DNA of 64,000 bases. It comes from a virus. Below are positions 1 through 64,000 of this stretch, piece by piece. The position numbers and the translations under genes are program-made. Position 1 is the first letter of the stretch, and every line of letters starts with the position of its first letter. Under the pieces are notes generated by a model. The model was not told where the DNA came from. It did no database searches and saw only the letters and a list, made by a program, of their open reading frames with translations. The stretch covers positions 51,478 through 115,477 of the IMG/VR virus record IMGVR_UViG_3300006931_000002. One strand, 5' to 3'.

Positions 1-197
1 CACCACACAGGACGTCATCTGCGCCCACTGCACGATCGACACAAGGTCGTTGCACGCCAAGTACTACCCCGGCTGCGATGTCAGGTGGCATGACCTGCAC
101 GACCACCGCATGTCTTCGGCGACCCACGCCGCGGCGGTGCGCATTCTCCGCGCTGCAAGGGTGGCGGCTCGGTGAACCACTCCCGAAAGGATCAGCG

Positions 198-1106
198 TTG
201 AGTACGGCCAATGCAACCCAACCCCTCTTCCCCGTCAACGGGGACATCACCCTCAGCCCGGTTCCCCAGGTCCACATCGTCGACGTCACCCCGGCGATGG
301 CGGCCGAGTGGCTGACGAACCGTAACAACCACAACCGGAAAATGTCCGCGAGCCGGGTCGCAACCTACATCGCCGAGATGCGGCGCGGCGACTGGCAGTA
401 CAACGGCGATCCGATCCGCTTCGACATCAACGGAACTCTCCTTGACGGCCAGCACCGGCTGTCCGCAGTAGTCGGTGCTGCGGTCACCGCCCGGTTCGTG
501 CTCGCGACCGGCCTGCCGACCGAGTCCCAGGACACGATGGACCAGGGCGGCAAGCGCAACGTGAACAACATGCTCGACCTGCGGGGCGTTGCAAACCCGA
601 ACCATGTCGCAGCAGTCGGCCAGATGTGCTGGGGCTACGCGAACGACCGGCTATCTGGTGCCGCAACGTGGAAACGCGGCACACCCGCGCAGGTGCTCCC
701 GTTCATCGAGGAGCATTTGGAGTCGTTGCGGGCGGCGGTCGGACAGTCACGGTCACTCCGGAGGATGGTCACAACGAGCCTGGCGGCGGCGGGTACCGCC
801 TACTGGGTATTTGCCCGGGCCGATGCGGACGCTGCGCGAGAATTCTGGAGTCCTCTGCTCGATGGGGTTGGGCTGGCCGAGTCGTCGCCGATTCTGCTGC
901 TACGTTCGCGGCTGATCCGGGAGGCGGGCGCGTCCCGCAAGCTCCCCGCTAGAGATCTTCTCGCCGTGTACATCAAGGCGTGGAACGCTTGGTTGGCGGA
1001 CCAGACGATTTCACTGCTGGTGTGGAAGGACAGTCAGCCTTTCCCGAAGGCGATGACTCCGGCAGCAGCTGCCGCACTCGCTGCCGCCTTGAACGAGGAC
1101 AACTAA
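198..1106 (+). CDS. ParB/Srx-like N-terminal domain protein
   Basis: VTPAMAAEWL..NHNRK..GDWQYNGDPIRFD..LLDGQHRL motif; TTG start after AAAGGA RBS. Confidence 0.75.
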   Translation: MSTANATQPLFPVNGDITLSPVPQVHIVDVTPAMAAEWLTNRNNHNRKMSASRVATYIAEMRRGDWQYNGDPIRFDINGTLLDGQHRLSAVVGAAVTARFVLATGLPTESQDTMDQGGKRNVNNMLDLRGVANPNHVAAVGQMCWGYANDRLSGAATWKRGTPAQVLPFIEEHLESLRAAVGQSRSLRRMVTTSLAAAGTAYWVFARADADAAREFWSPLLDGVGLAESSPILLLRSRLIREAGASRKLPARDLLAVYIKAWNAWLADQTISLLVWKDSQPFPKAMTPAAAAALAAALNEDN

Positions 1107-1135
1107 GTCAAGGTAGGAGAGAAAAGGAGACCCCC

Positions 1136-1585
1136 ATGACTGATCACCCTGACGTGACCCGCTCTGCGGAACTGCTCCGCATGAAGGCCGGCCTCGTCGC
1201 CACTCTGATCGGTGAGATCGGCGACCTGGCCGGCACGATCAGCGAAGCGTCCCGCACGCCGGCCTCCGAGGACCCGGTGTTGGACGACCGGATCGGCCAC
1301 CTTGTTGCCGGTCTGCGGAAGCTGAACGCCGAGCGGGCGAAGCAGATCATCGACTCGGTGCTCCGTGACATCGACATCACGGGGACCGTTGACATTGCCC
1401 GCCAGGCGAAGGTCGAGATGCAGTCGTCCGGTTCGAAGGTGAACCAGACGACGTTGACCGATGAGCTTCGCCGCCGCGGGGTCGAGTTGGGGAACTACAA
1501 GGCCGGCGTGTTGTGGGATGCGGTCAAGGCCGACCCGGTGCCGTCGTTGAACGGCCGCCGCCCGCTGTCGGCGCTACCGCTCTGA
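1136..1585 (+). CDS. Hypothetical protein
   Basis: AAGGAG RBS; TGATG coupling to next gene. Confidence 0.75.
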   Translation: MTDHPDVTRSAELLRMKAGLVATLIGEIGDLAGTISEASRTPASEDPVLDDRIGHLVAGLRKLNAERAKQIIDSVLRDIDITGTVDIARQAKVEMQSSGSKVNQTTLTDELRRRGVELGNYKAGVLWDAVKADPVPSLNGRRPLSALPL

Positions 1586-2055
1586 TGACCGCCAAGGAAG
1601 CTCCGGACTACTTCGCCATTCCGGACCCGCTCGACGAGTCGAAGGTGTCCTACTGGTATCGGCCGAAGAACAGTGCCACGTTGAAGCCGTGGCCGCCGCG
1701 CCGCTCGAAGTGGGGGGTGCTCTGGTCGAAGGATGTTCCGTCCGATCTGCGGAAGGGCACGCCGGAGCGTCGGGCGTTTGTCAACGCCCACTACGCCCGG
1801 GTGGCGGCAGCGCGGCGGACGGCGAATGAGGTCATCCGTGCCGATCCCGCGCGGGCTGCTGCCCGATTCGCCGGGCTGGCCATTCGCTGCGCCTTCTGCG
1901 GCAAAGCGTTGACCGACGAACGGAGCAAGACATATGGCGTCGGACCCGAGTGTCGCAGTGGCACGCCGCGTGAAGTGGTCGACGCGATTGCCGAGCTGGT
2001 GCGCGAGGTCTACGGCGAGGGTCTGACCCGCAACAGTTCGGAGGTGGCATGCTGA
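1585..2055 (+). CDS. DUF6011-like zinc-binding protein
   Basis: CAFCGKALTDERSKTYGVGPEC motif. Confidence 0.75.
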   Translation: MTAKEAPDYFAIPDPLDESKVSYWYRPKNSATLKPWPPRRSKWGVLWSKDVPSDLRKGTPERRAFVNAHYARVAAARRTANEVIRADPARAAARFAGLAIRCAFCGKALTDERSKTYGVGPECRSGTPREVVDAIAELVREVYGEGLTRNSSEVAC

Positions 2056-2648
2056 TGGCTGAGGTCGCGCGATCGGATGCGGCCGAGTTTTACGGCAACG
2101 GCAACCCGAAGACTGACGCAGATGGCAACAGGCTCTGTCCCCATGGCGCCGGCGCAGATCCGGAGCGCTTCCGTTCATCAACATGTAACGACTGCCAGAT
2201 CGCGGAGGAAACCCGGAAGAAGTGGCAGCGCGAGCACGGCGACCCCCGCGAGCGCCGCCGTCGTACAGCCGATGCAAAAGCTAGGGCCAGAGCCGAGGGC
2301 ACTGTCTACATCGCAGAGAACGTGACACACGGATCTGTGAGCTCCGCGAGGTTTGGATGCGAATGCGAACCCTGCGCGAAGCTCCGGACATACATCAAGA
2401 GGTTCCGAAGAAAGGGACTCACGGCGTCAATGGCGGCAGCCGAATGGCGGCGTGCTGAGGCCGCGCTGGCTTTGGCTCAGCGCGAGTACCAGCGAACGAG
2501 GACTGAAACTGCCGCCCGCATGGTGGCGAACCGCTTGGCGGAACTTCGGGCACTCGACTTTCTGATGCGTCAAGCGCCCGGGGCATCAGGGTCGATGCAC
2601 TCCGGCCGGGGATCGGTTCGCAATCCAATCAAGGGGAAGGTCCTGTGA
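2049..2648 (+). CDS. Hypothetical zinc-binding protein
   Basis: CPHG..CNDC and HGSVSSARFGCECEPC motifs; GGAGG RBS. Confidence 0.7.
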   Translation: MLMAEVARSDAAEFYGNGNPKTDADGNRLCPHGAGADPERFRSSTCNDCQIAEETRKKWQREHGDPRERRRRTADAKARARAEGTVYIAENVTHGSVSSARFGCECEPCAKLRTYIKRFRRKGLTASMAAAEWRRAEAALALAQREYQRTRTETAARMVANRLAELRALDFLMRQAPGASGSMHSGRGSVRNPIKGKVL

Positions 2649-2694
2649 AGGGTCCTGAGGACAAGCCGCTCAAGCTCACGGAGAAGGTGTACTC

Positions 2695-2955
2695 ATGGCA
2701 GCGTTGAGCAACGGGCCAGTCGGCGAGATGGCGCCGATTGACGTTGACGCGATTGCCCGGGGGCCCGTGCGCAAGACTGCACCGCCCGTCAGGCCGATCG
2801 GCCCGAAGCTGCTGACCCACAACTTCCCGATCCGCCCGGATTTGGTGGTGCCGTTGACACTGCCCGCCGAACTGACGGCGGCGGACGCCCACAGGATCGC
2901 CGAGTTCGTGGCCGCCCTCGCATTCCCGGAGAGGCCGGCGACGTCCGGTGTCTGA
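2695..2955 (+). CDS. Hypothetical protein
   Basis: ORF overlapping next start; phage-like codon usage. Confidence 0.6.
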   Translation: MAALSNGPVGEMAPIDVDAIARGPVRKTAPPVRPIGPKLLTHNFPIRPDLVVPLTLPAELTAADAHRIAEFVAALAFPERPATSGV

Positions 2956-3241
2956 CCGTCTGTCGGCGTCGATCCGCCGCACCCACACCGTGTTCGAGGT
3001 GGGACGTCGGATCGGTCGTCTGATCGTCGCTTCGGTGCGTCTTGGCTGGCGTGCCGAGAAAGGTTCGACGGTGACCGGGGTGACGGTCGTCGCGTCGTCG
3101 TCGCAGGCGGAGACGCTTCTCTACAGCCTGGACTTGGCGCCGCGGCCGATTTCCAGGGCTGTGGAGATCGAGACTGAACGCGGCTGGGAAATGATCGGCC
3201 TGGACGCCCCGGACACGGCCGACGGGGTGTGGGATGTCTGA
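2948..3241 (+). CDS. Hypothetical protein
   Basis: 8-nt overlaps with both neighbours. Confidence 0.65.
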   Translation: MSDRLSASIRRTHTVFEVGRRIGRLIVASVRLGWRAEKGSTVTGVTVVASSSQAETLLYSLDLAPRPISRAVEIETERGWEMIGLDAPDTADGVWDV

Positions 3242-3458
3242 CGGCCCGCGCATCGAGTGGGGTCACCGTCTCGCCGCGGACTTCCCGGGCCGGGAGCGGA
3301 TGCGGGACCGCGACCGGATTCACGCCTGCCTCGACGAGCATGGCCGTCCGAATCGAGTGCCGTGCGCCAACCCGGATGTGATGGGCTATCCCATGGATCA
3401 TGTCTGGCGTCTGGTCACCGGCTGGCAGACCGGGCCGGTTCCGGAATGGAGACCCTGA
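3234..3458 (+). CDS. Hypothetical protein (EWGHR..HVWR motif)
   Basis: Coupled ORF; motif shared with next gene. Confidence 0.65.
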   Translation: MSDGPRIEWGHRLAADFPGRERMRDRDRIHACLDEHGRPNRVPCANPDVMGYPMDHVWRLVTGWQTGPVPEWRP

Positions 3459-3871
3459 TGGCCGAGTGGGAGCCGAGTCCGGTGGACCGTGTCGAGTGGG
3501 GTCATCGGAACCCGGACGGGTCGGTGTCGGGCTGCTGGTCCTACCACGCCAACGGCGCGGCTTTTCTGTCCAGCGAGCCATGTGGCCGGCCGATGTGGAA
3601 CGGCGCGCCGACAGTGCATGTCTGGCGCCGCCGCCAGATCGGCGAGTGGAAGGCCGAAGGCTTCGTCGACCCGGACACCGTTGCCGGAACACCGGAGAAC
3701 CTTCGGGCGCTCGCCCGGTTCCTGGCTCCGTACCGCTGCTGCGGGAATGTCGATCCCGCCGGCTGCGACTCCCGGTGCGGGTGGGACCGTCTGGGGCTGT
3801 CTTGGGATCTGTCGGTGATGGAACGCCGCGTCCGCGAGGAACTGGAGCGGCTGGAGAAGGTCGATGGCTGA
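3458..3871 (+). CDS. Hypothetical protein (EWGHR..HVWR motif)
   Basis: TGATG coupling, GGAG RBS. Confidence 0.7.
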   Translation: MAEWEPSPVDRVEWGHRNPDGSVSGCWSYHANGAAFLSSEPCGRPMWNGAPTVHVWRRRQIGEWKAEGFVDPDTVAGTPENLRALARFLAPYRCCGNVDPAGCDSRCGWDRLGLSWDLSVMERRVREELERLEKVDG

Positions 3872-4088
3872 CCCCCGCCTGAGTGCGAACAGGCAGGCGG
3901 TGACGATGGCGCCATCGGAGTCGGCTCTCCGCTCGGAACTGATCGCCCTTGTCGAGGCTCTTGAAACCGAAGCGTCGGAGGCCCGCGGCACGTCGAATCT
4001 GGCCATGGCCATGGAGGCGTCTGGCCGGCTGGTGGCCGCCTACCGGCTGCGCCGCGTCTTGAACGGGGAGGACTGGCGCGATGGATGA
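3864..4088 (+). CDS. Hypothetical protein
   Basis: Coupled ORF. Confidence 0.6.
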   Translation: MADPRLSANRQAVTMAPSESALRSELIALVEALETEASEARGTSNLAMAMEASGRLVAAYRLRRVLNGEDWRDG

Positions 4089-4677
4089 TCCTCGCCGCCG
4101 GGTGCTGGCCCGTGTCGAAACCGAGCCGATCCCGGCTGGCCTGTGGGACTCGTTGTCGGACGCGCTGATGGAGACGGCCGCCGGCTTCGGGGTGATGTGC
4201 GGCGGCCACGTCGTCGACTGCGCGGAGGACGGCTGGGAGCCGGCGCCGAGCGTCGAACCTGAGTCGTGGCGTCCGACCGGCGAGATCGAGCGGCTGCGCG
4301 CCGCGCTGGCCGAGACTGAAGGCGACCTTCTTCGACTCGTGCGGTCGATGACTGTTCCGTGGGAGCGGATACCGGAGGCCCGCAGGGAGAAGATCCGCCA
4401 GCGGTGCCGCCAGCTTGAAGCGGAGATCGCGGCCGGGGACCGTCCGGAGCCGATCGGCATGGAAGACCTGACGGTTTGGCTGTGGAAGTTGCTCGCCGCG
4501 GTCTTTCCGAACGCGCCAGCGAAGCCGATCAGCGCCGAGACGATCGCGACCGCTGTGGAGCATCTTGCGGTGCTGCATGATCTAGCCCGGGAGGCCGACC
4601 GGCCGTCCACGTTCAAGGAAGACGGGCAAACCTTGAACGCAGACGGCGGCCGTTCAACTTTCGACCGTCAAGGTTGA
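4081..4677 (+). CDS. Hypothetical protein
   Basis: GGAGG RBS; last gene of + block. Confidence 0.65.
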   Translation: MDDPRRRVLARVETEPIPAGLWDSLSDALMETAAGFGVMCGGHVVDCAEDGWEPAPSVEPESWRPTGEIERLRAALAETEGDLLRLVRSMTVPWERIPEARREKIRQRCRQLEAEIAAGDRPEPIGMEDLTVWLWKLLAAVFPNAPAKPISAETIATAVEHLAVLHDLAREADRPSTFKEDGQTLNADGGRSTFDRQG

Positions 4678-4680
4678 ACG

Positions 4681-5106
4681 TCAGGCCGCGTACCGGGTGA
4701 TGTCCCCAACCCGGCAGGTGTAGGGGCCGTTCGCGGTTTGCAGGCTGGAGGCGTCCTGCGGGGAGGATGCCTGTCCGGGTGCGAGGCCGTTGACGGAGAC
4801 GAGTCCGGTGCCGATCTGGGTTTTGCCGTCGGGCGATTCCATCACGATGTTGACGATGTAGTTCGACGCCTTCGACGAGTGGTTGGTGACGACCACCTTT
4901 GCCGCCGCGAACCCTGCATCGTCGGGCGCGCAGGCGGTGATGGCGACGTCCTCCGAGTGCGCCGGTCCGGCGCTGGCCTTCGCGGTCGCCCCACCGGTTG
5001 AGGTGGAGGCGCTGGCCCCGGTGGAGGTCTTGCAGGCTGCGAGACTGGCAGCGGCGAGCCCGGCGGCGGCGAGCATCACCCAGCGTCTGTGGTCGTTGCG
5101 TGGCAT
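4681..5106 (-). CDS. Lipoprotein, FxLYD-like Ig-fold domain
   Basis: Signal peptide with lipobox SLAAC, S/T/G linker, VTNHSSKASNYIV..GLAPGQ. Confidence 0.8.
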   Translation of the reverse strand: MPRNDHRRWVMLAAAGLAAASLAACKTSTGASASTSTGGATAKASAGPAHSEDVAITACAPDDAGFAAAKVVVTNHSSKASNYIVNIVMESPDGKTQIGTGLVSVNGLAPGQASSPQDASSLQTANGPYTCRVGDITRYAA

Positions 5107-5183
5107 GTGCATTCCCCCTTGCGATGTTGGCGGGGGGACGGTAGCGCACGTTTGCTCACAAGACAGCCACCGGGGGTGACCGA

Positions 5184-5199
5184 TCGAACACAGGTTCGA
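5184..5199. promoter_or_regulatory. LexA/SOS box, perfect match
   Basis: TCGAAC-ACAG-GTTCGA equals the actinobacterial consensus TCGAAC-N4-GTTCGA. Confidence 0.8.
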
Positions 5200-5427
5200 T
5201 GGAGGCGGGTGAACGCCCTCCATCCGGAGGACGCTAGACGTGCGAGCCGGTCCCCGGGCAGGTCCGCCGGGTCTTCGGATGCTGGTGATCTGAAATGACC
5301 CCAGCAGTTGCCCACACCGTCGAATCGCATGCGCCACACGTCGCCCACTGACCCTTGGCGCGTCCATCGTCATACTCCGGATCGGCATCATCCTGATCTG
5401 GCTGCCTACCCCACTTGGCCAAGACGA

Positions 5428-5940
5428 TCAGATCCTTTCCGTGGTGATGTACTCGCGATCTGCCCGTAGAGGCTGACCCGCAGACAGCGTATAGACGAAA
5501 AGCAGGCAAATCTCCGCACCCGAGTGGAAATCCACGCTGATGCCAGGCCGCCGGACCGAGGTCTTCCCTTCACCGAGCGAGTGGCGGCGCACCCGTGCGA
5601 TCTCCCGAGAGCCGCCATTGGTGACAACCGCGGCGAGCCAGCCTTCAAAGGCCGCCACATCGACCTTGCCTGACGTCACGTCGAGGCGGGGCAGCGTCAC
5701 AGGGGGCAACGCGGCGGCACCTTCGACGATCCGCTCGCCACCCACATCGCCGCCGGGCGGGCTGGCCCGCACGGTCTGAACGTAGATCTGCGCCCCTGTT
5801 GTGAACCGGAACCGGACCCCAGCAGGCTTGTCGTGGAACTGGTCGGTGTCGTCGGCGAACGTGACCGCCAGGTCGATTGCCGGGTCAGCGGCCTCGGCGA
5901 TCTGCCCCATCAGGTAGGTGGTGAAGCGTGGCAATCGCAT
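5428..5940 (-). CDS. Hypothetical protein
   Basis: GGAGG RBS before ATG (MRLPRFTTYL). Confidence 0.7.
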   Translation of the reverse strand: MRLPRFTTYLMGQIAEAADPAIDLAVTFADDTDQFHDKPAGVRFRFTTGAQIYVQTVRASPPGGDVGGERIVEGAAALPPVTLPRLDVTSGKVDVAAFEGWLAAVVTNGGSREIARVRRHSLGEGKTSVRRPGISVDFHSGAEICLLFVYTLSAGQPLRADREYITTERI

Positions 5941-6018
5941 GCGTCCTCCGGGTTGCTGGTTGTCCCTGACGGTAGGGCGGGCAACCCGGAACAACACAAA
6001 CCGAAAGTGCGTGTCGCG

Positions 6019-6279
6019 TCACGAGATGTCCGTGTTGTCCCGTTCCGCACGCCACCCGGGTCTGTTGCGGTCGAGCCATGGCTCCACATCTCGCCGGCGC
6101 CATACCCTCACGCGCCCGTCCACGGACGTCCACCACGGCGCCGGGAAGTCCCGATAGCGCGAGAAGTGGTAGGCGCGGGTCTTCGCCACGCCCAGCCACA
6201 GCCGAATCTCGGCAATGGTGATCAGCTCGCCTGGGGCTGCCCGGCCGTCGTCTGCCCCCTGCCCGTCGGTGCTGTCCAC
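6019..6279 (-). CDS. AlpA/Xis-like winged-HTH protein
   Basis: ELITIAEIRLWLGVAKTRAY..DFPAP..RVWRRRDVEPW. Confidence 0.8.
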   Translation of the reverse strand: MDSTDGQGADDGRAAPGELITIAEIRLWLGVAKTRAYHFSRYRDFPAPWWTSVDGRVRVWRRRDVEPWLDRNRPGWRAERDNTDIS

Positions 6280-6456
6280 AGGTTCACACGCTGGGGCTGA
6301 CCGTGCGGTTCCCCCGTACGTACTTCCGACATGGTCCTCGACGCGCTAACCTGACGTCCCAGTCGCGCGCCGCAACGGTCGCGTTGCTTTGAGACAGAAA
6401 AGCCCCGGGCAGGCTGGCGGGCCGACCCGGGGCACGACGCCATCGGAGGGCGCCGT

Positions 6457-6885
6457 ATGTCCACATCATCCCCGACGGACCCTGCGCCGGACCAGTCCAC
6501 GCCCAGACCACAGCGAACGTCCCGCGACGGCGGATTCTCGATCTGGCACAGCCACGTGACCGATGGCTGGGAAGCCCGAATCGCGATCGGCACATCAGTG
6601 TTGGACCTGGTCCGCGGCCTGTCCATGTACCTACCCGGCGGGGTGCGGCTCGTCGACACCCGACCTGATGACGGCTCTGGAATGGCGCTACTGGTGTTTG
6701 AGCCGGACGAGCCGGACGGCGTCGTTGACCGGATGCTCGCCGCGGACCGCGCGGAGCTGGGTGCAGACCTGGCCACGCTGAACCTTGAGGCCGGGCTCGC
6801 CGCGATCGTCGGCACACAGCCGGATGGCGAGACGACGCCGGACGCTGCCGGCTCACAGCCGGACCTGCATGGGGCGTCGTCGTGA
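6457..6885 (+). CDS. Hypothetical protein
   Basis: GGAGG RBS, coupled to next. Confidence 0.7.
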   Translation: MSTSSPTDPAPDQSTPRPQRTSRDGGFSIWHSHVTDGWEARIAIGTSVLDLVRGLSMYLPGGVRLVDTRPDDGSGMALLVFEPDEPDGVVDRMLAADRAELGADLATLNLEAGLAAIVGTQPDGETTPDAAGSQPDLHGASS

Positions 6886-7106
6886 ACGGCCCGTCGGTCG
6901 TCGTCATAACCCACACCGCCGGCTCCGACGACTGGGAGGTCCGTGTCCCCGTCCGTATCCCGTCGGCTGCGCTGATCTGGGGTCTTCGGACGCTTCCGTC
7001 CGGGCTGGGGCTGAACACTGCCGGCCCGGACGTCGAGGACGAAGAGGCGTTGCTGTTCCAGTTCACCCGGCTCAACCCGGCCACTGCCCGCGATTCCAAG
7101 GACTAG
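6882..7106 (+). CDS. Hypothetical protein
   Basis: GTGA overlap. Confidence 0.6.
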   Translation: MNGPSVVVITHTAGSDDWEVRVPVRIPSAALIWGLRTLPSGLGLNTAGPDVEDEEALLFQFTRLNPATARDSKD

Positions 7107-7146
7107 CGTCCCGCCGATCCCACACGCTTCACGGGGAGACACACGT

Positions 7147-8133
7147 GTGCCACCGTCCGCCCGCACCGGACAGGAGATGTCCTTGGACCACACCGACCGC
7201 CGCCGCATCCTCACCGCTGGGATTCTCCTCCCGGTGGGCCTCTTGACCGCCGGAGGAACAGTCGGCGCCAGCACGACCAGCGTCCGCACCGACATCGACA
7301 CGGGTGTTGCCGGCATAGTCGCCCGCTGGGAGTCGACGAACCTCGTCGACGTCCTCAACGCCACCCACCACTGGGCGTACCTGTGCCGCCAGCTCGGCAG
7401 CAGGGGCCGAGACTGGCAGTTGACCACAGGGCGGGTGGCGCTGCTCTCAGCCCGCGCACATGCCGACCTGGGCGAAACAACCATGGCGCTTGCCGAAGCG
7501 CAGAAAGCCCGGGTTTTGGGCCGGGCCTGCGGCGACACGGCCACCGAAGCCGAAGCGACACTCGTCGCAGCAGAGGTTCATGACGCGGCCACCCCAACGT
7601 CGGCGATCCCCCTACAGATGACACGGGCCGCACGGCGCCGCGCCGGCACATCGTGGCTGGGTGTAGCCGCCGCGTCGATCGAAGCGGCGATCCTCGCACG
7701 GGGAGGACCGGGCTCCGCATCCGACGTGATCGACGTGCTGCGGGACGCGGACACAGCAGCCCGGCTGCTGCCCGAACCGCGACCCGGCGAGTTCAGCCCC
7801 GGCCAGCTTGCCGCGTTCGGCGGCTGTGCTCTGATCCGAGCGGGAAGGCCTGACGAGGCGACGGACCGTCTCTCTGACGCCGTGTTCGACGAGCACGCTG
7901 CTCCGGGGATGGCGTCGGCGGTGCTTGTCTACCGGGCTTCGGCGGCGGTCGCCGGCCGCCGGTTCGATGAGGGTGCGGCGCTTGCCGGGCGGGCGTTGGA
8001 CGTGTCCGCCCAGAGGCCCACTGCATGGCTGGCCGCGTCGGTACGGGGTCAGGCGCAGACGGCAGGCGGTAAGGGCGGGTATGACGCCCTGGTCGGCCGA
8101 CTCGGTGGTTGGCCTGCGGCGGCAACGGTCTGA
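7147..8133 (+). CDS. Helical (TPR-like) protein resembling the C-terminal part of actinomycete XRE regulators
   Basis: DRRRIL motif then Ala-rich helical repeats; no N-terminal HTH. Confidence 0.6.
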   Translation: MPPSARTGQEMSLDHTDRRRILTAGILLPVGLLTAGGTVGASTTSVRTDIDTGVAGIVARWESTNLVDVLNATHHWAYLCRQLGSRGRDWQLTTGRVALLSARAHADLGETTMALAEAQKARVLGRACGDTATEAEATLVAAEVHDAATPTSAIPLQMTRAARRRAGTSWLGVAAASIEAAILARGGPGSASDVIDVLRDADTAARLLPEPRPGEFSPGQLAAFGGCALIRAGRPDEATDRLSDAVFDEHAAPGMASAVLVYRASAAVAGRRFDEGAALAGRALDVSAQRPTAWLAASVRGQAQTAGGKGGYDALVGRLGGWPAAATV

Positions 8134-8144
8134 GGGGGCGGCGG

Positions 8145-8485
8145 ATGGTCAACTCCTGCGGGACCTGCACTGGGCGGCAGAATTGAGTGCCTACGGCGAG
8201 CCGTCACCACCCAGACAGCCGTGCATCCGGTTCGCCGCGATCCCCTGTCCGACCTGTCGGGTGGAGCGGGAAGCGGTCGCGAAGGAACAGGCGGCAGGCA
8301 CGTTCGTCGCCACCCGCTCCCGGCCGGGGGCGAAGAACAACCTGCGGCCCCTAGGTGCGCGGCCTGCGGGCTGCACCTGTCGGACCGTCTGGAAGGCGGG
8401 TGAGGGGCCGGAGGCCGCCCGGGAGCGGCAGGGGTGGGGCGAGACCCGACCGTCGACACCCCAGGACGCCGGACCGCCTGTTTGA
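8145..8485 (+). pseudogene. Possible zinc-finger gene broken by a 1-nt deletion at GGG 8172-8174
   Basis: MVNSCGTCTG joins to AAELS..CPTC if one G is added, giving a CxxC pair; GAGGGG RBS. Confidence 0.35.
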
Positions 8486-8489
8486 GCGC

Positions 8490-9434
8490 TCACGCGGCTT
8501 TGGTCGGGTAGACCGAGCCGGTGCGTTCCAAACGTTCCAGCCGCGTGAGTACCACGGCGGCAGGGTCGGTGACGCACGCCAACATGCCGGCGAACGCCGG
8601 ATCGAGGAACAGATCGTTGAGGATGTCGAACCAGCCGTAGCGACACATCCGCGCCAACCGTTCGAGCAATGATCGGCGGGTGCGCGAGTCGCATTCGGGG
8701 ATGTCGAGATCGGCAGGCCAAAGCAGGTCGAGTAGCCAGTCGGCGTCGTCGTACGAGTCGTCCCGGTCGGCCGCGGGCAGCGGTGGGGTGGCCTCTTCGG
8801 TGCGCTGTTCGCCTCGGGTCGCGGGTGGTGGGGTGGCCTCGCGCGCACGCGCCCGCGCGGTCTGTGGTTGCGCTGGTTCAACTGCGGCGTGCTCCTTCGT
8901 CGCCCGCGACGCGAGGGGATCATCGTTGGCGTCGCCGCCGACGAAGGAGGTGGCCGCAGTTCCCGCGCTGGCAACTGCTACGTGGTCGCCTTCGGCTCCC
9001 CATATCTCTTCTGAGTGCGCAACCAACTTGCCGACAACTTCGGCCATTTTGTCGGTTGCTGGTTGCCGACAACTCTGCGGGACGGTGGGCAGCCGGTTGC
9101 CTGCTACCTCCGGCACGGACGCCCGGTAGAGCGCCTTCCGGCCGTTGCCTCCGCGCCGAACATGGACTAGCCATCCGGTCTTGACCAGTTGCGCCTTGTG
9201 ATAGCCAACGGTCCGGTCGGGCATGCCGGTGGCGGAAGCGATCGCGGCGTTCGACGCGGAGAGGACGCCGTCTGGCGTCATCAGTTCGGCGAGGTCGCGG
9301 GCGGTTGCTCGGAACACGCGGGCGGACGCTGGCCACTCGGCGGCACGGATGGCCCGTAGCCAGCCTGAGCGGTCTGTGGTGGGCGTGGTCTCAGTCGCCG
9401 CATGTGAGGGCTCGGAACAGCTAGAATTGGGCAC
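8490..9434 (-). CDS. HTH-containing replication-initiator-like protein
   Basis: SASNAAIASATGMPDRTVGYHKAQLVKTGWL..RRGG winged HTH followed by a low-complexity linker. Confidence 0.65.
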   Translation of the reverse strand: MPNSSCSEPSHAATETTPTTDRSGWLRAIRAAEWPASARVFRATARDLAELMTPDGVLSASNAAIASATGMPDRTVGYHKAQLVKTGWLVHVRRGGNGRKALYRASVPEVAGNRLPTVPQSCRQPATDKMAEVVGKLVAHSEEIWGAEGDHVAVASAGTAATSFVGGDANDDPLASRATKEHAAVEPAQPQTARARAREATPPPATRGEQRTEEATPPLPAADRDDSYDDADWLLDLLWPADLDIPECDSRTRRSLLERLARMCRYGWFDILNDLFLDPAFAGMLACVTDPAAVVLTRLERLERTGSVYPTKAA

Positions 9435-9523
9435 GTCGGCCTCGTAGTCCTCTTCGTCGGTGGTGCAGGTCGGCCCGACCCCGGCAGGCGCGCCAACGCC
9501 TCCGGGGTCATACTTTTGTCCCG

Positions 9524-9552
9524 ATTCTACTGGTAGCCGAACAGATGTGCGG
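9524..9552 (-). promoter_or_regulatory. SOS-like box plus TAGAAT -10 promoter of the Rep-like gene
   Basis: Minus strand CCGCAC-ATCT-GTTCGG, 7 nt, then TAGAAT. Confidence 0.6.
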
Positions 9553-9731
9553 TTCGCCTACCTGGGCGGGGTCACTCCTTTCCGCCGCCAGGTGACAGTC
9601 ACGTTTCGAACGCATGTACGTGATCACGACGTGCCGCTACGTGACGTGTCCGTGAGAACACCTACTGACCGCTCCAGGCGGCTAGGCTGGGGGCACTGTA
9701 CCGGTAAACCCGTTAACGGGAGGACCACATC

Positions 9732-10490
9732 GTGATCAGCCGCCAAGACTCCCGCCCGGCCTACCTTCAGATCGCGGACGACCTCCGCGAGGACATCGAG
9801 TCGCGCCGACTGGCAGCCGGCGCGCAACTGCCTACCATCGCCGAGCTTGTCGAGCGGTACGACGTCGGCACGAACACTGTCGTGCGCGCCATTGGCCATC
9901 TCCGCTCGCTCGGCCTAGTGGAATCCCGCCAGGGGATGGGCAGCTACGTGCGCGAGGTTCAGCCCTGGATCGCGATCTCGTCGGAGTGGTGGTCGCCTCC
10001 CGGCAACGGAGAGTCGGACCACTGGACGCGGGTCAACCGGGAGCACGGCCACACGGGCTCCCAGGACGTCATCTTCGTTGGCACCCGCGTGCCGCCCGAG
10101 CGGATTCGCGACGAGATGGGCCTTGGCGACGATGGCACGGCGGTTCTTCGGGACAGGGTCCTGTTCCAGGACGGCTTGCCGATGCAGCTCGCCCGTAGCT
10201 GGTTCCCGCACGCGGTGGCCGATGGAACCCCGCTTGCCGAAAGCCGGAAGATCAAGGGTGGGACGCCGCGGATTCTCGCCGAGCTGGCCGAGCCCCCAGT
10301 GGAAGTGCGGAAGGAGACTGTCGCCCGACCGCCGACGCAGGCCGAGCGTACGGCCCTCAACCTCCCGGAGGGCATCCCGGTCCTGGACATATTGATGACC
10401 GTGGTCAACGGGTCGGGCGAGGTGATCGAGGTCGGGGAGGTCGTCGCCCGTGGCGACCGACACCGACTTCGGGATCGCCATCCCGCCTGA
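9732..10490 (+). CDS. GntR/HutC-family regulator with UTRA domain (KorSA-like)
   Basis: YLQIADDLR..LPTIAEL..GLVESRQGMGSYVR and UTRA-like C-terminus. Confidence 0.9.
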   Translation: MISRQDSRPAYLQIADDLREDIESRRLAAGAQLPTIAELVERYDVGTNTVVRAIGHLRSLGLVESRQGMGSYVREVQPWIAISSEWWSPPGNGESDHWTRVNREHGHTGSQDVIFVGTRVPPERIRDEMGLGDDGTAVLRDRVLFQDGLPMQLARSWFPHAVADGTPLAESRKIKGGTPRILAELAEPPVEVRKETVARPPTQAERTALNLPEGIPVLDILMTVVNGSGEVIEVGEVVARGDRHRLRDRHPA

Positions 10491-10661
10491 GCCGGAGTCG
10501 GCTGCGCGGAGCGCAACTGGCTCGTATGGGGTCTTGTGGCTTTGTGGGGTAACGGGGTAAAGTCGCGATCACGGCCTAGCGGACCCTCGGCGTCAGCCGG
10601 CAAGCATCAACGCCGAGGGTCCTAGGTCGGCCCGTTCCTGCTGTCACAGGAGGCCCGACCC

Positions 10662-10796
10662 GTGTCCCATCATCCCCTTTCCTTCGTCCCCAACCCGCCG
10701 TCCGGTCCCGCGTCCGATCCGTCCAGCCCCGACGAGGAGGCCGCCGCCGCGACCCTCGCCGAGATGCTTGGCACCGCCGAGGACACCGACCAGTGA
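10662..10796 (+). CDS. Small hypothetical protein
   Basis: AGGAGG RBS, GTG start, GTGA coupling; not in ORF track. Confidence 0.55.
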   Translation: MSHHPLSFVPNPPSGPASDPSSPDEEAAAATLAEMLGTAEDTDQ

Positions 10797-10939
10797 GCGC
10801 CGACAAGAAGGCGACCACCCCGCCCCCCGACCCGAACACGCTTCTCCGCGAGCTGGACACCGACGGCCGGATGGGCCAGCAGGTCCGCGACCGCTTCTTC
10901 GGCCAGTCGCTCCGCGGCGGGGAAGGCGGCACCCGGTGA
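10793..10939 (+). CDS. Small hypothetical protein
   Basis: GTGA-coupled at both ends; not in ORF track. Confidence 0.55.
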   Translation: MSADKKATTPPPDPNTLLRELDTDGRMGQQVRDRFFGQSLRGGEGGTR

Positions 10940-11106
10940 GCGGCCTCGAAGGCTCGGTGGGCACCTGCTCCAACGACGGCTGCAACGGCACCGTCTGGAT
11001 CGGCCCGTCGGGCTCGGAGGTTCACGCCAACAACCAGCCCTGCCCGGCGACCGGCCAGTGGGCTGTCAACCCGAAGCTCACCGCAGCACAGGCGGCGGGC
11101 CGGTGA
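10936..11106 (+). CDS. Small Cys-rich protein
   Basis: CSNDGC..CPATG; coupled. Confidence 0.55.
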   Translation: MSGLEGSVGTCSNDGCNGTVWIGPSGSEVHANNQPCPATGQWAVNPKLTAAQAAGR

Positions 11107-11252
11107 CCGTCAACGACGACAACTCACGTGAGGCTGTCGACCTCGACCCGCGGGTTCAGGTCGAAACACTGAAGGAACGGCTTGACCCGCTGGCGGCCAT
11201 CCAGGAGCGGGTCGCCGAGGGTGAGAAGCGCGGGAAGGGCGGCAAGCGGTGA
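11103..11252 (+). CDS. Small hypothetical protein
   Basis: GTGA-coupled. Confidence 0.55.
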   Translation: MTVNDDNSREAVDLDPRVQVETLKERLDPLAAIQERVAEGEKRGKGGKR

Positions 11253-11569
11253 CCGCCGTCTTCCCCGAGGCGGGTACCGGCTGGGACCCGTGGGCCGACT
11301 TCGACGCCTTCGAGGAACTGTTGACCGCCACTTCCGATCCCGTCCCACCGATGCGCACCGTCGACGTTGACGGGGTGCCGATGGTCCCAGCAGCCCGGCT
11401 GGAGGCGGCGTACGCGATGGTCGCCCGGCTGGCCGACGAGAACCGCCGCCGCGTCGGTGATCTGACCATCGCCAGGTCCACGCGGCTGGTCGACGTCGAG
11501 GCCGACGCGATGGTCCTCGCGCTGGACCTGATCCGCGGGTATCTAGCCGAACCCGATGGCGACTCGTAG
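11249..11569 (+). CDS. Hypothetical protein
   Basis: Coupled ORF. Confidence 0.65.
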   Translation: MTAVFPEAGTGWDPWADFDAFEELLTATSDPVPPMRTVDVDGVPMVPAARLEAAYAMVARLADENRRRVGDLTIARSTRLVDVEADAMVLALDLIRGYLAEPDGDS

Positions 11570-11906
11570 TAGGGCGACGAAAGAGCGGATGATCGCTCAG
11601 GCTGGCGGGCTGTGCTCCTACTGTCGAGTGCAGCCCGCCGACCATCTTGACCACATCGTCCCCAGGTCCCGGGGTGGGTCGAACGCGATGTCGAACCTGA
11701 CCCCGGCGTGCCACGAGTGCGGCCAGTCGAAGGCTGATCTGACCGTCCACGACTGGGCGCTGGTCCTGGCCGCTGAGATCGTCGCGGCAAGGCCGCCGAC
11801 ACGGCCCGCCTGGCGCTGGAACCCGCGGCGACTACGACATCTGCGGGCAAGCCACCGTGCAGCGAACCTGTCAGTGCAATCTTCGGCAAGACGAAGATGG
11901 ATCTAA
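11556..11906 (+). CDS. HNH endonuclease
   Basis: CSYC..DHLDHIVPRSRGGSNAMSNLTPACHEC. Confidence 0.9.
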   Translation: MATRSRATKERMIAQAGGLCSYCRVQPADHLDHIVPRSRGGSNAMSNLTPACHECGQSKADLTVHDWALVLAAEIVAARPPTRPAWRWNPRRLRHLRASHRAANLSVQSSARRRWI

Positions 11907-11935
11907 CAGGTTGGGGCGCGGCATGATGTAGGGCC

Positions 11936-13447
11936 GTGCAGCCCAAGACCAACCGCGCCCTGAAACGCATCGTCATCTACTGCCGCATCTCCCAGGACCG
12001 CACAGGCGCGGGACTGGGCGTCGAACGGCAAGACGCCGCATGCAGGGAACTGCTCGCCCGGCTCGGCTTCACAGAGGCAGAGATCGCCGCCGCCGTGGTA
12101 CTCATCGACAACGACATGTCTGCGACCAGGCGTCGCAAACCCCGGCCTGGCTATCGGCGCCTGCTCGAAGGGCTGCGGCAGCGCCAGTGGGATGTCCTCG
12201 CCACCTTGCACAACGACCGGCTGCTTCGGAACAACCGGGAGCTGGAAGACTTCATCGCCGTCGTCGAAGCGAACCCGCTGCGGATCGTCACCGTCCTTGC
12301 CGGCGAGTATGACCTGGCGACGGCGACGGGCAGGATGACAGCCCGCATCGTGGGCGCGGTCGCACAGAAGGAAGCCGAGCAGGAAGCCGAACGGCTTCGG
12401 GAGCAGAGAAGGCAGGCAGCCGAGATGGGGCGGCTACATGGCGGCCGGCGACCGTTCGGCTGGGGTGCAGAAGTCGGCAAAGGTACAGACGGGGCGCCGC
12501 TGATTGACCGGTCGCGGCCACATCCACTGGAGGCGTCGCTGATCCGCGAGGCGGCGGTGGATGTGCTTCACTCCGGGACAACGTGGGGTGCGGTCGCCCG
12601 GCGCTGGAACCAGGCCGATGTTCTGACCCCGTTCGGCAACCGGTGGACCGGGCAGACGGTGATGCAGACCTTGACCGCGCCCCGGCACGCCGGCCTGACC
12701 ATCATCAGACCAGACGATCCGGACGGAGCCGTCACCTACGGCCACGCCAAGACGTCAATCATCACTCCAGAGCAGCATCATGCGCTGGTCGAGTTGACCC
12801 GCGTGCCAGCTCGTCGGGCGATCACACCCCGCGGCCGGGTTCATCTGCTGTCGGGGATCGCGCGCTGCGGCGCTGAGAACTGTGAGATGCCTGTCCAGGT
12901 TGCCGGCACCGATCGGGCTGGCCGTCCGGTGTATGGCTGTGGGGGACGCCGCCCAGGGATTCCGCATCGTGGGCATGCGAACCGGCCGACGGCTCTGGTA
13001 GAGGAAGCGGTGACCCGGCTGGTCTGTGCTCGGCTGGCTCGCTCAGATGCGGTGATGTTGCTGACACCTGACGACGGCCCGGCGAAGATCGCGGCGGAGG
13101 AGGCTCGGCAAGTACGGGAACGACGGAAAAGGGCCGCAGCGCGGTGGATGCTGGGCGAGTTGGACGACGACGAGTGGGCCGCGGTGAAGGCCGAGGCTGA
13201 CCCGCTGTTGGCTGATTTGGAGCGGCGGGCCGCCCCACCGCCTGCCGCGCTGATCTTTGAGGGGCTTGTCGGCTTGGGATCGCTGGGGGCGACGCGGAAG
13301 GCGTGGGACGCGATCGGCGACTTGGACCGTCGCCGGACGGTTGTGGACGCGCTGCTGTGGATCACGATCCTGCCGACTGGACGGTGGGGTGTGGCCTCGA
13401 CTGACGGCGGCTCGGCGGCGTGGCTGCGGTACGGCTGGAAGCTTTGA
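11936..13447 (+). CDS. int: Large serine recombinase (phiRv1-type integrase)
   Basis: IYCRISQDRTGAGLGVERQ catalytic Ser motif, DRLLR, GGRRPFGW recombinase domain, LLSGIARCG zinc ribbon. Confidence 0.95.
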   Translation: MQPKTNRALKRIVIYCRISQDRTGAGLGVERQDAACRELLARLGFTEAEIAAAVVLIDNDMSATRRRKPRPGYRRLLEGLRQRQWDVLATLHNDRLLRNNRELEDFIAVVEANPLRIVTVLAGEYDLATATGRMTARIVGAVAQKEAEQEAERLREQRRQAAEMGRLHGGRRPFGWGAEVGKGTDGAPLIDRSRPHPLEASLIREAAVDVLHSGTTWGAVARRWNQADVLTPFGNRWTGQTVMQTLTAPRHAGLTIIRPDDPDGAVTYGHAKTSIITPEQHHALVELTRVPARRAITPRGRVHLLSGIARCGAENCEMPVQVAGTDRAGRPVYGCGGRRPGIPHRGHANRPTALVEEAVTRLVCARLARSDAVMLLTPDDGPAKIAAEEARQVRERRKRAAARWMLGELDDDEWAAVKAEADPLLADLERRAAPPPAALIFEGLVGLGSLGATRKAWDAIGDLDRRRTVVDALLWITILPTGRWGVASTDGGSAAWLRYGWKL

Positions 13448-13505
13448 CCCCTGGCATGCTGTTGCATCTTGTGGCATGGTTCGTTCCACCAGATGCAACG
13501 GGTAG

Positions 13506-13751
13506 GTGGATGCGGTGGACGTACCAGCAGATCGCCCTGACGTCGTGTGGGTCGAGTTTGAGCCGGGTCGGACGTTCGCGGACTTGGATGAGTGGGCAGT
13601 GGCGTCGGCGGCCCAGGCCCCTCCGCTGTCGGACGCGCAGTGTGCGCTGATCCGGTGGGCGTTCGCGCCCGCGGTGGAGGCACTGGCGAGGCAGGAGGCG
13701 GCGGCAGTTTCGGATGGACCCGCGGTGTCGGGGGTCGATCGGGCTGCGTGA
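13506..13751 (+). CDS. Putative recombination directionality factor
   Basis: AAQAPPLSDAQ resembles (from memory) the AAAPPLTDEQ motif of the phiRv1 RDF Rv1584c; adjacent to int. Confidence 0.5.
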   Translation: MDAVDVPADRPDVVWVEFEPGRTFADLDEWAVASAAQAPPLSDAQCALIRWAFAPAVEALARQEAAAVSDGPAVSGVDRAA

Positions 13752-13761
13752 CCCGCGCGAC

Positions 13762-13797
13762 TTCTACTGCGTCGTAGAGGTTCTACTGTGTCGTAGA
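13762..13797. repeat. Tandem palindromic repeat TTCTACTGyGTCGTAGA x2, 19-nt period
   Basis: TCTAC-N6-GTAGA twice in intergenic DNA. Confidence 0.8.
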
Positions 13798-14004
13798 TGT
13801 TTCGGGTTGCGGAACCCTGCTCCGCTTGTCACATCAGGGCCCCAACGGGCTACTAGGGTAGTCTGATCCGACTACGTAGCGCATCACCGATCCGTCCGGA
13901 TATGACCCGGGTTCCGAACACGCTGAGTAGGCCACCGAGGCGATTGGCGCAGACTGCCAGCGCGACAGGCAGACAACGGCGCGGAAAACTATCGCCCACC
14001 GTCA

Positions 14005-14289
14005 GTGTTGCGGCATACGGTCCGTTACCCGGAACAGGATGACCAAGCGGCCTGTGGGGGAGTCGTGGCGAACGACAAGTTGACCAACTGGCTGGCCAAG
14101 ACGGCGCAGGCGCGAACCGACGCCGCCGAGAAGGCCCGAGCGCAGATGGCCCTCAACGACAATACGGACTGGGTTGTGGTCGCCAAATGTGCCGAGAAGA
14201 TCGTCTACATCGACCGGACGATGGCCAGCCTCGACAAGGCGCTCGCGGGAAGCGACACCGACCATCCCGGCGACCGGCCCGCGGTCTAA
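14005..14289 (+). CDS. Hypothetical protein (start uncertain, possibly 14065)
   Basis: Coding-like helical sequence convergent with repressor. Confidence 0.55.
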   Translation: MLRHTVRYPEQDDQAACGGVVANDKLTNWLAKTAQARTDAAEKARAQMALNDNTDWVVVAKCAEKIVYIDRTMASLDKALAGSDTDHPGDRPAV

Positions 14290-15104
14290 CCGTCGATGTC
14301 CTCCGGGTCCAGGTCCCGCCGGCCCTCACGCAGTTTCCGCAGCGCTTCGGCGGCCTCCTCGTCGGTGGGCAGTTCGCTGTCAGGACGGGTGATGATGTGG
14401 CCGACCGACGTGACCGCATCAGGAATTCGGGAAGGCCGTCCTGGCTGGTCAGACGACCATTTCACCATCGCCTCGACCATCCGGGTTGCCGCTTCGACGG
14501 CACCGTCGCGCAGCACTTCGGGTAGTTCCTGGAGCTGGTCGACAAGCGCTCGGATCTTCGCGTCGAGAACCGGGCTGTCCTCGTCAAGGTCGCCGATCGA
14601 CTGGGCGAGCAGGTGGCGAAGGTTTGCCTCGGGGATGCCCAGCCCCTTGGACAGGCCGGTGAGGCTACGGGCGTTCGGTGTCCGCTCTGGCGGGGTCCGT
14701 TCGAGCCGGAACACGGTCGACGTGGACAGCCATGGCCGGCCCTGGTCGTCTGTTCCGGCGACTTGGGCGACCTGGTCGTAGCTCATCTTCTGCCGTGTCC
14801 GTCGGTCGAAGATCTCCCGCTGGAACGGGGTTGGTGCTGGCAGGGTGCGTAGCGGCTCGTTGTCGGGGTCGCGGACGTGTTTGGCCAACGTGCCGGGCTC
14901 GATCCAGAACGACGATTCGAGCATTTGCCAGTTGACGGCGCGGGCTTCGACGCCGTCCCGCCAGCCGTTGACGGTGTTCGGCGAGACAGGCCAGATGTTG
15001 ACGAAGGCGATGTGCAGGTCTTCCATGCGGTCGCGCAGCACCCGGTAGAGGTACTGGGACTGGCCGCTGGTGAGGCTGCGCCCTGTCGGCTGGTCGGGGG
15101 ACAC
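14286..15104 (-). CDS. Immunity repressor, XRE HTH family
   Basis: MSYDQVAQVAG..LSTSTVFRLER..LTGLSKGLGIP; divergent from early operon. Confidence 0.8.
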   Translation of the reverse strand: MSPDQPTGRSLTSGQSQYLYRVLRDRMEDLHIAFVNIWPVSPNTVNGWRDGVEARAVNWQMLESSFWIEPGTLAKHVRDPDNEPLRTLPAPTPFQREIFDRRTRQKMSYDQVAQVAGTDDQGRPWLSTSTVFRLERTPPERTPNARSLTGLSKGLGIPEANLRHLLAQSIGDLDEDSPVLDAKIRALVDQLQELPEVLRDGAVEAATRMVEAMVKWSSDQPGRPSRIPDAVTSVGHIITRPDSELPTDEEAAEALRKLREGRRDLDPEDIDG

Positions 15105-15255
15105 GGGAGCATGGTGTCACATCCCGGCTTCACTCCGGTGGGGTTGTCGGGGTTTTCTTTGTGGCACAGTCGATGCTTCGTTGCCCTTCGTTCCCGTTCG
15201 GCATCAGCCGGAGCTGAGAGTTGATCGATCAAGGAACGTATGGGAAGATACGGAC

Positions 15256-15558
15256 ATGCCCACGAACACCCCCACACTGCTGGTTGGTGCCCGGCTGGTC
15301 CGAACGACCCGGGCGGCCGAACTACTGGGCTGCGACCCGGTCAAGGCAGCCAAGTTGGCTGCCGACGGTCTGGCCTTTATGAAGCGCACCGCCACCGCGT
15401 ACGACGACGTCGACCCGAAGCTGTACCTGGTCCCGGTGCTGCCCGCACCTGGTTCCGGCCGTCTGGGTCACGTCTTCGACGAGGCCCGGGTGCGGATCTT
15501 CGCTCGGAGCCCCCTGTGGAAGGGCTGGCTCGCCGAGCGGTCGAAGAAGGCCGCCTAG
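15256..15558 (+). CDS. Cro/Xis-like DNA-binding protein
   Basis: LVRTTRAAELLGCDP..HVFDEARV; first gene of the divergent operon. Confidence 0.6.
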   Translation: MPTNTPTLLVGARLVRTTRAAELLGCDPVKAAKLAADGLAFMKRTATAYDDVDPKLYLVPVLPAPGSGRLGHVFDEARVRIFARSPLWKGWLAERSKKAA

Positions 15559-15642
15559 AACGTCGGACGCCCCATGCCGCGGCTACGGCAGGGAGCGTCC
15601 TGAACCCAACCCCAAGACGTCAGTACCTGATTGGAGAGGGCC

Positions 15643-16065
15643 TTGTCCGAGAGTAACCCGAGCCCGGCGGAGCGGCAGGCACACGCCCTGACCGTTGGAG
15701 CCGATCTGGCGACCCGCCTGGACGGGATCGCCCACCTGTACGTCACCGCCGGATCGTGGACAGGCATCCCGCAGCTAGGCGTCTCCGTGTCCTACGACTG
15801 CGGCAACCCGGAGGGCCACGAGTGCCAGAAGCTGACAGCGTTCCGGGCGGCGATCGACACGCTGGGCCTGTCCGTGACCGCCGCCGGGCCTCTCGGCGAG
15901 GACGGGTTGGCGGTGCACGCCGACCACGACCGCGACGGAACTCCCCTCCAATTCTTCGTGCATATCGGCCCTGGTGCGGCCCAGGAGGCTGCACTGTCGT
16001 GGCTGGCCGGACTGGGCTTCACGGTTGTGTGGCCCGATGCGGCTTCGCTGGCGGTGGCCGCATGA
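15643..16065 (+). CDS. Hypothetical protein
   Basis: GGAGAGG RBS, TTG start, ATGA coupling. Confidence 0.65.
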   Translation: MSESNPSPAERQAHALTVGADLATRLDGIAHLYVTAGSWTGIPQLGVSVSYDCGNPEGHECQKLTAFRAAIDTLGLSVTAAGPLGEDGLAVHADHDRDGTPLQFFVHIGPGAAQEAALSWLAGLGFTVVWPDAASLAVAA

Positions 16066-17135
16066 GCGCCGACTGGGTGGACACCCTGACGCCGGAGATG
16101 TTCGCCAAGTTCACCGAGCTGTACCGCGTCTCTCAGATGTGGAAGGCGGAGGAAACCGCGCGGGGCCGATTCACGGAGGAACAGTACGACCAGCTTCTCC
16201 GTCCGATCGACCCGAAGCGGGTACTGGTCGCCAACAGGCAGTCCCACGTCTCGCAGCAGGACGTCCGCGCTCACCTGAACCGGATCTTCGGGTTTGAAGC
16301 GTGGGACAAGGAGATCCGCGAACTGCGCCTTGTCCGCGACGGGGTGAAGAAGAACAACGACGGCAAGGAAGTCCCAGCCGTCACCTACCTGTGCGTCATG
16401 CGGCTGACGATCCGCGACTCGCAGGGCCGGTTCGTCAAGTTCTCCGACGACGTCGGCACTGGCACAAGCCCGAACCTGCCGGACTACGGTGGCGCCCACG
16501 ACTTCGCGTCGAAGAACGCCGTGTCCTACGCGCTCAAGCGCTGCGCGATCGACCTTGGCGACCAGTTCGGCCTGTCGCTGTACAACAAGGGACAGTTGGA
16601 GGCGCTGGTCCGCGGCTCGTTCGGTGACCCGCGTCGGCAGCAGGTGCCGTCAGGGGACGTCCAGGACGGCGTTCCCCAGCAGGTTTCGATGGGCGACACC
16701 GAAGGTGGCGTAGACACCGAGACAGGGGAGATCGCCCCAGCGCCGCAGGCCCGTGTCCAGCAGGATCGCGCCGCCGAGGGCCGCACCCGTCAGATCGGTC
16801 AGAACGGCAATGGCACCCGACCGGTTCAGAGGGCCCAGCAGTCGCAGCCGGCGACGGTAGCCGAGCCGGAGGTTCCGAACGGCACCAACGTCAACGAGTG
16901 GAAGAACTACCTTCTCGCCGTCGCGGTCTACTCCGACCCGGCCCGCTACCGGAAGGACGACGGCAAGGCGAACGTCCCGAACGTCGCCACCGAGTACACG
17001 CGGTTCATGCGGGGCGGGGCGTTGAAGGACGCGACGATCGAGGACATCAAGGTGTTCGCCGCGCATCTGCTGACGGGTGCGGTGATGGCCGGACGTCACA
17101 CGGTCGGCAACACCCCGGCGGGGGTGGCCGCGTGA
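16062..17135 (+). CDS. Rad52/Rad22-family single-strand annealing protein (Sak-like)
   Basis: HVSQQDVRAHLNRIFGFEAW..DVGTG..KNAVSYALKRCAIDLGDQFGLSLY. Confidence 0.9.
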   Translation: MSADWVDTLTPEMFAKFTELYRVSQMWKAEETARGRFTEEQYDQLLRPIDPKRVLVANRQSHVSQQDVRAHLNRIFGFEAWDKEIRELRLVRDGVKKNNDGKEVPAVTYLCVMRLTIRDSQGRFVKFSDDVGTGTSPNLPDYGGAHDFASKNAVSYALKRCAIDLGDQFGLSLYNKGQLEALVRGSFGDPRRQQVPSGDVQDGVPQQVSMGDTEGGVDTETGEIAPAPQARVQQDRAAEGRTRQIGQNGNGTRPVQRAQQSQPATVAEPEVPNGTNVNEWKNYLLAVAVYSDPARYRKDDGKANVPNVATEYTRFMRGGALKDATIEDIKVFAAHLLTGAVMAGRHTVGNTPAGVAA

Positions 17136-17302
17136 CCGCGGTGGAGCGGGCGCTGGCCGGGGTTCTCGGGCCCCGGCCGGTCCGAGCCCGGAAGCTGGCC
17201 GCAGTGACTGGCCTGCCGAAGGCCGAGGTTCGGAATGGTCTTCGCCGCTTGCAGGACGAGGGCCGGGCCATGTCCCACGACCGACGGTGGGTGGCCCAGT
17301 GA
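17132..17302 (+). CDS. Small winged-HTH protein
   Basis: ARKLAAVTGLPKAEVRNGLRRLQDEG. Confidence 0.65.
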   Translation: MTAVERALAGVLGPRPVRARKLAAVTGLPKAEVRNGLRRLQDEGRAMSHDRRWVAQ

Positions 17303-17655
17303 GCGGCGACCCGATGGCCGAGATGTACATGGCGTTCACCGCATCACCAGCGGCCGAGATCGAGCGATCCCTCGTCGCCAGCCTTGGCCAGCAGGTGCCT
17401 CACGGCTGGCGACTGGAAAACCCGGCGGACATCACCTGCCGGGTACTGGTCGACCCGTCTGGCGCCCGGCATGTGTTGTCGATGTCGGTGCGGCTGGACC
17501 TGCTGCATCCACACGGCCAGCGGCCATCTCACCGGTCACCGCTCGACGACCCCAACCGAGAATCCCGTCTCGCCGAGATCCGTGAGGCGATGGCCACCGA
17601 ACCCGCCGCCGTTCTCCCCTTGACTCGTTCGACCGCGCCGGAGGCGACCCCGTGA
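17299..17655 (+). CDS. Hypothetical protein
   Basis: GTGA-coupled. Confidence 0.6.
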   Translation: MSGDPMAEMYMAFTASPAAEIERSLVASLGQQVPHGWRLENPADITCRVLVDPSGARHVLSMSVRLDLLHPHGQRPSHRSPLDDPNRESRLAEIREAMATEPAAVLPLTRSTAPEATP

Positions 17656-18734
17656 GTCACTACACCGTTCTCGTCATCGGCGGCGATGTCGAAGGCCAAC
17701 TCGCACCGTTCAACGAGGAACTTGCGGTCGAGCCCTACATCGACTCGGAGGCCCCCGCCGACCACTGGTATGCACATGCCACCCGTGAGGCGTTCGGACT
17801 GGACGAAGACGCCCCGGTCACCGCCGAGCAGATCGTCGAGACCTACAACCGCAAGTACATACTGAGTGCGACCACGAAGGGACAGCTGGCGCTTCCGGTC
17901 GCTTCGGTTGTCGGCGAGCCGACCGACCCCTATGCCCCGTGGACGCTTCCGTCGCCCGAGCGGGCACGGAAGATGGCCGAGGGCATCGACGAAGAGGTGC
18001 TGTTCGTCCACGAGGGCCAGGTCGCCTGCTGGTCGACAAGTAACCCCCGCGGCAAGTGGGACTGGTTCTCCGTCGGCGGCCGGTGGACAGGCTTCTGGCT
18101 GCTCACGAGTGAGGGTGCGGCCCTTCTCGGTATGAAGGACGACGAGGCGCCCTTCGTCGGCCACGCCGGCTTCATGACGCCTGGCCCCGACGCTGGCCAT
18201 GCGGACAGCGCGCTTCGTCGCCACATCGACCTCGACGGGATGCGCGCCGATGCCGAGGCCGAGGCGCGCAAGACGTGGGCCGACTACGCCACCCTCGTCG
18301 GACCGGTCATCGACCAGCACGGGATCGGCGAGTCGTGGGATGCGGTGTTCCTGCGGGTAACCGGCCAGCCCACTGGAGTCGGTGGCGTTGACCAGGATCT
18401 CGTCGACCAGGCGCGCCGCGAGTACCACGACCAGCCATACATCCGCGCTCTGTGGGGCCATGAGGACTTCCGCTGGCACGACGGCCCGCACGACCATTTC
18501 GGCCCGGACCTGTCGGAAGCGTCCGCGGAAGCATTCGCCCAGCGTGCCCGCGACAAGGCCGGCGTCCCCTACGCCGTAGTTCGTAATGGAGAGTGGCACG
18601 CCAAGGGCGAGATGGGCTGGTTCGGTATGTCGCGAAACGAGCGGACGCAGTCGGAGTGGAATGCGCTCGTAGCCGCGCTTCTTGACACCCTCGACCCGGA
18701 TGAGCGGCTCACGCTCGTGGATTGCCATGTCTGA
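17652..18734 (+). CDS. Conserved phage hypothetical protein
   Basis: MSHYTVLVIG..NPRGKWDWFSVGGRW..GEMGWFG..VDCH pattern. Confidence 0.85.
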   Translation: MSHYTVLVIGGDVEGQLAPFNEELAVEPYIDSEAPADHWYAHATREAFGLDEDAPVTAEQIVETYNRKYILSATTKGQLALPVASVVGEPTDPYAPWTLPSPERARKMAEGIDEEVLFVHEGQVACWSTSNPRGKWDWFSVGGRWTGFWLLTSEGAALLGMKDDEAPFVGHAGFMTPGPDAGHADSALRRHIDLDGMRADAEAEARKTWADYATLVGPVIDQHGIGESWDAVFLRVTGQPTGVGGVDQDLVDQARREYHDQPYIRALWGHEDFRWHDGPHDHFGPDLSEASAEAFAQRARDKAGVPYAVVRNGEWHAKGEMGWFGMSRNERTQSEWNALVAALLDTLDPDERLTLVDCHV

Positions 18735-19161
18735 CCTCGACATCCCCGCCCTGCGGGCACTGGCCGAGACGACGATTGCCGGTCAGAGCGCACCAGTGGG
18801 GACGCTCGCGGTCGACCCGGCTGATGGTGCGGTCGCGGTCCATGTCGGCGACGACCTGTGGCGCACCGGCGGTGTTTCCCTGCTGTCCGGCAGTCGGGTT
18901 GTCGACTGGGGCTACCAGCTGGAAGCGGTTCCGGTGCCGGTGGCCGATCTGCTGACATTGCTGGACGCGGCCGAACGGCGGGAGCAGCCATCGGCGGAAG
19001 GCTGGAAGCGTGCCCGTCTCGAACGGGACGCCCTGCGACGGGACCGGGACCGCCTCCGCCGGGCGATCGGCGACTTCCTCGCCACCTACACCCTGCACAC
19101 GGACATCACCCGCGGTCTCGCTGCCGCGCTTACCGCATCGGGGGATAAGACCGATGACTGA
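18727..19161 (+). CDS. Hypothetical protein
   Basis: Coupled ORF. Confidence 0.65.
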   Translation: MSDLDIPALRALAETTIAGQSAPVGTLAVDPADGAVAVHVGDDLWRTGGVSLLSGSRVVDWGYQLEAVPVPVADLLTLLDAAERREQPSAEGWKRARLERDALRRDRDRLRRAIGDFLATYTLHTDITRGLAAALTASGDKTDD

Positions 19162-19432
19162 CCCGGTTGTCATGCCCTTCATCCGCCTGGTCCCGCTCCC
19201 GGACCGGGTGTGGACCGACGAGGACAGGGATCAGGCTCTACGCGCCCTAGAGCACGCCCGTCAGGGCTTCGCTAGCGCCGGCTACATGGTCGGCTGGGCG
19301 GCCACTGTGCCGGGCTATGGCCGCTGTGCCCACGCCACCGTGTCCGCACTGGAGTCGGCCCGCTGGGAGTTGGACCGGCTGTTGGACCGGATCGCCACCG
19401 TCGACATGGGGGTCGATCACAGTGACCTCTGA
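19154..19432 (+). CDS. Hypothetical protein
   Basis: Coupled ORF. Confidence 0.6.
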   Translation: MTDPVVMPFIRLVPLPDRVWTDEDRDQALRALEHARQGFASAGYMVGWAATVPGYGRCAHATVSALESARWELDRLLDRIATVDMGVDHSDL

Positions 19433-19492
19433 CCAGCAGGCGGCCTGCCGGAAGGCTGCGAAGGGCACTCCGAAGCCGCGGACGGCCGCAGC

Positions 19493-20230
19493 ATGACCGC
19501 GCCGACGACCCAAACCGCCGCGGTCGACATCCGTACAGTCGACGACCCGCCCGGCGTGGACAACCCCTACTGGATGCAGGTCCGCCAGATCCCGACCGAT
19601 CCGATCCTCAGCCGGGTGTTCGCCGACGACCCGTGGTCGCCTGCAAGCTACAACCTTGAGCTGGTCCGGAAGGGTGGCCCTGGTTTCGACTCGCGGGACA
19701 CGCTGGTTCACCGCTTTTCGTGGGCGATCCCCGACCCGCTGTCAGTCCAGTTCGTCGCGGCCTACACGGTCGGGTTCGACGGGCTTGTGGAGATCGGCGC
19801 CGGCACCGGCTACTGGGCATGGCAGTTGACCCAGCGCGGTATCGACGTGGCCGCGTTCGACGAAGCCCCGCCGGACGTCGCCGAGAACGTGTACTGCCAG
19901 GACGACAAGCTCCCCGCCGACCAGCGGCTTCGGCCCACCTTCCACCCGGTGGTCGAAGGCAACACCCGGGCGGCCATGGACTATCCGGATCGGGTTCTGT
20001 TCCTCTGCTGGCCGCCCTACGGCTCGCCGATGGCCGCCGCAGCGCTCGACTTCTACACCGGCAACCGGCTGATTTACCTCGGTGAGGGTGACGGCGGCTG
20101 CTGTGCGGACGACAACTTCTTCGCCGCGCTCGGCAAGGGCTGGGTTGAGGTCGCCGAGCATCGGCCGGTCAACTGGTCCGGAATTCACGATTGGATCACG
20201 GTGTACGACCGGAAGGCCGATGTCGCATGA
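19493..20230 (+). CDS. Class I SAM-dependent methyltransferase
   Basis: LVEIGAGTGYWA motif I, AFD, LFLCWPPY. Confidence 0.85.
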   Translation: MTAPTTQTAAVDIRTVDDPPGVDNPYWMQVRQIPTDPILSRVFADDPWSPASYNLELVRKGGPGFDSRDTLVHRFSWAIPDPLSVQFVAAYTVGFDGLVEIGAGTGYWAWQLTQRGIDVAAFDEAPPDVAENVYCQDDKLPADQRLRPTFHPVVEGNTRAAMDYPDRVLFLCWPPYGSPMAAAALDFYTGNRLIYLGEGDGGCCADDNFFAALGKGWVEVAEHRPVNWSGIHDWITVYDRKADVA

Positions 20231-20698
20231 CCGCCCCGACCGTGGACCGGGAGACCGGGGAGATCCGCCACAACACCCGGCCCCGGCTCGGGGAATGCCG
20301 CCAGGGCTGGATCTGGGACGGCACCGGGCTGGCGCAAGCACCGCCGGGAACTGCCAAGCCCGATCGAGGTACAGGCCAAGTTCGACCTGCTCGACGACAT
20401 GGTCAAGGAGCAGAGCGAGGAATGGTCCCGCCTCGCAAAGGCCGCCACACAGGCGCGGGTTGCCTACGAACGGGCAAAGGCGGAGGCGTTCCTACGCGCC
20501 GAAGGCCCGATGGACGTCCGCAAGAAGATCGCCGACCTGGAAACGGCCGATCTTCTACTCGCCGCCGAGACAGCCAACATCATCGCCGACACGGCGAAGA
20601 ACGAGATGTGGCGCCTCAAGACCATGCAGGAGTCCAACCGGTCGACCAACGCGACCGTCAACCAGGAAATGCGTCTAGCTGGTCAGGGGCAGACCTGA
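20227..20698 (+). CDS. Coiled-coil protein with apparent +1 frameshift at GGG 20326-20328
   Basis: MTAPTVDRETGEI..WDGTG joins WRKHRRELPSPIEVQAK..; coupled at both ends only if joined. Confidence 0.65.
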
Positions 20699-20892
20699 TG
20701 ACCGCCGACGTGATCGCTTGCCAGCACTGCGACTGGACCGTGCCCTACGGCCTGCTGGTCGCGGCCGAGACCGAGGCCCGCGCGGTCTGGCACGTCTTTG
20801 AGACCCATCCCGACGTGTGGCAGGTGCTGCACTCGGCCGGACTTGTTGGCCCGTCACCGAAGGACCCGCGCCCGAAAGGAGCTGCCCTGTGA
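20698..20892 (+). CDS. Small C2H2-like protein
   Basis: CQHC..WHVFETH; coupled. Confidence 0.65.
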   Translation: MTADVIACQHCDWTVPYGLLVAAETEARAVWHVFETHPDVWQVLHSAGLVGPSPKDPRPKGAAL

Positions 20893-21521
20893 CCGCCCTC
20901 GACGACCGGATCACCAGGGCCGAACTGGTCCCGGCCTATGACACGACGCTTGCCGGCGCTGTCCGGGCTGCCGATGTCCTCGTCCCCGCGTTGCAGGCCG
21001 CGATCGACGACGGCCGGTTTCCCGACGTGGAAACCGCCGCCGACGTCCTGCTGGAGATCGACGACCTAGTGAAGGCGCTCCGGGCCGCCCGCGGGATGCT
21101 GGCCCGCTACACGGCCAAGGTCCTGCCGTGGAAGCGGAAGAAGCTCCGGTTCGAGGCGCTGAACTTCGAGGCGGAGCGGACAGCCAAGGGCGAGTGGAAG
21201 TACATCCCGCCAGCGGCCTGGCGTGCAATCGCAGCGCAGGTCTGCACCGTGGTCGACCCGACGTCGGGGGAGATCCTGACAGTGCCGCAGCGGCACGCCG
21301 AACTGATCCTTCTCGAAGCCGCCAAGTTTCTCGGCAAGAATCCCAACTTTGTCATCACCCCGTTCAAGGACCGTGGCATGCCACTGGACGGGATCGCGGA
21401 GTGGATTCCAGCGGAGGACGCGGAACCCGGCGTGGCCGTCCGACGTCTGAGCGAGACCAACCCTGCGGTCGGGTTCGCGGCCCGCATCCACGAGACCGCT
21501 GGAACGGTGGCCGATGTCTGA
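20889..21521 (+). CDS. Hypothetical protein
   Basis: AAGGAG RBS, coupled. Confidence 0.75.
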   Translation: MTALDDRITRAELVPAYDTTLAGAVRAADVLVPALQAAIDDGRFPDVETAADVLLEIDDLVKALRAARGMLARYTAKVLPWKRKKLRFEALNFEAERTAKGEWKYIPPAAWRAIAAQVCTVVDPTSGEILTVPQRHAELILLEAAKFLGKNPNFVITPFKDRGMPLDGIAEWIPAEDAEPGVAVRRLSETNPAVGFAARIHETAGTVADV

Positions 21522-21627
21522 TCTTCTTCCGTTCGCTGTCCGCGTTGCCGAGATCATGGCCGTCGCTGGTCTGATCGGCATGGCCATCGGCTGGACGCAT
21601 GCAACCCGGACAGGTGGTGCCCGATGA
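21514..21627 (+). CDS. Small membrane protein
   Basis: 37 aa, hydrophobic, overlaps both neighbours. Confidence 0.5.
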   Translation: MSDLLPFAVRVAEIMAVAGLIGMAIGWTHATRTGGAR

Positions 21628-21920
21628 GCCACGACACCGTTCTTTGGGCGCTCCATTACACCGGGCTGGTGATCAACGTTGCCGTCCTCTGCCGCGAGGT
21701 CACAGCCAGCGGGCCGCGCGTCCTCAAGATTCGCCGATACGCGCCGCTCGACGGTGCTTCCTCGCTGGCATGCACGTTGACGGCAATGGCCCTCGGCGCC
21801 CACATCCTCGCCGGGATCTGGGCGTTCCGCGCGGCACACGCCGGGTGGCGTTGGTGGAACAATCGGCCACCTCGCCCGCCTCGCCGCCGGACTGTTCTCG
21901 CCACGGCAGGTGCCCGATGA
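21624..21920 (+). CDS. Membrane protein
   Basis: Two hydrophobic segments; ATGA couplings. Confidence 0.6.
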   Translation: MSHDTVLWALHYTGLVINVAVLCREVTASGPRVLKIRRYAPLDGASSLACTLTAMALGAHILAGIWAFRAAHAGWRWWNNRPPRPPRRRTVLATAGAR

Positions 21921-22429
21921 ACACCCCAGACACCCCCCTCGACCTCGACTGGGTGCAGGGACTTTTCGACGGCATCGGCGACGACGAGTTCCGCGCCCAG
22001 TTCGCCGAGTGGGCGAACTTCGCCGTCCCGCTCTACGACGCCGACATGAAGGCCAACCCGCCGACCGACGCCGAACGGCAGGTCTGGTCCGAAACCGTGC
22101 TGGCCCTGCGGCATCTGCCAAACGGCTGGCGGGAACTGCTCGGCTTCGGCGACGCCATCCAATATCCGGCGAAGAACCACCGGTCGCAGGTTCGCGCGGC
22201 CCGCGTCGCGGAGACCTACGGCCGCGGACTCGCACTGCTCGCCCGGAACCCGGGCGGGGTGACCCTCTTCGGCGCCCACTTCTGCAAAGCACCCCATGAC
22301 GACTGCCCCTACGACTGGACACCCCGTGCACCGGTCGATGTGGCCGCGGCGATGGCCGAGGTCCGCCGTCTACTCGACGCCTACGCGGCCACGTTGGACG
22401 ACGCCGAACCACTGGCGGACGTGGCATGA
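21917..22429 (+). CDS. Hypothetical protein
   Basis: Coupled ORF. Confidence 0.7.
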   Translation: MNTPDTPLDLDWVQGLFDGIGDDEFRAQFAEWANFAVPLYDADMKANPPTDAERQVWSETVLALRHLPNGWRELLGFGDAIQYPAKNHRSQVRAARVAETYGRGLALLARNPGGVTLFGAHFCKAPHDDCPYDWTPRAPVDVAAAMAEVRRLLDAYAATLDDAEPLADVA

Positions 22430-23199
22430 ACACCATTGACGCCCATGTTGCCCACGGCTACACCATGACCGACATCGCCCGCCTTGCCCGGGTCGGTGTC
22501 GCCAAAGCACGGACCAGCGGTGGCACATCCAAAGACCGCTACCAGGCCGCCTGGGATGCGGTGGTGCTCGCGCTCGCCGAAGCAGACAAGCCACCCACCG
22601 GAGGCGCCCTCACTGTCGCCGCAGCCGGCGCGGTCGAGGACGCCTGGCATGACCACCGCCACCACCACGGCATCACCAACGCAGGCAGGTCCGCGTCGAA
22701 GCATGCCGTCTACTGGCTGGACCTGTGTGCGCCAACACCATCACCCGAACCGCGGGCGGTCGAACATCTGGCGCTGACCCAGATCTGGGGCCAGCTAAAC
22801 GACAACGACCGACAGGCCCTGACCGCGCTGGCAACGATGGGCACCTACCAGGCCGCCGCCGACGCCCTCGAACTGGACTACCGCAGGTTCGCGAACCGGG
22901 TCCGCGCCGCCCGCCGACGTTTCCTCGACCTGTGGCACGAAGGGGAGACCCCGTCTCGGCTGTGGCGGGTCGACCGGCGAGAGCGGACTGTCAGCCTGTT
23001 CGGCGAGGACAACCCGAACCGGTACTACACGATCCGCAAGGGTGTGGCGATCGGCCAGCGGAAGCCGTCGGCTGAACATGGGACATGGAAGCGGTACTGC
23101 GGGGGGTGCAAGTGCGAGCCCTGCAAGGCTGCGGCACAGGTCTACAACAAGGCCCAGTACGACCGTCGTAAGGCGGCCCGTCTGGAGGGTGCGTCGTGA
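22426..23199 (+). CDS. Sigma-factor-like protein with region-4 HTH and C-terminal HGT zinc motif
   Basis: LNDNDRQAL..TYQAAADALEL..RVRAARRRF; HGTWKRYCGGCKCEPC. Confidence 0.7.
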   Translation: MNTIDAHVAHGYTMTDIARLARVGVAKARTSGGTSKDRYQAAWDAVVLALAEADKPPTGGALTVAAAGAVEDAWHDHRHHHGITNAGRSASKHAVYWLDLCAPTPSPEPRAVEHLALTQIWGQLNDNDRQALTALATMGTYQAAADALELDYRRFANRVRAARRRFLDLWHEGETPSRLWRVDRRERTVSLFGEDNPNRYYTIRKGVAIGQRKPSAEHGTWKRYCGGCKCEPCKAAAQVYNKAQYDRRKAARLEGAS

Positions 23200-23609
23200 C
23201 CGTCTTCGCCTCCCCAGCGCCGACCGCAGAGCAGATCCCATACCTGTGGGCGTTGGGCACCGACCCGGCACCAACTGGGATGGCATCCGGTCCACGCTGG
23301 CAGCAGATGACGTCCACCGAGAAGGCGCTGTACGCCATGTCCGAGGCCGAATGGCAGGAACAGGTTATTGCGCTCGCGGAGCATTTCGGCTGGTGGTGGT
23401 GGCGAGACAACATGTCGACCCGCAACCGCCGCGGCATGACCGACCTGATCCTGTTCCGTGACCGCATCATCTGGGCCGAACTGAAGAAGGAGACCGGGAA
23501 GTCCCGCCCAGGTCAGCCCGAATTCGCGGCCCGGGTGATCCGCGCTGGAGGCAAGCACTACATCTGGCGTCCCCGCCACAAAGCCGAGGTGTTGGAGGTG
23601 TTGAGGTGA
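23196..23609 (+). CDS. VRR-NUC (PD-(D/E)xK) nuclease
   Basis: MSEAEWQEQVI..GMTDLIL..AELKKETGK..Q..YIWRP. Confidence 0.85.
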   Translation: MTVFASPAPTAEQIPYLWALGTDPAPTGMASGPRWQQMTSTEKALYAMSEAEWQEQVIALAEHFGWWWWRDNMSTRNRRGMTDLILFRDRIIWAELKKETGKSRPGQPEFAARVIRAGGKHYIWRPRHKAEVLEVLR

Positions 23610-23926
23610 CATCTCGGTCCCGCGCACGGTTCTACGTGGACCATGAAGGCCATGACGTCTCGATTGGGCCACGGAGCGCATGCTGTTTGACCTGCAAACG
23701 TGGCTACCTAGAAGCCGACCGAGTGATCATCCAGCGGGCGACGGATGGCGGGGTGAAGGCAGAAGACCTGCTGCCGGCGGAACGGATGGCCGTAGTGCGG
23801 GCGCTGACCGCGAAAGGTATACCTGCACGGCAGGTAGCCGACCGGCTTGGCATGTCGAAACGCCACGTCGAACGAGACCTTGCTCGACTCCGAGAGTTGG
23901 GATCCGGATGGCAGGTGGCGTCATGA
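23606..23926 (+). CDS. Zinc-motif plus HTH protein
   Basis: HEGH..CLTC; ARQVADRLGMSKRHVERD. Confidence 0.75.
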   Translation: MTSRSRARFYVDHEGHDVSIGPRSACCLTCKRGYLEADRVIIQRATDGGVKAEDLLPAERMAVVRALTAKGIPARQVADRLGMSKRHVERDLARLRELGSGWQVAS

Positions 23927-24177
23927 CGAGCCGTCCCGGCGACTATGCCCGCAAGCACGCCGGCCACGTGGTCACGGTCCGCGTCGACGGTGAGCGGTTC
24001 TGCCGAACCTGCGCCGACAGCCGGGTGGCCGAACGGCGAAACGCTGTGCGTGTCCTGACGCTGCTGGGCTGTTCGGCGAAGCAGATCGCCATCCGGTTGG
24101 GGATCTCGTCGCGGACAGTGGTCCGCGACCGGAACCGGCTGCGGGAACTTGCCTCGGAACGGAGGGCGACGGCATGA
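23923..24177 (+). CDS. Zinc-motif plus HTH protein (paralog of previous)
   Basis: HAGH..CRTC; AKQIAIRLGISSRTVVRD. Confidence 0.75.
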   Translation: MTSRPGDYARKHAGHVVTVRVDGERFCRTCADSRVAERRNAVRVLTLLGCSAKQIAIRLGISSRTVVRDRNRLRELASERRATA

Positions 24178-24611
24178 CGACCCTTCTCGAAGCGCTGCTC
24201 GACAACCTGCCGGACCTTGAAGGCAAGGGCACCTGTCGGAATTACATGGAGGTGTTCGACCACGCCGCCGAAGGTCATCCGGGCGCGATCGACCAGGCGA
24301 AGGCGATCTGTGCCCGCTGCCCGGTGCTCGCCCGCTGCCAGGCAGATCTGACCGCGGTCGGAGGGTGGGGGGTCGTCGCAGGCCTGACCGCAGACGAGCG
24401 GGACCGGCAGATCCGTAGCGGTAGGCAGTACATCCGGCCCCTGCCGGCCGTCACCGTGGCGAGGACAGGTCCGGCGTCGAAACGCTGCCCGGCCTGTGAG
24501 CGCATCGTGCTGTGGACCAAAGGGCGGAGGGCTGCCGGCCCGTGGTGGTGTTCGGACCGCTGTCGCCGTGTTGGCCGCCGGATCGTTGAGGCCGAGGATG
24601 ATGCGGCGTGA
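24174..24611 (+). CDS. whiB: WhiB-family transcription factor with C-terminal zinc-binding extension
   Basis: C..AKAICARCPVLARC..GVVAGLTADER; CPAC..WCSDRC. Confidence 0.85.
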   Translation: MTTLLEALLDNLPDLEGKGTCRNYMEVFDHAAEGHPGAIDQAKAICARCPVLARCQADLTAVGGWGVVAGLTADERDRQIRSGRQYIRPLPAVTVARTGPASKRCPACERIVLWTKGRRAAGPWWCSDRCRRVGRRIVEAEDDAA

Positions 24612-24682
24612 ACGGCGACGGCGAGTCTGACACGCGCATTGTCGACGGCGATTCTGGGGTGAATTCCAGTAGAATGGAAGAC

Positions 24683-25609
24683 GTGATGACCGGGGGGTTG
24701 GAAGTGCCGCGGCCCATTTCGGATGCCATGGTGCAATCCGCAATTGACGCAGCCGAACAAGCCGGTGGTTTCGCTCGCGAGGATAGCCGCGCCGACCGTG
24801 AGCGGCTGTTCCGTGCCGCCCTCGGAGCAGCTTTCGCACCTTTGCTCGCCCGCGCCGTCAGTGCTGAAGCCGAGGTGACTCGTCTCCGCGGGCTGGATGC
24901 TGCACAGCAGCAGTCCCGGGCGGTCGCCGCGGAGGGCATGGTTGCCGAGCTGACCGCACGTGTCGCCGAACTGGAGGCAGAGCGCGCCGACATGGAGGCT
25001 GCATTCCACGACGCGATGGGCTACCGGCCAACCGGTGAGGGTGCCGTCCTCGTGCTGGCGCTGATCACCCGGCTTCAGGAAGCGTGGCGGCAGGGCGACG
25101 AACGGGCGGACCGCCGGTTGACGTTGTGGGGTCAGGTGGCCCGGGTTCGGGCGCTGCATGCCAGTAGCCACTACTGCACATCGAAGCCGACGCGCGCCTG
25201 GACGACCTGGTACGGCCCGACGCAGAAGTGTCCGACCTTGCGTGCCCTCGACGACGTCGAAGTTACAAGTAACTCGCCGGATCGCTTGCAGGTGCAGGTA
25301 GAAGCCGCAAGCGGCGTTGGAAGTAGGGCTGCAAGTAGCCCGCTGGACCCAGACTTGACCCATCCCGCCTGGGATGAGGCGTGCCGCATCGGGGCCGCGT
25401 TCCATGGCGAGACCGACCACGAATGCTGGCCGCCCGCGCCGAGTCCGCGTGTGCGCCACTGGGTCTGCCCGGACTGCACGGCGAAGTGGGAGCCGGCGAC
25501 GGTTGGTACCGGTTCGCAGGTGTTCGGCGAAGGCTGGGAACGGGTCGACACCGGAGAACAGGTGATGTTGGAGACGTGGCGGCCCGACGGACCGGGTGAG
25601 GCGTCATGA
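24683..25609 (+). CDS. Hypothetical coiled-coil protein (probably leaderless; could start 24608)
   Basis: TAGAAT 24670-24675 lies 7 nt before an in-frame GTG; ARVRALH..CPTLRALD motif. Confidence 0.7.
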   Translation: MMTGGLEVPRPISDAMVQSAIDAAEQAGGFAREDSRADRERLFRAALGAAFAPLLARAVSAEAEVTRLRGLDAAQQQSRAVAAEGMVAELTARVAELEAERADMEAAFHDAMGYRPTGEGAVLVLALITRLQEAWRQGDERADRRLTLWGQVARVRALHASSHYCTSKPTRAWTTWYGPTQKCPTLRALDDVEVTSNSPDRLQVQVEAASGVGSRAASSPLDPDLTHPAWDEACRIGAAFHGETDHECWPPAPSPRVRHWVCPDCTAKWEPATVGTGSQVFGEGWERVDTGEQVMLETWRPDGPGEAS

Positions 25610-25866
25610 TCCGCTTTCGCTGTGTCTGTGGCCACGGCCGTTCACACGAGCACTACCGAAGGGGCTCGGACTGCGGCCTGTGCGGTTGCGACCGGTGGCG
25701 TTGGCGATGGTTCCACCCGCGGACTTGGCGCCAACGGCGGCGGCAGACCCGGGCGCTCGCCGACCTGGTCCAGCTAACCGAAGAACTCGACCTGTACCAC
25801 GTCTACCCGTCTGAGGCTCGGGCCGCTGCCCGGGAGGCCCGGAAAGGGGGAGAGGTCGATGGCTGA
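25606..25866 (+). CDS. Cys/His-rich protein
   Basis: CVCGHGRSHEH..CGLCGC. Confidence 0.65.
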   Translation: MIRFRCVCGHGRSHEHYRRGSDCGLCGCDRWRWRWFHPRTWRQRRRQTRALADLVQLTEELDLYHVYPSEARAAAREARKGGEVDG

Positions 25867-26146
25867 CAATCTGTGTTTCATCTGCCATCTGCCGGTGAAC
25901 TGGTTCGGCGACGACGACAACGGCGAATGGCTCCACGCCGACCGTTCGGCGTTGTGCATTGTCGTCCGCCGCACCCCTTGGTCGACGCGGTTGCTGTGGA
26001 ACGTGTGGCGCCGGCCAGTCCCTCACCTGTTCAAGCGGTGGACGGTCGACACCTGGAGCGGCCCGGTGAACGGGTTTTGGCTTCGTCGGAGCGCCGATCG
26101 GTATCGGGCTGAGGCGATGCAAGACGACGCTGTGCAGGTGTCCTGA
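25859..26146 (+). CDS. Hypothetical protein
   Basis: CFIC..WLH; GGAGAGG RBS. Confidence 0.6.
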   Translation: MADNLCFICHLPVNWFGDDDNGEWLHADRSALCIVVRRTPWSTRLLWNVWRRPVPHLFKRWTVDTWSGPVNGFWLRRSADRYRAEAMQDDAVQVS

Positions 26147-26373
26147 TGCGCTCAGTCCTTGATGACCAGTACCGTGCCGACAGCCCGCCAGTTGACCCCG
26201 GTCAGAGTGCCGCCGGGTCCGTCGATCCAGGTGAAGCCGTGGCCGCGGACGATTTGTTCGCATCGGTCGAGGACGACATCGGGCTGGGCGGGTCGGATCT
26301 GGACGACCAGCTCCCCGTCGATGAGCAGACGCACCCGTCAACCGTCGCACATCCATTCGAGGGAGACCAGTAG

Positions 26374-26946
26374 ATGCGCAAGATCCCAACGCTGTTCGTC
26401 CGCGATGAGGCCGATCGCCGCTACGTCACCGGTGTCGTGTCCCCGGGATGCGAGTGGGTGATCGAGGGTGTCGGGACCGCAACGAGGAAGTACGACGGAA
26501 CCTGCATGATGTTCGATGGCGCCGAGTGGTGGGCGCGACGCGAGGTGAAGCCCGGCAAGCTGCCCCCGGCCGGCTGGGTCGAAGTCGAGCACGACGAGAC
26601 CACTGGGAAGTCGGTCGGCTGGGAACCGGCGGAGCAGTCCCCGTTCGCCAAGCTGTGGCGCGATGCCCTCGACAACGCGGTGTTCGGCCCGGACTCGTTC
26701 GCCGCAGGCACCTACGAACTGTGCGGGCCGAAGGTCAACGGCAACCCGGAAGGTTTCGCCGTCCACCTGCTGATCGCCCATGCCGACGCGCAGGTTCTGG
26801 CCTGCCCTACGAATGCGAACGGTATCCGCGGGTTCGTAGCCGAGGCTCACAAGAGTGATCGCTACGAGGGCATCGTCTGGCACTGGGAGCGTGAAGACGG
26901 CACGGTGCTCATGGCCAAACTTAAGGCCCGGGACCTGCGCCCATGA
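26374..26946 (+). CDS. DUF5565-like RNA ligase 1 family protein
   Basis: MRKIPTLFVRD, ATRKYDGTC (KxDG), TYELCGPKVNGNPE, EGIVWH, MAKLK. Confidence 0.8.
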   Translation: MRKIPTLFVRDEADRRYVTGVVSPGCEWVIEGVGTATRKYDGTCMMFDGAEWWARREVKPGKLPPAGWVEVEHDETTGKSVGWEPAEQSPFAKLWRDALDNAVFGPDSFAAGTYELCGPKVNGNPEGFAVHLLIAHADAQVLACPTNANGIRGFVAEAHKSDRYEGIVWHWEREDGTVLMAKLKARDLRP

Positions 26947-26983
26947 TCTGCGCCTGGTTTGCCCGGCGAATGGAGTGGCACTG

Positions 26984-27595
26984 ATGGCCACCGAGCACGG
27001 CACGATCGCTGCCTACCGTCGCTGTCCGACGAAATGCGACGACTGCCGGACAGCGATGAACGACTACAACCGGACCCGCCGCCGGCTCGCGATGCAGGGC
27101 AGGCCGACAACGCCGCTGATCGACGCCGGGCCAGTACACGACCACGTCGCCGAACTACGCGCCGCAGGCATGTCGTTCGACCGGATCGCCACGGCAGCGG
27201 GGATGGCCTGCCGAACCCTGTGGCAGATGACCGTGGACCGTCAGGCCCGGGTCAGCCCGAATGTTGCCCGCCGCATCCTCGCCGTGGCCGTCGACGATCC
27301 GATGTTCGTCGACGTCGAACCGATGTGGCGGCTGGTCCACGGCATGGTCGCCCGCGGCTATCCGATGGTGTGGATCGCCCGGCAGATCGGCCAACCTGCG
27401 CGGGCGTCCCTCAAGTTGGGCGAGCGGCAGGTGAAAGCATCTACAGCGACGAAGATCCGCGCGTTGGCTGAACAGTGTGCGCTGACCCCGGGGCCGTCGA
27501 GGCAGGCGGAACGGTATGCGGCCCATCAGGGCTGGAAGGTCGAGTGGCTTTGGGAAGACCTGATCTCCCGGGCCGAAGAGAGGGAAGCGGCATGA
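26984..27595 (+). CDS. HGT zinc motif plus HTH protein
   Basis: EHGTIAAYRRC..CDDC; GMSFDRIATAAG. Confidence 0.75.
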   Translation: MATEHGTIAAYRRCPTKCDDCRTAMNDYNRTRRRLAMQGRPTTPLIDAGPVHDHVAELRAAGMSFDRIATAAGMACRTLWQMTVDRQARVSPNVARRILAVAVDDPMFVDVEPMWRLVHGMVARGYPMVWIARQIGQPARASLKLGERQVKASTATKIRALAEQCALTPGPSRQAERYAAHQGWKVEWLWEDLISRAEEREAA

Positions 27596-27909
27596 CAACG
27601 CTGATCCTCTGGTGTGCCGGCGTCGCCTTGGTCTGTGCCGCCGCGGTCGCTTACCTCTGCCGGGCAAACCACCGGGTCACACGTTCCCGCCAGCGCCTGG
27701 ACGCCGCAATGATCGTCGCCGAAGCGGAGGCGAAAAGGCGGTGGCGCCACCATCTGACCGATGATCCGTTCGCCTTCTCCGACGCGGAGGTGGACGTCAT
27801 CATCGCCCAGGTGTTCGGCATGGACCCGACGCAGATGCGGGCGGAGGCGCGGCGGCAGAACCGCGAGGAGTTCGGCCGGGTTGCCAAGAAAGACGGGGAG
27901 AAGCCGTGA
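27592..27909 (+). CDS. Membrane-anchored protein
   Basis: N-terminal TM helix; coupled. Confidence 0.65.
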   Translation: MTTLILWCAGVALVCAAAVAYLCRANHRVTRSRQRLDAAMIVAEAEAKRRWRHHLTDDPFAFSDAEVDVIIAQVFGMDPTQMRAEARRQNREEFGRVAKKDGEKP

Positions 27910-28298
27910 GCGCCCGCATACCAGACTCGACCCTCCGCTCCTGTGACCATCCGGGCTGCGAGGCAACCTTCGACGCGGCAGGCAGGGCCGAACCGGGCTG
28001 GGTCCAGGTCCCGTCCCGCAACGACCACTACTGTCCAAAGCACCACGACTCGCCGGTACCCGCAGCAACACGCCGGCTGATCGACCGTCACGGTGCCGAC
28101 TGGAGGACCGACCTTGGCGGCCTTCATCCGGATCTGCTGTGGGACTACGAGGACGTCCGTGACTTCCTGATCGCCTGCCCAACGCCGTCGTTGCTTTGGC
28201 AGCGGGCACTGTTGGAAGCCTTGCGGGTGATGAACGATGAGATCTCTGATCAGGTGGTCTTCGACTTCCTCGATGGCGGCGACGAGGAGCCGCTATGA
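27906..28298 (+). CDS. Hypothetical zinc-binding protein
   Basis: CDHPGC..GW..HYCPKH. Confidence 0.7.
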   Translation: MSARIPDSTLRSCDHPGCEATFDAAGRAEPGWVQVPSRNDHYCPKHHDSPVPAATRRLIDRHGADWRTDLGGLHPDLLWDYEDVRDFLIACPTPSLLWQRALLEALRVMNDEISDQVVFDFLDGGDEEPL

Positions 28299-28834
28299 GT
28301 TTGCCTACTCCAGACGCGGCGCCGCGTCCCCTGCCGACCGGTCCCGGCAAGTGCCTGAGCTGTCCGGCCATCGTCCCTGACCGTGGCGTCGACCCGCTGT
28401 GTCGTGACTGTAAGGATGAATGGGCCGCGGAGGCATCGGAGGACAGACCACCTCGCGCGAACTACCTCAACGTGCTCGCCTTGTGGCATCTGAACAACGC
28501 CGCCCCGGCAGTGGAGGCCGCGTTCGGCTCGACACCCTACTTGGTGGGGTCCTGTCTGGACCGCGCGGACTTCCGCGACGTCGACATCCGGGTCCTGTTG
28601 GACGACGACGACTTCGACCGGCTGTTCCCCGGCGTCGACGAGGGGGAGGCCGACCCTCTGTGGTCGCTGCTGTGTGCTACCACGTCGGCCTGGCTTGGTG
28701 GCCTGACCGGACTCCCGGTCGACTTCCAGGTCCAGAGACGCGATCTTGCCAATGCGCGCTATCCGAAACGCCCGCGGCATCCCCTCGGAGTGGTCGGGCT
28801 GTACGCGGGTGGGGGTGATTCCGGTGTCCGCTGA
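28295..28834 (+). CDS. Minimal Pol-beta-type nucleotidyltransferase
   Basis: YLVGS..RDVDIRV..PVDFQVQ (GS-DxD-D). Confidence 0.7.
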   Translation: MSLPTPDAAPRPLPTGPGKCLSCPAIVPDRGVDPLCRDCKDEWAAEASEDRPPRANYLNVLALWHLNNAAPAVEAAFGSTPYLVGSCLDRADFRDVDIRVLLDDDDFDRLFPGVDEGEADPLWSLLCATTSAWLGGLTGLPVDFQVQRRDLANARYPKRPRHPLGVVGLYAGGGDSGVR

Positions 28835-29054
28835 CCCGCCACCTCCTTGGGGCCGTGCCTCGTGGGCTCGCCCTCGTGGGCTGTGCTCTGCCTGTGCTAC
28901 CTCCCGGGCTCTCACCCAGGAAGGCCTCATCCACTGGCACAACGCCCCGGGTGGTCATGGCCGTGGATGGCGTCCGGACGGGATAACGCCGGGCGCGACC
29001 TGTGTAGGGGCTGGACGCCCACCACATGTAGAGGCCAAGGGGGAGGCGCCGTGA
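28824..29054 (+). CDS. Small hypothetical protein
   Basis: CSAC..G.I..H..C.G.GRPP. Confidence 0.55.
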   Translation: MSADPPPPWGRASWARPRGLCSACATSRALTQEGLIHWHNAPGGHGRGWRPDGITPGATCVGAGRPPHVEAKGEAP

Positions 29055-29353
29055 ACGAGCGCGACGAGGCGACGTTGCGGAACCTTCCGCAGATCCTCGA
29101 AGGCATCCTGATCTTGCACCGGGCCACCAACCCCAATCCATACGCCGAACTTGACATCCGAGTAGAAGACGGCCCGCTCGCCGGGCAGGTCATCCACAAC
29201 GACGGCTCGTACTGGCAGGGCGACTACTGGCATCCCGAGGTCGACGGGATCGGGCACCGCTACGTCCTCGGAACCCGGCTGGCCGGCGGTCGTGAGCCTG
29301 AGCCGTTGTGGTTCTACAAGGGCGTGCGACCAGACGACGGCCGGACGATCTGA
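29051..29353 (+). CDS. Hypothetical protein
   Basis: GGAGG RBS, coupled. Confidence 0.65.
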   Translation: MNERDEATLRNLPQILEGILILHRATNPNPYAELDIRVEDGPLAGQVIHNDGSYWQGDYWHPEVDGIGHRYVLGTRLAGGREPEPLWFYKGVRPDDGRTI

Positions 29354-29465
29354 CCAATATCGGCTTTTGCAAAACAGGCACCGGGTTAGGAGTTCGGGCC
29401 CGACTCCCCCACCAACATCGACTAGCGATATCCGTAAATTCCCAGTACCAGGGGAGCGATCTTCA

Positions 29466-30488
29466 ATGGACCTTGAACAGGCCGGTGGCGGAGCACTCGT
29501 ACCCGTGGCGACATCCCTCGCCGAGATCCACGAGGCGCTCGACGAGCAGGCGAGGGCGTACGCCGCGCGATCGATCACGGCCAGTACTCGGCGGGCCTAC
29601 GAAACGGATTGGTCACTGTTCGTTGACTGGTGTGCGCGGCAGCACTTTCAGCCGCTACCTGCCACGCCCGAGACCGTCTACCGATACATCGCAGACCTAG
29701 CTGCTGGCACGACCGGCGGCCAACCCATGAAGACGTCAACCATTCTGCGGCGCGTCTCATCGATCTCCGTTATCCACAAGTCCGCCGGCTACAACTCCCC
29801 CACCGCCGACCGTGCCGTGCAGACAGTCCTCAAAGGTGTCAAGCGACGCCCAGGCCGGGAGCACCGCCCGGTTGCCAAGACCGCGGCAACCACAGCGATC
29901 GTTCGCCGCATCGTGGCCGGCATCGGTACCGAGACGCCCGTGGACATCCGTGACCGGGCGATCATCCTTATCGGATTTCCCAGCGCGCTCCGACGGTCCG
30001 AACTCACAGCACTCGACATCCCGGATCTCGTTGACTCGGGTGGCGAACTGCTGGTCTACATCGCGTCGTCGAAGACCGACCAGGAGGGCGAAGGCCTATG
30101 GCTTGGCATCCCGTCGGGCAGTCGAGCTGAGACCGACCCTGTACGGGCGTGGAACGCATGGCGCGAACTCGCCGCTGCGGCAGGTGACCCTGACGGCCCG
30201 GCGTTCCGCCCGGTCGGCCGCTCAGGGAAGGTCCTCCCCCGGCGCCTTTCGGATCAGTCCGTCGCGCTCATCGTGAAGCGCCGCGCGCTCGCGGCAGGGC
30301 TGAGCGCCGACGAGTTCGCCGCCCACTCTCTACGCTCTGGGTTCGCCACAAGCGCCGCAGAAGCGGGCGCCGAAGAACGAGAGATCATGCGCCAAGGCCG
30401 GTGGCGGTCAGTCCAGATGGCCCGTCGCTATGTCCAGCGCGGGAAGGCGCTCGACAAGAACAACCCGGCGCGGAAGCTCGGCCTTTAG
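29466..30488 (+). CDS. Cre-like tyrosine recombinase, catalytic residues intact
   Basis: STRRAYETDW, LRRSEL, SSKTDQ, AHSLRSGF, GRW, RRY. Confidence 0.92.
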   Translation: MDLEQAGGGALVPVATSLAEIHEALDEQARAYAARSITASTRRAYETDWSLFVDWCARQHFQPLPATPETVYRYIADLAAGTTGGQPMKTSTILRRVSSISVIHKSAGYNSPTADRAVQTVLKGVKRRPGREHRPVAKTAATTAIVRRIVAGIGTETPVDIRDRAIILIGFPSALRRSELTALDIPDLVDSGGELLVYIASSKTDQEGEGLWLGIPSGSRAETDPVRAWNAWRELAAAAGDPDGPAFRPVGRSGKVLPRRLSDQSVALIVKRRALAAGLSADEFAAHSLRSGFATSAAEAGAEEREIMRQGRWRSVQMARRYVQRGKALDKNNPARKLGL

Positions 30489-30535
30489 GTATGTCGCACC
30501 CGCCTGACCAGCGAATCTAGTCGTATAATCAACCT

Positions 30536-31165
30536 ATGCCGCAATGTGGCCGCACGAATCGCGAACGGACCGGCAGGTGTACGGAAGAGTGTGCGCGCGC
30601 GAGTCGTGGATCTCCTCCGACATACATCGCGCCTGCCTGCGCCATGCACATGAACGCAACAGAGTTGCGCGCGCTCGTAGCGGCCGAGAAGAGTGCCACC
30701 GTCGCGAGGCGAGCCCACGAACGCGAACGTCGCATTGCCGCGCGTCTCGCTGGATGGCCCCAGCCGCCCGATCCGGCCTGCTGGTCATGGGAGATAACAG
30801 CCGAAGACCGTGAAGAGGTAGCCCGGCTCGGTGTGGACGCACTTGCCCGTTGGCAGGTCGACCAGTGTGGCGCATGCGGCGACTGGAGCACCTGGGTTGA
30901 GGACCACGATCATGAGACGGGTTACACGCGCGGCATGCTCTGCCGGAGATGCAACGGAATAGAACCCGGAGCCGAGCCGGGAAGCCTGCTCCACAAATGG
31001 CGCACGCGCTCAGCCGCGACACTGTTCGGACTGTCGGAGACGTACATCGACCCATTCACCCGTCACGCTGGACCAACTCGGCCGCGGGCGACAGACCTCA
31101 CCCGGCACCCCACCTACGCAATCACGAGCCTCATCGGCGCACAGACCACCCCGGAGACCCGATGA
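30536..31165 (+). CDS. Endonuclease VII-domain protein
   Basis: CGACG..EDHDHETGYTRGMLCRRCN; TATAAT 30524-30529 lies 6 nt before ATG (leaderless). Confidence 0.85.
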   Translation: MPQCGRTNRERTGRCTEECARASRGSPPTYIAPACAMHMNATELRALVAAEKSATVARRAHERERRIAARLAGWPQPPDPACWSWEITAEDREEVARLGVDALARWQVDQCGACGDWSTWVEDHDHETGYTRGMLCRRCNGIEPGAEPGSLLHKWRTRSAATLFGLSETYIDPFTRHAGPTRPRATDLTRHPTYAITSLIGAQTTPETR

Positions 31166-32052
31166 CCGCCAACGCCCTCTCAGAGGATCCCGAGGGTGCC
31201 GCACCCTGGCCGTCCATCCTCGACCAGTACCTCGCCAGGTATGCCCCGGCTACACGGTCGGGCTACAGTCGCGATCTGGCGGACTGGACCGAGTGGTGCG
31301 CCGACCTCGATGTTCCACCACTCGATGCCCAGCGCACCCACGTAGATCTGTGGGTCCGTCATCTCGCCGAGAACCTCGGCCGCGGGCAGTCAACCATCCA
31401 CCGCAAACTTGCTGCGGTTGCTGGCGCCTACCGGTGTGCCGTGGCCGAGACGCTCATTGAGGCCTCTCCCGTCGACCATGCCCGCCGTCCACACTTGGAC
31501 GATCAGTCGTCAACCGTGGGGCTGACGAGAGAGCAGGTTGCCAAGTTGCGGGCGGTCGCGAAGGCCGATGGACCACGGTCCCGTGCGCTCATCGATGTAC
31601 TTGTCTTCAACGGGCTCCAGATCTCGGAGGCCCTCTCGATACGAATCGAGGACGTGCAGGATGAGGGCGGCCACAAGGTGGCCACCATCGCACGAAGGGG
31701 TGGGCGGACGCGGCCCGCCCCCCTTGCACCGGTGGTCTTTGAGTCGTTCCAGCAGTGCGCTGCCGGACGTACCGAAGGTCCACTGTTTGGAGATCTCGAC
31801 CGACACAACGCCTACACGCTCGTGGTGCGCCTTGCCCGCCGCGCCGGGTTTCGCGTTACCCCGCAGGGACTTCGCTGCACTTGGGTGGTCCTCTCCCGTG
31901 AGGCCGGGGTCCCGTTGGAGGATGTGCAAGACGCCGCTGGCCATGCAGATCCGAGGACGACGCGTCGATACGACCGGGTGCGGCGCAGTCTTGAAAGTCA
32001 TCCAACATACGCGCTTGCAACGGTGCTCGATGAAGTCACACCCACCTCCTGA
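31162..32052 (+). CDS. XerC/D-like tyrosine recombinase with degenerate active site
   Basis: SAM-like N-domain; GLQISE (R>Q), RRGG (K>R), PQGLRC (H>Q); GHADPRTTRRY retained. Confidence 0.85.
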   Translation: MTANALSEDPEGAAPWPSILDQYLARYAPATRSGYSRDLADWTEWCADLDVPPLDAQRTHVDLWVRHLAENLGRGQSTIHRKLAAVAGAYRCAVAETLIEASPVDHARRPHLDDQSSTVGLTREQVAKLRAVAKADGPRSRALIDVLVFNGLQISEALSIRIEDVQDEGGHKVATIARRGGRTRPAPLAPVVFESFQQCAAGRTEGPLFGDLDRHNAYTLVVRLARRAGFRVTPQGLRCTWVVLSREAGVPLEDVQDAAGHADPRTTRRYDRVRRSLESHPTYALATVLDEVTPTS

Positions 32053-32083
32053 CCTGCACTGACGCCGCAATAGAATCGGGTCT

Positions 32084-32812
32084 GTGACGGTCCTCGACCC
32101 CGTGGCGGAAGAGATTCGCGGTCTGCTGTGGGACTTTTACCGCTCCTACAAGCCGACCGGCGACAACGACGACGGCGAGGACACGCCGCTCGCGTTCCGC
32201 CTGTACCACCAGTTCGGGACACCGCTACAGGGTGACGATGTGGCGATCCGGAAGGCGAAGCCGCACTCGCAGGCTCCGGGTGACATCCCGGCGTTGTCGT
32301 TGGCGGAGAAGGTCCGCGAAGAGGTCATCTACTGGGCTGGCAAGCTGCATCCGGTGCAGGGCTTCGGCAAGACGGAGCCAACCTTCGTCTGGGCGTTGGA
32401 GAACCTTGCCGACCTGTCGACGGGTCATCCGTTCGGCGAAGAGGTGCTGGCCGATTTCCGATCGCTACGCGCCCAAGCACTGATCATGTTGCGGTTTGAG
32501 CGTGCCCCGGTTCCGATCCGCTCCCCCGGTGCCCGCTGTGGGGTGTGCGGAAACAGAACACTGGTCCAGGACCCGAAGTCGGGAGACGTGTACTGCTCGA
32601 TGGGCGGCCCGGAGGGGTGCCACGATGATCAGCAGTGGCCTTCATGCCGCGCCCTGTGTTCGGGCTGCGCAGACCGGCGTGACCCTGCCTGCCCGGTCTG
32701 CTGGGGGCAGCTTCCGTTGGTGCTGTGCCGTCGTTCGGAACGGTCGATGCGCCATGCGTGGCGGGTCGGGCATGACCGTCTGCACGAGCTGACCCAGTGG
32801 GGGGCCGCATGA
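32084..32812 (+). CDS. Cys-rich hypothetical protein
   Basis: TAGAAT 32071-32076 before GTG; CGVCG..C motifs. Confidence 0.7.
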   Translation: MTVLDPVAEEIRGLLWDFYRSYKPTGDNDDGEDTPLAFRLYHQFGTPLQGDDVAIRKAKPHSQAPGDIPALSLAEKVREEVIYWAGKLHPVQGFGKTEPTFVWALENLADLSTGHPFGEEVLADFRSLRAQALIMLRFERAPVPIRSPGARCGVCGNRTLVQDPKSGDVYCSMGGPEGCHDDQQWPSCRALCSGCADRRDPACPVCWGQLPLVLCRRSERSMRHAWRVGHDRLHELTQWGAA

Positions 32813-33075
32813 TCGGCTGGTATGGCGGGCGGCCTCCGATCCCATCCGATCCGCCCCCTGCGCAGAGCGCGGGTGTAGCACCGAACGGTGAAGGCTGGTT
32901 CGATCCGTGTGTCCGCGACCACAACTTCCGGCGCCGCGGGCCACGCCCCGAGGTGGTCGCCGATCTGAACGGGCTGCTGGACCAGGTCGCGAAGATCCGT
33001 CTGGTTGAGATCGACCGCGACCCGCGCGGGGTGTTGTGGCGGTTCGCCGACGAGCCGAAGGTGGTCGCGGCGTGA
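32809..33075 (+). CDS. Hypothetical protein
   Basis: ATGA-coupled. Confidence 0.6.
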   Translation: MIGWYGGRPPIPSDPPPAQSAGVAPNGEGWFDPCVRDHNFRRRGPRPEVVADLNGLLDQVAKIRLVEIDRDPRGVLWRFADEPKVVAA

Positions 33076-33350
33076 GCGCCGAGGGCGACGAAACCTTTCC
33101 GGAGCCGATCGGCGACATCGTCGAGGGTCTGTGGCATTACGTTGAGGACAACGGGCTTGAGGACTGTAGCCCGGACCTCAGTGATCTGCTCTGGGATCAG
33201 TGGGTTGTCGCCGTGATCGCCTGCACTCACGGCAAGTATCGGGGTACGTCGCGCGGCTTCCACGGGTTCACCGAAGCCGTGTCAAAGGCCGCCGACAGGT
33301 TCCGTGAGAGCCACCCGCCGGCTGTGGAAGCCACGGCTTCTGACGTTTGA
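33072..33350 (+). CDS. Hypothetical protein
   Basis: GTGA-coupled. Confidence 0.6.
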   Translation: MSAEGDETFPEPIGDIVEGLWHYVEDNGLEDCSPDLSDLLWDQWVVAVIACTHGKYRGTSRGFHGFTEAVSKAADRFRESHPPAVEATASDV

Positions 33351-33413
33351 GGCGTAACATGTCGACAATTTCGGCGTAGAATTGATCTCCTAATCCTATT
33401 CCTTGGAGAATCT

Positions 33414-33740
33414 GTGGTCCAGAAGACGTTTACCGAACTGGTCGACGACCTCGACGGCGGTGCGGCCGACGAGACAGTCCGGTTCGGCCTCGACGGAGCC
33501 CTGTATGAGATCGACCTGTCCGAGCCGAACGCGACCGATCTACGGGAGACGCTGGCCCCGTTTGTCACGGCCGCCCGGCGGGTGAAGCGCGACGGCACAG
33601 CGGCCACTGGCCGCACCCGGTCGGCCGATCGGTCCGGGGAGATTCGCGGCTGGGCGCGTGCCAACGGGTACACAGTGTCGGACCGGGGCCGGATCTCGGC
33701 GACGGTGATTGAGGCGTTCGAGGCCGAGCAGGCAGCCTAG
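33414..33740 (+). CDS. lsr2: Lsr2 nucleoid-associated protein
   Basis: LVDDLDG..ETVRFGLDG..YEIDLS; IRGWARANGYTVSDRGRI. Confidence 0.95.
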   Translation: MVQKTFTELVDDLDGGAADETVRFGLDGALYEIDLSEPNATDLRETLAPFVTAARRVKRDGTAATGRTRSADRSGEIRGWARANGYTVSDRGRISATVIEAFEAEQAA

Positions 33741-33782
33741 CGAGGGAAGGACCGAACCCGACCAATGTTGAGGTGATGTCTG

Positions 33783-34112
33783 GTGAGCACTGACGACACC
33801 TACTGGGTTGACGGCAACCAGGTGTCCAAGGCGGAGTATGTCGCCGCCGAGCGTGCCGCCGGCTTCCGTAACACACTCGGCCAGCCTGACGAGCCTGCGA
33901 CAAGTTGGTGGCATGGCGTCGGGGCGGATGGCTTTCACCACTCGGGACACATGGGGTGGCTGCGCGGCTCTCCGCTGGACCTGAGCGGGCTCGGAATCCC
34001 GCAGACCACGTCGGTGGTCAACGCTGTGGAACCGCTGCCGGCCGGCAAGTCGACGCCCTCCCCGAAGCCGAAACCTGTCCGCCGTCGCTGGTGGAGAAGG
34101 AGACGCCGGTGA
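33783..34112 (+). CDS. Hypothetical protein
   Basis: YWVDG..YVAAERAAGF; coupled. Confidence 0.65.
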   Translation: MSTDDTYWVDGNQVSKAEYVAAERAAGFRNTLGQPDEPATSWWHGVGADGFHHSGHMGWLRGSPLDLSGLGIPQTTSVVNAVEPLPAGKSTPSPKPKPVRRRWWRRRRR

Positions 34113-34390
34113 CCATCGTCCTCGCGGTCGTCCTGACCGCCGCTGGTTTCGCGTTGGGCCGCCGCTCCGCCCGCCTGTCCCGTTCCGACACGACCACCGT
34201 CTATGCGGTCCGCACCGGGCGGGACCCCTACTACGTGGCGGTTCACCTGTTCCGAGACCGGGATGAGGCCGAACAGTTCCGCGACGCCCAGATCCCAGCG
34301 CAGTCCCACCGCGGGGATGGCGAACCGCTGCTGGAGACCTACCGGCTTCGGCCGGCAGGCGCTGCCGACCGGATCGAGGCTGGCCAATGA
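34109..34390 (+). CDS. Membrane-anchored protein
   Basis: AAGGAG RBS; N-terminal TM. Confidence 0.65.
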   Translation: MTIVLAVVLTAAGFALGRRSARLSRSDTTTVYAVRTGRDPYYVAVHLFRDRDEAEQFRDAQIPAQSHRGDGEPLLETYRLRPAGAADRIEAGQ

Positions 34391-34668
34391 GCAACGACAT
34401 CCGCCCGCCGATCCCCCAGTTCCACTGTGAGTGCTGCGGCCTGCCGCTGGTGTTCGAGAAGACCCGAGGTGTCGGCTACGTCTGCGAGCGCTGCAAGCTC
34501 CACTATGACGACGGCTGGCGGCTCGACTCGGCAGGACTTCGCCCTCAGCGGGACGTCGACCACGAGCTGATGTCTGCCGTCTGGTGGGCGCTGGTCGATG
34601 TCGAGTCCAACGGCCCGCTGGCCGACGCGATCCGAAAGGCGTTGCCTGATGGCCAAGCAGACCTTTGA
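34387..34668 (+). CDS. Zinc-ribbon protein
   Basis: CECC..CERC. Confidence 0.65.
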   Translation: MSNDIRPPIPQFHCECCGLPLVFEKTRGVGYVCERCKLHYDDGWRLDSAGLRPQRDVDHELMSAVWWALVDVESNGPLADAIRKALPDGQADL

Positions 34669-34999
34669 CCGCGCCGGCTTCTTCGCCGTCCTCGACGCCG
34701 AGCGGATGACCCGTGACCTGTCCTGGCGGCAGGTCGCCAAGGAAACCGGCATGTCCGCGTCGACGTTCACCCGGCTGCGTGACGGCCATGGGCCCGACCT
34801 GGACTCCTTGGGCGTGCTTTGCAACTGGATCGGCCTCGATCCGGGCGCCTTCTACCCCACCGTGAACCGGCTGGGGAAGTTTAGTCTGGGTTGGTTTGTC
34901 GCCGAACTCGCGGGCGACAACACCTTGTCTCCGACGGCCCGGACAGCAATCCGCAAGGTTGTTGTCGGTGTCTACGAGGCATTGAAGGAGCTGCCGTGA
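34649..34999 (+). CDS. XRE-family HTH protein
   Basis: LSWRQVAKETGMSASTFTRLRDG..LCNWIG. Confidence 0.85.
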   Translation: MAKQTFDRAGFFAVLDAERMTRDLSWRQVAKETGMSASTFTRLRDGHGPDLDSLGVLCNWIGLDPGAFYPTVNRLGKFSLGWFVAELAGDNTLSPTARTAIRKVVVGVYEALKELP

Positions 35000-35157
35000 A
35001 GGACTCCGATCTCCGCTGCATGCGCTGGCCGTTGGGCCTTCTCTGCCTCCTTGACTGTGCAGCCGGTGGCTGCCGCTGGCCTGCCATCTGCTGCCTGCAC
35101 AACCGGGTGTTCGCCGTCGCATGGCGGGTCGGCATGCACCGGGGGGTGGTCCGGTGA
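34996..35157 (+). CDS. Small Cys-rich protein
   Basis: AAGGAG RBS; coupled. Confidence 0.55.
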   Translation: MKDSDLRCMRWPLGLLCLLDCAAGGCRWPAICCLHNRVFAVAWRVGMHRGVVR

Positions 35158-35501
35158 CCGATGGCGGGGCAGTGACGCGCGGCCTTCACGACCTGGACTG
35201 GGTCATCACCCTCGACGGTGGACGGCTGCACCACGCCGTCCTGACCGACAGGCAGGCCGAAGACCTCGAATACGACGGCACGCTTGGCGTCGAAGTCCCC
35301 CACGACGGCCCGTTCCGCTTGGACTGCGGCCGACTGGTCGATGGCCTGTCGATCCCTGGGGTGTTCTCCCGGATGTCGCTACCCCGCTGCCGGCGGTGTT
35401 GCACGGTCAACGGGTTGCCGCAGGGCATCGGGAGCCCGAAGAACGACGGCGAGTGTCGGAAGATCCTCGGATTGGAGGACAGGGATGGGTCTTCTTCCTG
35501 A
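35154..35501 (+). CDS. Hypothetical protein
   Basis: RLH..CGR..IPG.FSRM..PRC..CC..G.GSPKND..C. Confidence 0.65.
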   Translation: MTDGGAVTRGLHDLDWVITLDGGRLHHAVLTDRQAEDLEYDGTLGVEVPHDGPFRLDCGRLVDGLSIPGVFSRMSLPRCRRCCTVNGLPQGIGSPKNDGECRKILGLEDRDGSSS

Positions 35502-35664
35502 ACAGCAGGACGACGACGATCCCTGCGCCCATGAGTGGGAGCGGTCTTGGGTACAGACCGACGACTTCTGCGGCGAGCACGACGGCCTGTACTGCCCGCT
35601 GTGCGTCACCTTCGTCGATCTGATGTTGGAGCCGGACCCGCGTAAGGCGGTAGACGATGCCTGA
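35485..35664 (+). CDS. Small zinc-ribbon protein
   Basis: CAHEW..YCPLC; GGAGG RBS. Confidence 0.6.
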   Translation: MGLLPEQQDDDDPCAHEWERSWVQTDDFCGEHDGLYCPLCVTFVDLMLEPDPRKAVDDA

Positions 35665-36187
35665 CGATCCGATCATCGTGTTCGTACTGGCCCGGCTCGC
35701 CGAGGAAGAGGCTGACGCGCGGGCGGCGATAGCCGCGTTCAGCAACCGTCGCCACCAAGATCAGGGTGCGTGGGCCGCCCTCGTCGACGAAAACGGCCCC
35801 GGCGTCGAACTGCTGAACTGGACCCCCTCGACCGAACCCCCCGAAACGCAGGTCGACGTGATGGGCGGCAAGTGGAGCCAGGTCGGCTACTGGGATACCG
35901 AATACGTCGGCTACGACGGCGAACACCTCGACGACTACGAGGACATCGTCAAACACATCGCCCGGCAGGATCCACGGGCCACACTCGCACGGGTGGCAGC
36001 GCTACGCGCCCTGGTGGGCGATCATCGCCCGCAGCGGTATCTACCGACCAGCCATCCGGCGTGGTTCGAGTGCTCGCGCTGCATCGCGCCGAAGGAAGAG
36101 CAGGAAGACTGGCCCTGCGACGTCGTCAAGGGTGTCGCCGCGATCTGGCGTTCGCATCCCGACTTCGACCCGGCGTGGCAGTCATGA
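35657..36187 (+). CDS. DUF6221-like protein
   Basis: FVLARLAEEE..HIARQDPRATLA..WPC..HPDFDPAW. Confidence 0.8.
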   Translation: MPDDPIIVFVLARLAEEEADARAAIAAFSNRRHQDQGAWAALVDENGPGVELLNWTPSTEPPETQVDVMGGKWSQVGYWDTEYVGYDGEHLDDYEDIVKHIARQDPRATLARVAALRALVGDHRPQRYLPTSHPAWFECSRCIAPKEEQEDWPCDVVKGVAAIWRSHPDFDPAWQS

Positions 36188-36387
36188 ACGGCCCCATGCT
36201 TGCCCGCTCGAAGCTGGCCACCGACGACCCGTACGACGAGCACTATCTGTACCACCCCCACCGTTCCCACGGCCGACGGAAGGCATGCGACTGCCGGGCA
36301 CGGGATGGCAGCTGGTGGCGTCGCCAGATGCGCCGCCGGGAGGGCCGGGCCTGGCGCCGCGAACAGAGAGGCGAAGACCAGCCGTGA
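36184..36387 (+). CDS. Small basic protein
   Basis: Coupled; RRREGRAWRRE. Confidence 0.6.
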   Translation: MNGPMLARSKLATDDPYDEHYLYHPHRSHGRRKACDCRARDGSWWRRQMRRREGRAWRREQRGEDQP

Positions 36388-36641
36388 AGATCGAACTGTT
36401 CGCCACCGTCCACGGCGGCGACAACGCCGGCTGGTATCAGCGCGACGTCGACTGGCCGGCGATCCCCCGTACGGGAGAGACCATCATCGCCACCGACAAC
36501 TGGCCCGGGGCGTTGACCGTCGACCATGTCGGCTACCTGTACGACGGCACCCCGGTAGTCCAGACCAAGCCAATCTCCGCGGAGCGGCCGATCGTGCCAA
36601 CGAACCTGGCGGACCACGGATGGGAGAAGTTGCCGTCGTGA
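36384..36641 (+). CDS. Hypothetical protein
   Basis: WPAIPRTGETI..VDHV; coupled. Confidence 0.65.
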   Translation: MKIELFATVHGGDNAGWYQRDVDWPAIPRTGETIIATDNWPGALTVDHVGYLYDGTPVVQTKPISAERPIVPTNLADHGWEKLPS

Positions 36642-36952
36642 CTGACGACCGGCACTGGTGTGAGCACTGCGGCGGATGGTTCGCTGTCGACCACTACGAC
36701 GACCTGATCGTGCCCGACGACGATGACAGTCCCTGTATGGGTGGCGGCCACAAGGTCGGAGTCGAGTACGGTCCGATCGGCCGGCTACTGGCCATCGAAG
36801 CTGCGGCGAAGGAACTGGCTGCCGCGACCGATCCCGAAGCGCTCGACGACGGCACCCTGGAGCCCTACTCGACCGCTTGGTACAGGCGCGACTGGATAGC
36901 GGAGGCCCACGGGAAGCTCGCCGGGCTGCTGGGCGTCGGTGCTGACGCTTGA
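36638..36952 (+). CDS. Hypothetical protein
   Basis: WCEHC; coupled. Confidence 0.65.
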   Translation: MTDDRHWCEHCGGWFAVDHYDDLIVPDDDDSPCMGGGHKVGVEYGPIGRLLAIEAAAKELAAATDPEALDDGTLEPYSTAWYRRDWIAEAHGKLAGLLGVGADA

Positions 36953-37015
36953 TTGGCCCTTTCGCTGCTCCCCTGCCCGTGACATCCTGTCTTCCCTGAT
37001 CTAGGGGGGACGCCC

Positions 37016-37303
37016 ATGATGGAGCCATACGGCCCGGACCGCCTGCCCGACGACACGGGACCCCTCGCGGCCTTCAACATCGACCTGATGACTATCGAGC
37101 AGCGCTTCGCCGCCGCCCTGCTGACAGAAGCCGTCCGCGACGCCGACGACGCGCTGTTCGACGACATGGCCCCAGGCAACCCGGACTGGGCCGAGATGAT
37201 GCGAGCCGTCCGCGAGGTGATGCTGACCATGAACGCCCTCCAACGGAAGGGTGCGGTGAAGGTCCTCAACGCGACGATCCAAGCCCTGCGAGACGTCGAC
37301 TAG
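37016..37303 (+). CDS. Hypothetical protein
   Basis: GGGGGA RBS. Confidence 0.65.
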   Translation: MMEPYGPDRLPDDTGPLAAFNIDLMTIEQRFAAALLTEAVRDADDALFDDMAPGNPDWAEMMRAVREVMLTMNALQRKGAVKVLNATIQALRDVD

Positions 37304-37373
37304 GACCCCACTTGACCTGCGCCGATCGCGATGTCCTATATTGGGCCTGCACCGCTATGCCCGGAGGTCGCCG

Positions 37374-37607
37374 ATGCGTCCTGCGGGCATGCTCGTCTTG
37401 GAAGAGATCGCGATCTGGCTGGGTCCGCCGTACTGGCCCAACACGACCCGGTGTAAATCCACCTACCGGCTGTTGCTGCGCGAGGGCATCGCCCCGGCGG
37501 TCAGAGGCCACCAGCGGAAACCCTCTCTCTGGCGCTTCGTCGACCTCGAACCCCTCAAGGACCTCGTCCCCAGTGCCCGCTACGACGACGAATGGGAGGC
37601 GGCATGA
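37374..37607 (+). CDS. Small MerR/Xis-like protein
   Basis: GGAGG RBS; EIAIWLG..STYR..REGI. Confidence 0.6.
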   Translation: MRPAGMLVLEEIAIWLGPPYWPNTTRCKSTYRLLLREGIAPAVRGHQRKPSLWRFVDLEPLKDLVPSARYDDEWEAA

Positions 37608-37780
37608 CCGAGACCGCCGAGCTTGGCTCGTTCGCCGCGGCGTGGGCTGAGGCGCTTCGTACCGCCCGTTCCCGCCCCGTCTGTGGCCAGTGTGACCAGC
37701 CGTGGGACGCGGAACCCTGCGGGGCCATGCACGCCGTGGTGGCGACCGAACCGGCGGTCGAGGTTCACCCTTCCGCCTGA
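37604..37780 (+). CDS. Small zinc-binding protein
   Basis: CGQCDQPW..CG.MH. Confidence 0.6.
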   Translation: MTETAELGSFAAAWAEALRTARSRPVCGQCDQPWDAEPCGAMHAVVATEPAVEVHPSA

Positions 37781-37947
37781 CGGGCGAGTTTCGCCGCGTG
37801 GCGTGCACGGTTTCCGTACTCCCGGCGCCGGCCGTGTGCCTCCTGGAACTCGGCCAGCGCCTTTCTGCGCCGGCGGACCCGTTCGATTCGGGCTGCTACC
37901 CGGGCGTCGACAATCGCCCCCACGTCTACATCAACCGAAACGTTCAT
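37765..37947 (-). CDS. Small basic protein downstream of the tRNA-like element
   Basis: MNVSVDVDVGAIVDARV.., Arg-rich helix. Confidence 0.5.
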   Translation of the reverse strand: MNVSVDVDVGAIVDARVAARIERVRRRRKALAEFQEAHGRRREYGNRARHAAKLARQAEG

Positions 37948-37985
37948 ACGTTGATCATCGCATGAACGGTCCAGTCTTTTTGCAC

Positions 37986-38098
37986 TGCACCACCGGGCGG
38001 GGATTGAACCCGCGCGCTCCTGTCCCCGAACGGGTGCGACGCCATGGCCGGTCACGGTCCCGCCTTCGCCGGGTGCTCTACCGCTGAGCTACCGGGGT
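37986..38098 (-). tRNA. Non-canonical tRNA-like RNA (degenerate acceptor stem, ~43-nt variable region)
   Basis: D arm TAGCTCAGCGGTAGAGC; T arm GCGGG-TTCAATC-CCCGC; no CCA. Confidence 0.7.
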
Positions 38099-38164
38099 GT
38101 TGTGGGCGCCGCCCGGTGGGTTTGTTCGTCGCGATCGCCCGTCGGATGGGCGGCACCTGCACCC

Positions 38165-38191
38165 ACTCTACCAGCGGAAACGCGGTAGAAT
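38165..38191. promoter_or_regulatory. Back-to-back -10 elements (TAGAGT minus, TAGAAT plus)
   Basis: Quasi-palindrome ACTCTACC..GGTAGAAT; GTG 38198 follows after 6 nt. Confidence 0.5.
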
Positions 38192-38197
38192 GGGCAG

Positions 38198-38383
38198 GTG
38201 GAAGAAGCTCGGTATCAGCTCATCGTCGATGAGCGTGACCCCAATACGGTGACTGTGGTGGACCGGGTTGGCGAACGGCTCCCCAATGGGCACCGAAGGC
38301 ACGCCAAGGGCTGTTCCCGCCGACTCAAGACCCGCTGGTCTGGGATGCGCTGCGACTGTGGCGCCCGTTGGCAGTGCTACTAG
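38198..38383 (+). CDS. Small Cys-containing protein (leaderless)
   Basis: H..GC..RCDCG. Confidence 0.55.
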   Translation: MEEARYQLIVDERDPNTVTVVDRVGERLPNGHRRHAKGCSRRLKTRWSGMRCDCGARWQCY

Positions 38384-38398
38384 GCGCGGGGGTCTGAC

Positions 38399-38677
38399 AT
38401 GCCGTGGATCAACAGGATTCGCGAGTCGACACATCCGGCTTCACGATGCAAGAAGCCGCCCGTCGGCGGATTTGCCGCCGGCTCGGTGTTCGAGTGTGAC
38501 GACTGCAAACGCCACTGGCGCTTCGACGGTCCCGGACAGCAAGACTGGACCGAGCTTCCTTCCGGTGCTTCCGACCCGGCTGAGACATGGTCGAACCTTC
38601 TCGTCGACCTCGACGAAGACGAGGCAACTGAGAAGCTGACAGCGTTCCTGACCGGCCCGGCATCCGACCAGCCGTGA
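38399..38677 (+). CDS. Zinc-ribbon protein
   Basis: C.KPP..GSVFECDDC..W. Confidence 0.65.
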   Translation: MPWINRIRESTHPASRCKKPPVGGFAAGSVFECDDCKRHWRFDGPGQQDWTELPSGASDPAETWSNLLVDLDEDEATEKLTAFLTGPASDQP

Positions 38678-38826
38678 GCCTCCTTCTCGGCGCCTGCGAG
38701 GACTGCGGCCACGAGGTCCGCACCGGTCAGCGGCTCGACTATGTGATCCTCCGCGCCGGCCACCTTCGCCGCTGGTTCTGGTGGCACAGGGACTGCGACG
38801 ACCTCGAAGACCACCGGAACGGCTGA
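38674..38826 (+). CDS. Small zinc-binding protein
   Basis: CEDCG..HRDC; GTGA-coupled; not in ORF track. Confidence 0.55.
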   Translation: MSLLLGACEDCGHEVRTGQRLDYVILRAGHLRRWFWWHRDCDDLEDHRNG

Positions 38827-38867
38827 GCCCCTGACCCATCGACCATGAACACCTGTGGAGCGTCCCG

Positions 38868-39413
38868 ATGCGGTGCCGAGGCAAGACAAAGGCCGGCGGC
38901 CAGTGCAAGAAGGACGCAATTCGCGGCGGACTGGTGTGCAACACGCATGGCGGTAGCGCCCCGCAGGTGAAGGCCAAGGCCGCGGTCCGCGCCGAGGTCA
39001 CCGCATGGGGCCTGACCGACGAGAAGGTCGACCCCGGGGAAACCCTGCTACGGCTTCTCGCCCAGTCGGCCCGCCGCGCCCAGGTCTACGCCGCCGAACT
39101 ACAAGCCAAGGTCGACGAGTTCGGCCTGGAGAAAGCCACGGTCGGTGTCGCCTTCGGCGAGGGCGGCCTGATGGGCGAGTACATTCGCGCGTTGGCCCAG
39201 CTCGAAGCCGACGAACGGGACCGCTGCGCGAACTTCTCCCGCCTCGCGCTGGCCGCCGGGCTGGAGGAACGTCGGGTCAAGCTGGCCGAACAGCAGGGCA
39301 GTCTGATCACGGACTTCCTGCGTGCGGTGATGGGCGACCCGGAACTTGGGCTGACCGCAGAGCAGCGGAGTGCGATGCCAGCCGTGATCCGGCGTCATCT
39401 CCACTCTGCGTAG
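38868..39413 (+). CDS. terS: Terminase small subunit (HGGxxP type)
   Basis: RCRGKTKAGGQC..VCNTHGGSAPQVKAKA; upstream of terL. Confidence 0.8.
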   Translation: MRCRGKTKAGGQCKKDAIRGGLVCNTHGGSAPQVKAKAAVRAEVTAWGLTDEKVDPGETLLRLLAQSARRAQVYAAELQAKVDEFGLEKATVGVAFGEGGLMGEYIRALAQLEADERDRCANFSRLALAAGLEERRVKLAEQQGSLITDFLRAVMGDPELGLTAEQRSAMPAVIRRHLHSA

Positions 39414-39487
39414 TCGAAATCACCCGCTTGTGATCTTTGCGCCGGGGCTGAGACCCCAAGGCGCTCACGCTGCGTGGCGAGGGCCGG

Positions 39488-41101
39488 ATGTCGCTCCTGC
39501 CCGACGACCTCGTTGCCGCGTTTGAACTGGCCGCCGATGCGCTCGACGTCGACTCCCGCCAGCAGCAGTACCGCACCAACCCGGCGATGTGGATCGCCGA
39601 CCGGCTCGACGAGTATCTGTGGTCCAAGCAGGTCGACATCCTGACCGCGCTGACCCGACACCGCCGCGTCGCGGTCAAGTCGTGCCACGGTGCTGGGAAG
39701 TCGCACACTGCCTCCCGGGCGGTGGCGTGGTGGCTGTCAATCTGGCCGCCTGGTACTGCGTTTGTCGTCACGACCGCGCCGACGGCCAAGCAGGTTGAGG
39801 CGATCCTGTGGCGGTACATCGGGCAGGCCGCGAAGAAGGCTGACGCTGCGGGGAAGCCGCTCGTCGGCCGCGTTCTCACCACAGAGTGGAAGATCGACAC
39901 CGAGCTGATCGCGTTCGGCCGGAAGCCCGCCGACTACGACACCGAGGCGTTCCAGGGCATCCACGCCGAACACGTCCTCGTCGTCATCGACGAGGCGTCG
40001 GGTGTGCCCGAGCAGTTGTGGACCGCGGCCGACTCGTTGACGTCGAACGATGGCTGCGCACTGCTGGCGATCGGTAACCCGGCCGACCCGGCGTCATACT
40101 TCGCCAGGGCCTGCGAGTCATGGCACACGATCACCATCTCGGCGTTCGACACACCCAACCTGACCGGCGAGAAGGTCCCCGACCAGCTCCGCAAGGTGCT
40201 CGTCTCCAAGTCGTGGGTTGAGGAGAAGCGCACCGACTGGGGTGAGGACTCCCCCCTGTGGTCGGAGAAGGTTCTCGGCGAGTTCCCCACCGACGCCTCC
40301 GACCAGGTCGTCCGCTCCTCGGACCTCGCGAAGTGCCGGCAACCCAGCGACCGGGTGTACGCCCCGTCGGATCTGCTGCCCGTCGTCCTCGGCGTCGACG
40401 TTGGCGGCGGCGGCGACGAGACGGTGATCCGGGAGCGCCGCGGCCGGATGGTCGGACGCGAATGGCGGGACCGGAACGACAACACGATGACCGTCGTCAA
40501 CAACGTGCTCCACGCGATCGAGGTAACCGGGGCGACGCTGGTCAACGTCGACTCGATCGGCATCGGCGCCGGCGTGTGCGACCGGCTGAACGAGCTACGC
40601 GACCAGGGCAAGCATGCCGCCACCATCGTGGGTGTGAACGTCGGCCAGGCCGCGACCGACACCGAGCGGTTCGCGAACCTGCGGGCCGAACTGTGGTGGG
40701 TCATAGGCCGGCTGGGCTCCGAGCGGGGCGAATGGGACCTTGCCCCGGCCGAGTACTCGACTGACGGGGTGTGGCTGTCCGGGATGGAAAACCCGGATGC
40801 GGCGTGCGCCCAGTTGCTGGCGCCGAAGTGGTTTGCGGACATCAAGGGCCGCATCCAGATCGAGAAGAAGGACGAGGTCCGTAAGCGGCTGGGCCGCAGC
40901 CCGGACAACGCCGACGCTCTCCTTCTGTCGTTCGTCGACCTGCGCGGCGGCACGCAGTTCTTCATGGACCAGTGGTTCGCCCAAGAGGACGCCGCCGGCC
41001 CGAAGCCGCAGCTTCCGCCCGATGAGACCCCGGCCCCGTTGGGCATCGAAGACCTGTTCCCCGGCCAGACCTCACAGGACGGGTGGCGGAGGCCGCTGTG
41101 A
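39488..41101 (+). CDS. terL: Terminase large subunit
   Basis: KSCHGAGKS Walker A, VIDEASG Walker B, IGNP, LGVDVG, SPDNADA. Confidence 0.95.
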   Translation: MSLLPDDLVAAFELAADALDVDSRQQQYRTNPAMWIADRLDEYLWSKQVDILTALTRHRRVAVKSCHGAGKSHTASRAVAWWLSIWPPGTAFVVTTAPTAKQVEAILWRYIGQAAKKADAAGKPLVGRVLTTEWKIDTELIAFGRKPADYDTEAFQGIHAEHVLVVIDEASGVPEQLWTAADSLTSNDGCALLAIGNPADPASYFARACESWHTITISAFDTPNLTGEKVPDQLRKVLVSKSWVEEKRTDWGEDSPLWSEKVLGEFPTDASDQVVRSSDLAKCRQPSDRVYAPSDLLPVVLGVDVGGGGDETVIRERRGRMVGREWRDRNDNTMTVVNNVLHAIEVTGATLVNVDSIGIGAGVCDRLNELRDQGKHAATIVGVNVGQAATDTERFANLRAELWWVIGRLGSERGEWDLAPAEYSTDGVWLSGMENPDAACAQLLAPKWFADIKGRIQIEKKDEVRKRLGRSPDNADALLLSFVDLRGGTQFFMDQWFAQEDAAGPKPQLPPDETPAPLGIEDLFPGQTSQDGWRRPL

Positions 41102-41373
41102 GCATCTGGAGTTCCCTCACCCTGCCAGAGCCGATCCGCGACATCGACGGCCACGAACTCGACGTGGCCCGCACCGGGATGCATCCAGCCGCAGCGCCTT
41201 CTGGCTATGCGGTCCGGATCGCCGCCTCGGACCCCGCTGTCGTGCCCGATGTGTACGTCGAACTGTCCGAACAGGACGCGGCCCGGCTGCGGGATGCACT
41301 GACAGCCGCGCTTGCCGAGAACGCCGAGAATGCCAGACGCTGGCGTGAGATAGCCGAGCAGGCCCGGCACTGA
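41098..41373 (+). CDS. Hypothetical protein
   Basis: GTGA-coupled; VELSEQDAARLRDAL. Confidence 0.65.
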   Translation: MSIWSSLTLPEPIRDIDGHELDVARTGMHPAAAPSGYAVRIAASDPAVVPDVYVELSEQDAARLRDALTAALAENAENARRWREIAEQARH

Positions 41374-41394
41374 CCTGAACGCCGCGGAGGGCCG

Positions 41395-43527
41395 ATGTCC
41401 TCCCGTAGCCGTCGCCGCGCCCAGCAGCGCCGCCGCCTCGACAAGGCCAGCTACGCGGCCGGCGCCCGTGCGATTGGCGCGCAAACCCGGGACATGTCCG
41501 CGCAGGCCAATGCCCTAGCAACGATGCAGTCCGGGATGCCGATCGGATCCTACGAGCCGCTTCCCCGCGAGCTGCCCTACACGGTGCCGTTCGGCCCGCT
41601 GACCCCCCTGCCGCCCTACGGCATCGACCCGCTACGGCCTGATGGCCGCAGTGATCCGCGGGCCTGGGAATATCCGGTCGGCTGGAACATTCCAGGCGGC
41701 GAACACAGGCTCATCCCGTTCGACACGCTACGGGCGGCAGCGCGGACCGACATCGTCCAGGACTGCATGCGGGTCATACGGACGGAAATCTGCGGCCTCG
41801 ACTGGGGTATCGCCGTTTCTGAGGATGCGATCGCCACTGCGGCCGAGTTGGGTGGGCTGCGGCAGACGGAGGCGAAGCAGCAGCTCCGCGAGAAGCTGGC
41901 CCCGCAGATCGCGAAGGCCCGGGACTTCTGGCAGATGCCCGACCCGCGTGAGGGGCTGTCCTTCTCGGACTGGCTGTGGATCGGCCTCGAAGAAGTGTTG
42001 ACATTGGATGCGTGGCCGCTGTTCCCGCAGCTGACCTACGGCAACGAACTGTTCGCACTGTGGAACATCGACGGCAGTGTCATTAAGCCGCTGTTGGACG
42101 GCTACGGCCGCCGGCCCGAACCTCCGGACCCCGCCTTCCAAGAGATCATGTATGGCTTCCCTCGGGGCGAGTACAAGGCTCCGGTCGGGAATGACGGCAC
42201 CGTCGAGGGCGGGCGCACCGCCGACGAGCTGATCTACAACGTTCGGAACAAGCGGGTCCACTCCCCCTACGGCTTCGGCCCGGTTGAGAACGCCTTGGTG
42301 CGGATCAACCTGTGGATGAAGCGCGCCGAGTGGATGACCCGCCAGTTCGACTCGTCCGCGCTGCCCCTGGCACTCATGGAACTTCCGGAGACGGTCCGGA
42401 TGACTCCGGATGAGATGCAACGCTGGCGCCGGTCGATCAACACCCAGCTTGCCGGGGATCTCGCGGAGCGGCAGCGGATTCAGATCGGCCTGCCAGGTGG
42501 GAAGCTCGCGAAGTTCGCGGACAACTCGGAGCTGTACAAGCCCGAGTACGACACGTACATCGTCAAGCTGATCTGCGCGTCGTTTCAGGTGACCCCGGCG
42601 GAGATCGGGTTCATCGAAACCGGCGGACTGGGTGGGGCGAGCTATCACGAGGGTCAGGAGAACATCCAGTACCGGAAGATGATCCTGCCGTGGGCGAAGT
42701 GGCTGTCCGGCATCTTCAACATGATCAACCGCCGGTATCTGGGTTTGGACCCGGCGATCGAGTTCCGCTTCCTCGGATTGGAAGAAGAAGACGAAGCCGC
42801 CGCCGACGCGGTCCTTCTGTCCCGCGTCGAATCGGGCCGGATGACGTTGAACGAGGCCCGCGACGAGATGGGCCTAGCCCCCTATGCGGACATGCCCGAA
42901 GCAGACGAACCCTACATCCTGTCGAGGATGGGCCCGCAGTTCATCCGCGGGTTGCAGGAGCAGCAGGAAGCCCAGGGTGAGGCGGTCAAGGCCGGCGCCG
43001 AGGCGGCGAAAGCGAACCTTGCGGCCGGCAACCTGCCCTCCGGCAAGCCGCTGAACACGCCGAAGGGCGAGCGGGAGGACGGCGACGAGCAGACCCCGGA
43101 CGAAGGCAGCCCGGACGCCGGCTCGAAGCCCCCAGCACAGGGCAACGCGAAGTCCGGCGACACACAGAAGCCCGTGAAGGGTGCGGAGAAGTCCGCCGCG
43201 GTCGCCGAACTCGACGCCTTCGCCAACTGGGCCCGCAAGCTCGCCAAGGGGCAGACGAAGGCCCGGCCGTTCACGTTCACCGCTGTCCCTGACGAAACAG
43301 CGAAGACGTTGAACCATCTCGTCGCCGACGACTCCCCCGCCGACGCCGCAAGCCTGGCGAAGGCAACCGCGGCCGAGCTGCGCAAGGCTGGCGGTGGTGG
43401 CGGGGGGCGAGCCGAAAGCCCGCCCCCGGGATCGGGAGCGGGCAGCGTGGCTGGGCTTCCAAGCCCACGACCAGCTAGGGCCACGGATGGCCGGGCACGT
43501 CTCCCGGGCCGCATCTGGGCTTATTGA
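41395..43527 (+). CDS. Portal protein
   Basis: IDGSVIKP, YGFGPVE, ICASFQVTPAEIG, GRMTLNEARDEMGLAP; position after terL. Confidence 0.92.
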   Translation: MSSRSRRRAQQRRRLDKASYAAGARAIGAQTRDMSAQANALATMQSGMPIGSYEPLPRELPYTVPFGPLTPLPPYGIDPLRPDGRSDPRAWEYPVGWNIPGGEHRLIPFDTLRAAARTDIVQDCMRVIRTEICGLDWGIAVSEDAIATAAELGGLRQTEAKQQLREKLAPQIAKARDFWQMPDPREGLSFSDWLWIGLEEVLTLDAWPLFPQLTYGNELFALWNIDGSVIKPLLDGYGRRPEPPDPAFQEIMYGFPRGEYKAPVGNDGTVEGGRTADELIYNVRNKRVHSPYGFGPVENALVRINLWMKRAEWMTRQFDSSALPLALMELPETVRMTPDEMQRWRRSINTQLAGDLAERQRIQIGLPGGKLAKFADNSELYKPEYDTYIVKLICASFQVTPAEIGFIETGGLGGASYHEGQENIQYRKMILPWAKWLSGIFNMINRRYLGLDPAIEFRFLGLEEEDEAAADAVLLSRVESGRMTLNEARDEMGLAPYADMPEADEPYILSRMGPQFIRGLQEQQEAQGEAVKAGAEAAKANLAAGNLPSGKPLNTPKGEREDGDEQTPDEGSPDAGSKPPAQGNAKSGDTQKPVKGAEKSAAVAELDAFANWARKLAKGQTKARPFTFTAVPDETAKTLNHLVADDSPADAASLAKATAAELRKAGGGGGGRAESPPPGSGAGSVAGLPSPRPARATDGRARLPGRIWAY

Positions 43528-43894
43528 TGCGGAGGCAGTGGCGCGGGCCCTCGCGTCCCGCTGGCCGTCGGGGACGACCACCGACCCGGCAGTACTGCGG
43601 GCTGAGATTCGGATGATCCTCGACCAGCATGCCCGTAAGGGTGTGCTCGGCCCGGCACTCGCCGAGGTCTACCGGGCGGGATGGAAGGCGGGCGAGGTAG
43701 CGGCAGACGACGCAGTGGCGCGGGTGAAACCGACGGCGCCACCGACAGTCGCAGTGCCGCTACACCACCAACCGACACCCGCGTTCAAGGCCGCGAAGCC
43801 TGACGACGCCGGGCGGAAACGTGAACTGCGCGACCTCGACCAGCTCATGCGCGAAGCGCCCGGCGCCCCACGTGGTGGCCGCAGCATCTTCTGA
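43394..43894 (+). CDS. N-terminal part of MuF-like minor head protein; may be fused to portal across G6 at 43402-43407
   Basis: EPKA..AWLG..D..LAEVYRAGWKAG; +1 frame, overlaps portal by 134 nt. Confidence 0.65.
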   Translation: MVAGGEPKARPRDRERAAWLGFQAHDQLGPRMAGHVSRAASGLIDAEAVARALASRWPSGTTTDPAVLRAEIRMILDQHARKGVLGPALAEVYRAGWKAGEVAADDAVARVKPTAPPTVAVPLHHQPTPAFKAAKPDDAGRKRELRDLDQLMREAPGAPRGGRSIF

Positions 43895-43897
43895 GAC

Positions 43898-43940
43898 CGT
43901 GCTGGCGTCGGGACCTTGAGGCGGCCACGACGCCAGCACG
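43898..43940. terminator. 13-bp inverted repeat between convergent genes
   Basis: CGTGCTGGCGTCG..CGACGCCAGCACG. Confidence 0.65.
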
Positions 43941-43961
43941 CACAACCCGGCTATCGCTTCC

Positions 43962-44645
43962 TCAACGCGGAAGGGGGTCGTGGTCCGGCGGGAAAGCCAG
44001 CGCCAAAAGGGCCTCCGGGTCCTCCACGAGCATCCGGGCGCGGTCCTCGCATCGGCAACCCTCCTGTCGATGTCGATACTGCGACCTGCTGGACATCGGC
44101 CTACCGCAGAACACGCATTCAGCGCCATCCTCGTGGGACGTGTACACATGCCTGTGGTCCCCGTCGAGAATCCCGATTGTCGACCCGCGAGCGCTATTGC
44201 ATGGCTGACAGGCCGCACGACCATTGGGAAGTACGCGCGCGCCTTTTCTGCTGGCGGGGCGTACATGTTCGAAGGTGGCGGCGGCGGTTCCTGGCGCAGC
44301 ACCCTCGATCGACAGCGGAACTCCACAGTGGCAGCAGGCCGGCCCGTCGCGCTCCAAGATCCACGCCAGAATTCGGTTTGAGTTCGACGTGGGCATGTGG
44401 ACGGTCGCGGTCCCGGCTTCAATGCGGGTGGCGCGCGCTTGGTTGCATGGCGCACAACTTGGCCGGATGTTGAGGGCTTGGTAGGTGCCACCTGCGCTCG
44501 GTGGTGTGATGAGTTCGGCGACAGCGGCAACCGTGCCGGACGTGAGGCCGTTGATGGATAGGCGGGCGCCGCAGCTCCAGCATCTGCCACTGGTCGTTCG
44601 CAATGCGCGTTCGAGGTTGCGCCGCTTGCGCCGATCGTCGGCCAC
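43962..44645 (-). CDS. Tandem-HNH endonuclease, antisense to late operon
   Basis: CWSC..AELITPPSAGG..CAPCN (degenerate) and CCHC..FEHVRP..CQPCN; TAGAAT 6 nt before GTG. Confidence 0.85.
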   Translation of the reverse strand: MADDRRKRRNLERALRTTSGRCWSCGARLSINGLTSGTVAAVAELITPPSAGGTYQALNIRPSCAPCNQARATRIEAGTATVHMPTSNSNRILAWILERDGPACCHCGVPLSIEGAAPGTAAATFEHVRPASRKGARVLPNGRAACQPCNSARGSTIGILDGDHRHVYTSHEDGAECVFCGRPMSSRSQYRHRQEGCRCEDRARMLVEDPEALLALAFPPDHDPLPR

Positions 44646-44700
44646 GTCACCATTCTACCTGCGGGAACAGGCTCGATCATGTGACCTTGGCGGGTGACCT

Positions 44701-45483
44701 GTGGCCACACCGGTCGTAGACGCCTCAATCAACTGGGATGCGTGGACCCCGGGTTCCATCCCCGCGGCCCGTCAAGCATCCAAGCTGGACGAGCTGATCG
44801 CCACCGCCGTCGGCCGCAACCCGAACTGGTCCGACCGGGCAGCACAACGCGGCAGCCTGCTCGCCTCGATCGAGGACCACCGTCTTGACCGTCTGGCCGC
44901 TGCGGTGACTGATGCGGTAGCCCGCGGCGACTCGGCCGACACCCTGGCCCGCACCCTGCGCGGAGTGTTGGACGACCCCCAGTGGGCCGGAATGGTTGCC
45001 ACTACTGAGATGGCGCGGGCGATGACAGCCGCGTCGATGGAGTCGTACAGGACGTCGGGCGTTGTTGAGGCCTACTCGATCCTCACGGCTAACGACGTCA
45101 GGGTGTGCCAGGACTGCCAGACCAACCAGGACGACGGGCCGTACCCGCTCGACACCGACCCACCCGCCGGCATTTGCCCCACCCATCCGGGTTGCCGATG
45201 TGCAGTGATCGCCGACACGATGCCGCTGGCCGACGCGCAGGCCATGGGCTACGTCCCTGGCATCTCCTCCGGCGCACTCGACGACACGCTGGGCAACGCC
45301 GAGGCTGAGGCGGAACCAACCGAACCGGCACCCCCACCGCCGGTCGACATCGCCCAGCACGACACCGTAGGCAGCACCCGCCACATGGATCCGTCCGCGG
45401 TCGCCGCCGCCCTGGCAGCACTCGGCGCCCGGCGGCAGGCACAACAGGACACCGCCGACGAGGAAGACGACGACGAGGAGTAG
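44701..45483 (+). CDS. MuF-like (SPP1 gp7) minor head protein, C-terminal part
   Basis: NWDAWTPG, ATTEMARA, DVRVCQDCQTN, PTHPGCRCA. Confidence 0.85.
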   Translation: MATPVVDASINWDAWTPGSIPAARQASKLDELIATAVGRNPNWSDRAAQRGSLLASIEDHRLDRLAAAVTDAVARGDSADTLARTLRGVLDDPQWAGMVATTEMARAMTAASMESYRTSGVVEAYSILTANDVRVCQDCQTNQDDGPYPLDTDPPAGICPTHPGCRCAVIADTMPLADAQAMGYVPGISSGALDDTLGNAEAEAEPTEPAPPPPVDIAQHDTVGSTRHMDPSAVAAALAALGARRQAQQDTADEEDDDEE

Positions 45484-45486
45484 CCG

Positions 45487-45780
45487 GTGGGCACGCTCGT
45501 CGATCTGTTCGGATGGCCCAACGGGAGCGTGCTGACCAACCTGATCGCCTCGCTGATCTGGGGCATGCCGGCCGCTGGACTGGCCGTCTGGCGTGCCCGT
45601 GTGCATCTCCGCCGACTTCACGGCCGCCACGACGCCCACGAACAGGCCGTGGCAGCATTGCACGCCGAAGTGAAGGTGCTGCGCCAAGAGCGTGTCGCCA
45701 CGATGCCGCCCGTCGACTACCGGAAGCTGCTCGACGAAGTCGAACGGCAGAAACGACGCAACGGGCACGGAGGCTTGTAG
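45487..45780 (+). CDS. Membrane protein
   Basis: WPNGSVLTNLIASLIW TM segment. Confidence 0.65.
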   Translation: MGTLVDLFGWPNGSVLTNLIASLIWGMPAAGLAVWRARVHLRRLHGRHDAHEQAVAALHAEVKVLRQERVATMPPVDYRKLLDEVERQKRRNGHGGL

Positions 45781-46178
45781 TGGCCGACCAGCCCGCCCAC
45801 CGGCCCTACACCGCCGAAGACCTCGGCCTCGATGACGAGCTGACGCCGATCGACGTCGACCCCCAGCTTGTCCAGGTCGACCGGGTCCACTATCAAAGGC
45901 CACGGTCGGAAGAGAAGGTTCTCGCGCTGATGGACAACCCGGAGGCCCGCGAAGCCCACCCGGTGCTGATCGGCGTGCGCAAGAGCGGATCTCTCCTGTC
46001 TGTTGACGGCCAGCACCGTCTTGAGGCAGCCATGCGGCTCGGAGATGAGTCGGTGCCCGCCCGCGCGTTCCTCTCCGACGGGTGGAAACAGGAACGAGAC
46101 GTCTACCTGCGGCTGGCCCAGTTCCACGAGGCGATGCACGCCCAGACCACAGGCGACGGGGATGGCGATGCGGGCTGA
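45780..46178 (+). CDS. ParB/Sulfiredoxin-like protein
   Basis: YQRPR..VDGQHRLEAA. Confidence 0.75.
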   Translation: MADQPAHRPYTAEDLGLDDELTPIDVDPQLVQVDRVHYQRPRSEEKVLALMDNPEAREAHPVLIGVRKSGSLLSVDGQHRLEAAMRLGDESVPARAFLSDGWKQERDVYLRLAQFHEAMHAQTTGDGDGDAG

Positions 46179-46389
46179 CCCGGACGACCTTGCCGCCCGC
46201 GTCCACGCCGTCCGCCTCGCCCTGACCTGCGACCCATCCCCGTTGGGGATCATCCTCGCTGACGTGCTGCTACCGATGGCGGTCGACGTGCTGGACGCAG
46301 ACCGGCCCAACTATCGGCGACTACAGGCCCTCGGGGACCTTGTCGGCCGGTGTGAGGCCGCGGTCGGACTGCCCACGCTGGTCGGCTAA
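46168..46389 (+). CDS. Hypothetical protein
   Basis: Overlapping ORF. Confidence 0.55.
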   Translation: MRADPDDLAARVHAVRLALTCDPSPLGIILADVLLPMAVDVLDADRPNYRRLQALGDLVGRCEAAVGLPTLVG

Positions 46390-46399
46390 GGAGGCTGCC

Positions 46400-46618
46400 A
46401 TGAGCTGGACCCGGCGGGGCTATCCGAGCAAGGGCGAACCTGTCGCGGACCTGCCTGAGCCGCCTACCGGACCCGGGCCAGGTGCCCGCGGGCTGGTGTC
46501 GCTCAACCCGCCGCCACCGATTCCGGTTGAGCGCAAACCTGACGGAACGCCGCCGCCCGACTTTGACGGCCGACCTTATAGAGGCACGGCGGGCCTCAAA
46601 GCCCGGGACGCCGGCTAG
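46400..46618 (+). CDS. Small Pro-rich protein
   Basis: AAGGAGG RBS; PEPPTGPGPGA. Confidence 0.6.
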   Translation: MSWTRRGYPSKGEPVADLPEPPTGPGPGARGLVSLNPPPPIPVERKPDGTPPPDFDGRPYRGTAGLKARDAG

Positions 46619-46740
46619 CACGACTCGACCCGCCGCCCTCTCCCACCATTCTGTCCCAGCCCTCGCGCGGCTGGTCCTTCAACCTCCCGCGAGGTGGTTT
46701 CGCCGCAGGTCGGGACAGGTCCGGAATGGCCGACAAGGGG

Positions 46741-46761
46741 TAGAATCGAACACGGGTTCGC
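46741..46761 (+). promoter_or_regulatory. TAGAAT -10 overlapped by SOS-like box
   Basis: TAGAAT 46741-46746; TCGAAC-ACGG-GTTCGC 46746-46761. Confidence 0.75.
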
Positions 46762-46840
46762 ATAAGCGAGCGGCCCGAGGTGGTGTTACGAGCACCAACC
46801 CCGGGCCTGACCGCACCACCTGTCGAGAGGTGTAACGGCT

Positions 46841-48112
46841 GTGGCCGAGGATACGTGCGAAGTCGAAGGCTGTATCGGCACGGGCCGGATCACGCGCGGC
46901 ATGTGTTCCAAGCACTACCAGCGGTGGCGGGCCACCGGCACCACCGATCTGATCTCCGGCAGGGTTGAGCGCCCGTGCGCGGTCGACGACTGTGATCGAC
47001 CGTTCCGGACCCGGGACTTGTGCGCGATGCACTACGCGCGGCTAATCAACTACGGGTCAACGGAGGACCCGCGCAACAGGCCAAAGCCGACCTGCGCGGC
47101 CGAAGAGCCCTGCAACAAGACCGCTACCGCTGGCGGATTGTGTGGTACGCACTACGCCCGGCGGCGCAAGCATGGGACCACGGCGGCGCTCCCCAAGAAG
47201 CCGATCCGGACCGAGTCCCCCTGCTCGGTTGAGGGCTGCACGGACCGTGTCCGGTCCAAGGGACTGTGTAACGCCCACTACCAGCAGTGGCGGAAGCCGC
47301 CCAAGCCTGAGCCGGTGCCCTGCGCGGTTGAAGGCTGTCCCGACCCGGCGTCACAAAGGTCTACGCGCGGCCTGTGCAGTACCCATCAGCGCCGGTGGAA
47401 CCAGACCGGCTCGACCGACAAGCCGGTGCGCAAGCGTGCCGAGTGCACGGTAGATGGCTGCACCGAGCCGAACCACTGCCGGGACTTCTGTAAGCGCCAC
47501 TACGAGCGCTGGCGTCGCAGCGGTGACCCGCTCGCCGCGAAGCGTGAGGTACGACGCCCACGGCTGCCTGAAGCGCTCGTGGGCGTTACAGAGAAGACGT
47601 GCTCGCGCTGCAAGGAGGTCCGGGCGCTCGTCGAGTTCAACAAGCGCACCGGCACCCCTGATGGCCTGTCCTACCACTGCAAGTACTGCGCGGCGCGGAT
47701 GCCGTCGGCGACCAAGCAGCGCGAGCGGTACCAGAACGACCCGGAGTTTCGGCGTCGCACCGCCGAACGCCTCAAGGCGATCGAAGCGGGCAAAGGCCCC
47801 GAGTGGAAGCGGCAGCGAAACCGCGAGTCCAAGCTCTGGCACAACTACCGGATGACCCTCACCGAGTTTGACGCGATGTCCGAGGCGCAGGGCCATGTCT
47901 GCCTGATCTGCAAGCGCCCGCCCTACGGCGGTCGGCCCGACGCGCGCAAGCAGTACCTGTCGGTTGACCACGATCACGTGACCGGCAAGATTCGCGGCCT
48001 GCTCTGCGACGGCTGCAACATCTCCATCGGCCACTTCTCCGACGACCCCGAGCGGCTGCGCGCGGCCCTCGCCTACCTGTTGATGCACGCCCCCGAGGCG
48101 GACGCGGCCTGA
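46841..48112 (+). CDS. Endonuclease VII with six N-terminal C3H zinc-finger-like repeats
   Basis: 6x C-x4/5-C..(R/K)xxC-xx-H(Y/Q); CSRC..CKYC; CLIC..VDHDHVTGKIRGLLCDGCN. Confidence 0.9.
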   Translation: MAEDTCEVEGCIGTGRITRGMCSKHYQRWRATGTTDLISGRVERPCAVDDCDRPFRTRDLCAMHYARLINYGSTEDPRNRPKPTCAAEEPCNKTATAGGLCGTHYARRRKHGTTAALPKKPIRTESPCSVEGCTDRVRSKGLCNAHYQQWRKPPKPEPVPCAVEGCPDPASQRSTRGLCSTHQRRWNQTGSTDKPVRKRAECTVDGCTEPNHCRDFCKRHYERWRRSGDPLAAKREVRRPRLPEALVGVTEKTCSRCKEVRALVEFNKRTGTPDGLSYHCKYCAARMPSATKQRERYQNDPEFRRRTAERLKAIEAGKGPEWKRQRNRESKLWHNYRMTLTEFDAMSEAQGHVCLICKRPPYGGRPDARKQYLSVDHDHVTGKIRGLLCDGCNISIGHFSDDPERLRAALAYLLMHAPEADAA

Positions 48113-48163
48113 GTTTCAGCGCGACTCCCTTGCGGGTTCATCCGCCCGTAAGGGAGCTTCGCC

Positions 48164-50065
48164 ATGCTCGCAGCCGAACGGTTGGACGTTTTCGCGCCCT
48201 TCCTCAAGAAGGAAAGGGACGCCGACGGCATCCTCTGGGTCGAGGGGAAGTTCACCGGCCCGGACCTGGACTCCGACGGCCAGCGGATGGACCCGACCTG
48301 GTTGCGGTCCTCGGCGGTCCCCGGATACATGCGGGGACCGTCCGGGGGGAACGTTCGTGAAGGCCACTCGGCTCAGAGGCCGATCGGCAAGGCCGTCGAG
48401 GTCTGGGAGACCGACGACGGTTCGTGGCACATGCGGGCGAAGATCGTCGATGACGCTGCCGCGAAGAAGATCGAGCATGGTGTCCTGGCGGGCCTGAGCG
48501 TCGGAATCGCGAATCCGGTGATTGTCAAGGCTGCCGACGCGCCCAATGGGTGCTGCGCGGGCGGAACCATGATCGAAGTCTCGGCGGTTGATCGCCCAGC
48601 GTTGCCGTCCGCCACGCTCCGTATCGCTGGCGTGCTGGACAAGGCTGCCGGCTCCCTCGAACTCGTCGAAGACCCCGCGCTCGAAGAAGACCTCGACGCC
48701 ATCGAGAAGGCGGCCGAGGGTGACGTCATCGCCCGCCCGCAGATGCTGCTCAAGACCTCGGACGGGCAGGTGCGCCCGATGACCGCCGCGCTCGTGGACG
48801 AACTCACCGCCCCGACCGTCGTCGCCAACCCTGACGACCCAGACGCGGCAGATCCCGAGGCGCTGGAGAAGGCGAAGAAGGGCAAGAAGGCCCCGCCGTT
48901 CGCCGCGGACGACAACCCGCAGGCCGACGACTCCGGAGACGACTCCGACGAGTCGGACGACGACGGAGACAAGGCCGAGAAGGCTGCGACCGTCGACGTG
49001 CCGTCGGTCGACCTGGATGCGATCGTGAAGGCGGTCGTCGCCGAACTGGAGAAGAAGAAGTTCACCCAGGCCGAACGCGACGACGCCGCCAACTCGGGTG
49101 CCGCGATGCCGGACGGTTCGTTCCCGATCCGCAACCGTACGGACCTGGAGAACGCGATCCACGCCGTCGGCCGGGCCAAGGACCCCGACGCAGCCAAGGC
49201 CCACATCGTCAAGCGTGCCAAGGCGTTGGACGCCACGGACCTGCTGCCCGCCGACTGGCCCGGCTCCACCAAGAAGACCGCCGAACCGGAGATGGTCAAG
49301 GGTGCCGGTGTCGACGACGAACTGGACGACATCGCCCGCGCCAAGCGCGTCCTCGCGGACTTGGCTGCGCTCGTGCAGTCCGAGGCTGCGGGCTTCCTCT
49401 CCGGCGGCGGCGCCGGTGAGGTCGCCGACATGGACATGCTTGTCAGCGTCATGGCGACCCTGACGTGCTTTGTGGAGCGCGAGACCTACGAATTGGAGGC
49501 CGCCGCCATGGCGGAGAACACTGCTGCCGGCGGCGACACCACCCCGGCTCCGACCGTGATGCAGCTCGCCGCAACCCCGGACGTCGAGAAGACGGCCGAG
49601 CCTGCCGCGCCCGCGGTCCCGAGCCTGTCGGACGAGCTTGCCCGCCGGCTCGACAAGGCCATGAAGAAGGCCCGCAAGGTTGCTGCGGCGAAGGCCGCCG
49701 CCGCCGCCCAGACCACCTCCCCCGAGGCGGCCAGCACCACTGACACCGAGACGCTGACAAAGGCTGTCGCCGACAAGGTGACCGCCGACCTGACGGTGCA
49801 GCTCGGCGACGTCCTCACGAAGGCCATGGGCCCGGTCATCGACCGGGTGGCAGAGGTGGAGACGCTGCTGAAGTCCACCCCGAGGCCGGGCGGACCCGCG
49901 GTGACGCGAGTTCAGCCCCCGGTGTCCCCCGCCGAATCCGTCGAGCGCGCGGAGAAGGCGCAGAAGGCGAACATCCTCAAGGGGATGCTTGCCGCGAACC
50001 CGGCCGGTCCGATGCGGGCGGCGCTCGTCGCCCAGCTCGCCGAACTGGAGCCGAACGCCGCCTGA
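48164..50065 (+). CDS. Prohead protease/scaffold fusion
   Basis: DSDGQ..NVREGH..GLSVG..EVSAVDRPA HK97-like protease; AMPDGSFPIRN..LENAI (DUF6582-like); acidic/Ala-rich scaffold tail. Confidence 0.85.
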   Translation: MLAAERLDVFAPFLKKERDADGILWVEGKFTGPDLDSDGQRMDPTWLRSSAVPGYMRGPSGGNVREGHSAQRPIGKAVEVWETDDGSWHMRAKIVDDAAAKKIEHGVLAGLSVGIANPVIVKAADAPNGCCAGGTMIEVSAVDRPALPSATLRIAGVLDKAAGSLELVEDPALEEDLDAIEKAAEGDVIARPQMLLKTSDGQVRPMTAALVDELTAPTVVANPDDPDAADPEALEKAKKGKKAPPFAADDNPQADDSGDDSDESDDDGDKAEKAATVDVPSVDLDAIVKAVVAELEKKKFTQAERDDAANSGAAMPDGSFPIRNRTDLENAIHAVGRAKDPDAAKAHIVKRAKALDATDLLPADWPGSTKKTAEPEMVKGAGVDDELDDIARAKRVLADLAALVQSEAAGFLSGGGAGEVADMDMLVSVMATLTCFVERETYELEAAAMAENTAAGGDTTPAPTVMQLAATPDVEKTAEPAAPAVPSLSDELARRLDKAMKKARKVAAAKAAAAAQTTSPEAASTTDTETLTKAVADKVTADLTVQLGDVLTKAMGPVIDRVAEVETLLKSTPRPGGPAVTRVQPPVSPAESVERAEKAQKANILKGMLAANPAGPMRAALVAQLAELEPNAA

Positions 50066-50088
50066 GCGGCATCCCCCACACCACTTCC

Positions 50089-50121
50089 AAGGCCCGTCAC
50101 CCCCGTCGGTGGCGGGCCTTT
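50089..50121 (+). terminator. Stem-loop between protease and capsid genes
   Basis: AAGGCCCGTCAC..GTGGCGGGCCTTT. Confidence 0.5.
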
Positions 50122-50144
50122 CGCATGCCCAGAAGGGGCACCAG

Positions 50145-51917
50145 ATGAGCACCGGCACCCACGGTGACCTCCGCGACCTGTTCGGCGCCGACCTGAGCCC
50201 CGCCGAACTGACCACCGCGGCGGTCAACTACAAGATGGCCGTCGACGCGGCCCCTTCCACAGTGAAGGGCGACGTCGAGGTCGACATCATCACCAAGTCG
50301 CTGCGCCCGACGGTCCGCGGCAACGCCCGCGACGTCCTGACGAAGGCGTATGGCGCGCTCGGCGCTGACCAGAACGCGATGGCCGCCATCGAGGCCGCCG
50401 TGGCGCAACAGCTCGGCTCGGACTTCCTGGCGAAGGACATCACGACCACATCACCGGTTCCCGGCGGCCTGGTTGCCTACGACCTGGAAGCGCCCAGCAA
50501 GATGCTCGCGCCGGTCCTCACCCCGTGGCGGAACAAGTTCCCCCGGAACAAGGGCGTCGGCACGTCCCACCGTTACAAGCGGATCACCGGCATCACCGGT
50601 TCCGGCACAGGTGGAGTGGGTGTCGTCCACCCCGGGTTCACCGACTCGACGCAGGTCAACTTCGCGAACCCGGGTTCGGCGAACTCGCAGTGGGCGAACC
50701 GCCCCCGGAAGATCTCCTACGCGGGTGACGACGTCAACCTGCCGTACGTCCAGTTCGGCCTGTCCGACGAGCAGTCGTGGTTCACCTACTTCACGGCGAT
50801 CGGTTTCCAGGACACCCGTGAACTGTCCCGGCAGTCCACCCTCTACTCGTCGATGATGGTCGAGGAGCGTGTCCTGCTCTACGGCCGCGGCACCCTCGGT
50901 GGCTACTCGGGTGTTCTCGCCGCCCCGACCGGCACCCCGACGGGTGCGGCCCGGACCGCGGCGACCGGTGAGACGGCGCTGACCGGCTTCACGACCAACA
51001 TCTACGTCAAGGTGGTCGCCGAGTCGGGCGAGTTCGGCGTCTCCCAGGTCAGCTCGGCGTCGGCCGGTATCGGAGTCTCCTCTGGCCAGGTCGTCGACAT
51101 CACCATTCCGAACCCGGTCGTCGGCGCCACCGGCTACAAGATCTTCGTGTCGACGGGTGCGTCCGACCCAGGTGATGCGTCGCGCTGGCTGTACCTCGGC
51201 CCGGCGTTCCCGAACAACCAGTCCCTCGGCCGCACCCCCACCCAGACGATCACGTTGCAGGGTGCGCTGCCGACGTCCGGCCAGTCCGTCGCCGCGTTCA
51301 CCTGCACCGACGGCACCGTCGTCAACCTGGCATCGGTCGACGGCCAGTCGGCCCGCTCCGACTCGTACGACGGCGTCATCCCGTGGATTCACGCCCAGGC
51401 GAGCACCACCGGCTATGTCGGCCGGCTCAACGCCCCGTTCTCGACCGCGTCGCCGGGCGCCGAGTTCCAGACGGCGTTCGTCACGACCTACGACGCGACC
51501 CGCGCCGACCCGGAGGAGATCTGGCTCGCCGCCCGCGACCGGGTCCAGATCTCCAACAGCCTCAAGGGCCAGTCGTCGAGCAACTACCGGCTGACCCTGT
51601 CCGAAGACCAGCTGATGAACGTCCGCCTCGGATCGCTCGTCACCGGTATTCAGAACGAGGCCACCGGACGGGTTGTGGACATCAACGTCCACCCCTACCT
51701 GCCGCAGGGCAACGCGGTCATCCTCCAGAACAGCATCACCATTCCCGGGGTGAACGTTCCGAACGCCTGGAATCTGTTCAACACCCAGGACTACATGGCG
51801 ATCGACTGGCCGGTTACCGGAATGTCGTACGATACCTCTGTGTATTGGGCCGGCACTCTGAGTAGCTATGCCCCGGACCGGTCGTCCATGCTGGTGGGAA
51901 TTCAGCCGGCGAGCTGA
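50145..51917 (+). CDS. Major capsid protein with inserted Ig/FN3-like domain
   Basis: YDLEAPSKML..TPWRNKFPR, EERVLLYG, NVHPYLPQG; position after protease. Confidence 0.85.
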   Translation: MSTGTHGDLRDLFGADLSPAELTTAAVNYKMAVDAAPSTVKGDVEVDIITKSLRPTVRGNARDVLTKAYGALGADQNAMAAIEAAVAQQLGSDFLAKDITTTSPVPGGLVAYDLEAPSKMLAPVLTPWRNKFPRNKGVGTSHRYKRITGITGSGTGGVGVVHPGFTDSTQVNFANPGSANSQWANRPRKISYAGDDVNLPYVQFGLSDEQSWFTYFTAIGFQDTRELSRQSTLYSSMMVEERVLLYGRGTLGGYSGVLAAPTGTPTGAARTAATGETALTGFTTNIYVKVVAESGEFGVSQVSSASAGIGVSSGQVVDITIPNPVVGATGYKIFVSTGASDPGDASRWLYLGPAFPNNQSLGRTPTQTITLQGALPTSGQSVAAFTCTDGTVVNLASVDGQSARSDSYDGVIPWIHAQASTTGYVGRLNAPFSTASPGAEFQTAFVTTYDATRADPEEIWLAARDRVQISNSLKGQSSSNYRLTLSEDQLMNVRLGSLVTGIQNEATGRVVDINVHPYLPQGNAVILQNSITIPGVNVPNAWNLFNTQDYMAIDWPVTGMSYDTSVYWAGTLSSYAPDRSSMLVGIQPAS

Positions 51918-51940
51918 CAGTCACAGCCCGACGGGGGTCT

Positions 51941-51963
51941 TCGAACACACATTCGGATAGAAT
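51941..51963 (+). promoter_or_regulatory. SOS-like box plus TAGAAT, leaderless HNH promoter
   Basis: TCGAAC-ACAC-ATTCGG, TAGAAT 51958-51963, GTG 51970. Confidence 0.7.
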
Positions 51964-51969
51964 CCGTGT

Positions 51970-52557
51970 GTGTCTGAGATTCCCGTCGGGCTGTGTCAAT
52001 GCGGGTGTGGCGAGAAGACATACATTCCGCGCCAGAGTCGACCTGCACTTGGCTGGATCAATGGTGTCCCGTGTCGATGGAAACGCGGACATGCGCCCGC
52101 GTGGAACCGCCGCGAGACCCATTGGACCGAGAGCGACACTGGATGCTGGGTCTGGCTTGGGCCATTCGATGAGCATGGCTACGGGGTGGGCACTCGGCGA
52201 CTTGGCCGGAACAACTGGCGAAACGTCGCTGCCCACCGGGCCGTCTATGAGGAACTCGTCGGCCCGATCCCGGACGGCTTGGTCCTCGACCACCTGTGCC
52301 GGAATCCTCCTTGCGTGAACCCGGAGCACCTAGAGCCGGTCACCCAGAAAGTGAACGTGCAGCGCGGTCTCTGTCTCAAGCTGACCGAAGACGAGTTGCC
52401 TCGCATCTACGAACTGACGATGCAGGGCACTCCGTCGCGCGTGATCGCCGGCATGTACGGCGTCGGCAAGTCCACGATCAACGCCCGGCTCGACGCCTAC
52501 ATCAAGGCCAACAACCTTCCCGCGCTGCCGCGTCTCAGGAAGCCGCGCCCCGCCTAG
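51970..52557 (+). CDS. HNH homing endonuclease
   Basis: CQCGCG, CWVW..GYG, AHRAVYE..LDHLCRNPPCVNPEHL, C-terminal HTH. Confidence 0.92.
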   Translation: MSEIPVGLCQCGCGEKTYIPRQSRPALGWINGVPCRWKRGHAPAWNRRETHWTESDTGCWVWLGPFDEHGYGVGTRRLGRNNWRNVAAHRAVYEELVGPIPDGLVLDHLCRNPPCVNPEHLEPVTQKVNVQRGLCLKLTEDELPRIYELTMQGTPSRVIAGMYGVGKSTINARLDAYIKANNLPALPRLRKPRPA

Positions 52558-52607
52558 CTCCCCGCCCCCACTACTCCGGGGCGGGGCCTACTCGCCCCGG
52601 AGTACCC

Positions 52608-52928
52608 ATGCAGGTCTATCCGATCATCGGGTCGCCGTTCCAGATCGAAACGGTTCCCGCCTCGAACGGTGTGGTGACACTCCAACTCGTCGCCCGCGGC
52701 AACTTCAACCTCCCCGGCGCGGGTTTCGCCGCGGTCCTCGCGCAGATCAACACCTACCTGTCGTCGTCGAAGTGCACGTCGATTCTGCGGCTCACCAGCT
52801 CGCAGACCGGGGTTGCCGTCGCCCTCGACGTGTCCGGATGCTCCTACCCGGTCCTGACCGCTGACGTTGCCTCGCAGGTATCGGCGCTGACGACGATCGT
52901 GCAGACCGCGGCGGATGTGAGCGTCTGA
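52608..52928 (+). CDS. Hypothetical virion-associated protein
   Basis: GGAG RBS; late operon. Confidence 0.65.
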   Translation: MQVYPIIGSPFQIETVPASNGVVTLQLVARGNFNLPGAGFAAVLAQINTYLSSSKCTSILRLTSSQTGVAVALDVSGCSYPVLTADVASQVSALTTIVQTAADVSV

Positions 52929-53209
52929 TGGTCGCGTCACCGAACCCGCCGTTCATCACCGGCAACGTCACAGCCACGTCGGGTGGCGTTTCGATCCCGG
53001 TCGAGACCATCAAGCCGGCGCCGGGCCTGGCGGGTGCGGTGACGCTGATCGCCGGAACAGCGGCAGTCACGCTGACCGGGCCGACCTGCCCGACCGGGTT
53101 TGTGCTGCCCGTCGGCGTGCCTGTGTCGCTGATGCTCGGCGGCACGAAGTTGACCGCCACATCGGGCGGCACCGGGGTCATTTCCTACGCGTACGCCACG
53201 GGAGGCTGA
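52928..53209 (+). CDS. Small beta-rich virion protein
   Basis: TGATG-coupled; G/T/V-rich. Confidence 0.65.
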   Translation: MVASPNPPFITGNVTATSGGVSIPVETIKPAPGLAGAVTLIAGTAAVTLTGPTCPTGFVLPVGVPVSLMLGGTKLTATSGGTGVISYAYATGG

Positions 53210-53214
53210 TTTCG

Positions 53215-53466
53215 TTGCGCATGGCGTCACCGGACGGGGCGTGTATCGGCCTCGATGTGCAGACCGAACACGGCAAGACCTCGTACAACGGCCGCATCTT
53301 CGATGTCGAGAGCCCTCGGCATATTCGCATGCTCCGCGAGCAGGGTGCGTTTCCTGTCGGCGTCGGCGGGACACCTCGCGCGGCCGGTCATCCCTGCCCC
53401 TGCGGGTTTCAGAGCTGGTTTCGTCGTTGCTCCAGGTGCGGGCGCGACAACCCGAAGGAGAACTGA
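53215..53466 (+). CDS. Zinc-ribbon protein
   Basis: CPCGFQSWFRRCSRCG. Confidence 0.7.
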   Translation: MRMASPDGACIGLDVQTEHGKTSYNGRIFDVESPRHIRMLREQGAFPVGVGGTPRAAGHPCPCGFQSWFRRCSRCGRDNPKEN

Positions 53467-53468
53467 CG

Positions 53469-54335
53469 ATGGCCACGGCCTACCGTTTCGCCCGCATCGT
53501 CGCACCGGATGGTGTGAACCCGATCCGGTCGACGACGATCACCGCGAAGCTGCCGGGAACGTCGACGACTGTCACCCTGTATACCGATCCGACGCTGGCA
53601 ACGGTGCTGTCCGGTGCCGGGCAGTTCACGACTGACGTCAACGGCTTCGCCCAGTGGGCGACGACGGTTGGGACTGTCGACTTCTACAACGGCAGCACGC
53701 TCATCGAGTCGAACGTGTCGGTTCCCCGGTTCGACCCGGTCGACGCCCCGCTGAACGCGTCGGGTGGTCTGTCGTCGGCCTACACCGGTCAGGCGGGTTT
53801 CGCGCTCGATGGCTCTCCGTCGGGGGTCTACTACGCGAACATGTCCCGGCGGGATGCTGGGACCGACCTGGCCGCGTTCACGTCGAACACGATGCTGTCG
53901 ACGGCGATCTGGCTCCCTGCCGGCGCGGTCGTCACCAACTTGACGTTCGTGTCCGGGGCGACCGCCGCAGCCGGGCCGACGCACAGCTTCGCCGCGCTCT
54001 ACTCGACGGCGGCAACTCCGGCGCTGCTCGCTAACTCCGCGGATGCGACGAACACTGTCGTCTGGGCGGCGGAGACGGCCTACACCTATGCGATGTCGAG
54101 CCCGTACACGGTCACGACGTCGGGTGTGTACTACGCCGCCCTGTCGATCACCGACGGTACGACGATGCCGTCGATCGTCGGTATCGGCCGGGCGGGTGCG
54201 GGCGCGTCGAAGGCTGTGATCTCGGGGAACAAGCAGATCTCGCAGACCTCCGGTTCGTCCCTGAACGGCACTCCCCCGGCGACGATCACCGGTTCGACCG
54301 CATCCGGCAAGATCCCCCTGGTCATCGTCACCTGA
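53469..54335 (+). CDS. Virion structural/fibre protein
   Basis: AAGGAG RBS; FTTDVNG N-domain; T/A/G-rich beta domain. Confidence 0.75.
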   Translation: MATAYRFARIVAPDGVNPIRSTTITAKLPGTSTTVTLYTDPTLATVLSGAGQFTTDVNGFAQWATTVGTVDFYNGSTLIESNVSVPRFDPVDAPLNASGGLSSAYTGQAGFALDGSPSGVYYANMSRRDAGTDLAAFTSNTMLSTAIWLPAGAVVTNLTFVSGATAAAGPTHSFAALYSTAATPALLANSADATNTVVWAAETAYTYAMSSPYTVTTSGVYYAALSITDGTTMPSIVGIGRAGAGASKAVISGNKQISQTSGSSLNGTPPATITGSTASGKIPLVIVT

Positions 54336-54634
54336 TGGCCGGTCAGACCCGTCGTACCTCCGGCCCGCGTCCGCAACAGCAGGCGCGGGCCGTGCAGGTC
54401 TCACCGCCTGTCGTCGATATCCCACCGGAGACACCGCCGGTCGAACCTGCCGAGGTTCCGCCCGGCGAGGTCGCCGCACCGGTCGAGCCGCCGCCGTTCG
54501 ACGCGGACGATCCGCGGCCCGGCCAGTCGATCCGCGCCCACGTCCCCCACTCGGGCTACACGAGTTTCGCCTACGGGCATCGCTCGTTCACCGTCGACCC
54601 GGAAACGGATCTGATCGTCGCCGAAACCGGCTGA
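54335..54634 (+). CDS. Pro-rich hypothetical protein
   Basis: TGATG-coupled. Confidence 0.65.
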   Translation: MAGQTRRTSGPRPQQQARAVQVSPPVVDIPPETPPVEPAEVPPGEVAAPVEPPPFDADDPRPGQSIRAHVPHSGYTSFAYGHRSFTVDPETDLIVAETG

Positions 54635-54703
54635 ACTTCCCCCCCGTACCCTCCCGCCCGCCGCGCCGCGGGCTGATTCTCCACGCCCGAAAGGGGCTGC
54701 GCG

Positions 54704-55255
54704 ATGCGCGAGGACGTTTCCCGGGCGGTCGACGCTGCCCATGTTGGTGCGGCCGTGGCCGACCATGAGCCGGCCCGGTGGCGTTGCAACTGGCGCCTGG
54801 AGAAGCGGTGGGGCGATGACCAGAGCGTCGACCCGTACGAGGTCATCGAGCGGGAAGGCAACCTTCTGCTGTATGGCGGGGCGTCGCTCATCTGGGAGAC
54901 CTTGATCGGCAACGGTGGAGCGGGGGCGTTGCAGTATCTGAACTCCGGTCACGCTTTCTTGGGGGTGGGCGATAGCTCGACCGCTGAGGCCGCGACCCAA
55001 ACGGATCTGCAAGCAGCAACGAACAAGACCTACAAGGCTGCGACGCCTTCGCACACGGACGGGACGTCTTCGGGAAACGCCTCGATCACCTACAGTGCCA
55101 CGTTCGCCACGGGTGACGCCAACTATACTTGGTCTGAGTGGTTGCTAACCAATGCCGCGTCAGGAGGCCGCGCGCTGAATAGAAAAGTTGCGGCACTCGG
55201 TGTCAAAACGTCTGCCGCGTCGTGGGCGCTATCTGTGACAATCACGTTGTCGTAG
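54704..55255 (+). CDS. Virion structural protein
   Basis: GNLLLYGG..LGVGDSSTAEAATQTDLQ..ANYTWSEW..LNRKV..GVKTS. Confidence 0.75.
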   Translation: MREDVSRAVDAAHVGAAVADHEPARWRCNWRLEKRWGDDQSVDPYEVIEREGNLLLYGGASLIWETLIGNGGAGALQYLNSGHAFLGVGDSSTAEAATQTDLQAATNKTYKAATPSHTDGTSSGNASITYSATFATGDANYTWSEWLLTNAASGGRALNRKVAALGVKTSAASWALSVTITLS

Positions 55256-55283
55256 TTGATCGCGGCGACTGACGTCATGCCGA

Positions 55284-55312
55284 CCGAACGGGCGTTCGAT
55301 TTCATGTAGAAT
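55284..55312 (+). promoter_or_regulatory. SOS-like box plus TAGAAT promoter
   Basis: CCGAAC-GGGC-GTTCGA, 7 nt, TAGAAT. Confidence 0.75.
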
Positions 55313-55384
55313 AGGTGTGGGCGAAGAGGTGCAACTCTCCGCCCACGTGCCGAACCATCCTTGGGCGAGAAGGAGTGGCCCGAC

Positions 55385-56372
55385 GTGGCCGATGGTATCT
55401 GCGTCAACGACGGCTGTGAACTGCCTCGTTACGTGAAGGAGCGATGCAAGAAGCACTACCGGGCGTGGCACCGCAAGTACGGCACCCCGAGGGTGCATGT
55501 CGAGCGGCCTACGGTCTGCACCGTGGAGGGCTGCGACCAGCCTGTCACAGCCCGCGATCTGTGCCCGATGCACTACCAGCGTTGGCGGACGAAGGGCGAC
55601 CCCGGCCCGGCCGACCCGCACCGGATCCGTGGCCCACGCGTCAAGCTCTGCTCGGTAGAGGGCTGCGGCGAAATGGTGAAGGCGCGTGGCTGGTGCAGCA
55701 TGCACTACGCGCGAGTCATCCGCCATGGAGAACCCGGCGGCCCCGACATCCAGCGCCTCCCCCTCGATGCCGAGCGGGCACCCTGCAAGATCGATGGCTG
55801 CGAGAAGCCTGCAAGCCGTCAGGGTAAGGGCTGGTGTTGGACCCACTACGGGCGCTACAGGACGGCAGGTGATCCCGGCCCAGCCGAGATCGGCTCCTAC
55901 CGGTCGCGGACTGGTGAGTGCGAGATCGGCGGCTGCGGCAGGCCGATCCAGTCCGACCGGCTTTGCCAGATGCACTACCCGCAGGTTGCAGGGCAAGGAC
56001 GTGACAGCACCAGTTCGTCGGGCTCGCGGCGACGGTCACATCACTCGCGATGGCTACCGGACCATCACTGTCGACGGCAAGCAGATGCTAGAACACCGGG
56101 CCGTGATGGAACAGTTGATCGGTCGCCCGTTGGCTCCCGGCGAGAAGGTCCATCACATCAACGGGAACAAGATCGACAATTCGCCGGCGAATCTTCAGCT
56201 TTGGTTCAAGGGTCAACCAGCCGGTCAGCGGGTCTCTGACCTGATCGCCTACATCGCCGAGTTCCACGCCGACGCGGTCCGAGCTGAGATCCGCCGGCAG
56301 GAACGCGAGCGTCGTACCGGCCAGCTTCGTCTCGAAGGCATGCCTGCCGCGCATGTGTCCGAAGTTTCCTAG
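55385..56372 (+). CDS. HNH endonuclease with five C3H zinc-finger-like repeats; +1 frameshift at CCC 55978-55980
   Basis: LCQMHY continues as RRLQGK..EHRAVME..VHHINGNKIDNSPANL if one C is removed. Confidence 0.8.
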
Positions 56373-56409
56373 CCGCATGAGCTGAGACGCACGGAGGTGA
56401 TGAGCCTCC

Positions 56410-58032
56410 GTGCCGACCTATCCGATCGCACCCACGCTGCCCGCGCACGACCAGGCCGCCTGGGACACCACGCTCAACACTGCCCTGACGACGATCGTCG
56501 ACCGGGTCAACACCCACGCCGACCAGCACGCCACAGGCGGCGGCGACGCCATCACCCCGGCGAACATCGGCGCAGTAGCCACCCAGACCACCGCGGCTTC
56601 CACATCGGCTGTGGTGCTCGCCGTCAAACAGGCCGCGGACCTTCTCGCCCGGGTGGGTCTGCTCGCGGACGGCACGATCGTGTCCGGCGACGCTCCGCTG
56701 ACGATTTCCAACGTGACCGGGACGTCGACGGTCACGGTCACGACCAGCACGAACCATGGCTATGGCACGGGCGACGTGGTCACGATCTCCGGGGTTGGCG
56801 GGATTACCGGCGTCAACGGCGTCAAAACGATCACGAAGGTTGCTCCCACCCAGTTCACGTTGAACAGCACGACCGGCGCAGGGTCCTACACCTCCGGTGG
56901 CACCGTTCAACGCAACCTCGGCGGTACCGGGTCCACCAACGAAGGTGTCTGGAATCTTCTCCTGCCCGACACGTCCCGTGACGGGCTTGTCGTACGTGGC
57001 CGGGAATCGTCGACGAAAAACCTGATCCTCGCCCGCGACTATGCCGGCGCCCCGATCTTCGGTGTCGGCCAGGTCGGCGGAGCGACCATGTATTCGGGGC
57101 TTGCCTCCGATGCGATCGGCACCGCGCCGACAGTCACCACCCGGGCATCTGTCATCACCGCCGGCGGCGGTATCCGGGGTGCGGCCGGTGACCCTGCCGG
57201 CGGCGTGGACGTGCTCGCGCTCGGTAACTCGTCGACCCCGCCGACCGGTAACCCGGACGGGTCGCACCAGGCGGAAGGGTCGTTCGCGACTTCTGAGGGC
57301 ACGGTCACCTGGTCGCGGAACGGACGGCTGCGCAGTCGCAGCGCCGCAGGCCATGAGGATGAGCTGGCCGCCCCGGTCGAGCGGCGCACCCAAACAGTGG
57401 CCGCACCGGGCGGCGACACGGCCCTCACGTACACGGGCACGCTGCCGCCGTCGGTAGCCGTCGTCAACATCACCGCCACGTCGGACGATCAGGCCGAGGG
57501 GCCTTTGGTCCGCTACACGACCACCGCGGCCACCAACGTGGATGCGGGGCTGCTCTCGCCGTTCGGTGTGGTACAGCCACGGTGGGCGCCTTACCTTGTC
57601 GCGCGGATCAGAACAGACCCGTCGGCGATTACCAGCACGCGGATCGGCGTGGGGCTGGTCTCCGCTGACATTGCCTCCAACATGGGGCCGTCGGTTTCCG
57701 GTGCCTACACGACTGCGGCCGGGGCGTTTGTCCGCTACTCGTCGGCGGCGGATGGTACAGCCGCCTGGCGTACGGTGACCGGCGACGGGTCGAACGCCAC
57801 GGTGAATACGGCGTCGGTGTCGATTGCGTCGGATACGTCCTATCTGATCGCCATCGAGGTCAACGCGGCGAACACCGCCATCCGCTTTTGGATCAACGGC
57901 ACTCTGGTGGCCACCCATACCACCAATCTTCCGCCCGGGTCGACCGCGTTGGGCTACACAGCCCGGCTGCGAACCTTGTCGTCATCGGCGCGGGCGATCC
58001 GCATCGGCCGAATGGTGGTGACGTCCCTGTGA
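56410..58032 (+). CDS. Fibre/minor virion protein
   Basis: HADQHATGGGDAITPANIGA; TTSTNHGYGTGDVVTISGV (FCCH-like); lectin-like C-terminus. Confidence 0.8.
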   Translation: MPTYPIAPTLPAHDQAAWDTTLNTALTTIVDRVNTHADQHATGGGDAITPANIGAVATQTTAASTSAVVLAVKQAADLLARVGLLADGTIVSGDAPLTISNVTGTSTVTVTTSTNHGYGTGDVVTISGVGGITGVNGVKTITKVAPTQFTLNSTTGAGSYTSGGTVQRNLGGTGSTNEGVWNLLLPDTSRDGLVVRGRESSTKNLILARDYAGAPIFGVGQVGGATMYSGLASDAIGTAPTVTTRASVITAGGGIRGAAGDPAGGVDVLALGNSSTPPTGNPDGSHQAEGSFATSEGTVTWSRNGRLRSRSAAGHEDELAAPVERRTQTVAAPGGDTALTYTGTLPPSVAVVNITATSDDQAEGPLVRYTTTAATNVDAGLLSPFGVVQPRWAPYLVARIRTDPSAITSTRIGVGLVSADIASNMGPSVSGAYTTAAGAFVRYSSAADGTAAWRTVTGDGSNATVNTASVSIASDTSYLIAIEVNAANTAIRFWINGTLVATHTTNLPPGSTALGYTARLRTLSSSARAIRIGRMVVTSL

Positions 58033-60173
58033 GCGGCACCGCACCTTTCTTCCCTCCCTCCAGCCTGGTCGTCAACGTCAAGGATTTCGGCGCTAAGGGC
58101 GATGGGACCACCGACGACACCAACTCGATTGCCGCTGCGGTTACCGCTGTCACTCCGGCGTCGGTGACCGCACTGTCGGGGACGGTGTTTTTCCCGGCGG
58201 GCACGTATGTGACCGGGCAGATCAACCTGCCGGAACGGGTGACGTTGGAGGGTGTCGGGCTCGCCACCCAGTTGACGTTGCGGGCGTCGGCGACCACCCT
58301 CGAAAACCTCATCATGAACGTTCAGAACTATTCGGGTGTCAACGACGCTCAGGCTTGTGGTGTTCACAAGATGCGCCTTGAAGGCAATAAGGGCTCCGTT
58401 TCTGGCAGTAACTGGAACTGCGGCATCGTGTTTCAGAACTCGACACCGTCGGGTTCCTACGAGTATACCGACTCCCGGCATCAGGTCAGCAATGTCCTGA
58501 TTCAGAACTTCTCCGGTGACGGCTTCGTCCAGACGGGCCGCGGTGTTGTTCAGGGGACCAACATCCAGGTGTGGACCTGCAACGGGTTCGGCTTCAACCT
58601 GTCGATCGACAGCATGTACACCAACTGCGATGCGGGCGGCAACGGGCTGGACGGGTTCCTGGTCCAGGGCAACAACATGCTGTCCAACTGTAAGGCCTGG
58701 TATTCGGGCTACAGCCTGATGACGAACCGTTTCGGGTCGAGTACGGCGGTGAGTGTTTCCGCTCCCGCCAACTCGTGGGACGGCGGCAACATCACCGGCG
58801 GTCTGACCTACAGCCTGGCCAACGGCTTCGGCAACGGCTTCCTGTACTACAACATCGGCGGCTCCAGCGCGGCCGGGAACTTCAATGGTGGGGAATCGGT
58901 CGGCTGCTGCGCCCAGGACAACGCCCGCGCCGGTTTCTACATCCGCGGCGGACGGCAGACGCTGGTCGGCATCGAAGCGGACAGCAACGGCCACAACGGC
59001 ACCTCCGACGGGACCTCGACCGGCACGCCGGTCGGCTCCTTCGCGGGTGTGGATCTGGGGACGTCGAGCAACTGCACGGTCAGCGGTCTGACGTGGGACC
59101 GGGCGGCGAACCTTAACCATCAGGCTGCCGGGCTGAACATCGCTTCGGGTGCGGCCGGGAACCGCGTCGAGCTGATCTTCTATGGCAAGTTGAACGACAA
59201 CTCGACCAACATGCCGCCCTTGCAGGCGTCCAGCGTCATCGGCACGAACAATGTGAAACTCGGCGTGATGGGCGGCGGCTTTTCCACCCCATCGTATTCG
59301 TCGAGCTGGACACCGGACCCGTTCCTGGCCGAGTCGCACACCATGACCCTGACCGGGAACACGACGGTCAACAACCCTGCGCTGACCGGCACGAACACGG
59401 GTACCGGTATCTATCTGACCGTCGGCATGCGGCTGTCGCTCACGTTCACGCAGGACGCGACCGGCGGGCGGACCGTCACCCTGGGGAATGCGTTCAAGAC
59501 CAACGGGTTTGCGTTCTCCGTCGCAGCATCAACGACCAGTACGATCACGTTTGCCTACGATGGCACGAACTGGCAGGCCATTTCGGGGGCGAACGGCGAC
59601 TATGCGGGGATCACGTCGAGCCGGGCGGCCCGTGTCGAATCAGGCTCGTTCCTGGTGACTGCGATCGGCGGTACGTCGACGAGCACGTCGTGGACGTTGG
59701 GTCAGGTCTACTATGCGCCGCTTGATGTGGCCGTGTCGCAGACGTTCACCGGCTTGGCGACGGATATCACCGTTGTCGGCTCGGGTGGTACAAGTCCGCT
59801 GATCCACCTTGGCCTGTTCGCGGATGATGGTACGGGTGCGCGGCCGACAGGCTCTGTGCTGACCAACACCGAGGTCACGTTCGACCCGACCAGCGGTACC
59901 GGTGACCGGTATGTGGCCTGGGGTGCCGCGCAGACGTTCGGCACGGGCCGGCTGTGGATCGCGTTCATGCTGACGTCCGGCTCGGCGATGGGCTCGACAC
60001 CTACGGTGGTCACGTTGGCTCCGACGCAGGTCATCGGACTGGCCAGCCTCGGTAACAACTCCCACAGGGGCTGGTGCATGTCTGGGTCCAGCAATGCGTC
60101 GACGCTGCCGACCGTGTCGTCCCTGTTCAGGAATGGCGGCCTGTGGCCGATCATGGGCATGAAGGCTCAGTAG
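58029..60173 (+). CDS. Pectate-lyase-3/GH28-like beta-helix spike (putative depolymerase)
   Basis: VNVKDFGAKGDGTTDDT..VFFPAGTY..LEGVG; Asn/Gly beta-helix repeats; TQDATGGRT. Confidence 0.88.
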   Translation: MSGTAPFFPPSSLVVNVKDFGAKGDGTTDDTNSIAAAVTAVTPASVTALSGTVFFPAGTYVTGQINLPERVTLEGVGLATQLTLRASATTLENLIMNVQNYSGVNDAQACGVHKMRLEGNKGSVSGSNWNCGIVFQNSTPSGSYEYTDSRHQVSNVLIQNFSGDGFVQTGRGVVQGTNIQVWTCNGFGFNLSIDSMYTNCDAGGNGLDGFLVQGNNMLSNCKAWYSGYSLMTNRFGSSTAVSVSAPANSWDGGNITGGLTYSLANGFGNGFLYYNIGGSSAAGNFNGGESVGCCAQDNARAGFYIRGGRQTLVGIEADSNGHNGTSDGTSTGTPVGSFAGVDLGTSSNCTVSGLTWDRAANLNHQAAGLNIASGAAGNRVELIFYGKLNDNSTNMPPLQASSVIGTNNVKLGVMGGGFSTPSYSSSWTPDPFLAESHTMTLTGNTTVNNPALTGTNTGTGIYLTVGMRLSLTFTQDATGGRTVTLGNAFKTNGFAFSVAASTTSTITFAYDGTNWQAISGANGDYAGITSSRAARVESGSFLVTAIGGTSTSTSWTLGQVYYAPLDVAVSQTFTGLATDITVVGSGGTSPLIHLGLFADDGTGARPTGSVLTNTEVTFDPTSGTGDRYVAWGAAQTFGTGRLWIAFMLTSGSAMGSTPTVVTLAPTQVIGLASLGNNSHRGWCMSGSSNASTLPTVSSLFRNGGLWPIMGMKAQ

Positions 60174-60209
60174 TTTTCCCGGTCGGGTTGGCGGTAACGA
60201 CGGGTAGGG

Positions 60210-62798
60210 GTGGCGATGTCCACCTACTACACCGAGACGTTTCCGTCGGCGAGCCCGGCGTTTGGCGGCGACCAGGCGTGGACGGAGATCACCGGCGACT
60301 GGGTGAACGCGGGTTCCAATACGGCCACGGTTACGTTGGGCTCGGCGGTTGCCTACGCCCGCTGTGATAACACGTCGGTGCCGTCCGCGGACATGGCGGT
60401 CACGGTCACGGTCAACGCCGCCCCGTCGGGCCGGTCGGCCGGCGTCGCGGCCCGTATGTCCAATTCGGGCACACTGCTGGCCTCGCAGTCGTTCTACGCG
60501 GCCGATGTTCATTTCGACACGGGCACCATGTATGTGTTGAAATGCGTGTCCGGCACGGTCAGCGTGTTGACGTCGGTCGCGTTCACCGCACCGTCGTTTC
60601 CCTGCACGATCACCCTGTCGGTGTATGGCACCGCCCTTGAGGTTGATCTGAACGGGTCGGCGATCTGGTCCGGCACGGACTCGTCGATCAGCGGTGGCAA
60701 CCGGGCCGGGCTGGACACCTACAACTCGTCCGGCGACGTTGTCTTCTCAGCCTTCACCGTCGCCACCGCGGTGCAAGCCCTCGTGTCCGTGCCCAGCACG
60801 GATAGTGGCAGCGCATCCGAGACTGCTGCTGTCACCCTGCTCAACGCGGACAGCGCGTCGGCCGCCGAAACAGCGTCGATCACTATCACCATCACCTCGT
60901 CGGATGCGGCGCAGCTCGCCGACGGCAATGGCGGCTACGGATCCGGGCTGTACGGCGAGGGCGGCTACGGGGCCGGCGGTACTGGTACACCCACGTCGAT
61001 CGGTGTCATCCCCGCCTCGGCGGATACGGCGACGGCAGCCGAGTTGGCTGCTGTTACAACGGCGCTGGCATCCGCAGACGCCGGCTCTGTGGCCGATGTG
61101 GGCACAGTCGCCGCGTCGGTGGCGAGTACCGACAGTGCGGTCGCCGCGTCGTCGCCCGAGTCGCTGGCCGCCTCGGTGGCTGACACGGACACAGCCAGCT
61201 TGGCGGACAGTGCAGCCCCGGCGGTCGGCCTGGCGTCGGTTTCCGATGGGGCGACGTTCGACGAGGCCAGCCCGACCATAACCCTGACCGGTCCCACCGA
61301 TGGGGCGGCAGGGCTCGACACCGGCCAGGTTGCCGCATCGCTGGCCTCTGTTGACGGCGCCAGCGCGGCCGACACGGGAAGCATCCCCGTCGTCGGCCCG
61401 ACCTCGACGGACACGGCGGCAGCTAACGACACGGCGGCCGTCACAGCCACGCTGGGCGATTCGGACAGCGGCACCGCAGCCGACCTGGTCGCGGTCACCG
61501 CCACGGCCACGGACGCGGATGGTGCGACCCTTTCCGAGGCGGCCGCCACGGCGGTTGTCAAAGCCGACAGTGACACGGCGATCGCAACGGATGGACTGGT
61601 CTCTCTCACTGCGACGGTTGCCGACGTTGACCTGGTCGCTGCGACCGGTTCCGGGGATGGCTACGGCTCCGGTGGCTACGGCGGCGGCGGGTACGGCGGC
61701 AGCGTTCCGACGATCTCGCTGAGCCGCGCGGACAGCGCCACAGCGGTTGACGCGGCGACGCTCACCCCGTCGGTGACCAGCTCGGATGCGGCCAGCCTCT
61801 CCGAGGCCACACCGACGGTCGCCGTGGCCAGTGCGGACGCTGGCGCCGTCGCCGAGAGCAGTGCGCTCACCTACCTGCTTACCGGTGCCGACAGCATCAC
61901 CGCCGCAGATTCGACGGTGCTCGCTCCATCAGTGTCCGGGTCGGACGGTGTGGTTGCCGCCGAGCTGGTGGTGTCCCTAACCGCCACGGTGGCCGGTACG
62001 GACGGGGCGACCGCCGGCGAGACGGCCTCGGTAGCGGCGACGCTGGCGGCTTCGGATGCTGCTGGTGGCACCGAAACGGCGCTCATCCAACTGTCCGACA
62101 CCGACAGCATGTCCCTGGCCGAGGCGACATCGGGTATCACCGTCTACGCCTCGGATCTACACGTGGCGATCGACAGCCTGGGCAGTCTCACCGCGATTGT
62201 GTCCGATGTCGACACGGTCGCGGTGGCGATGAGCGGCGACAACGACCTGCCGGCCGCTATCCGGGTCGCCGCTGCAACGCCGGACGGGGTCGGGCTCGCC
62301 GAGGCTGTCACGTCAATGTCCGCGACGGTCACGGCCGCCGAACTGGCCTCCGTGGTCGAGCAGATGCCGGCTGTTGGTCTGACCGGTGCGGATACGGCGA
62401 ACGCGGCGGATACCGCCGGGCTTGCTGTTGCCGCGCAGGGTGCGGATGGTGCGTCCGCGGTCGAGGCTGTCGCATCCATGTCGGCGGCCGTCGCCGGTTC
62501 GGAACTCGGCCGGGCCGAAGACCTCGCCCACATCGACGCCACGGTCAACGGCGGAACAGACGCTGCCACGTTCGATGACACGGACGCGCTCGCCCGGGTA
62601 ATCACGGCGATCCTCACCGGTTTGGACGAGGCCGCCGAACCCTCCGATGCGACTGGCTACGGCGACCCCGGCTATGGCGGCGGCCAGTACGGCGGATCAC
62701 CCGGCGGTGTCGTCATCGCCGGCACGCCAAGCCCGGCGGTGATCGTGTCCGGCGGCGACGAGCCCGCGCTAGTCCTGTCCGGCACGCCGACGATCTGA
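60210..62798 (+). CDS. Ala/Thr/Asp-repeat virion protein with N-terminal lectin-like domain
   Basis: Many ~17-19 aa Dx(A/G)xxx(D/E) repeats; three GYG clusters. Confidence 0.8.
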   Translation: MAMSTYYTETFPSASPAFGGDQAWTEITGDWVNAGSNTATVTLGSAVAYARCDNTSVPSADMAVTVTVNAAPSGRSAGVAARMSNSGTLLASQSFYAADVHFDTGTMYVLKCVSGTVSVLTSVAFTAPSFPCTITLSVYGTALEVDLNGSAIWSGTDSSISGGNRAGLDTYNSSGDVVFSAFTVATAVQALVSVPSTDSGSASETAAVTLLNADSASAAETASITITITSSDAAQLADGNGGYGSGLYGEGGYGAGGTGTPTSIGVIPASADTATAAELAAVTTALASADAGSVADVGTVAASVASTDSAVAASSPESLAASVADTDTASLADSAAPAVGLASVSDGATFDEASPTITLTGPTDGAAGLDTGQVAASLASVDGASAADTGSIPVVGPTSTDTAAANDTAAVTATLGDSDSGTAADLVAVTATATDADGATLSEAAATAVVKADSDTAIATDGLVSLTATVADVDLVAATGSGDGYGSGGYGGGGYGGSVPTISLSRADSATAVDAATLTPSVTSSDAASLSEATPTVAVASADAGAVAESSALTYLLTGADSITAADSTVLAPSVSGSDGVVAAELVVSLTATVAGTDGATAGETASVAATLAASDAAGGTETALIQLSDTDSMSLAEATSGITVYASDLHVAIDSLGSLTAIVSDVDTVAVAMSGDNDLPAAIRVAAATPDGVGLAEAVTSMSATVTAAELASVVEQMPAVGLTGADTANAADTAGLAVAAQGADGASAVEAVASMSAAVAGSELGRAEDLAHIDATVNGGTDAATFDDTDALARVITAILTGLDEAAEPSDATGYGDPGYGGGQYGGSPGGVVIAGTPSPAVIVSGGDEPALVLSGTPTI

Positions 62799-62811
62799 GC
62801 CGCATAGGGGG

Positions 62812-63978
62812 ATGCCGATGTCGACGACCCCCTATGCGGCCGGTCAGGCGGTGCGGCTGCCCGCGAAGTTCACCGATCCGGTCACCGGTCTGGGTGTCGA
62901 TCCGGAAACGCTCGATCTGACGATCGACCTGCCGGACGGTACGTCGGTCGTACACCATCTCGCCGATCTGACGCGTCTCGCCCAGGGCTCCTACGAGTAC
63001 GTCTACACGCCGACATCTCCGGGCCACTACGGCTACGAGTACAAGTCGACGGCGCCCAACGGCGGCCTGCCCGGCCAGTTCGACGTGCTGCCCGACCGGG
63101 TGTTCACCGATGCTGGGCAGACCTATGGCTGGCCGACGGCCTACATCACTGTCGCGGAGTTCCGCGCGATGCCCACAGGGGCGAACGTCGACGATCTGAT
63201 CAACAACGGGTCGCGGGCTGCGAACGACGCCGAGTTGGCGAACATCCTGTTGCGCGCCTCCCAGTGGGCCGACTCGTACTGCACGATCCCACTAGGTGCC
63301 CACCTGGTGCTGTCCGAACACCAGACAGTCCAAGTCCAGCGGGACAGCACGGTAGTCATCTCCCCGCGGCAAACGTCCGGTGGGATACCTCCGGTGTCCT
63401 GTTCGCGGCTGGCCTACGGCACCCCCGGCAACCTGTCTTCGACGATCATCCCCACGGCGCAGTGGGTTGAGGACGGAGCTTTCTCGATCCCCCTGGGTGG
63501 CGGCGGAACGTCGTCATGGTCGGGGTCGTTGCAGTTCGGCGGTCAATCTGCCGGCAGGGTCGCGGTCGAATACGACTACATCGCCGGCTTCCCCCAGACC
63601 ACCCTGACCGCCCAGGCGACCAGCGGGGCGACCTCGCTGACCGTGGCCGACCGGACCGGCATCCAACCCGGGCAGACGCTGCGCATCCACGACCCCGGCC
63701 TGGAAGAGACGGTCACCGTCTCTCCCGCCTGGACCGCGGCGACGGGGCCGGGAACGGTCACCGTCTCAGCCACCGTTGCGGCCCACGCCTCTGGTGCGGG
63801 GGTCGGATCGATGCCCGAAGACATCAAAACCGCGGTCGGCCAGATGACGGTTGTGCTGATCCGCCGCTCGTCGGACACCGGCTCACCGTCAGTCGACCAG
63901 TCCGTGGGCACCGACATGGCCGTCTTCCAACAGTCCGCGCGGACCATCCTCGACCGGTACCGCCGGGTCGCGATCTGA
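62812..63978 (+). CDS. Head-to-tail adaptor with N-terminal Ig-like domain
   Basis: AYITVAEFR..LLRASQWADSYC..YIAGF..PEDIKTAV..ARTILDRYRRV. Confidence 0.8.
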   Translation: MPMSTTPYAAGQAVRLPAKFTDPVTGLGVDPETLDLTIDLPDGTSVVHHLADLTRLAQGSYEYVYTPTSPGHYGYEYKSTAPNGGLPGQFDVLPDRVFTDAGQTYGWPTAYITVAEFRAMPTGANVDDLINNGSRAANDAELANILLRASQWADSYCTIPLGAHLVLSEHQTVQVQRDSTVVISPRQTSGGIPPVSCSRLAYGTPGNLSSTIIPTAQWVEDGAFSIPLGGGGTSSWSGSLQFGGQSAGRVAVEYDYIAGFPQTTLTAQATSGATSLTVADRTGIQPGQTLRIHDPGLEETVTVSPAWTAATGPGTVTVSATVAAHASGAGVGSMPEDIKTAVGQMTVVLIRRSSDTGSPSVDQSVGTDMAVFQQSARTILDRYRRVAI

Positions 63979-64000
63979 CCTGCCCAGCATTCCGGAGGCG

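What the first reader, a model, noticed from the sequence alone, without database searches (positions are those of the whole stretch)
46841..56372. The same tandem C3H zinc-finger array is fused to two unrelated nuclease domains
Seen: a ~30-40 aa repeat C-x4/5-C-x(9-12)-C-x2-H-Y-x-R-W occurs six times before an EndoVII domain (46841) and five times before an HNH_3-type domain (55385). Residues between the conserved C/H vary (RITRGM, RTRDL, RSKGL, VKER, TARDL, KARGW, QSDRL). Inference: a modular, shufflable nucleic-acid recognition array attached to interchangeable nucleases, i.e. a natural zinc-finger-nuclease architecture in which repeat identity and number may encode the target.
Basis: partly seen in the sequence, partly recalled or inferred. 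Interest (0 to 1): 0.72.

Follow-up and report, generated by a model that had tools for sequence, protein, structure and literature searches.

The report
Zinc-finger arrays on phage homing nucleases
Two selfish DNA-cutting genes of a large soil phage carry the same kind of tandem zinc-finger array in front of different cutting domains; the design is very common but untested, and one of the two genes is already broken.

Summary
The repeats are real. ORF1 (46841-48112) has six C-x4/5-C-x9-12-C-x2-H units, then a CxxC zinc ribbon and an intact Endonuclease VII domain. ORF2 has five units (55400-55978), but its HNH_3 domain lies in another reading frame. A 2-bp deficit at 55979, also present in an independent metagenome run, separates array and nuclease.

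Both genes, and a third HNH_3 gene (51970-52557), are discrete cassettes between conserved head and tail genes. They are absent, truncated or replaced in sister phages, as expected of free-standing homing endonucleases.

A profile of the 11 repeats finds 33,758 protein clusters, with up to 15 matched repeat stretches per protein. Partners include EndoVII, HNH_3, classical HNH, HNH_2, a PF04480/PF18741 protein, HTH domains, or none. The modular, interchangeable architecture is therefore supported.

EndoVII and HNH_3 are not unrelated, since both are His-Me fingers. A "recognition code" is untested. The repeat overlaps Pfam Zf_WRKY19 and PHROG "HNH endonuclease" families, occurs in cultured phages, and this scan noted it before on other DNA.

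Verdict: a new member of a known, uncharacterised kind. The closest experimental work is Xu & Gupta 2013.

The parts
46705..48158 (.). About 1.45-kb cassette holding ORF1, present here and in L001 but absent from sister phages L002 and L003
   Evidence: blastn: L002 6097-6147 and L003 6107-6157 match window 46647-46704. They then run directly into the match to window 48159-48400, the start of the protease gene. tblastn: no ORF1 hit at this position in L002 or L003 (only weak repeat-region matches at the ORF2 site of L002); 100% identity in L001.
46841..48112 (+). ORF1: six-finger array + CxxC zinc ribbon + helical linker + Endonuclease VII domain (423 aa), apparently intact
   Evidence: GTG start preceded by GAGAGGTG. 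AlphaFold2 mean pLDDT 81.7.
46856..47500 (+). Six C3H zinc-finger repeats of ORF1 (aa 6-220). Repeat 3 (C-x5-C, aa 85-104) is degenerate and of low model confidence
   Evidence: pLDDT is about 38-44 over aa 83-119 and 76-95 for most of the other finger blocks.
47585..47680 (+). CxxC...CxxC zinc ribbon (aa 249-280) that belongs to the EndoVII-type scaffold, not to the repeat array
   Evidence: Sequence. Strands E251-280 in the model. phrog_2633 and phrog_2914 'endonuclease VII' cover aa 249-416.
47834..48079 (+). Endonuclease VII (His-Me finger) catalytic domain, aa 332-413
   Evidence: Pfam PF02945 at 82.3 bits against a cut-off of 23.6. PDB sequence hits Hpy99I 3fc3 and T4 endo VII 1e7d. Foldseek Hpy99I E 3.4e-4. 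C354, C357, D376, H377, C392 and N393 are invariant in 46 sequences.
55361..55978 (+). ORF2 frame A: five C3H zinc-finger repeats (first Cys at 55400, last H-Y ending at 55978). The gene caller's product starts at 55385 (P0001, 284 aa)
   Evidence: 61% identity to P0003 residues 1-149 in the BLASTP alignment, whose real correspondence ends at ...CQMHY, about residue 137.
55976..55982 (+). Frameshift site: TAC-C-CGC, one base where the intact relative has a codon (2-bp deficit)
   Evidence: The identical sequence is in the independent run X2, contig 55867-56192.
55980..56372 (+). ORF2 frame B: HNH_3-type nuclease part, still open and 75% identical to P0003, but out of frame with the array. Pfam HNH_3 match at 56094-56201
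   Evidence: (phrog_20891, E 5.6e-24).

Best explanation
ORF1 and ORF2 are free-standing homing-endonuclease-type selfish genes of a 115-kb phage. Each was built by putting a tandem array of about 41-residue C3H zinc modules in front of a His-Me-finger nuclease. Each module has a C-x4-C knuckle in a hairpin and C-x2-H at the start of a basic HYxRW helix.

The array is most likely the DNA-targeting part (inferred). It would hold the enzyme on a long site in the allele of a related phage that lacks the gene. The tethered nuclease would nick or cut nearby, and repair from the gene-carrying genome would copy the cassette in.

ORF1 (six fingers + zinc ribbon + EndoVII) looks functional. ORF2 (five fingers + HNH_3) has lost the fusion through a 2-bp deficit between array and nuclease, and is a decaying copy.

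Shown here: the repeats, the domains, the frameshift, the cassette boundaries, the presence/absence among sister phages, and the breadth of partner domains. Inferred: zinc binding, DNA binding, sequence specificity and homing.
For: Repeats and domains.

Discrete cassettes:
- ORF1 sits in a 1,454-bp insert absent from L002 and L003.
- The third nuclease gene, 51970-52557, lies in the 698 bp between the MCP and next-gene matches (51919-52616), where the near-identical L001 has 92 bp.

Decay series at the ORF2 site:
- P0003 is an intact fusion.
- The window copy is frameshifted.
- G001 has a 102-aa remnant: two fingers plus the last 8 residues, after loss of the stretch matching window 55652-56342.
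- G002 has five fingers + HNH_2/HNH at the same site.
- L008 has two fingers followed by a region with an HNH_3-like sequence pattern by eye (no Pfam scan run) directly after its capsid gene.

Modularity: partner tallies. There are 33,758 clusters at E<=1e-3. The start-to-start period has a median of 41 aa, inter-quartile range 39-44, over 1,106 intervals.

Structure: the fingers fold confidently, with mean pLDDT 88.5 for a two-finger unit. The helix starts at the third Cys.

Conservation and variation: basic or aromatic residues are conserved (R24 77%, W25 54%, R/K26-27). The most variable positions are 12-13, 19-20 and 23, that is the loop and the helix start.

Nuclease core: catalytic residues are intact. 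ORF1 ends 24 residues after the stretch that aligns to T4 endo VII residues 14-68, so it lacks the C-terminal half of that 157-aa enzyme. It resembles Hpy99I, whose nuclease is C-terminal.

Precedent (PMC3592412; abstract and passages read): deleting the N-terminal zinc-ribbon domain of N.phiGamma relaxes its specificity. Extra zinc motifs in Bth193 add a recognised base. Nuclease domains are exchangeable.
Against: No experiment or computation here shows zinc or DNA binding by this repeat.

The best structural match of a single finger is the A20-type finger, a ubiquitin binder, and it is weak: Z 2.9, rmsd 1.1 A over 31 residues; Foldseek E 3.3.

The repeat profile does not detect N.phiGamma (score -0.7), so the experimental precedent is an analogue and not a shown homologue.

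Of the 130 high-scoring proteins scanned, 62 have no recognised nuclease domain, so the array also exists apart from nucleases.

Most of each finger is conserved. Variability at about five positions is expected for any surface and does not prove a code.

No target site was identified.
Confidence: 0.68

Rival explanations
1. The array binds DNA without reading sequence. It would act as a non-specific or structure-specific clamp that raises affinity or spacing, while the nuclease domain and the zinc ribbon set the specificity.
For: Most finger positions are conserved, including the basic helix (R24, R/K26-27), as expected for backbone contacts. In N.phiGamma the minimal HNH domain keeps much of its specificity without the zinc-ribbon domain (PMC3592412, passage read).
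Against: Finger number ranges from 1 to 14 and arrays diverge faster than the nuclease: 61% against 75% identity to P0003. That fits target tracking better than a generic clamp. Extra zinc motifs added a recognised base in Bth193.
Confidence: 0.15
2. ORF1 serves the phage itself. It would be a Holliday-junction resolvase like T4 endonuclease VII, or a packaging-associated HNH like HK97 gp74, rather than a selfish element.
For: It has an EndoVII domain and sits within the head-gene block, downstream of the portal (41395-43527) and the Mu F-like gene.
Against: It is absent from two sister phages, one of which is a 100%-complete genome with terminal repeats, and they hold no other copy of the repeat elsewhere. 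It is not adjacent to the probable terminase. It lacks the C-terminal half of T4 endo VII.
Confidence: 0.07
3. The fingers are protein-interaction modules of A20 type, recruiting the nuclease to a host or phage protein rather than to a DNA sequence.
For: The best single-finger superposition is on A20 ZnF7 and ZnF4 (rmsd 1.1-1.3 A over 31 residues, TM 0.74-0.75 normalised to the target). The ligand spacing also seems alike, though the A20 pattern is recalled and comes from no call.
Against: The scores are not significant (Z 2.9, E 3.3). The partners are nucleases and HTH DNA-binding domains.
Confidence: 0.05
4. ORF2 is still active despite the frame break, either by +1 ribosomal frameshifting at TAC-C-CGC or as a two-protein pair of array protein plus separately started nuclease.
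For: Frame B stays open for 131 codons after the break, with 75% identity to P0003. The H-H-I-N-G-N...N motif is read from the sequence. Side-by-side zinc-ribbon protein plus HNH pairs exist in nature (group 4 of PMC3592412, passage read).
Against: The site has no recognisable slippery re-pairing. The candidate internal starts (TTG 55986, GTG 56001) lack a properly spaced ribosome-binding site (read). A sister phage shows outright deletion at this locus, so decay is the local trend.
Confidence: 0.1

Closest known systems
Natural zinc-ribbon HNH nicking endonucleases of phages and prophages (N.phiGamma, N.BthT13001I; Xu & Gupta, NAR 2013, PMC3592412)
   Same: A small Cys/His zinc motif sits N-terminal to a His-Me nuclease. 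N.phiGamma starts with one C-x4-C-x8-C-x2-H unit. The zinc part modulates or extends sequence specificity, and the nuclease domains are swappable (passages).
   Different: Those enzymes have one to four zinc sites, a classical HNH domain, lie next to cos/terminase, and recognise 3-7 bp. Here there are 5-6 (family: up to 15 matched stretches) tandem fingers, EndoVII or HNH_3 domains, and intergenic cassettes in head and tail modules. The window-derived profile does not hit N.phiGamma.
Pfam PF24906 Zf_WRKY19 (zinc finger domain named after plant WRKY19)
   Same: A 24-position model covers the C...C...C-x2-H core. Of the 130 scanned profile relatives, 48 reach its 27-bit cut-off.
   Different: The window's proteins stay below the cut-off: ORF1 19.5 bits whole and 25.2 bits for the array alone; ORF2 8.3 bits. 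The Pfam entry gives no function, and I saw no description beyond its name.
Free-standing homing endonucleases of phages (for example T4 Seg/Mob, I-HmuI-type HNH_3 enzymes with NUMOD/HTH modules)
   Same: Intergenic cassettes between conserved genes, sporadic distribution among close relatives, and a nuclease tethered to modular DNA-binding units (PMC5714182 group 2, passage read).
   Different: The DNA-binding part here is a zinc-finger array instead of NUMOD, HTH or AP2 modules. Homing has not been demonstrated.
Cys-rich repeat proteins in deposited phages: Gordonia phage ClubL gp149 (HNH endonuclease), Mycobacterium phage Optimus gp33 (endonuclease VII), Bacillus phage 0305phi8-36 gp9/gp10 ('may contain zinc fingers')
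   Same: The same repeat is detected by the window's profile: ClubL gp149 has 4 repeats (E 2.2e-20), gp9 and gp10 have 3 each (E about 1e-27 to 1e-28), and Optimus gp33 is weak (E 2.5e-7).
   Different: Finger numbers and nuclease partners differ, and gp9 and gp10 have no nuclease domain. None is characterised in the records.
Engineered zinc-finger nucleases (C2H2 array + FokI)
   Same: The logic is the same: a tandem zinc-finger array tethered to a nuclease.
   Different: The finger type differs (C2H2 beta-beta-alpha against a C3H knuckle plus helix). Foldseek matches to C2H2 arrays are insignificant (E 0.7-9). The nuclease differs, and no recognition code is known.

Membership tests
Endonuclease VII (Pfam PF02945; His-Me finger) | Profile match above the curated cut-off | tested here: met
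   ORF1 aa 332-413: 82.3 bits against 23.6.
Endonuclease VII (Pfam PF02945; His-Me finger) | Zinc ligands and catalytic Asp/His/Asn of the beta-beta-alpha-Me core | tested here: met
   C354, C357, D376, H377, C392 and N393 are invariant in 46 aligned sequences. They align to the T4 endo VII and Hpy99I motifs. Foldseek Hpy99I E 3.4e-4.
T4-type Holliday-junction resolvase | C-terminal half of T4 endo VII beyond the nuclease core (a dimerisation domain, from recall) | tested here: not met
   The match covers T4 residues 14-68 of 157, and ORF1 ends 24 residues after it.
HNH_3 (Pfam PF13392, I-HmuI type) | Profile match above the cut-off, in one frame with the rest of the protein | tested here: not met
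   The match is 29.4 bits against 24.8, but only in the frame of 55686..56372. The array is in the frame of 55361..56239.
Pfam PF24906 Zf_WRKY19 | Whole-protein score of at least 27 bits | tested here: inconclusive
   ORF1 scores 19.5 bits (array alone 25.2) and the ORF2 array 8.3. Of 130 proteins found with the window's repeat profile, 48 pass, so the repeat is at least a sister of that family.
Free-standing homing endonuclease gene | Discrete cassette between conserved genes, present or absent among close relatives | tested here: met
   ORF1 cassette 46705-48158; the 51970-52557 gene within the 698-bp stretch 51919-52616. ORF2 site variants.
Free-standing homing endonuclease gene | Cuts the cassette-free allele and is copied into it | not testable with these tools
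   Needs cleavage and co-infection assays.
Zinc-ribbon HNH nickases (Xu & Gupta 2013) | Sequence relationship of the zinc motif to N.phiGamma's N-terminal domain | tested here: inconclusive
   The ligand pattern is the same, C-x4-C-x8-C-x2-H, but the 11-repeat profile scores -0.7. That profile is narrow.
Zinc-ribbon HNH nickases (Xu & Gupta 2013) | Gene next to cos/terminase; classical HNH with [CxxC]2 | tested here: not met
   ORF1 lies after the portal and the Mu F-like gene, about 5.7 kb from the probable terminase ORF at 39488-41101, which has no Pfam hit. The nuclease families are EndoVII and HNH_3.
Zinc-binding domain | Binds Zn through the four invariant ligands | not testable with these tools
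   Only the invariance of C, C, C and H and a confident knuckle-plus-helix model are available. The models carry no metal.

The most novel reading that the evidence does not exclude
The C3H finger is a natural, modular DNA-reading unit. Each roughly 41-residue finger would read a few base pairs through the variable positions at the loop and helix start (profile positions 12-13, 19-20 and 23). Arrays of up to about 14-15 fingers would then spell long homing sites. This would give a second, prokaryotic/viral zinc-finger 'code' that evolution already couples to at least five nuclease types and that could be re-programmed.
Probability: 0.15. Interest if true: 0.8.

Novelty: new member of a known kind. 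Interest (0 to 1): 0.4.

Why it matters
On its own this locus is an ordinary set of phage homing-endonuclease genes, one of them decaying.

Its value is as a clean, well-bounded example of a very large family that nobody seems to have characterised: at least 33,758 clusters at 50% identity. The example offers an apparently intact enzyme (ORF1), cassette-free sister alleles that define where the target should lie, and a decay and replacement series at one site.

If the fingers read DNA modularly, the family would be a natural counterpart of engineered zinc-finger nucleases and a source of compact DNA-targeting modules. If they do not, the family still accounts for a large share of the 'HNH endonuclease' and 'hypothetical Cys-rich' annotations in actinophage genomes.

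Tried and rejected
- **Near-identical DNA in deposited phages:** none found for 44000-57000.
- **NCBIfam:** no family for ORF1 or either ORF2 frame at E<=1.
- **PDB by sequence:** only the EndoVII core matched. The one row on the finger region (2ena, E 0.34) is noise.
- **Foldseek with the whole ORF1 model:** the finger array gave only insignificant C2H2/CTCF rows (E about 1-6). I do not treat these as evidence of a C2H2 relationship.
- **Two-finger model:** Foldseek found nothing at E<=0.001. VIA-align over 48,161 chains found 3 chains at Z>=2, the best being A20 ZnF7 at Z 2.9. This is a lead on fold type only.
- **Repeat profile against N.phiGamma:** no match.
- **Literature searches:** no paper describing this tandem C3H array. 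PMC11855218 (passages read) concerns an HNH with flanking CxxC fingers, not this repeat. PMC5714182 does not mention it.
- **The listing of cluster members:** I could not see the second member of the P0001 and P0083 clusters.
- **Read laying:** contigs of X3 and X4 do not bridge 55979 with 31 letters on both sides, so only X2 counts as independent support for the frameshift.
- **ESM Atlas:** the nearest clusters are 'hypothetical protein', some carrying PF24906. Nothing further.
- **Finger-by-finger comparison of the window's and G002's five-finger arrays at the shared site:** by eye no shared variable residues, so no inference drawn.
- **'ParB-like' label for 45780-46178:** I had used this label by eye. 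Pfam gives no hit, so it is dropped.

Full report
**Setting**

The window is the last 64 kb of a single 115,477-bp virus record with about 67% G+C. The region of the finding is the head-to-tail structural block:
- portal (41395-43527, Pfam Phage_portal);
- Mu F-like head protein (44701-45483);
- small ORFs;
- ORF1;
- a 633-aa protein labelled protease/scaffold by position only (no Pfam hit);
- a 591-aa protein labelled major capsid by position only (no Pfam hit), which retrieves syntenic relatives;
- an HNH_3 gene (51970-52557);
- head-tail genes;
- ORF2;
- probable tail-fibre genes.

I did not test that.

**Observation**

ORF1 (46841-48112, 423 aa) has six units of C-x4/5-C-x9-12-C-x2-H. ORF2 has five in the frame of 55361-56239. 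In the alignment of the 11 units, the three Cys and the His are invariant and Tyr follows His in 10 of 11. The consensus is xxCxVEGCxxPxxxRGLCxxHYxRWRxxGxP.

A strict regex over all six frames of the whole genome matched eight times, all inside these two genes. The looser pattern, run on the two proteins only, finds all 11. ORF1 carries Pfam Endonuclease_7 at aa 332-413 (E 2.3e-23), with the zinc ligands and the D376/H377/N393 core invariant among 46 relatives.

The statement about ORF2 needs correction. The HNH_3 match (E 6e-7) lies in the frame of 55686-56372, not in the array's frame. The closest intact relative, P0003 (269 aa, HNH_3), aligns to frame A up to ...CQMHY. It aligns to frame B from the next-but-one residue to the end (97 of 129 identical, no gaps).

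The DNA reads CAC TAC C CGC AGG (55973-55985), with one base where P0003 has a codon. A contig from an independent rhizosphere run (X2) covers 55867-56192 with no difference. The break is therefore a real allele rather than a private assembly error. X3 and X4 do not bridge the site adequately. The database's own gene call for this locus is the 284-aa frame-A product without a nuclease (P0001).

**What the genes are**

Three sister genomes or fragments were recovered through the capsid protein.

*ORF1.* It is 100% identical in L001. In L002 (a 115,125-bp genome with terminal repeats, 100% complete by CheckV) and in L003 (99,986 bp) there is no ORF1 between the 132-aa ORF (45780-46178) and the protease gene (tblastn gave only weak repeat-region matches at the ORF2 site of L002). 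The DNA alignment places the breakpoints at 46704|46705 and 48158|48159, giving a 1,454-bp cassette.

*The HNH_3 gene at 51970-52557.* It lies in the 698 bp between the MCP and next-gene matches (51919-52616). The otherwise near-identical L001 has 92 bp at that place.

*The ORF2 site.* It lies between the 54704-55255 gene and the 56410 tail gene, and shows a series:
- P0003 is an intact array-HNH_3 fusion from another contig whose context I did not see.
- The window copy is frameshifted.
- G001 (the genome of L002) keeps a 102-aa ORF with two fingers joined directly to the last eight residues. The stretch matching window 55652-56342 is deleted.
- G002 (the genome of L003) has, at the same site, a 435-aa protein with five fingers fused to a different nuclease: HNH_2 at 26 bits and HNH at 24.9 bits.
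- L008, a more distant relative, has two fingers followed by a region that looks HNH_3-like by eye (no Pfam scan run), directly after its capsid gene.

Discrete intergenic cassettes, patchy distribution among close relatives, and decay in place are the signature of free-standing homing endonuclease genes. They argue against an essential phage function for ORF1.

**How widespread, and with what partners**

A 33-position profile of the 11 window repeats found 33,758 proteins at E<=1e-3 among 1.84 billion cluster representatives. Of these, 10,817 were at E<=1e-10 and 728 at E<=1e-30, with up to 15 matched stretches in one protein.

The start-to-start period has a median of 41 aa and an inter-quartile range of 39-44.

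Partner domains among the 82 relatives of the ORF2 array:

| Partner | Count |
|---|---|
| EndoVII | 16 |
| HNH_3 (one with NUMOD4) | 24 |
| HNH PF01844 | 13 |
| HTH only | 2 |
| Zf_WRKY19 only | 3 |
| No Pfam domain (including the window's own product) | 24 |

Partner domains among 130 of the top 150 profile hits. Nine new proteins were left out for the size limit and 11 were already known:

| Partner | Count |
|---|---|
| EndoVII | 15 |
| HNH_3 | 21 |
| HNH | 31 |
| HTH | 1 |
| No nuclease domain at E<=1e-5 | 62 |

One search adds HNH_2 (P0131) and PF04480/PF18741 (P0148). From recall this is a Vsr-like, non-His-Me nuclease fold, and it was seen in 1 of 87 proteins.

Two caveats apply. EndoVII and HNH_3 are both His-Me fingers (PMC5714182). 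And nearly half of the strongest arrays have no recognisable nuclease. Some of these may be decayed genes like ORF2 and G001's remnant; others carry HTH domains.

**Structure**

AlphaFold2 on ORF1 with 46 sequences gave mean pLDDT 81.7.
- Five of the six fingers are confident. Each shows short bridges around the first two Cys and a 10-residue helix starting right after the third Cys.
- Finger 3 (C-x5-C) and its linker are below pLDDT 50.
- Residues 249-280 form a small sheet (the CxxC...CxxC ribbon).
- Residues 281-349 are helical.
- The C-terminus is the nuclease core.

Foldseek found only Hpy99I (E 3.4e-4) and T4 endo VII (E 0.007-0.03).

A two-finger unit folded alone reached pLDDT 88.5. 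Its best single-finger superpositions are A20-type fingers: rmsd 1.1-1.3 A over 31 residues, Z 2.6-2.9; Foldseek E 3.3-3.5 with target-normalised TM 0.74-0.75. This is not significant and serves only as a lead. It suggests the unit is a knuckle-plus-helix (treble-clef-like) finger rather than a C2H2 finger.

Across 1,406 unique repeats the scaffold is strongly conserved: C, C, C, H, Y22, R24, G7, G16, G29. The highest entropy is at positions 13, 19, 23, 12 and 20, that is the loop before the third Cys and the first turn of the helix. This placement is compatible with a base-reading surface, but it is not evidence of one.

**Mechanism proposed**

Shown:
- two (with 51970-52557, three) nuclease cassettes with the population behaviour of homing endonuclease genes;
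- an intact His-Me core in ORF1;
- a broken fusion in ORF2.

Inferred:
- each finger binds one zinc through C, C, C and H;
- the array lies along DNA and provides a long recognition site;
- the tethered nuclease nicks or cuts the cassette-free allele of a co-infecting relative near the insertion point;
- recombinational repair copies the cassette.

ORF1 lacks the C-terminal half of T4 endo VII, which from recall is the dimerisation domain needed for junction resolution. It has the C-terminal nuclease placement of Hpy99I, which fits a site-directed enzyme better than a resolvase.

The only experimental support comes from analogues. In phage zinc-ribbon HNH nickases, deleting the N-terminal zinc domain relaxes specificity, extra zinc motifs add a recognised base, and nuclease domains can be exchanged (PMC3592412; abstract and passages read). 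N.phiGamma has one C-x4-C-x8-C-x2-H unit at its N-terminus, but my narrow profile does not detect it.

**Comparison and novelty**

The repeat is already in databases, though without a function:
- PHROGs 5351 and 1271, 'HNH endonuclease' (E 1e-45 and 1e-30 for ORF1).
- Pfam PF24906 Zf_WRKY19, which 48 of the 130 scanned relatives pass while the window's proteins fall just short.
- Deposited phages: ClubL gp149, Optimus gp33, and 0305phi8-36 gp9/gp10, the last annotated 'may contain zinc fingers'.

Earlier notes of this scan describe the same finger type on other DNA. Six full-text searches found no paper that characterises the tandem array. Subscription journals are mostly outside that library.

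I therefore class the locus as a new member of a known but uncharacterised kind. The bold reading, a modular finger-by-finger code, remains open at about 15%.

Noticed in passing
window 51970-52557 (+): A third nuclease gene (195 aa) without the finger array. It has HNH_3 (E 5.9e-13) plus a zf-His_Me_endon match below Pfam's cut-off (24.6 bits against 27). It lies in the 698 bp between the MCP and next-gene matches (51919-52616), where the near-identical contig L001 has only 92 bp.
   Followed up: partly
window 48164-50065 against L001 3697-5418: The protease/scaffold-like gene is only 71% identical in protein to its L001 counterpart, while the flanking ORF1 and capsid genes are 100% identical. 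This is a sharp mosaic patch between two nuclease cassettes and could be a recombination or co-conversion tract.
   Followed up: no
L008 6376-7251 (+): The two-finger protein (HNH_3-like by eye, no Pfam scan) that follows the capsid gene also carries, at its C-terminus, two copies of a second Cys/His unit of the form CVNGHP.TEENT...G...CR.CNREK.AE.R.
   Followed up: no
window 56410-58032 (+): The 540-aa probable tail protein downstream of ORF2 matches Pfam E1_FCCH (ubiquitin-activating enzyme FCCH domain; 47.4 bits against a cut-off of 29.5) at aa 106-167. This is an odd domain for a phage tail gene.
   Followed up: no
window 46730-46840: Inside the ORF1 cassette, upstream of the GTG start, lie a TAGAAT hexamer (about 46742) and a GAGAGGTG ribosome-binding-like site (about 46826-46833). 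The sigma-70 consensus scan found no promoter, so whether the cassette has its own promoter is open.
   Followed up: partly
P0168, P0173, P0181: The longest arrays seen have 14, 15 and 13 matched repeat stretches in proteins of 886, 576 and 535 aa. P0168 has its HNH_3 domain in the middle (aa 616-657) with fingers on both sides.
   Followed up: no
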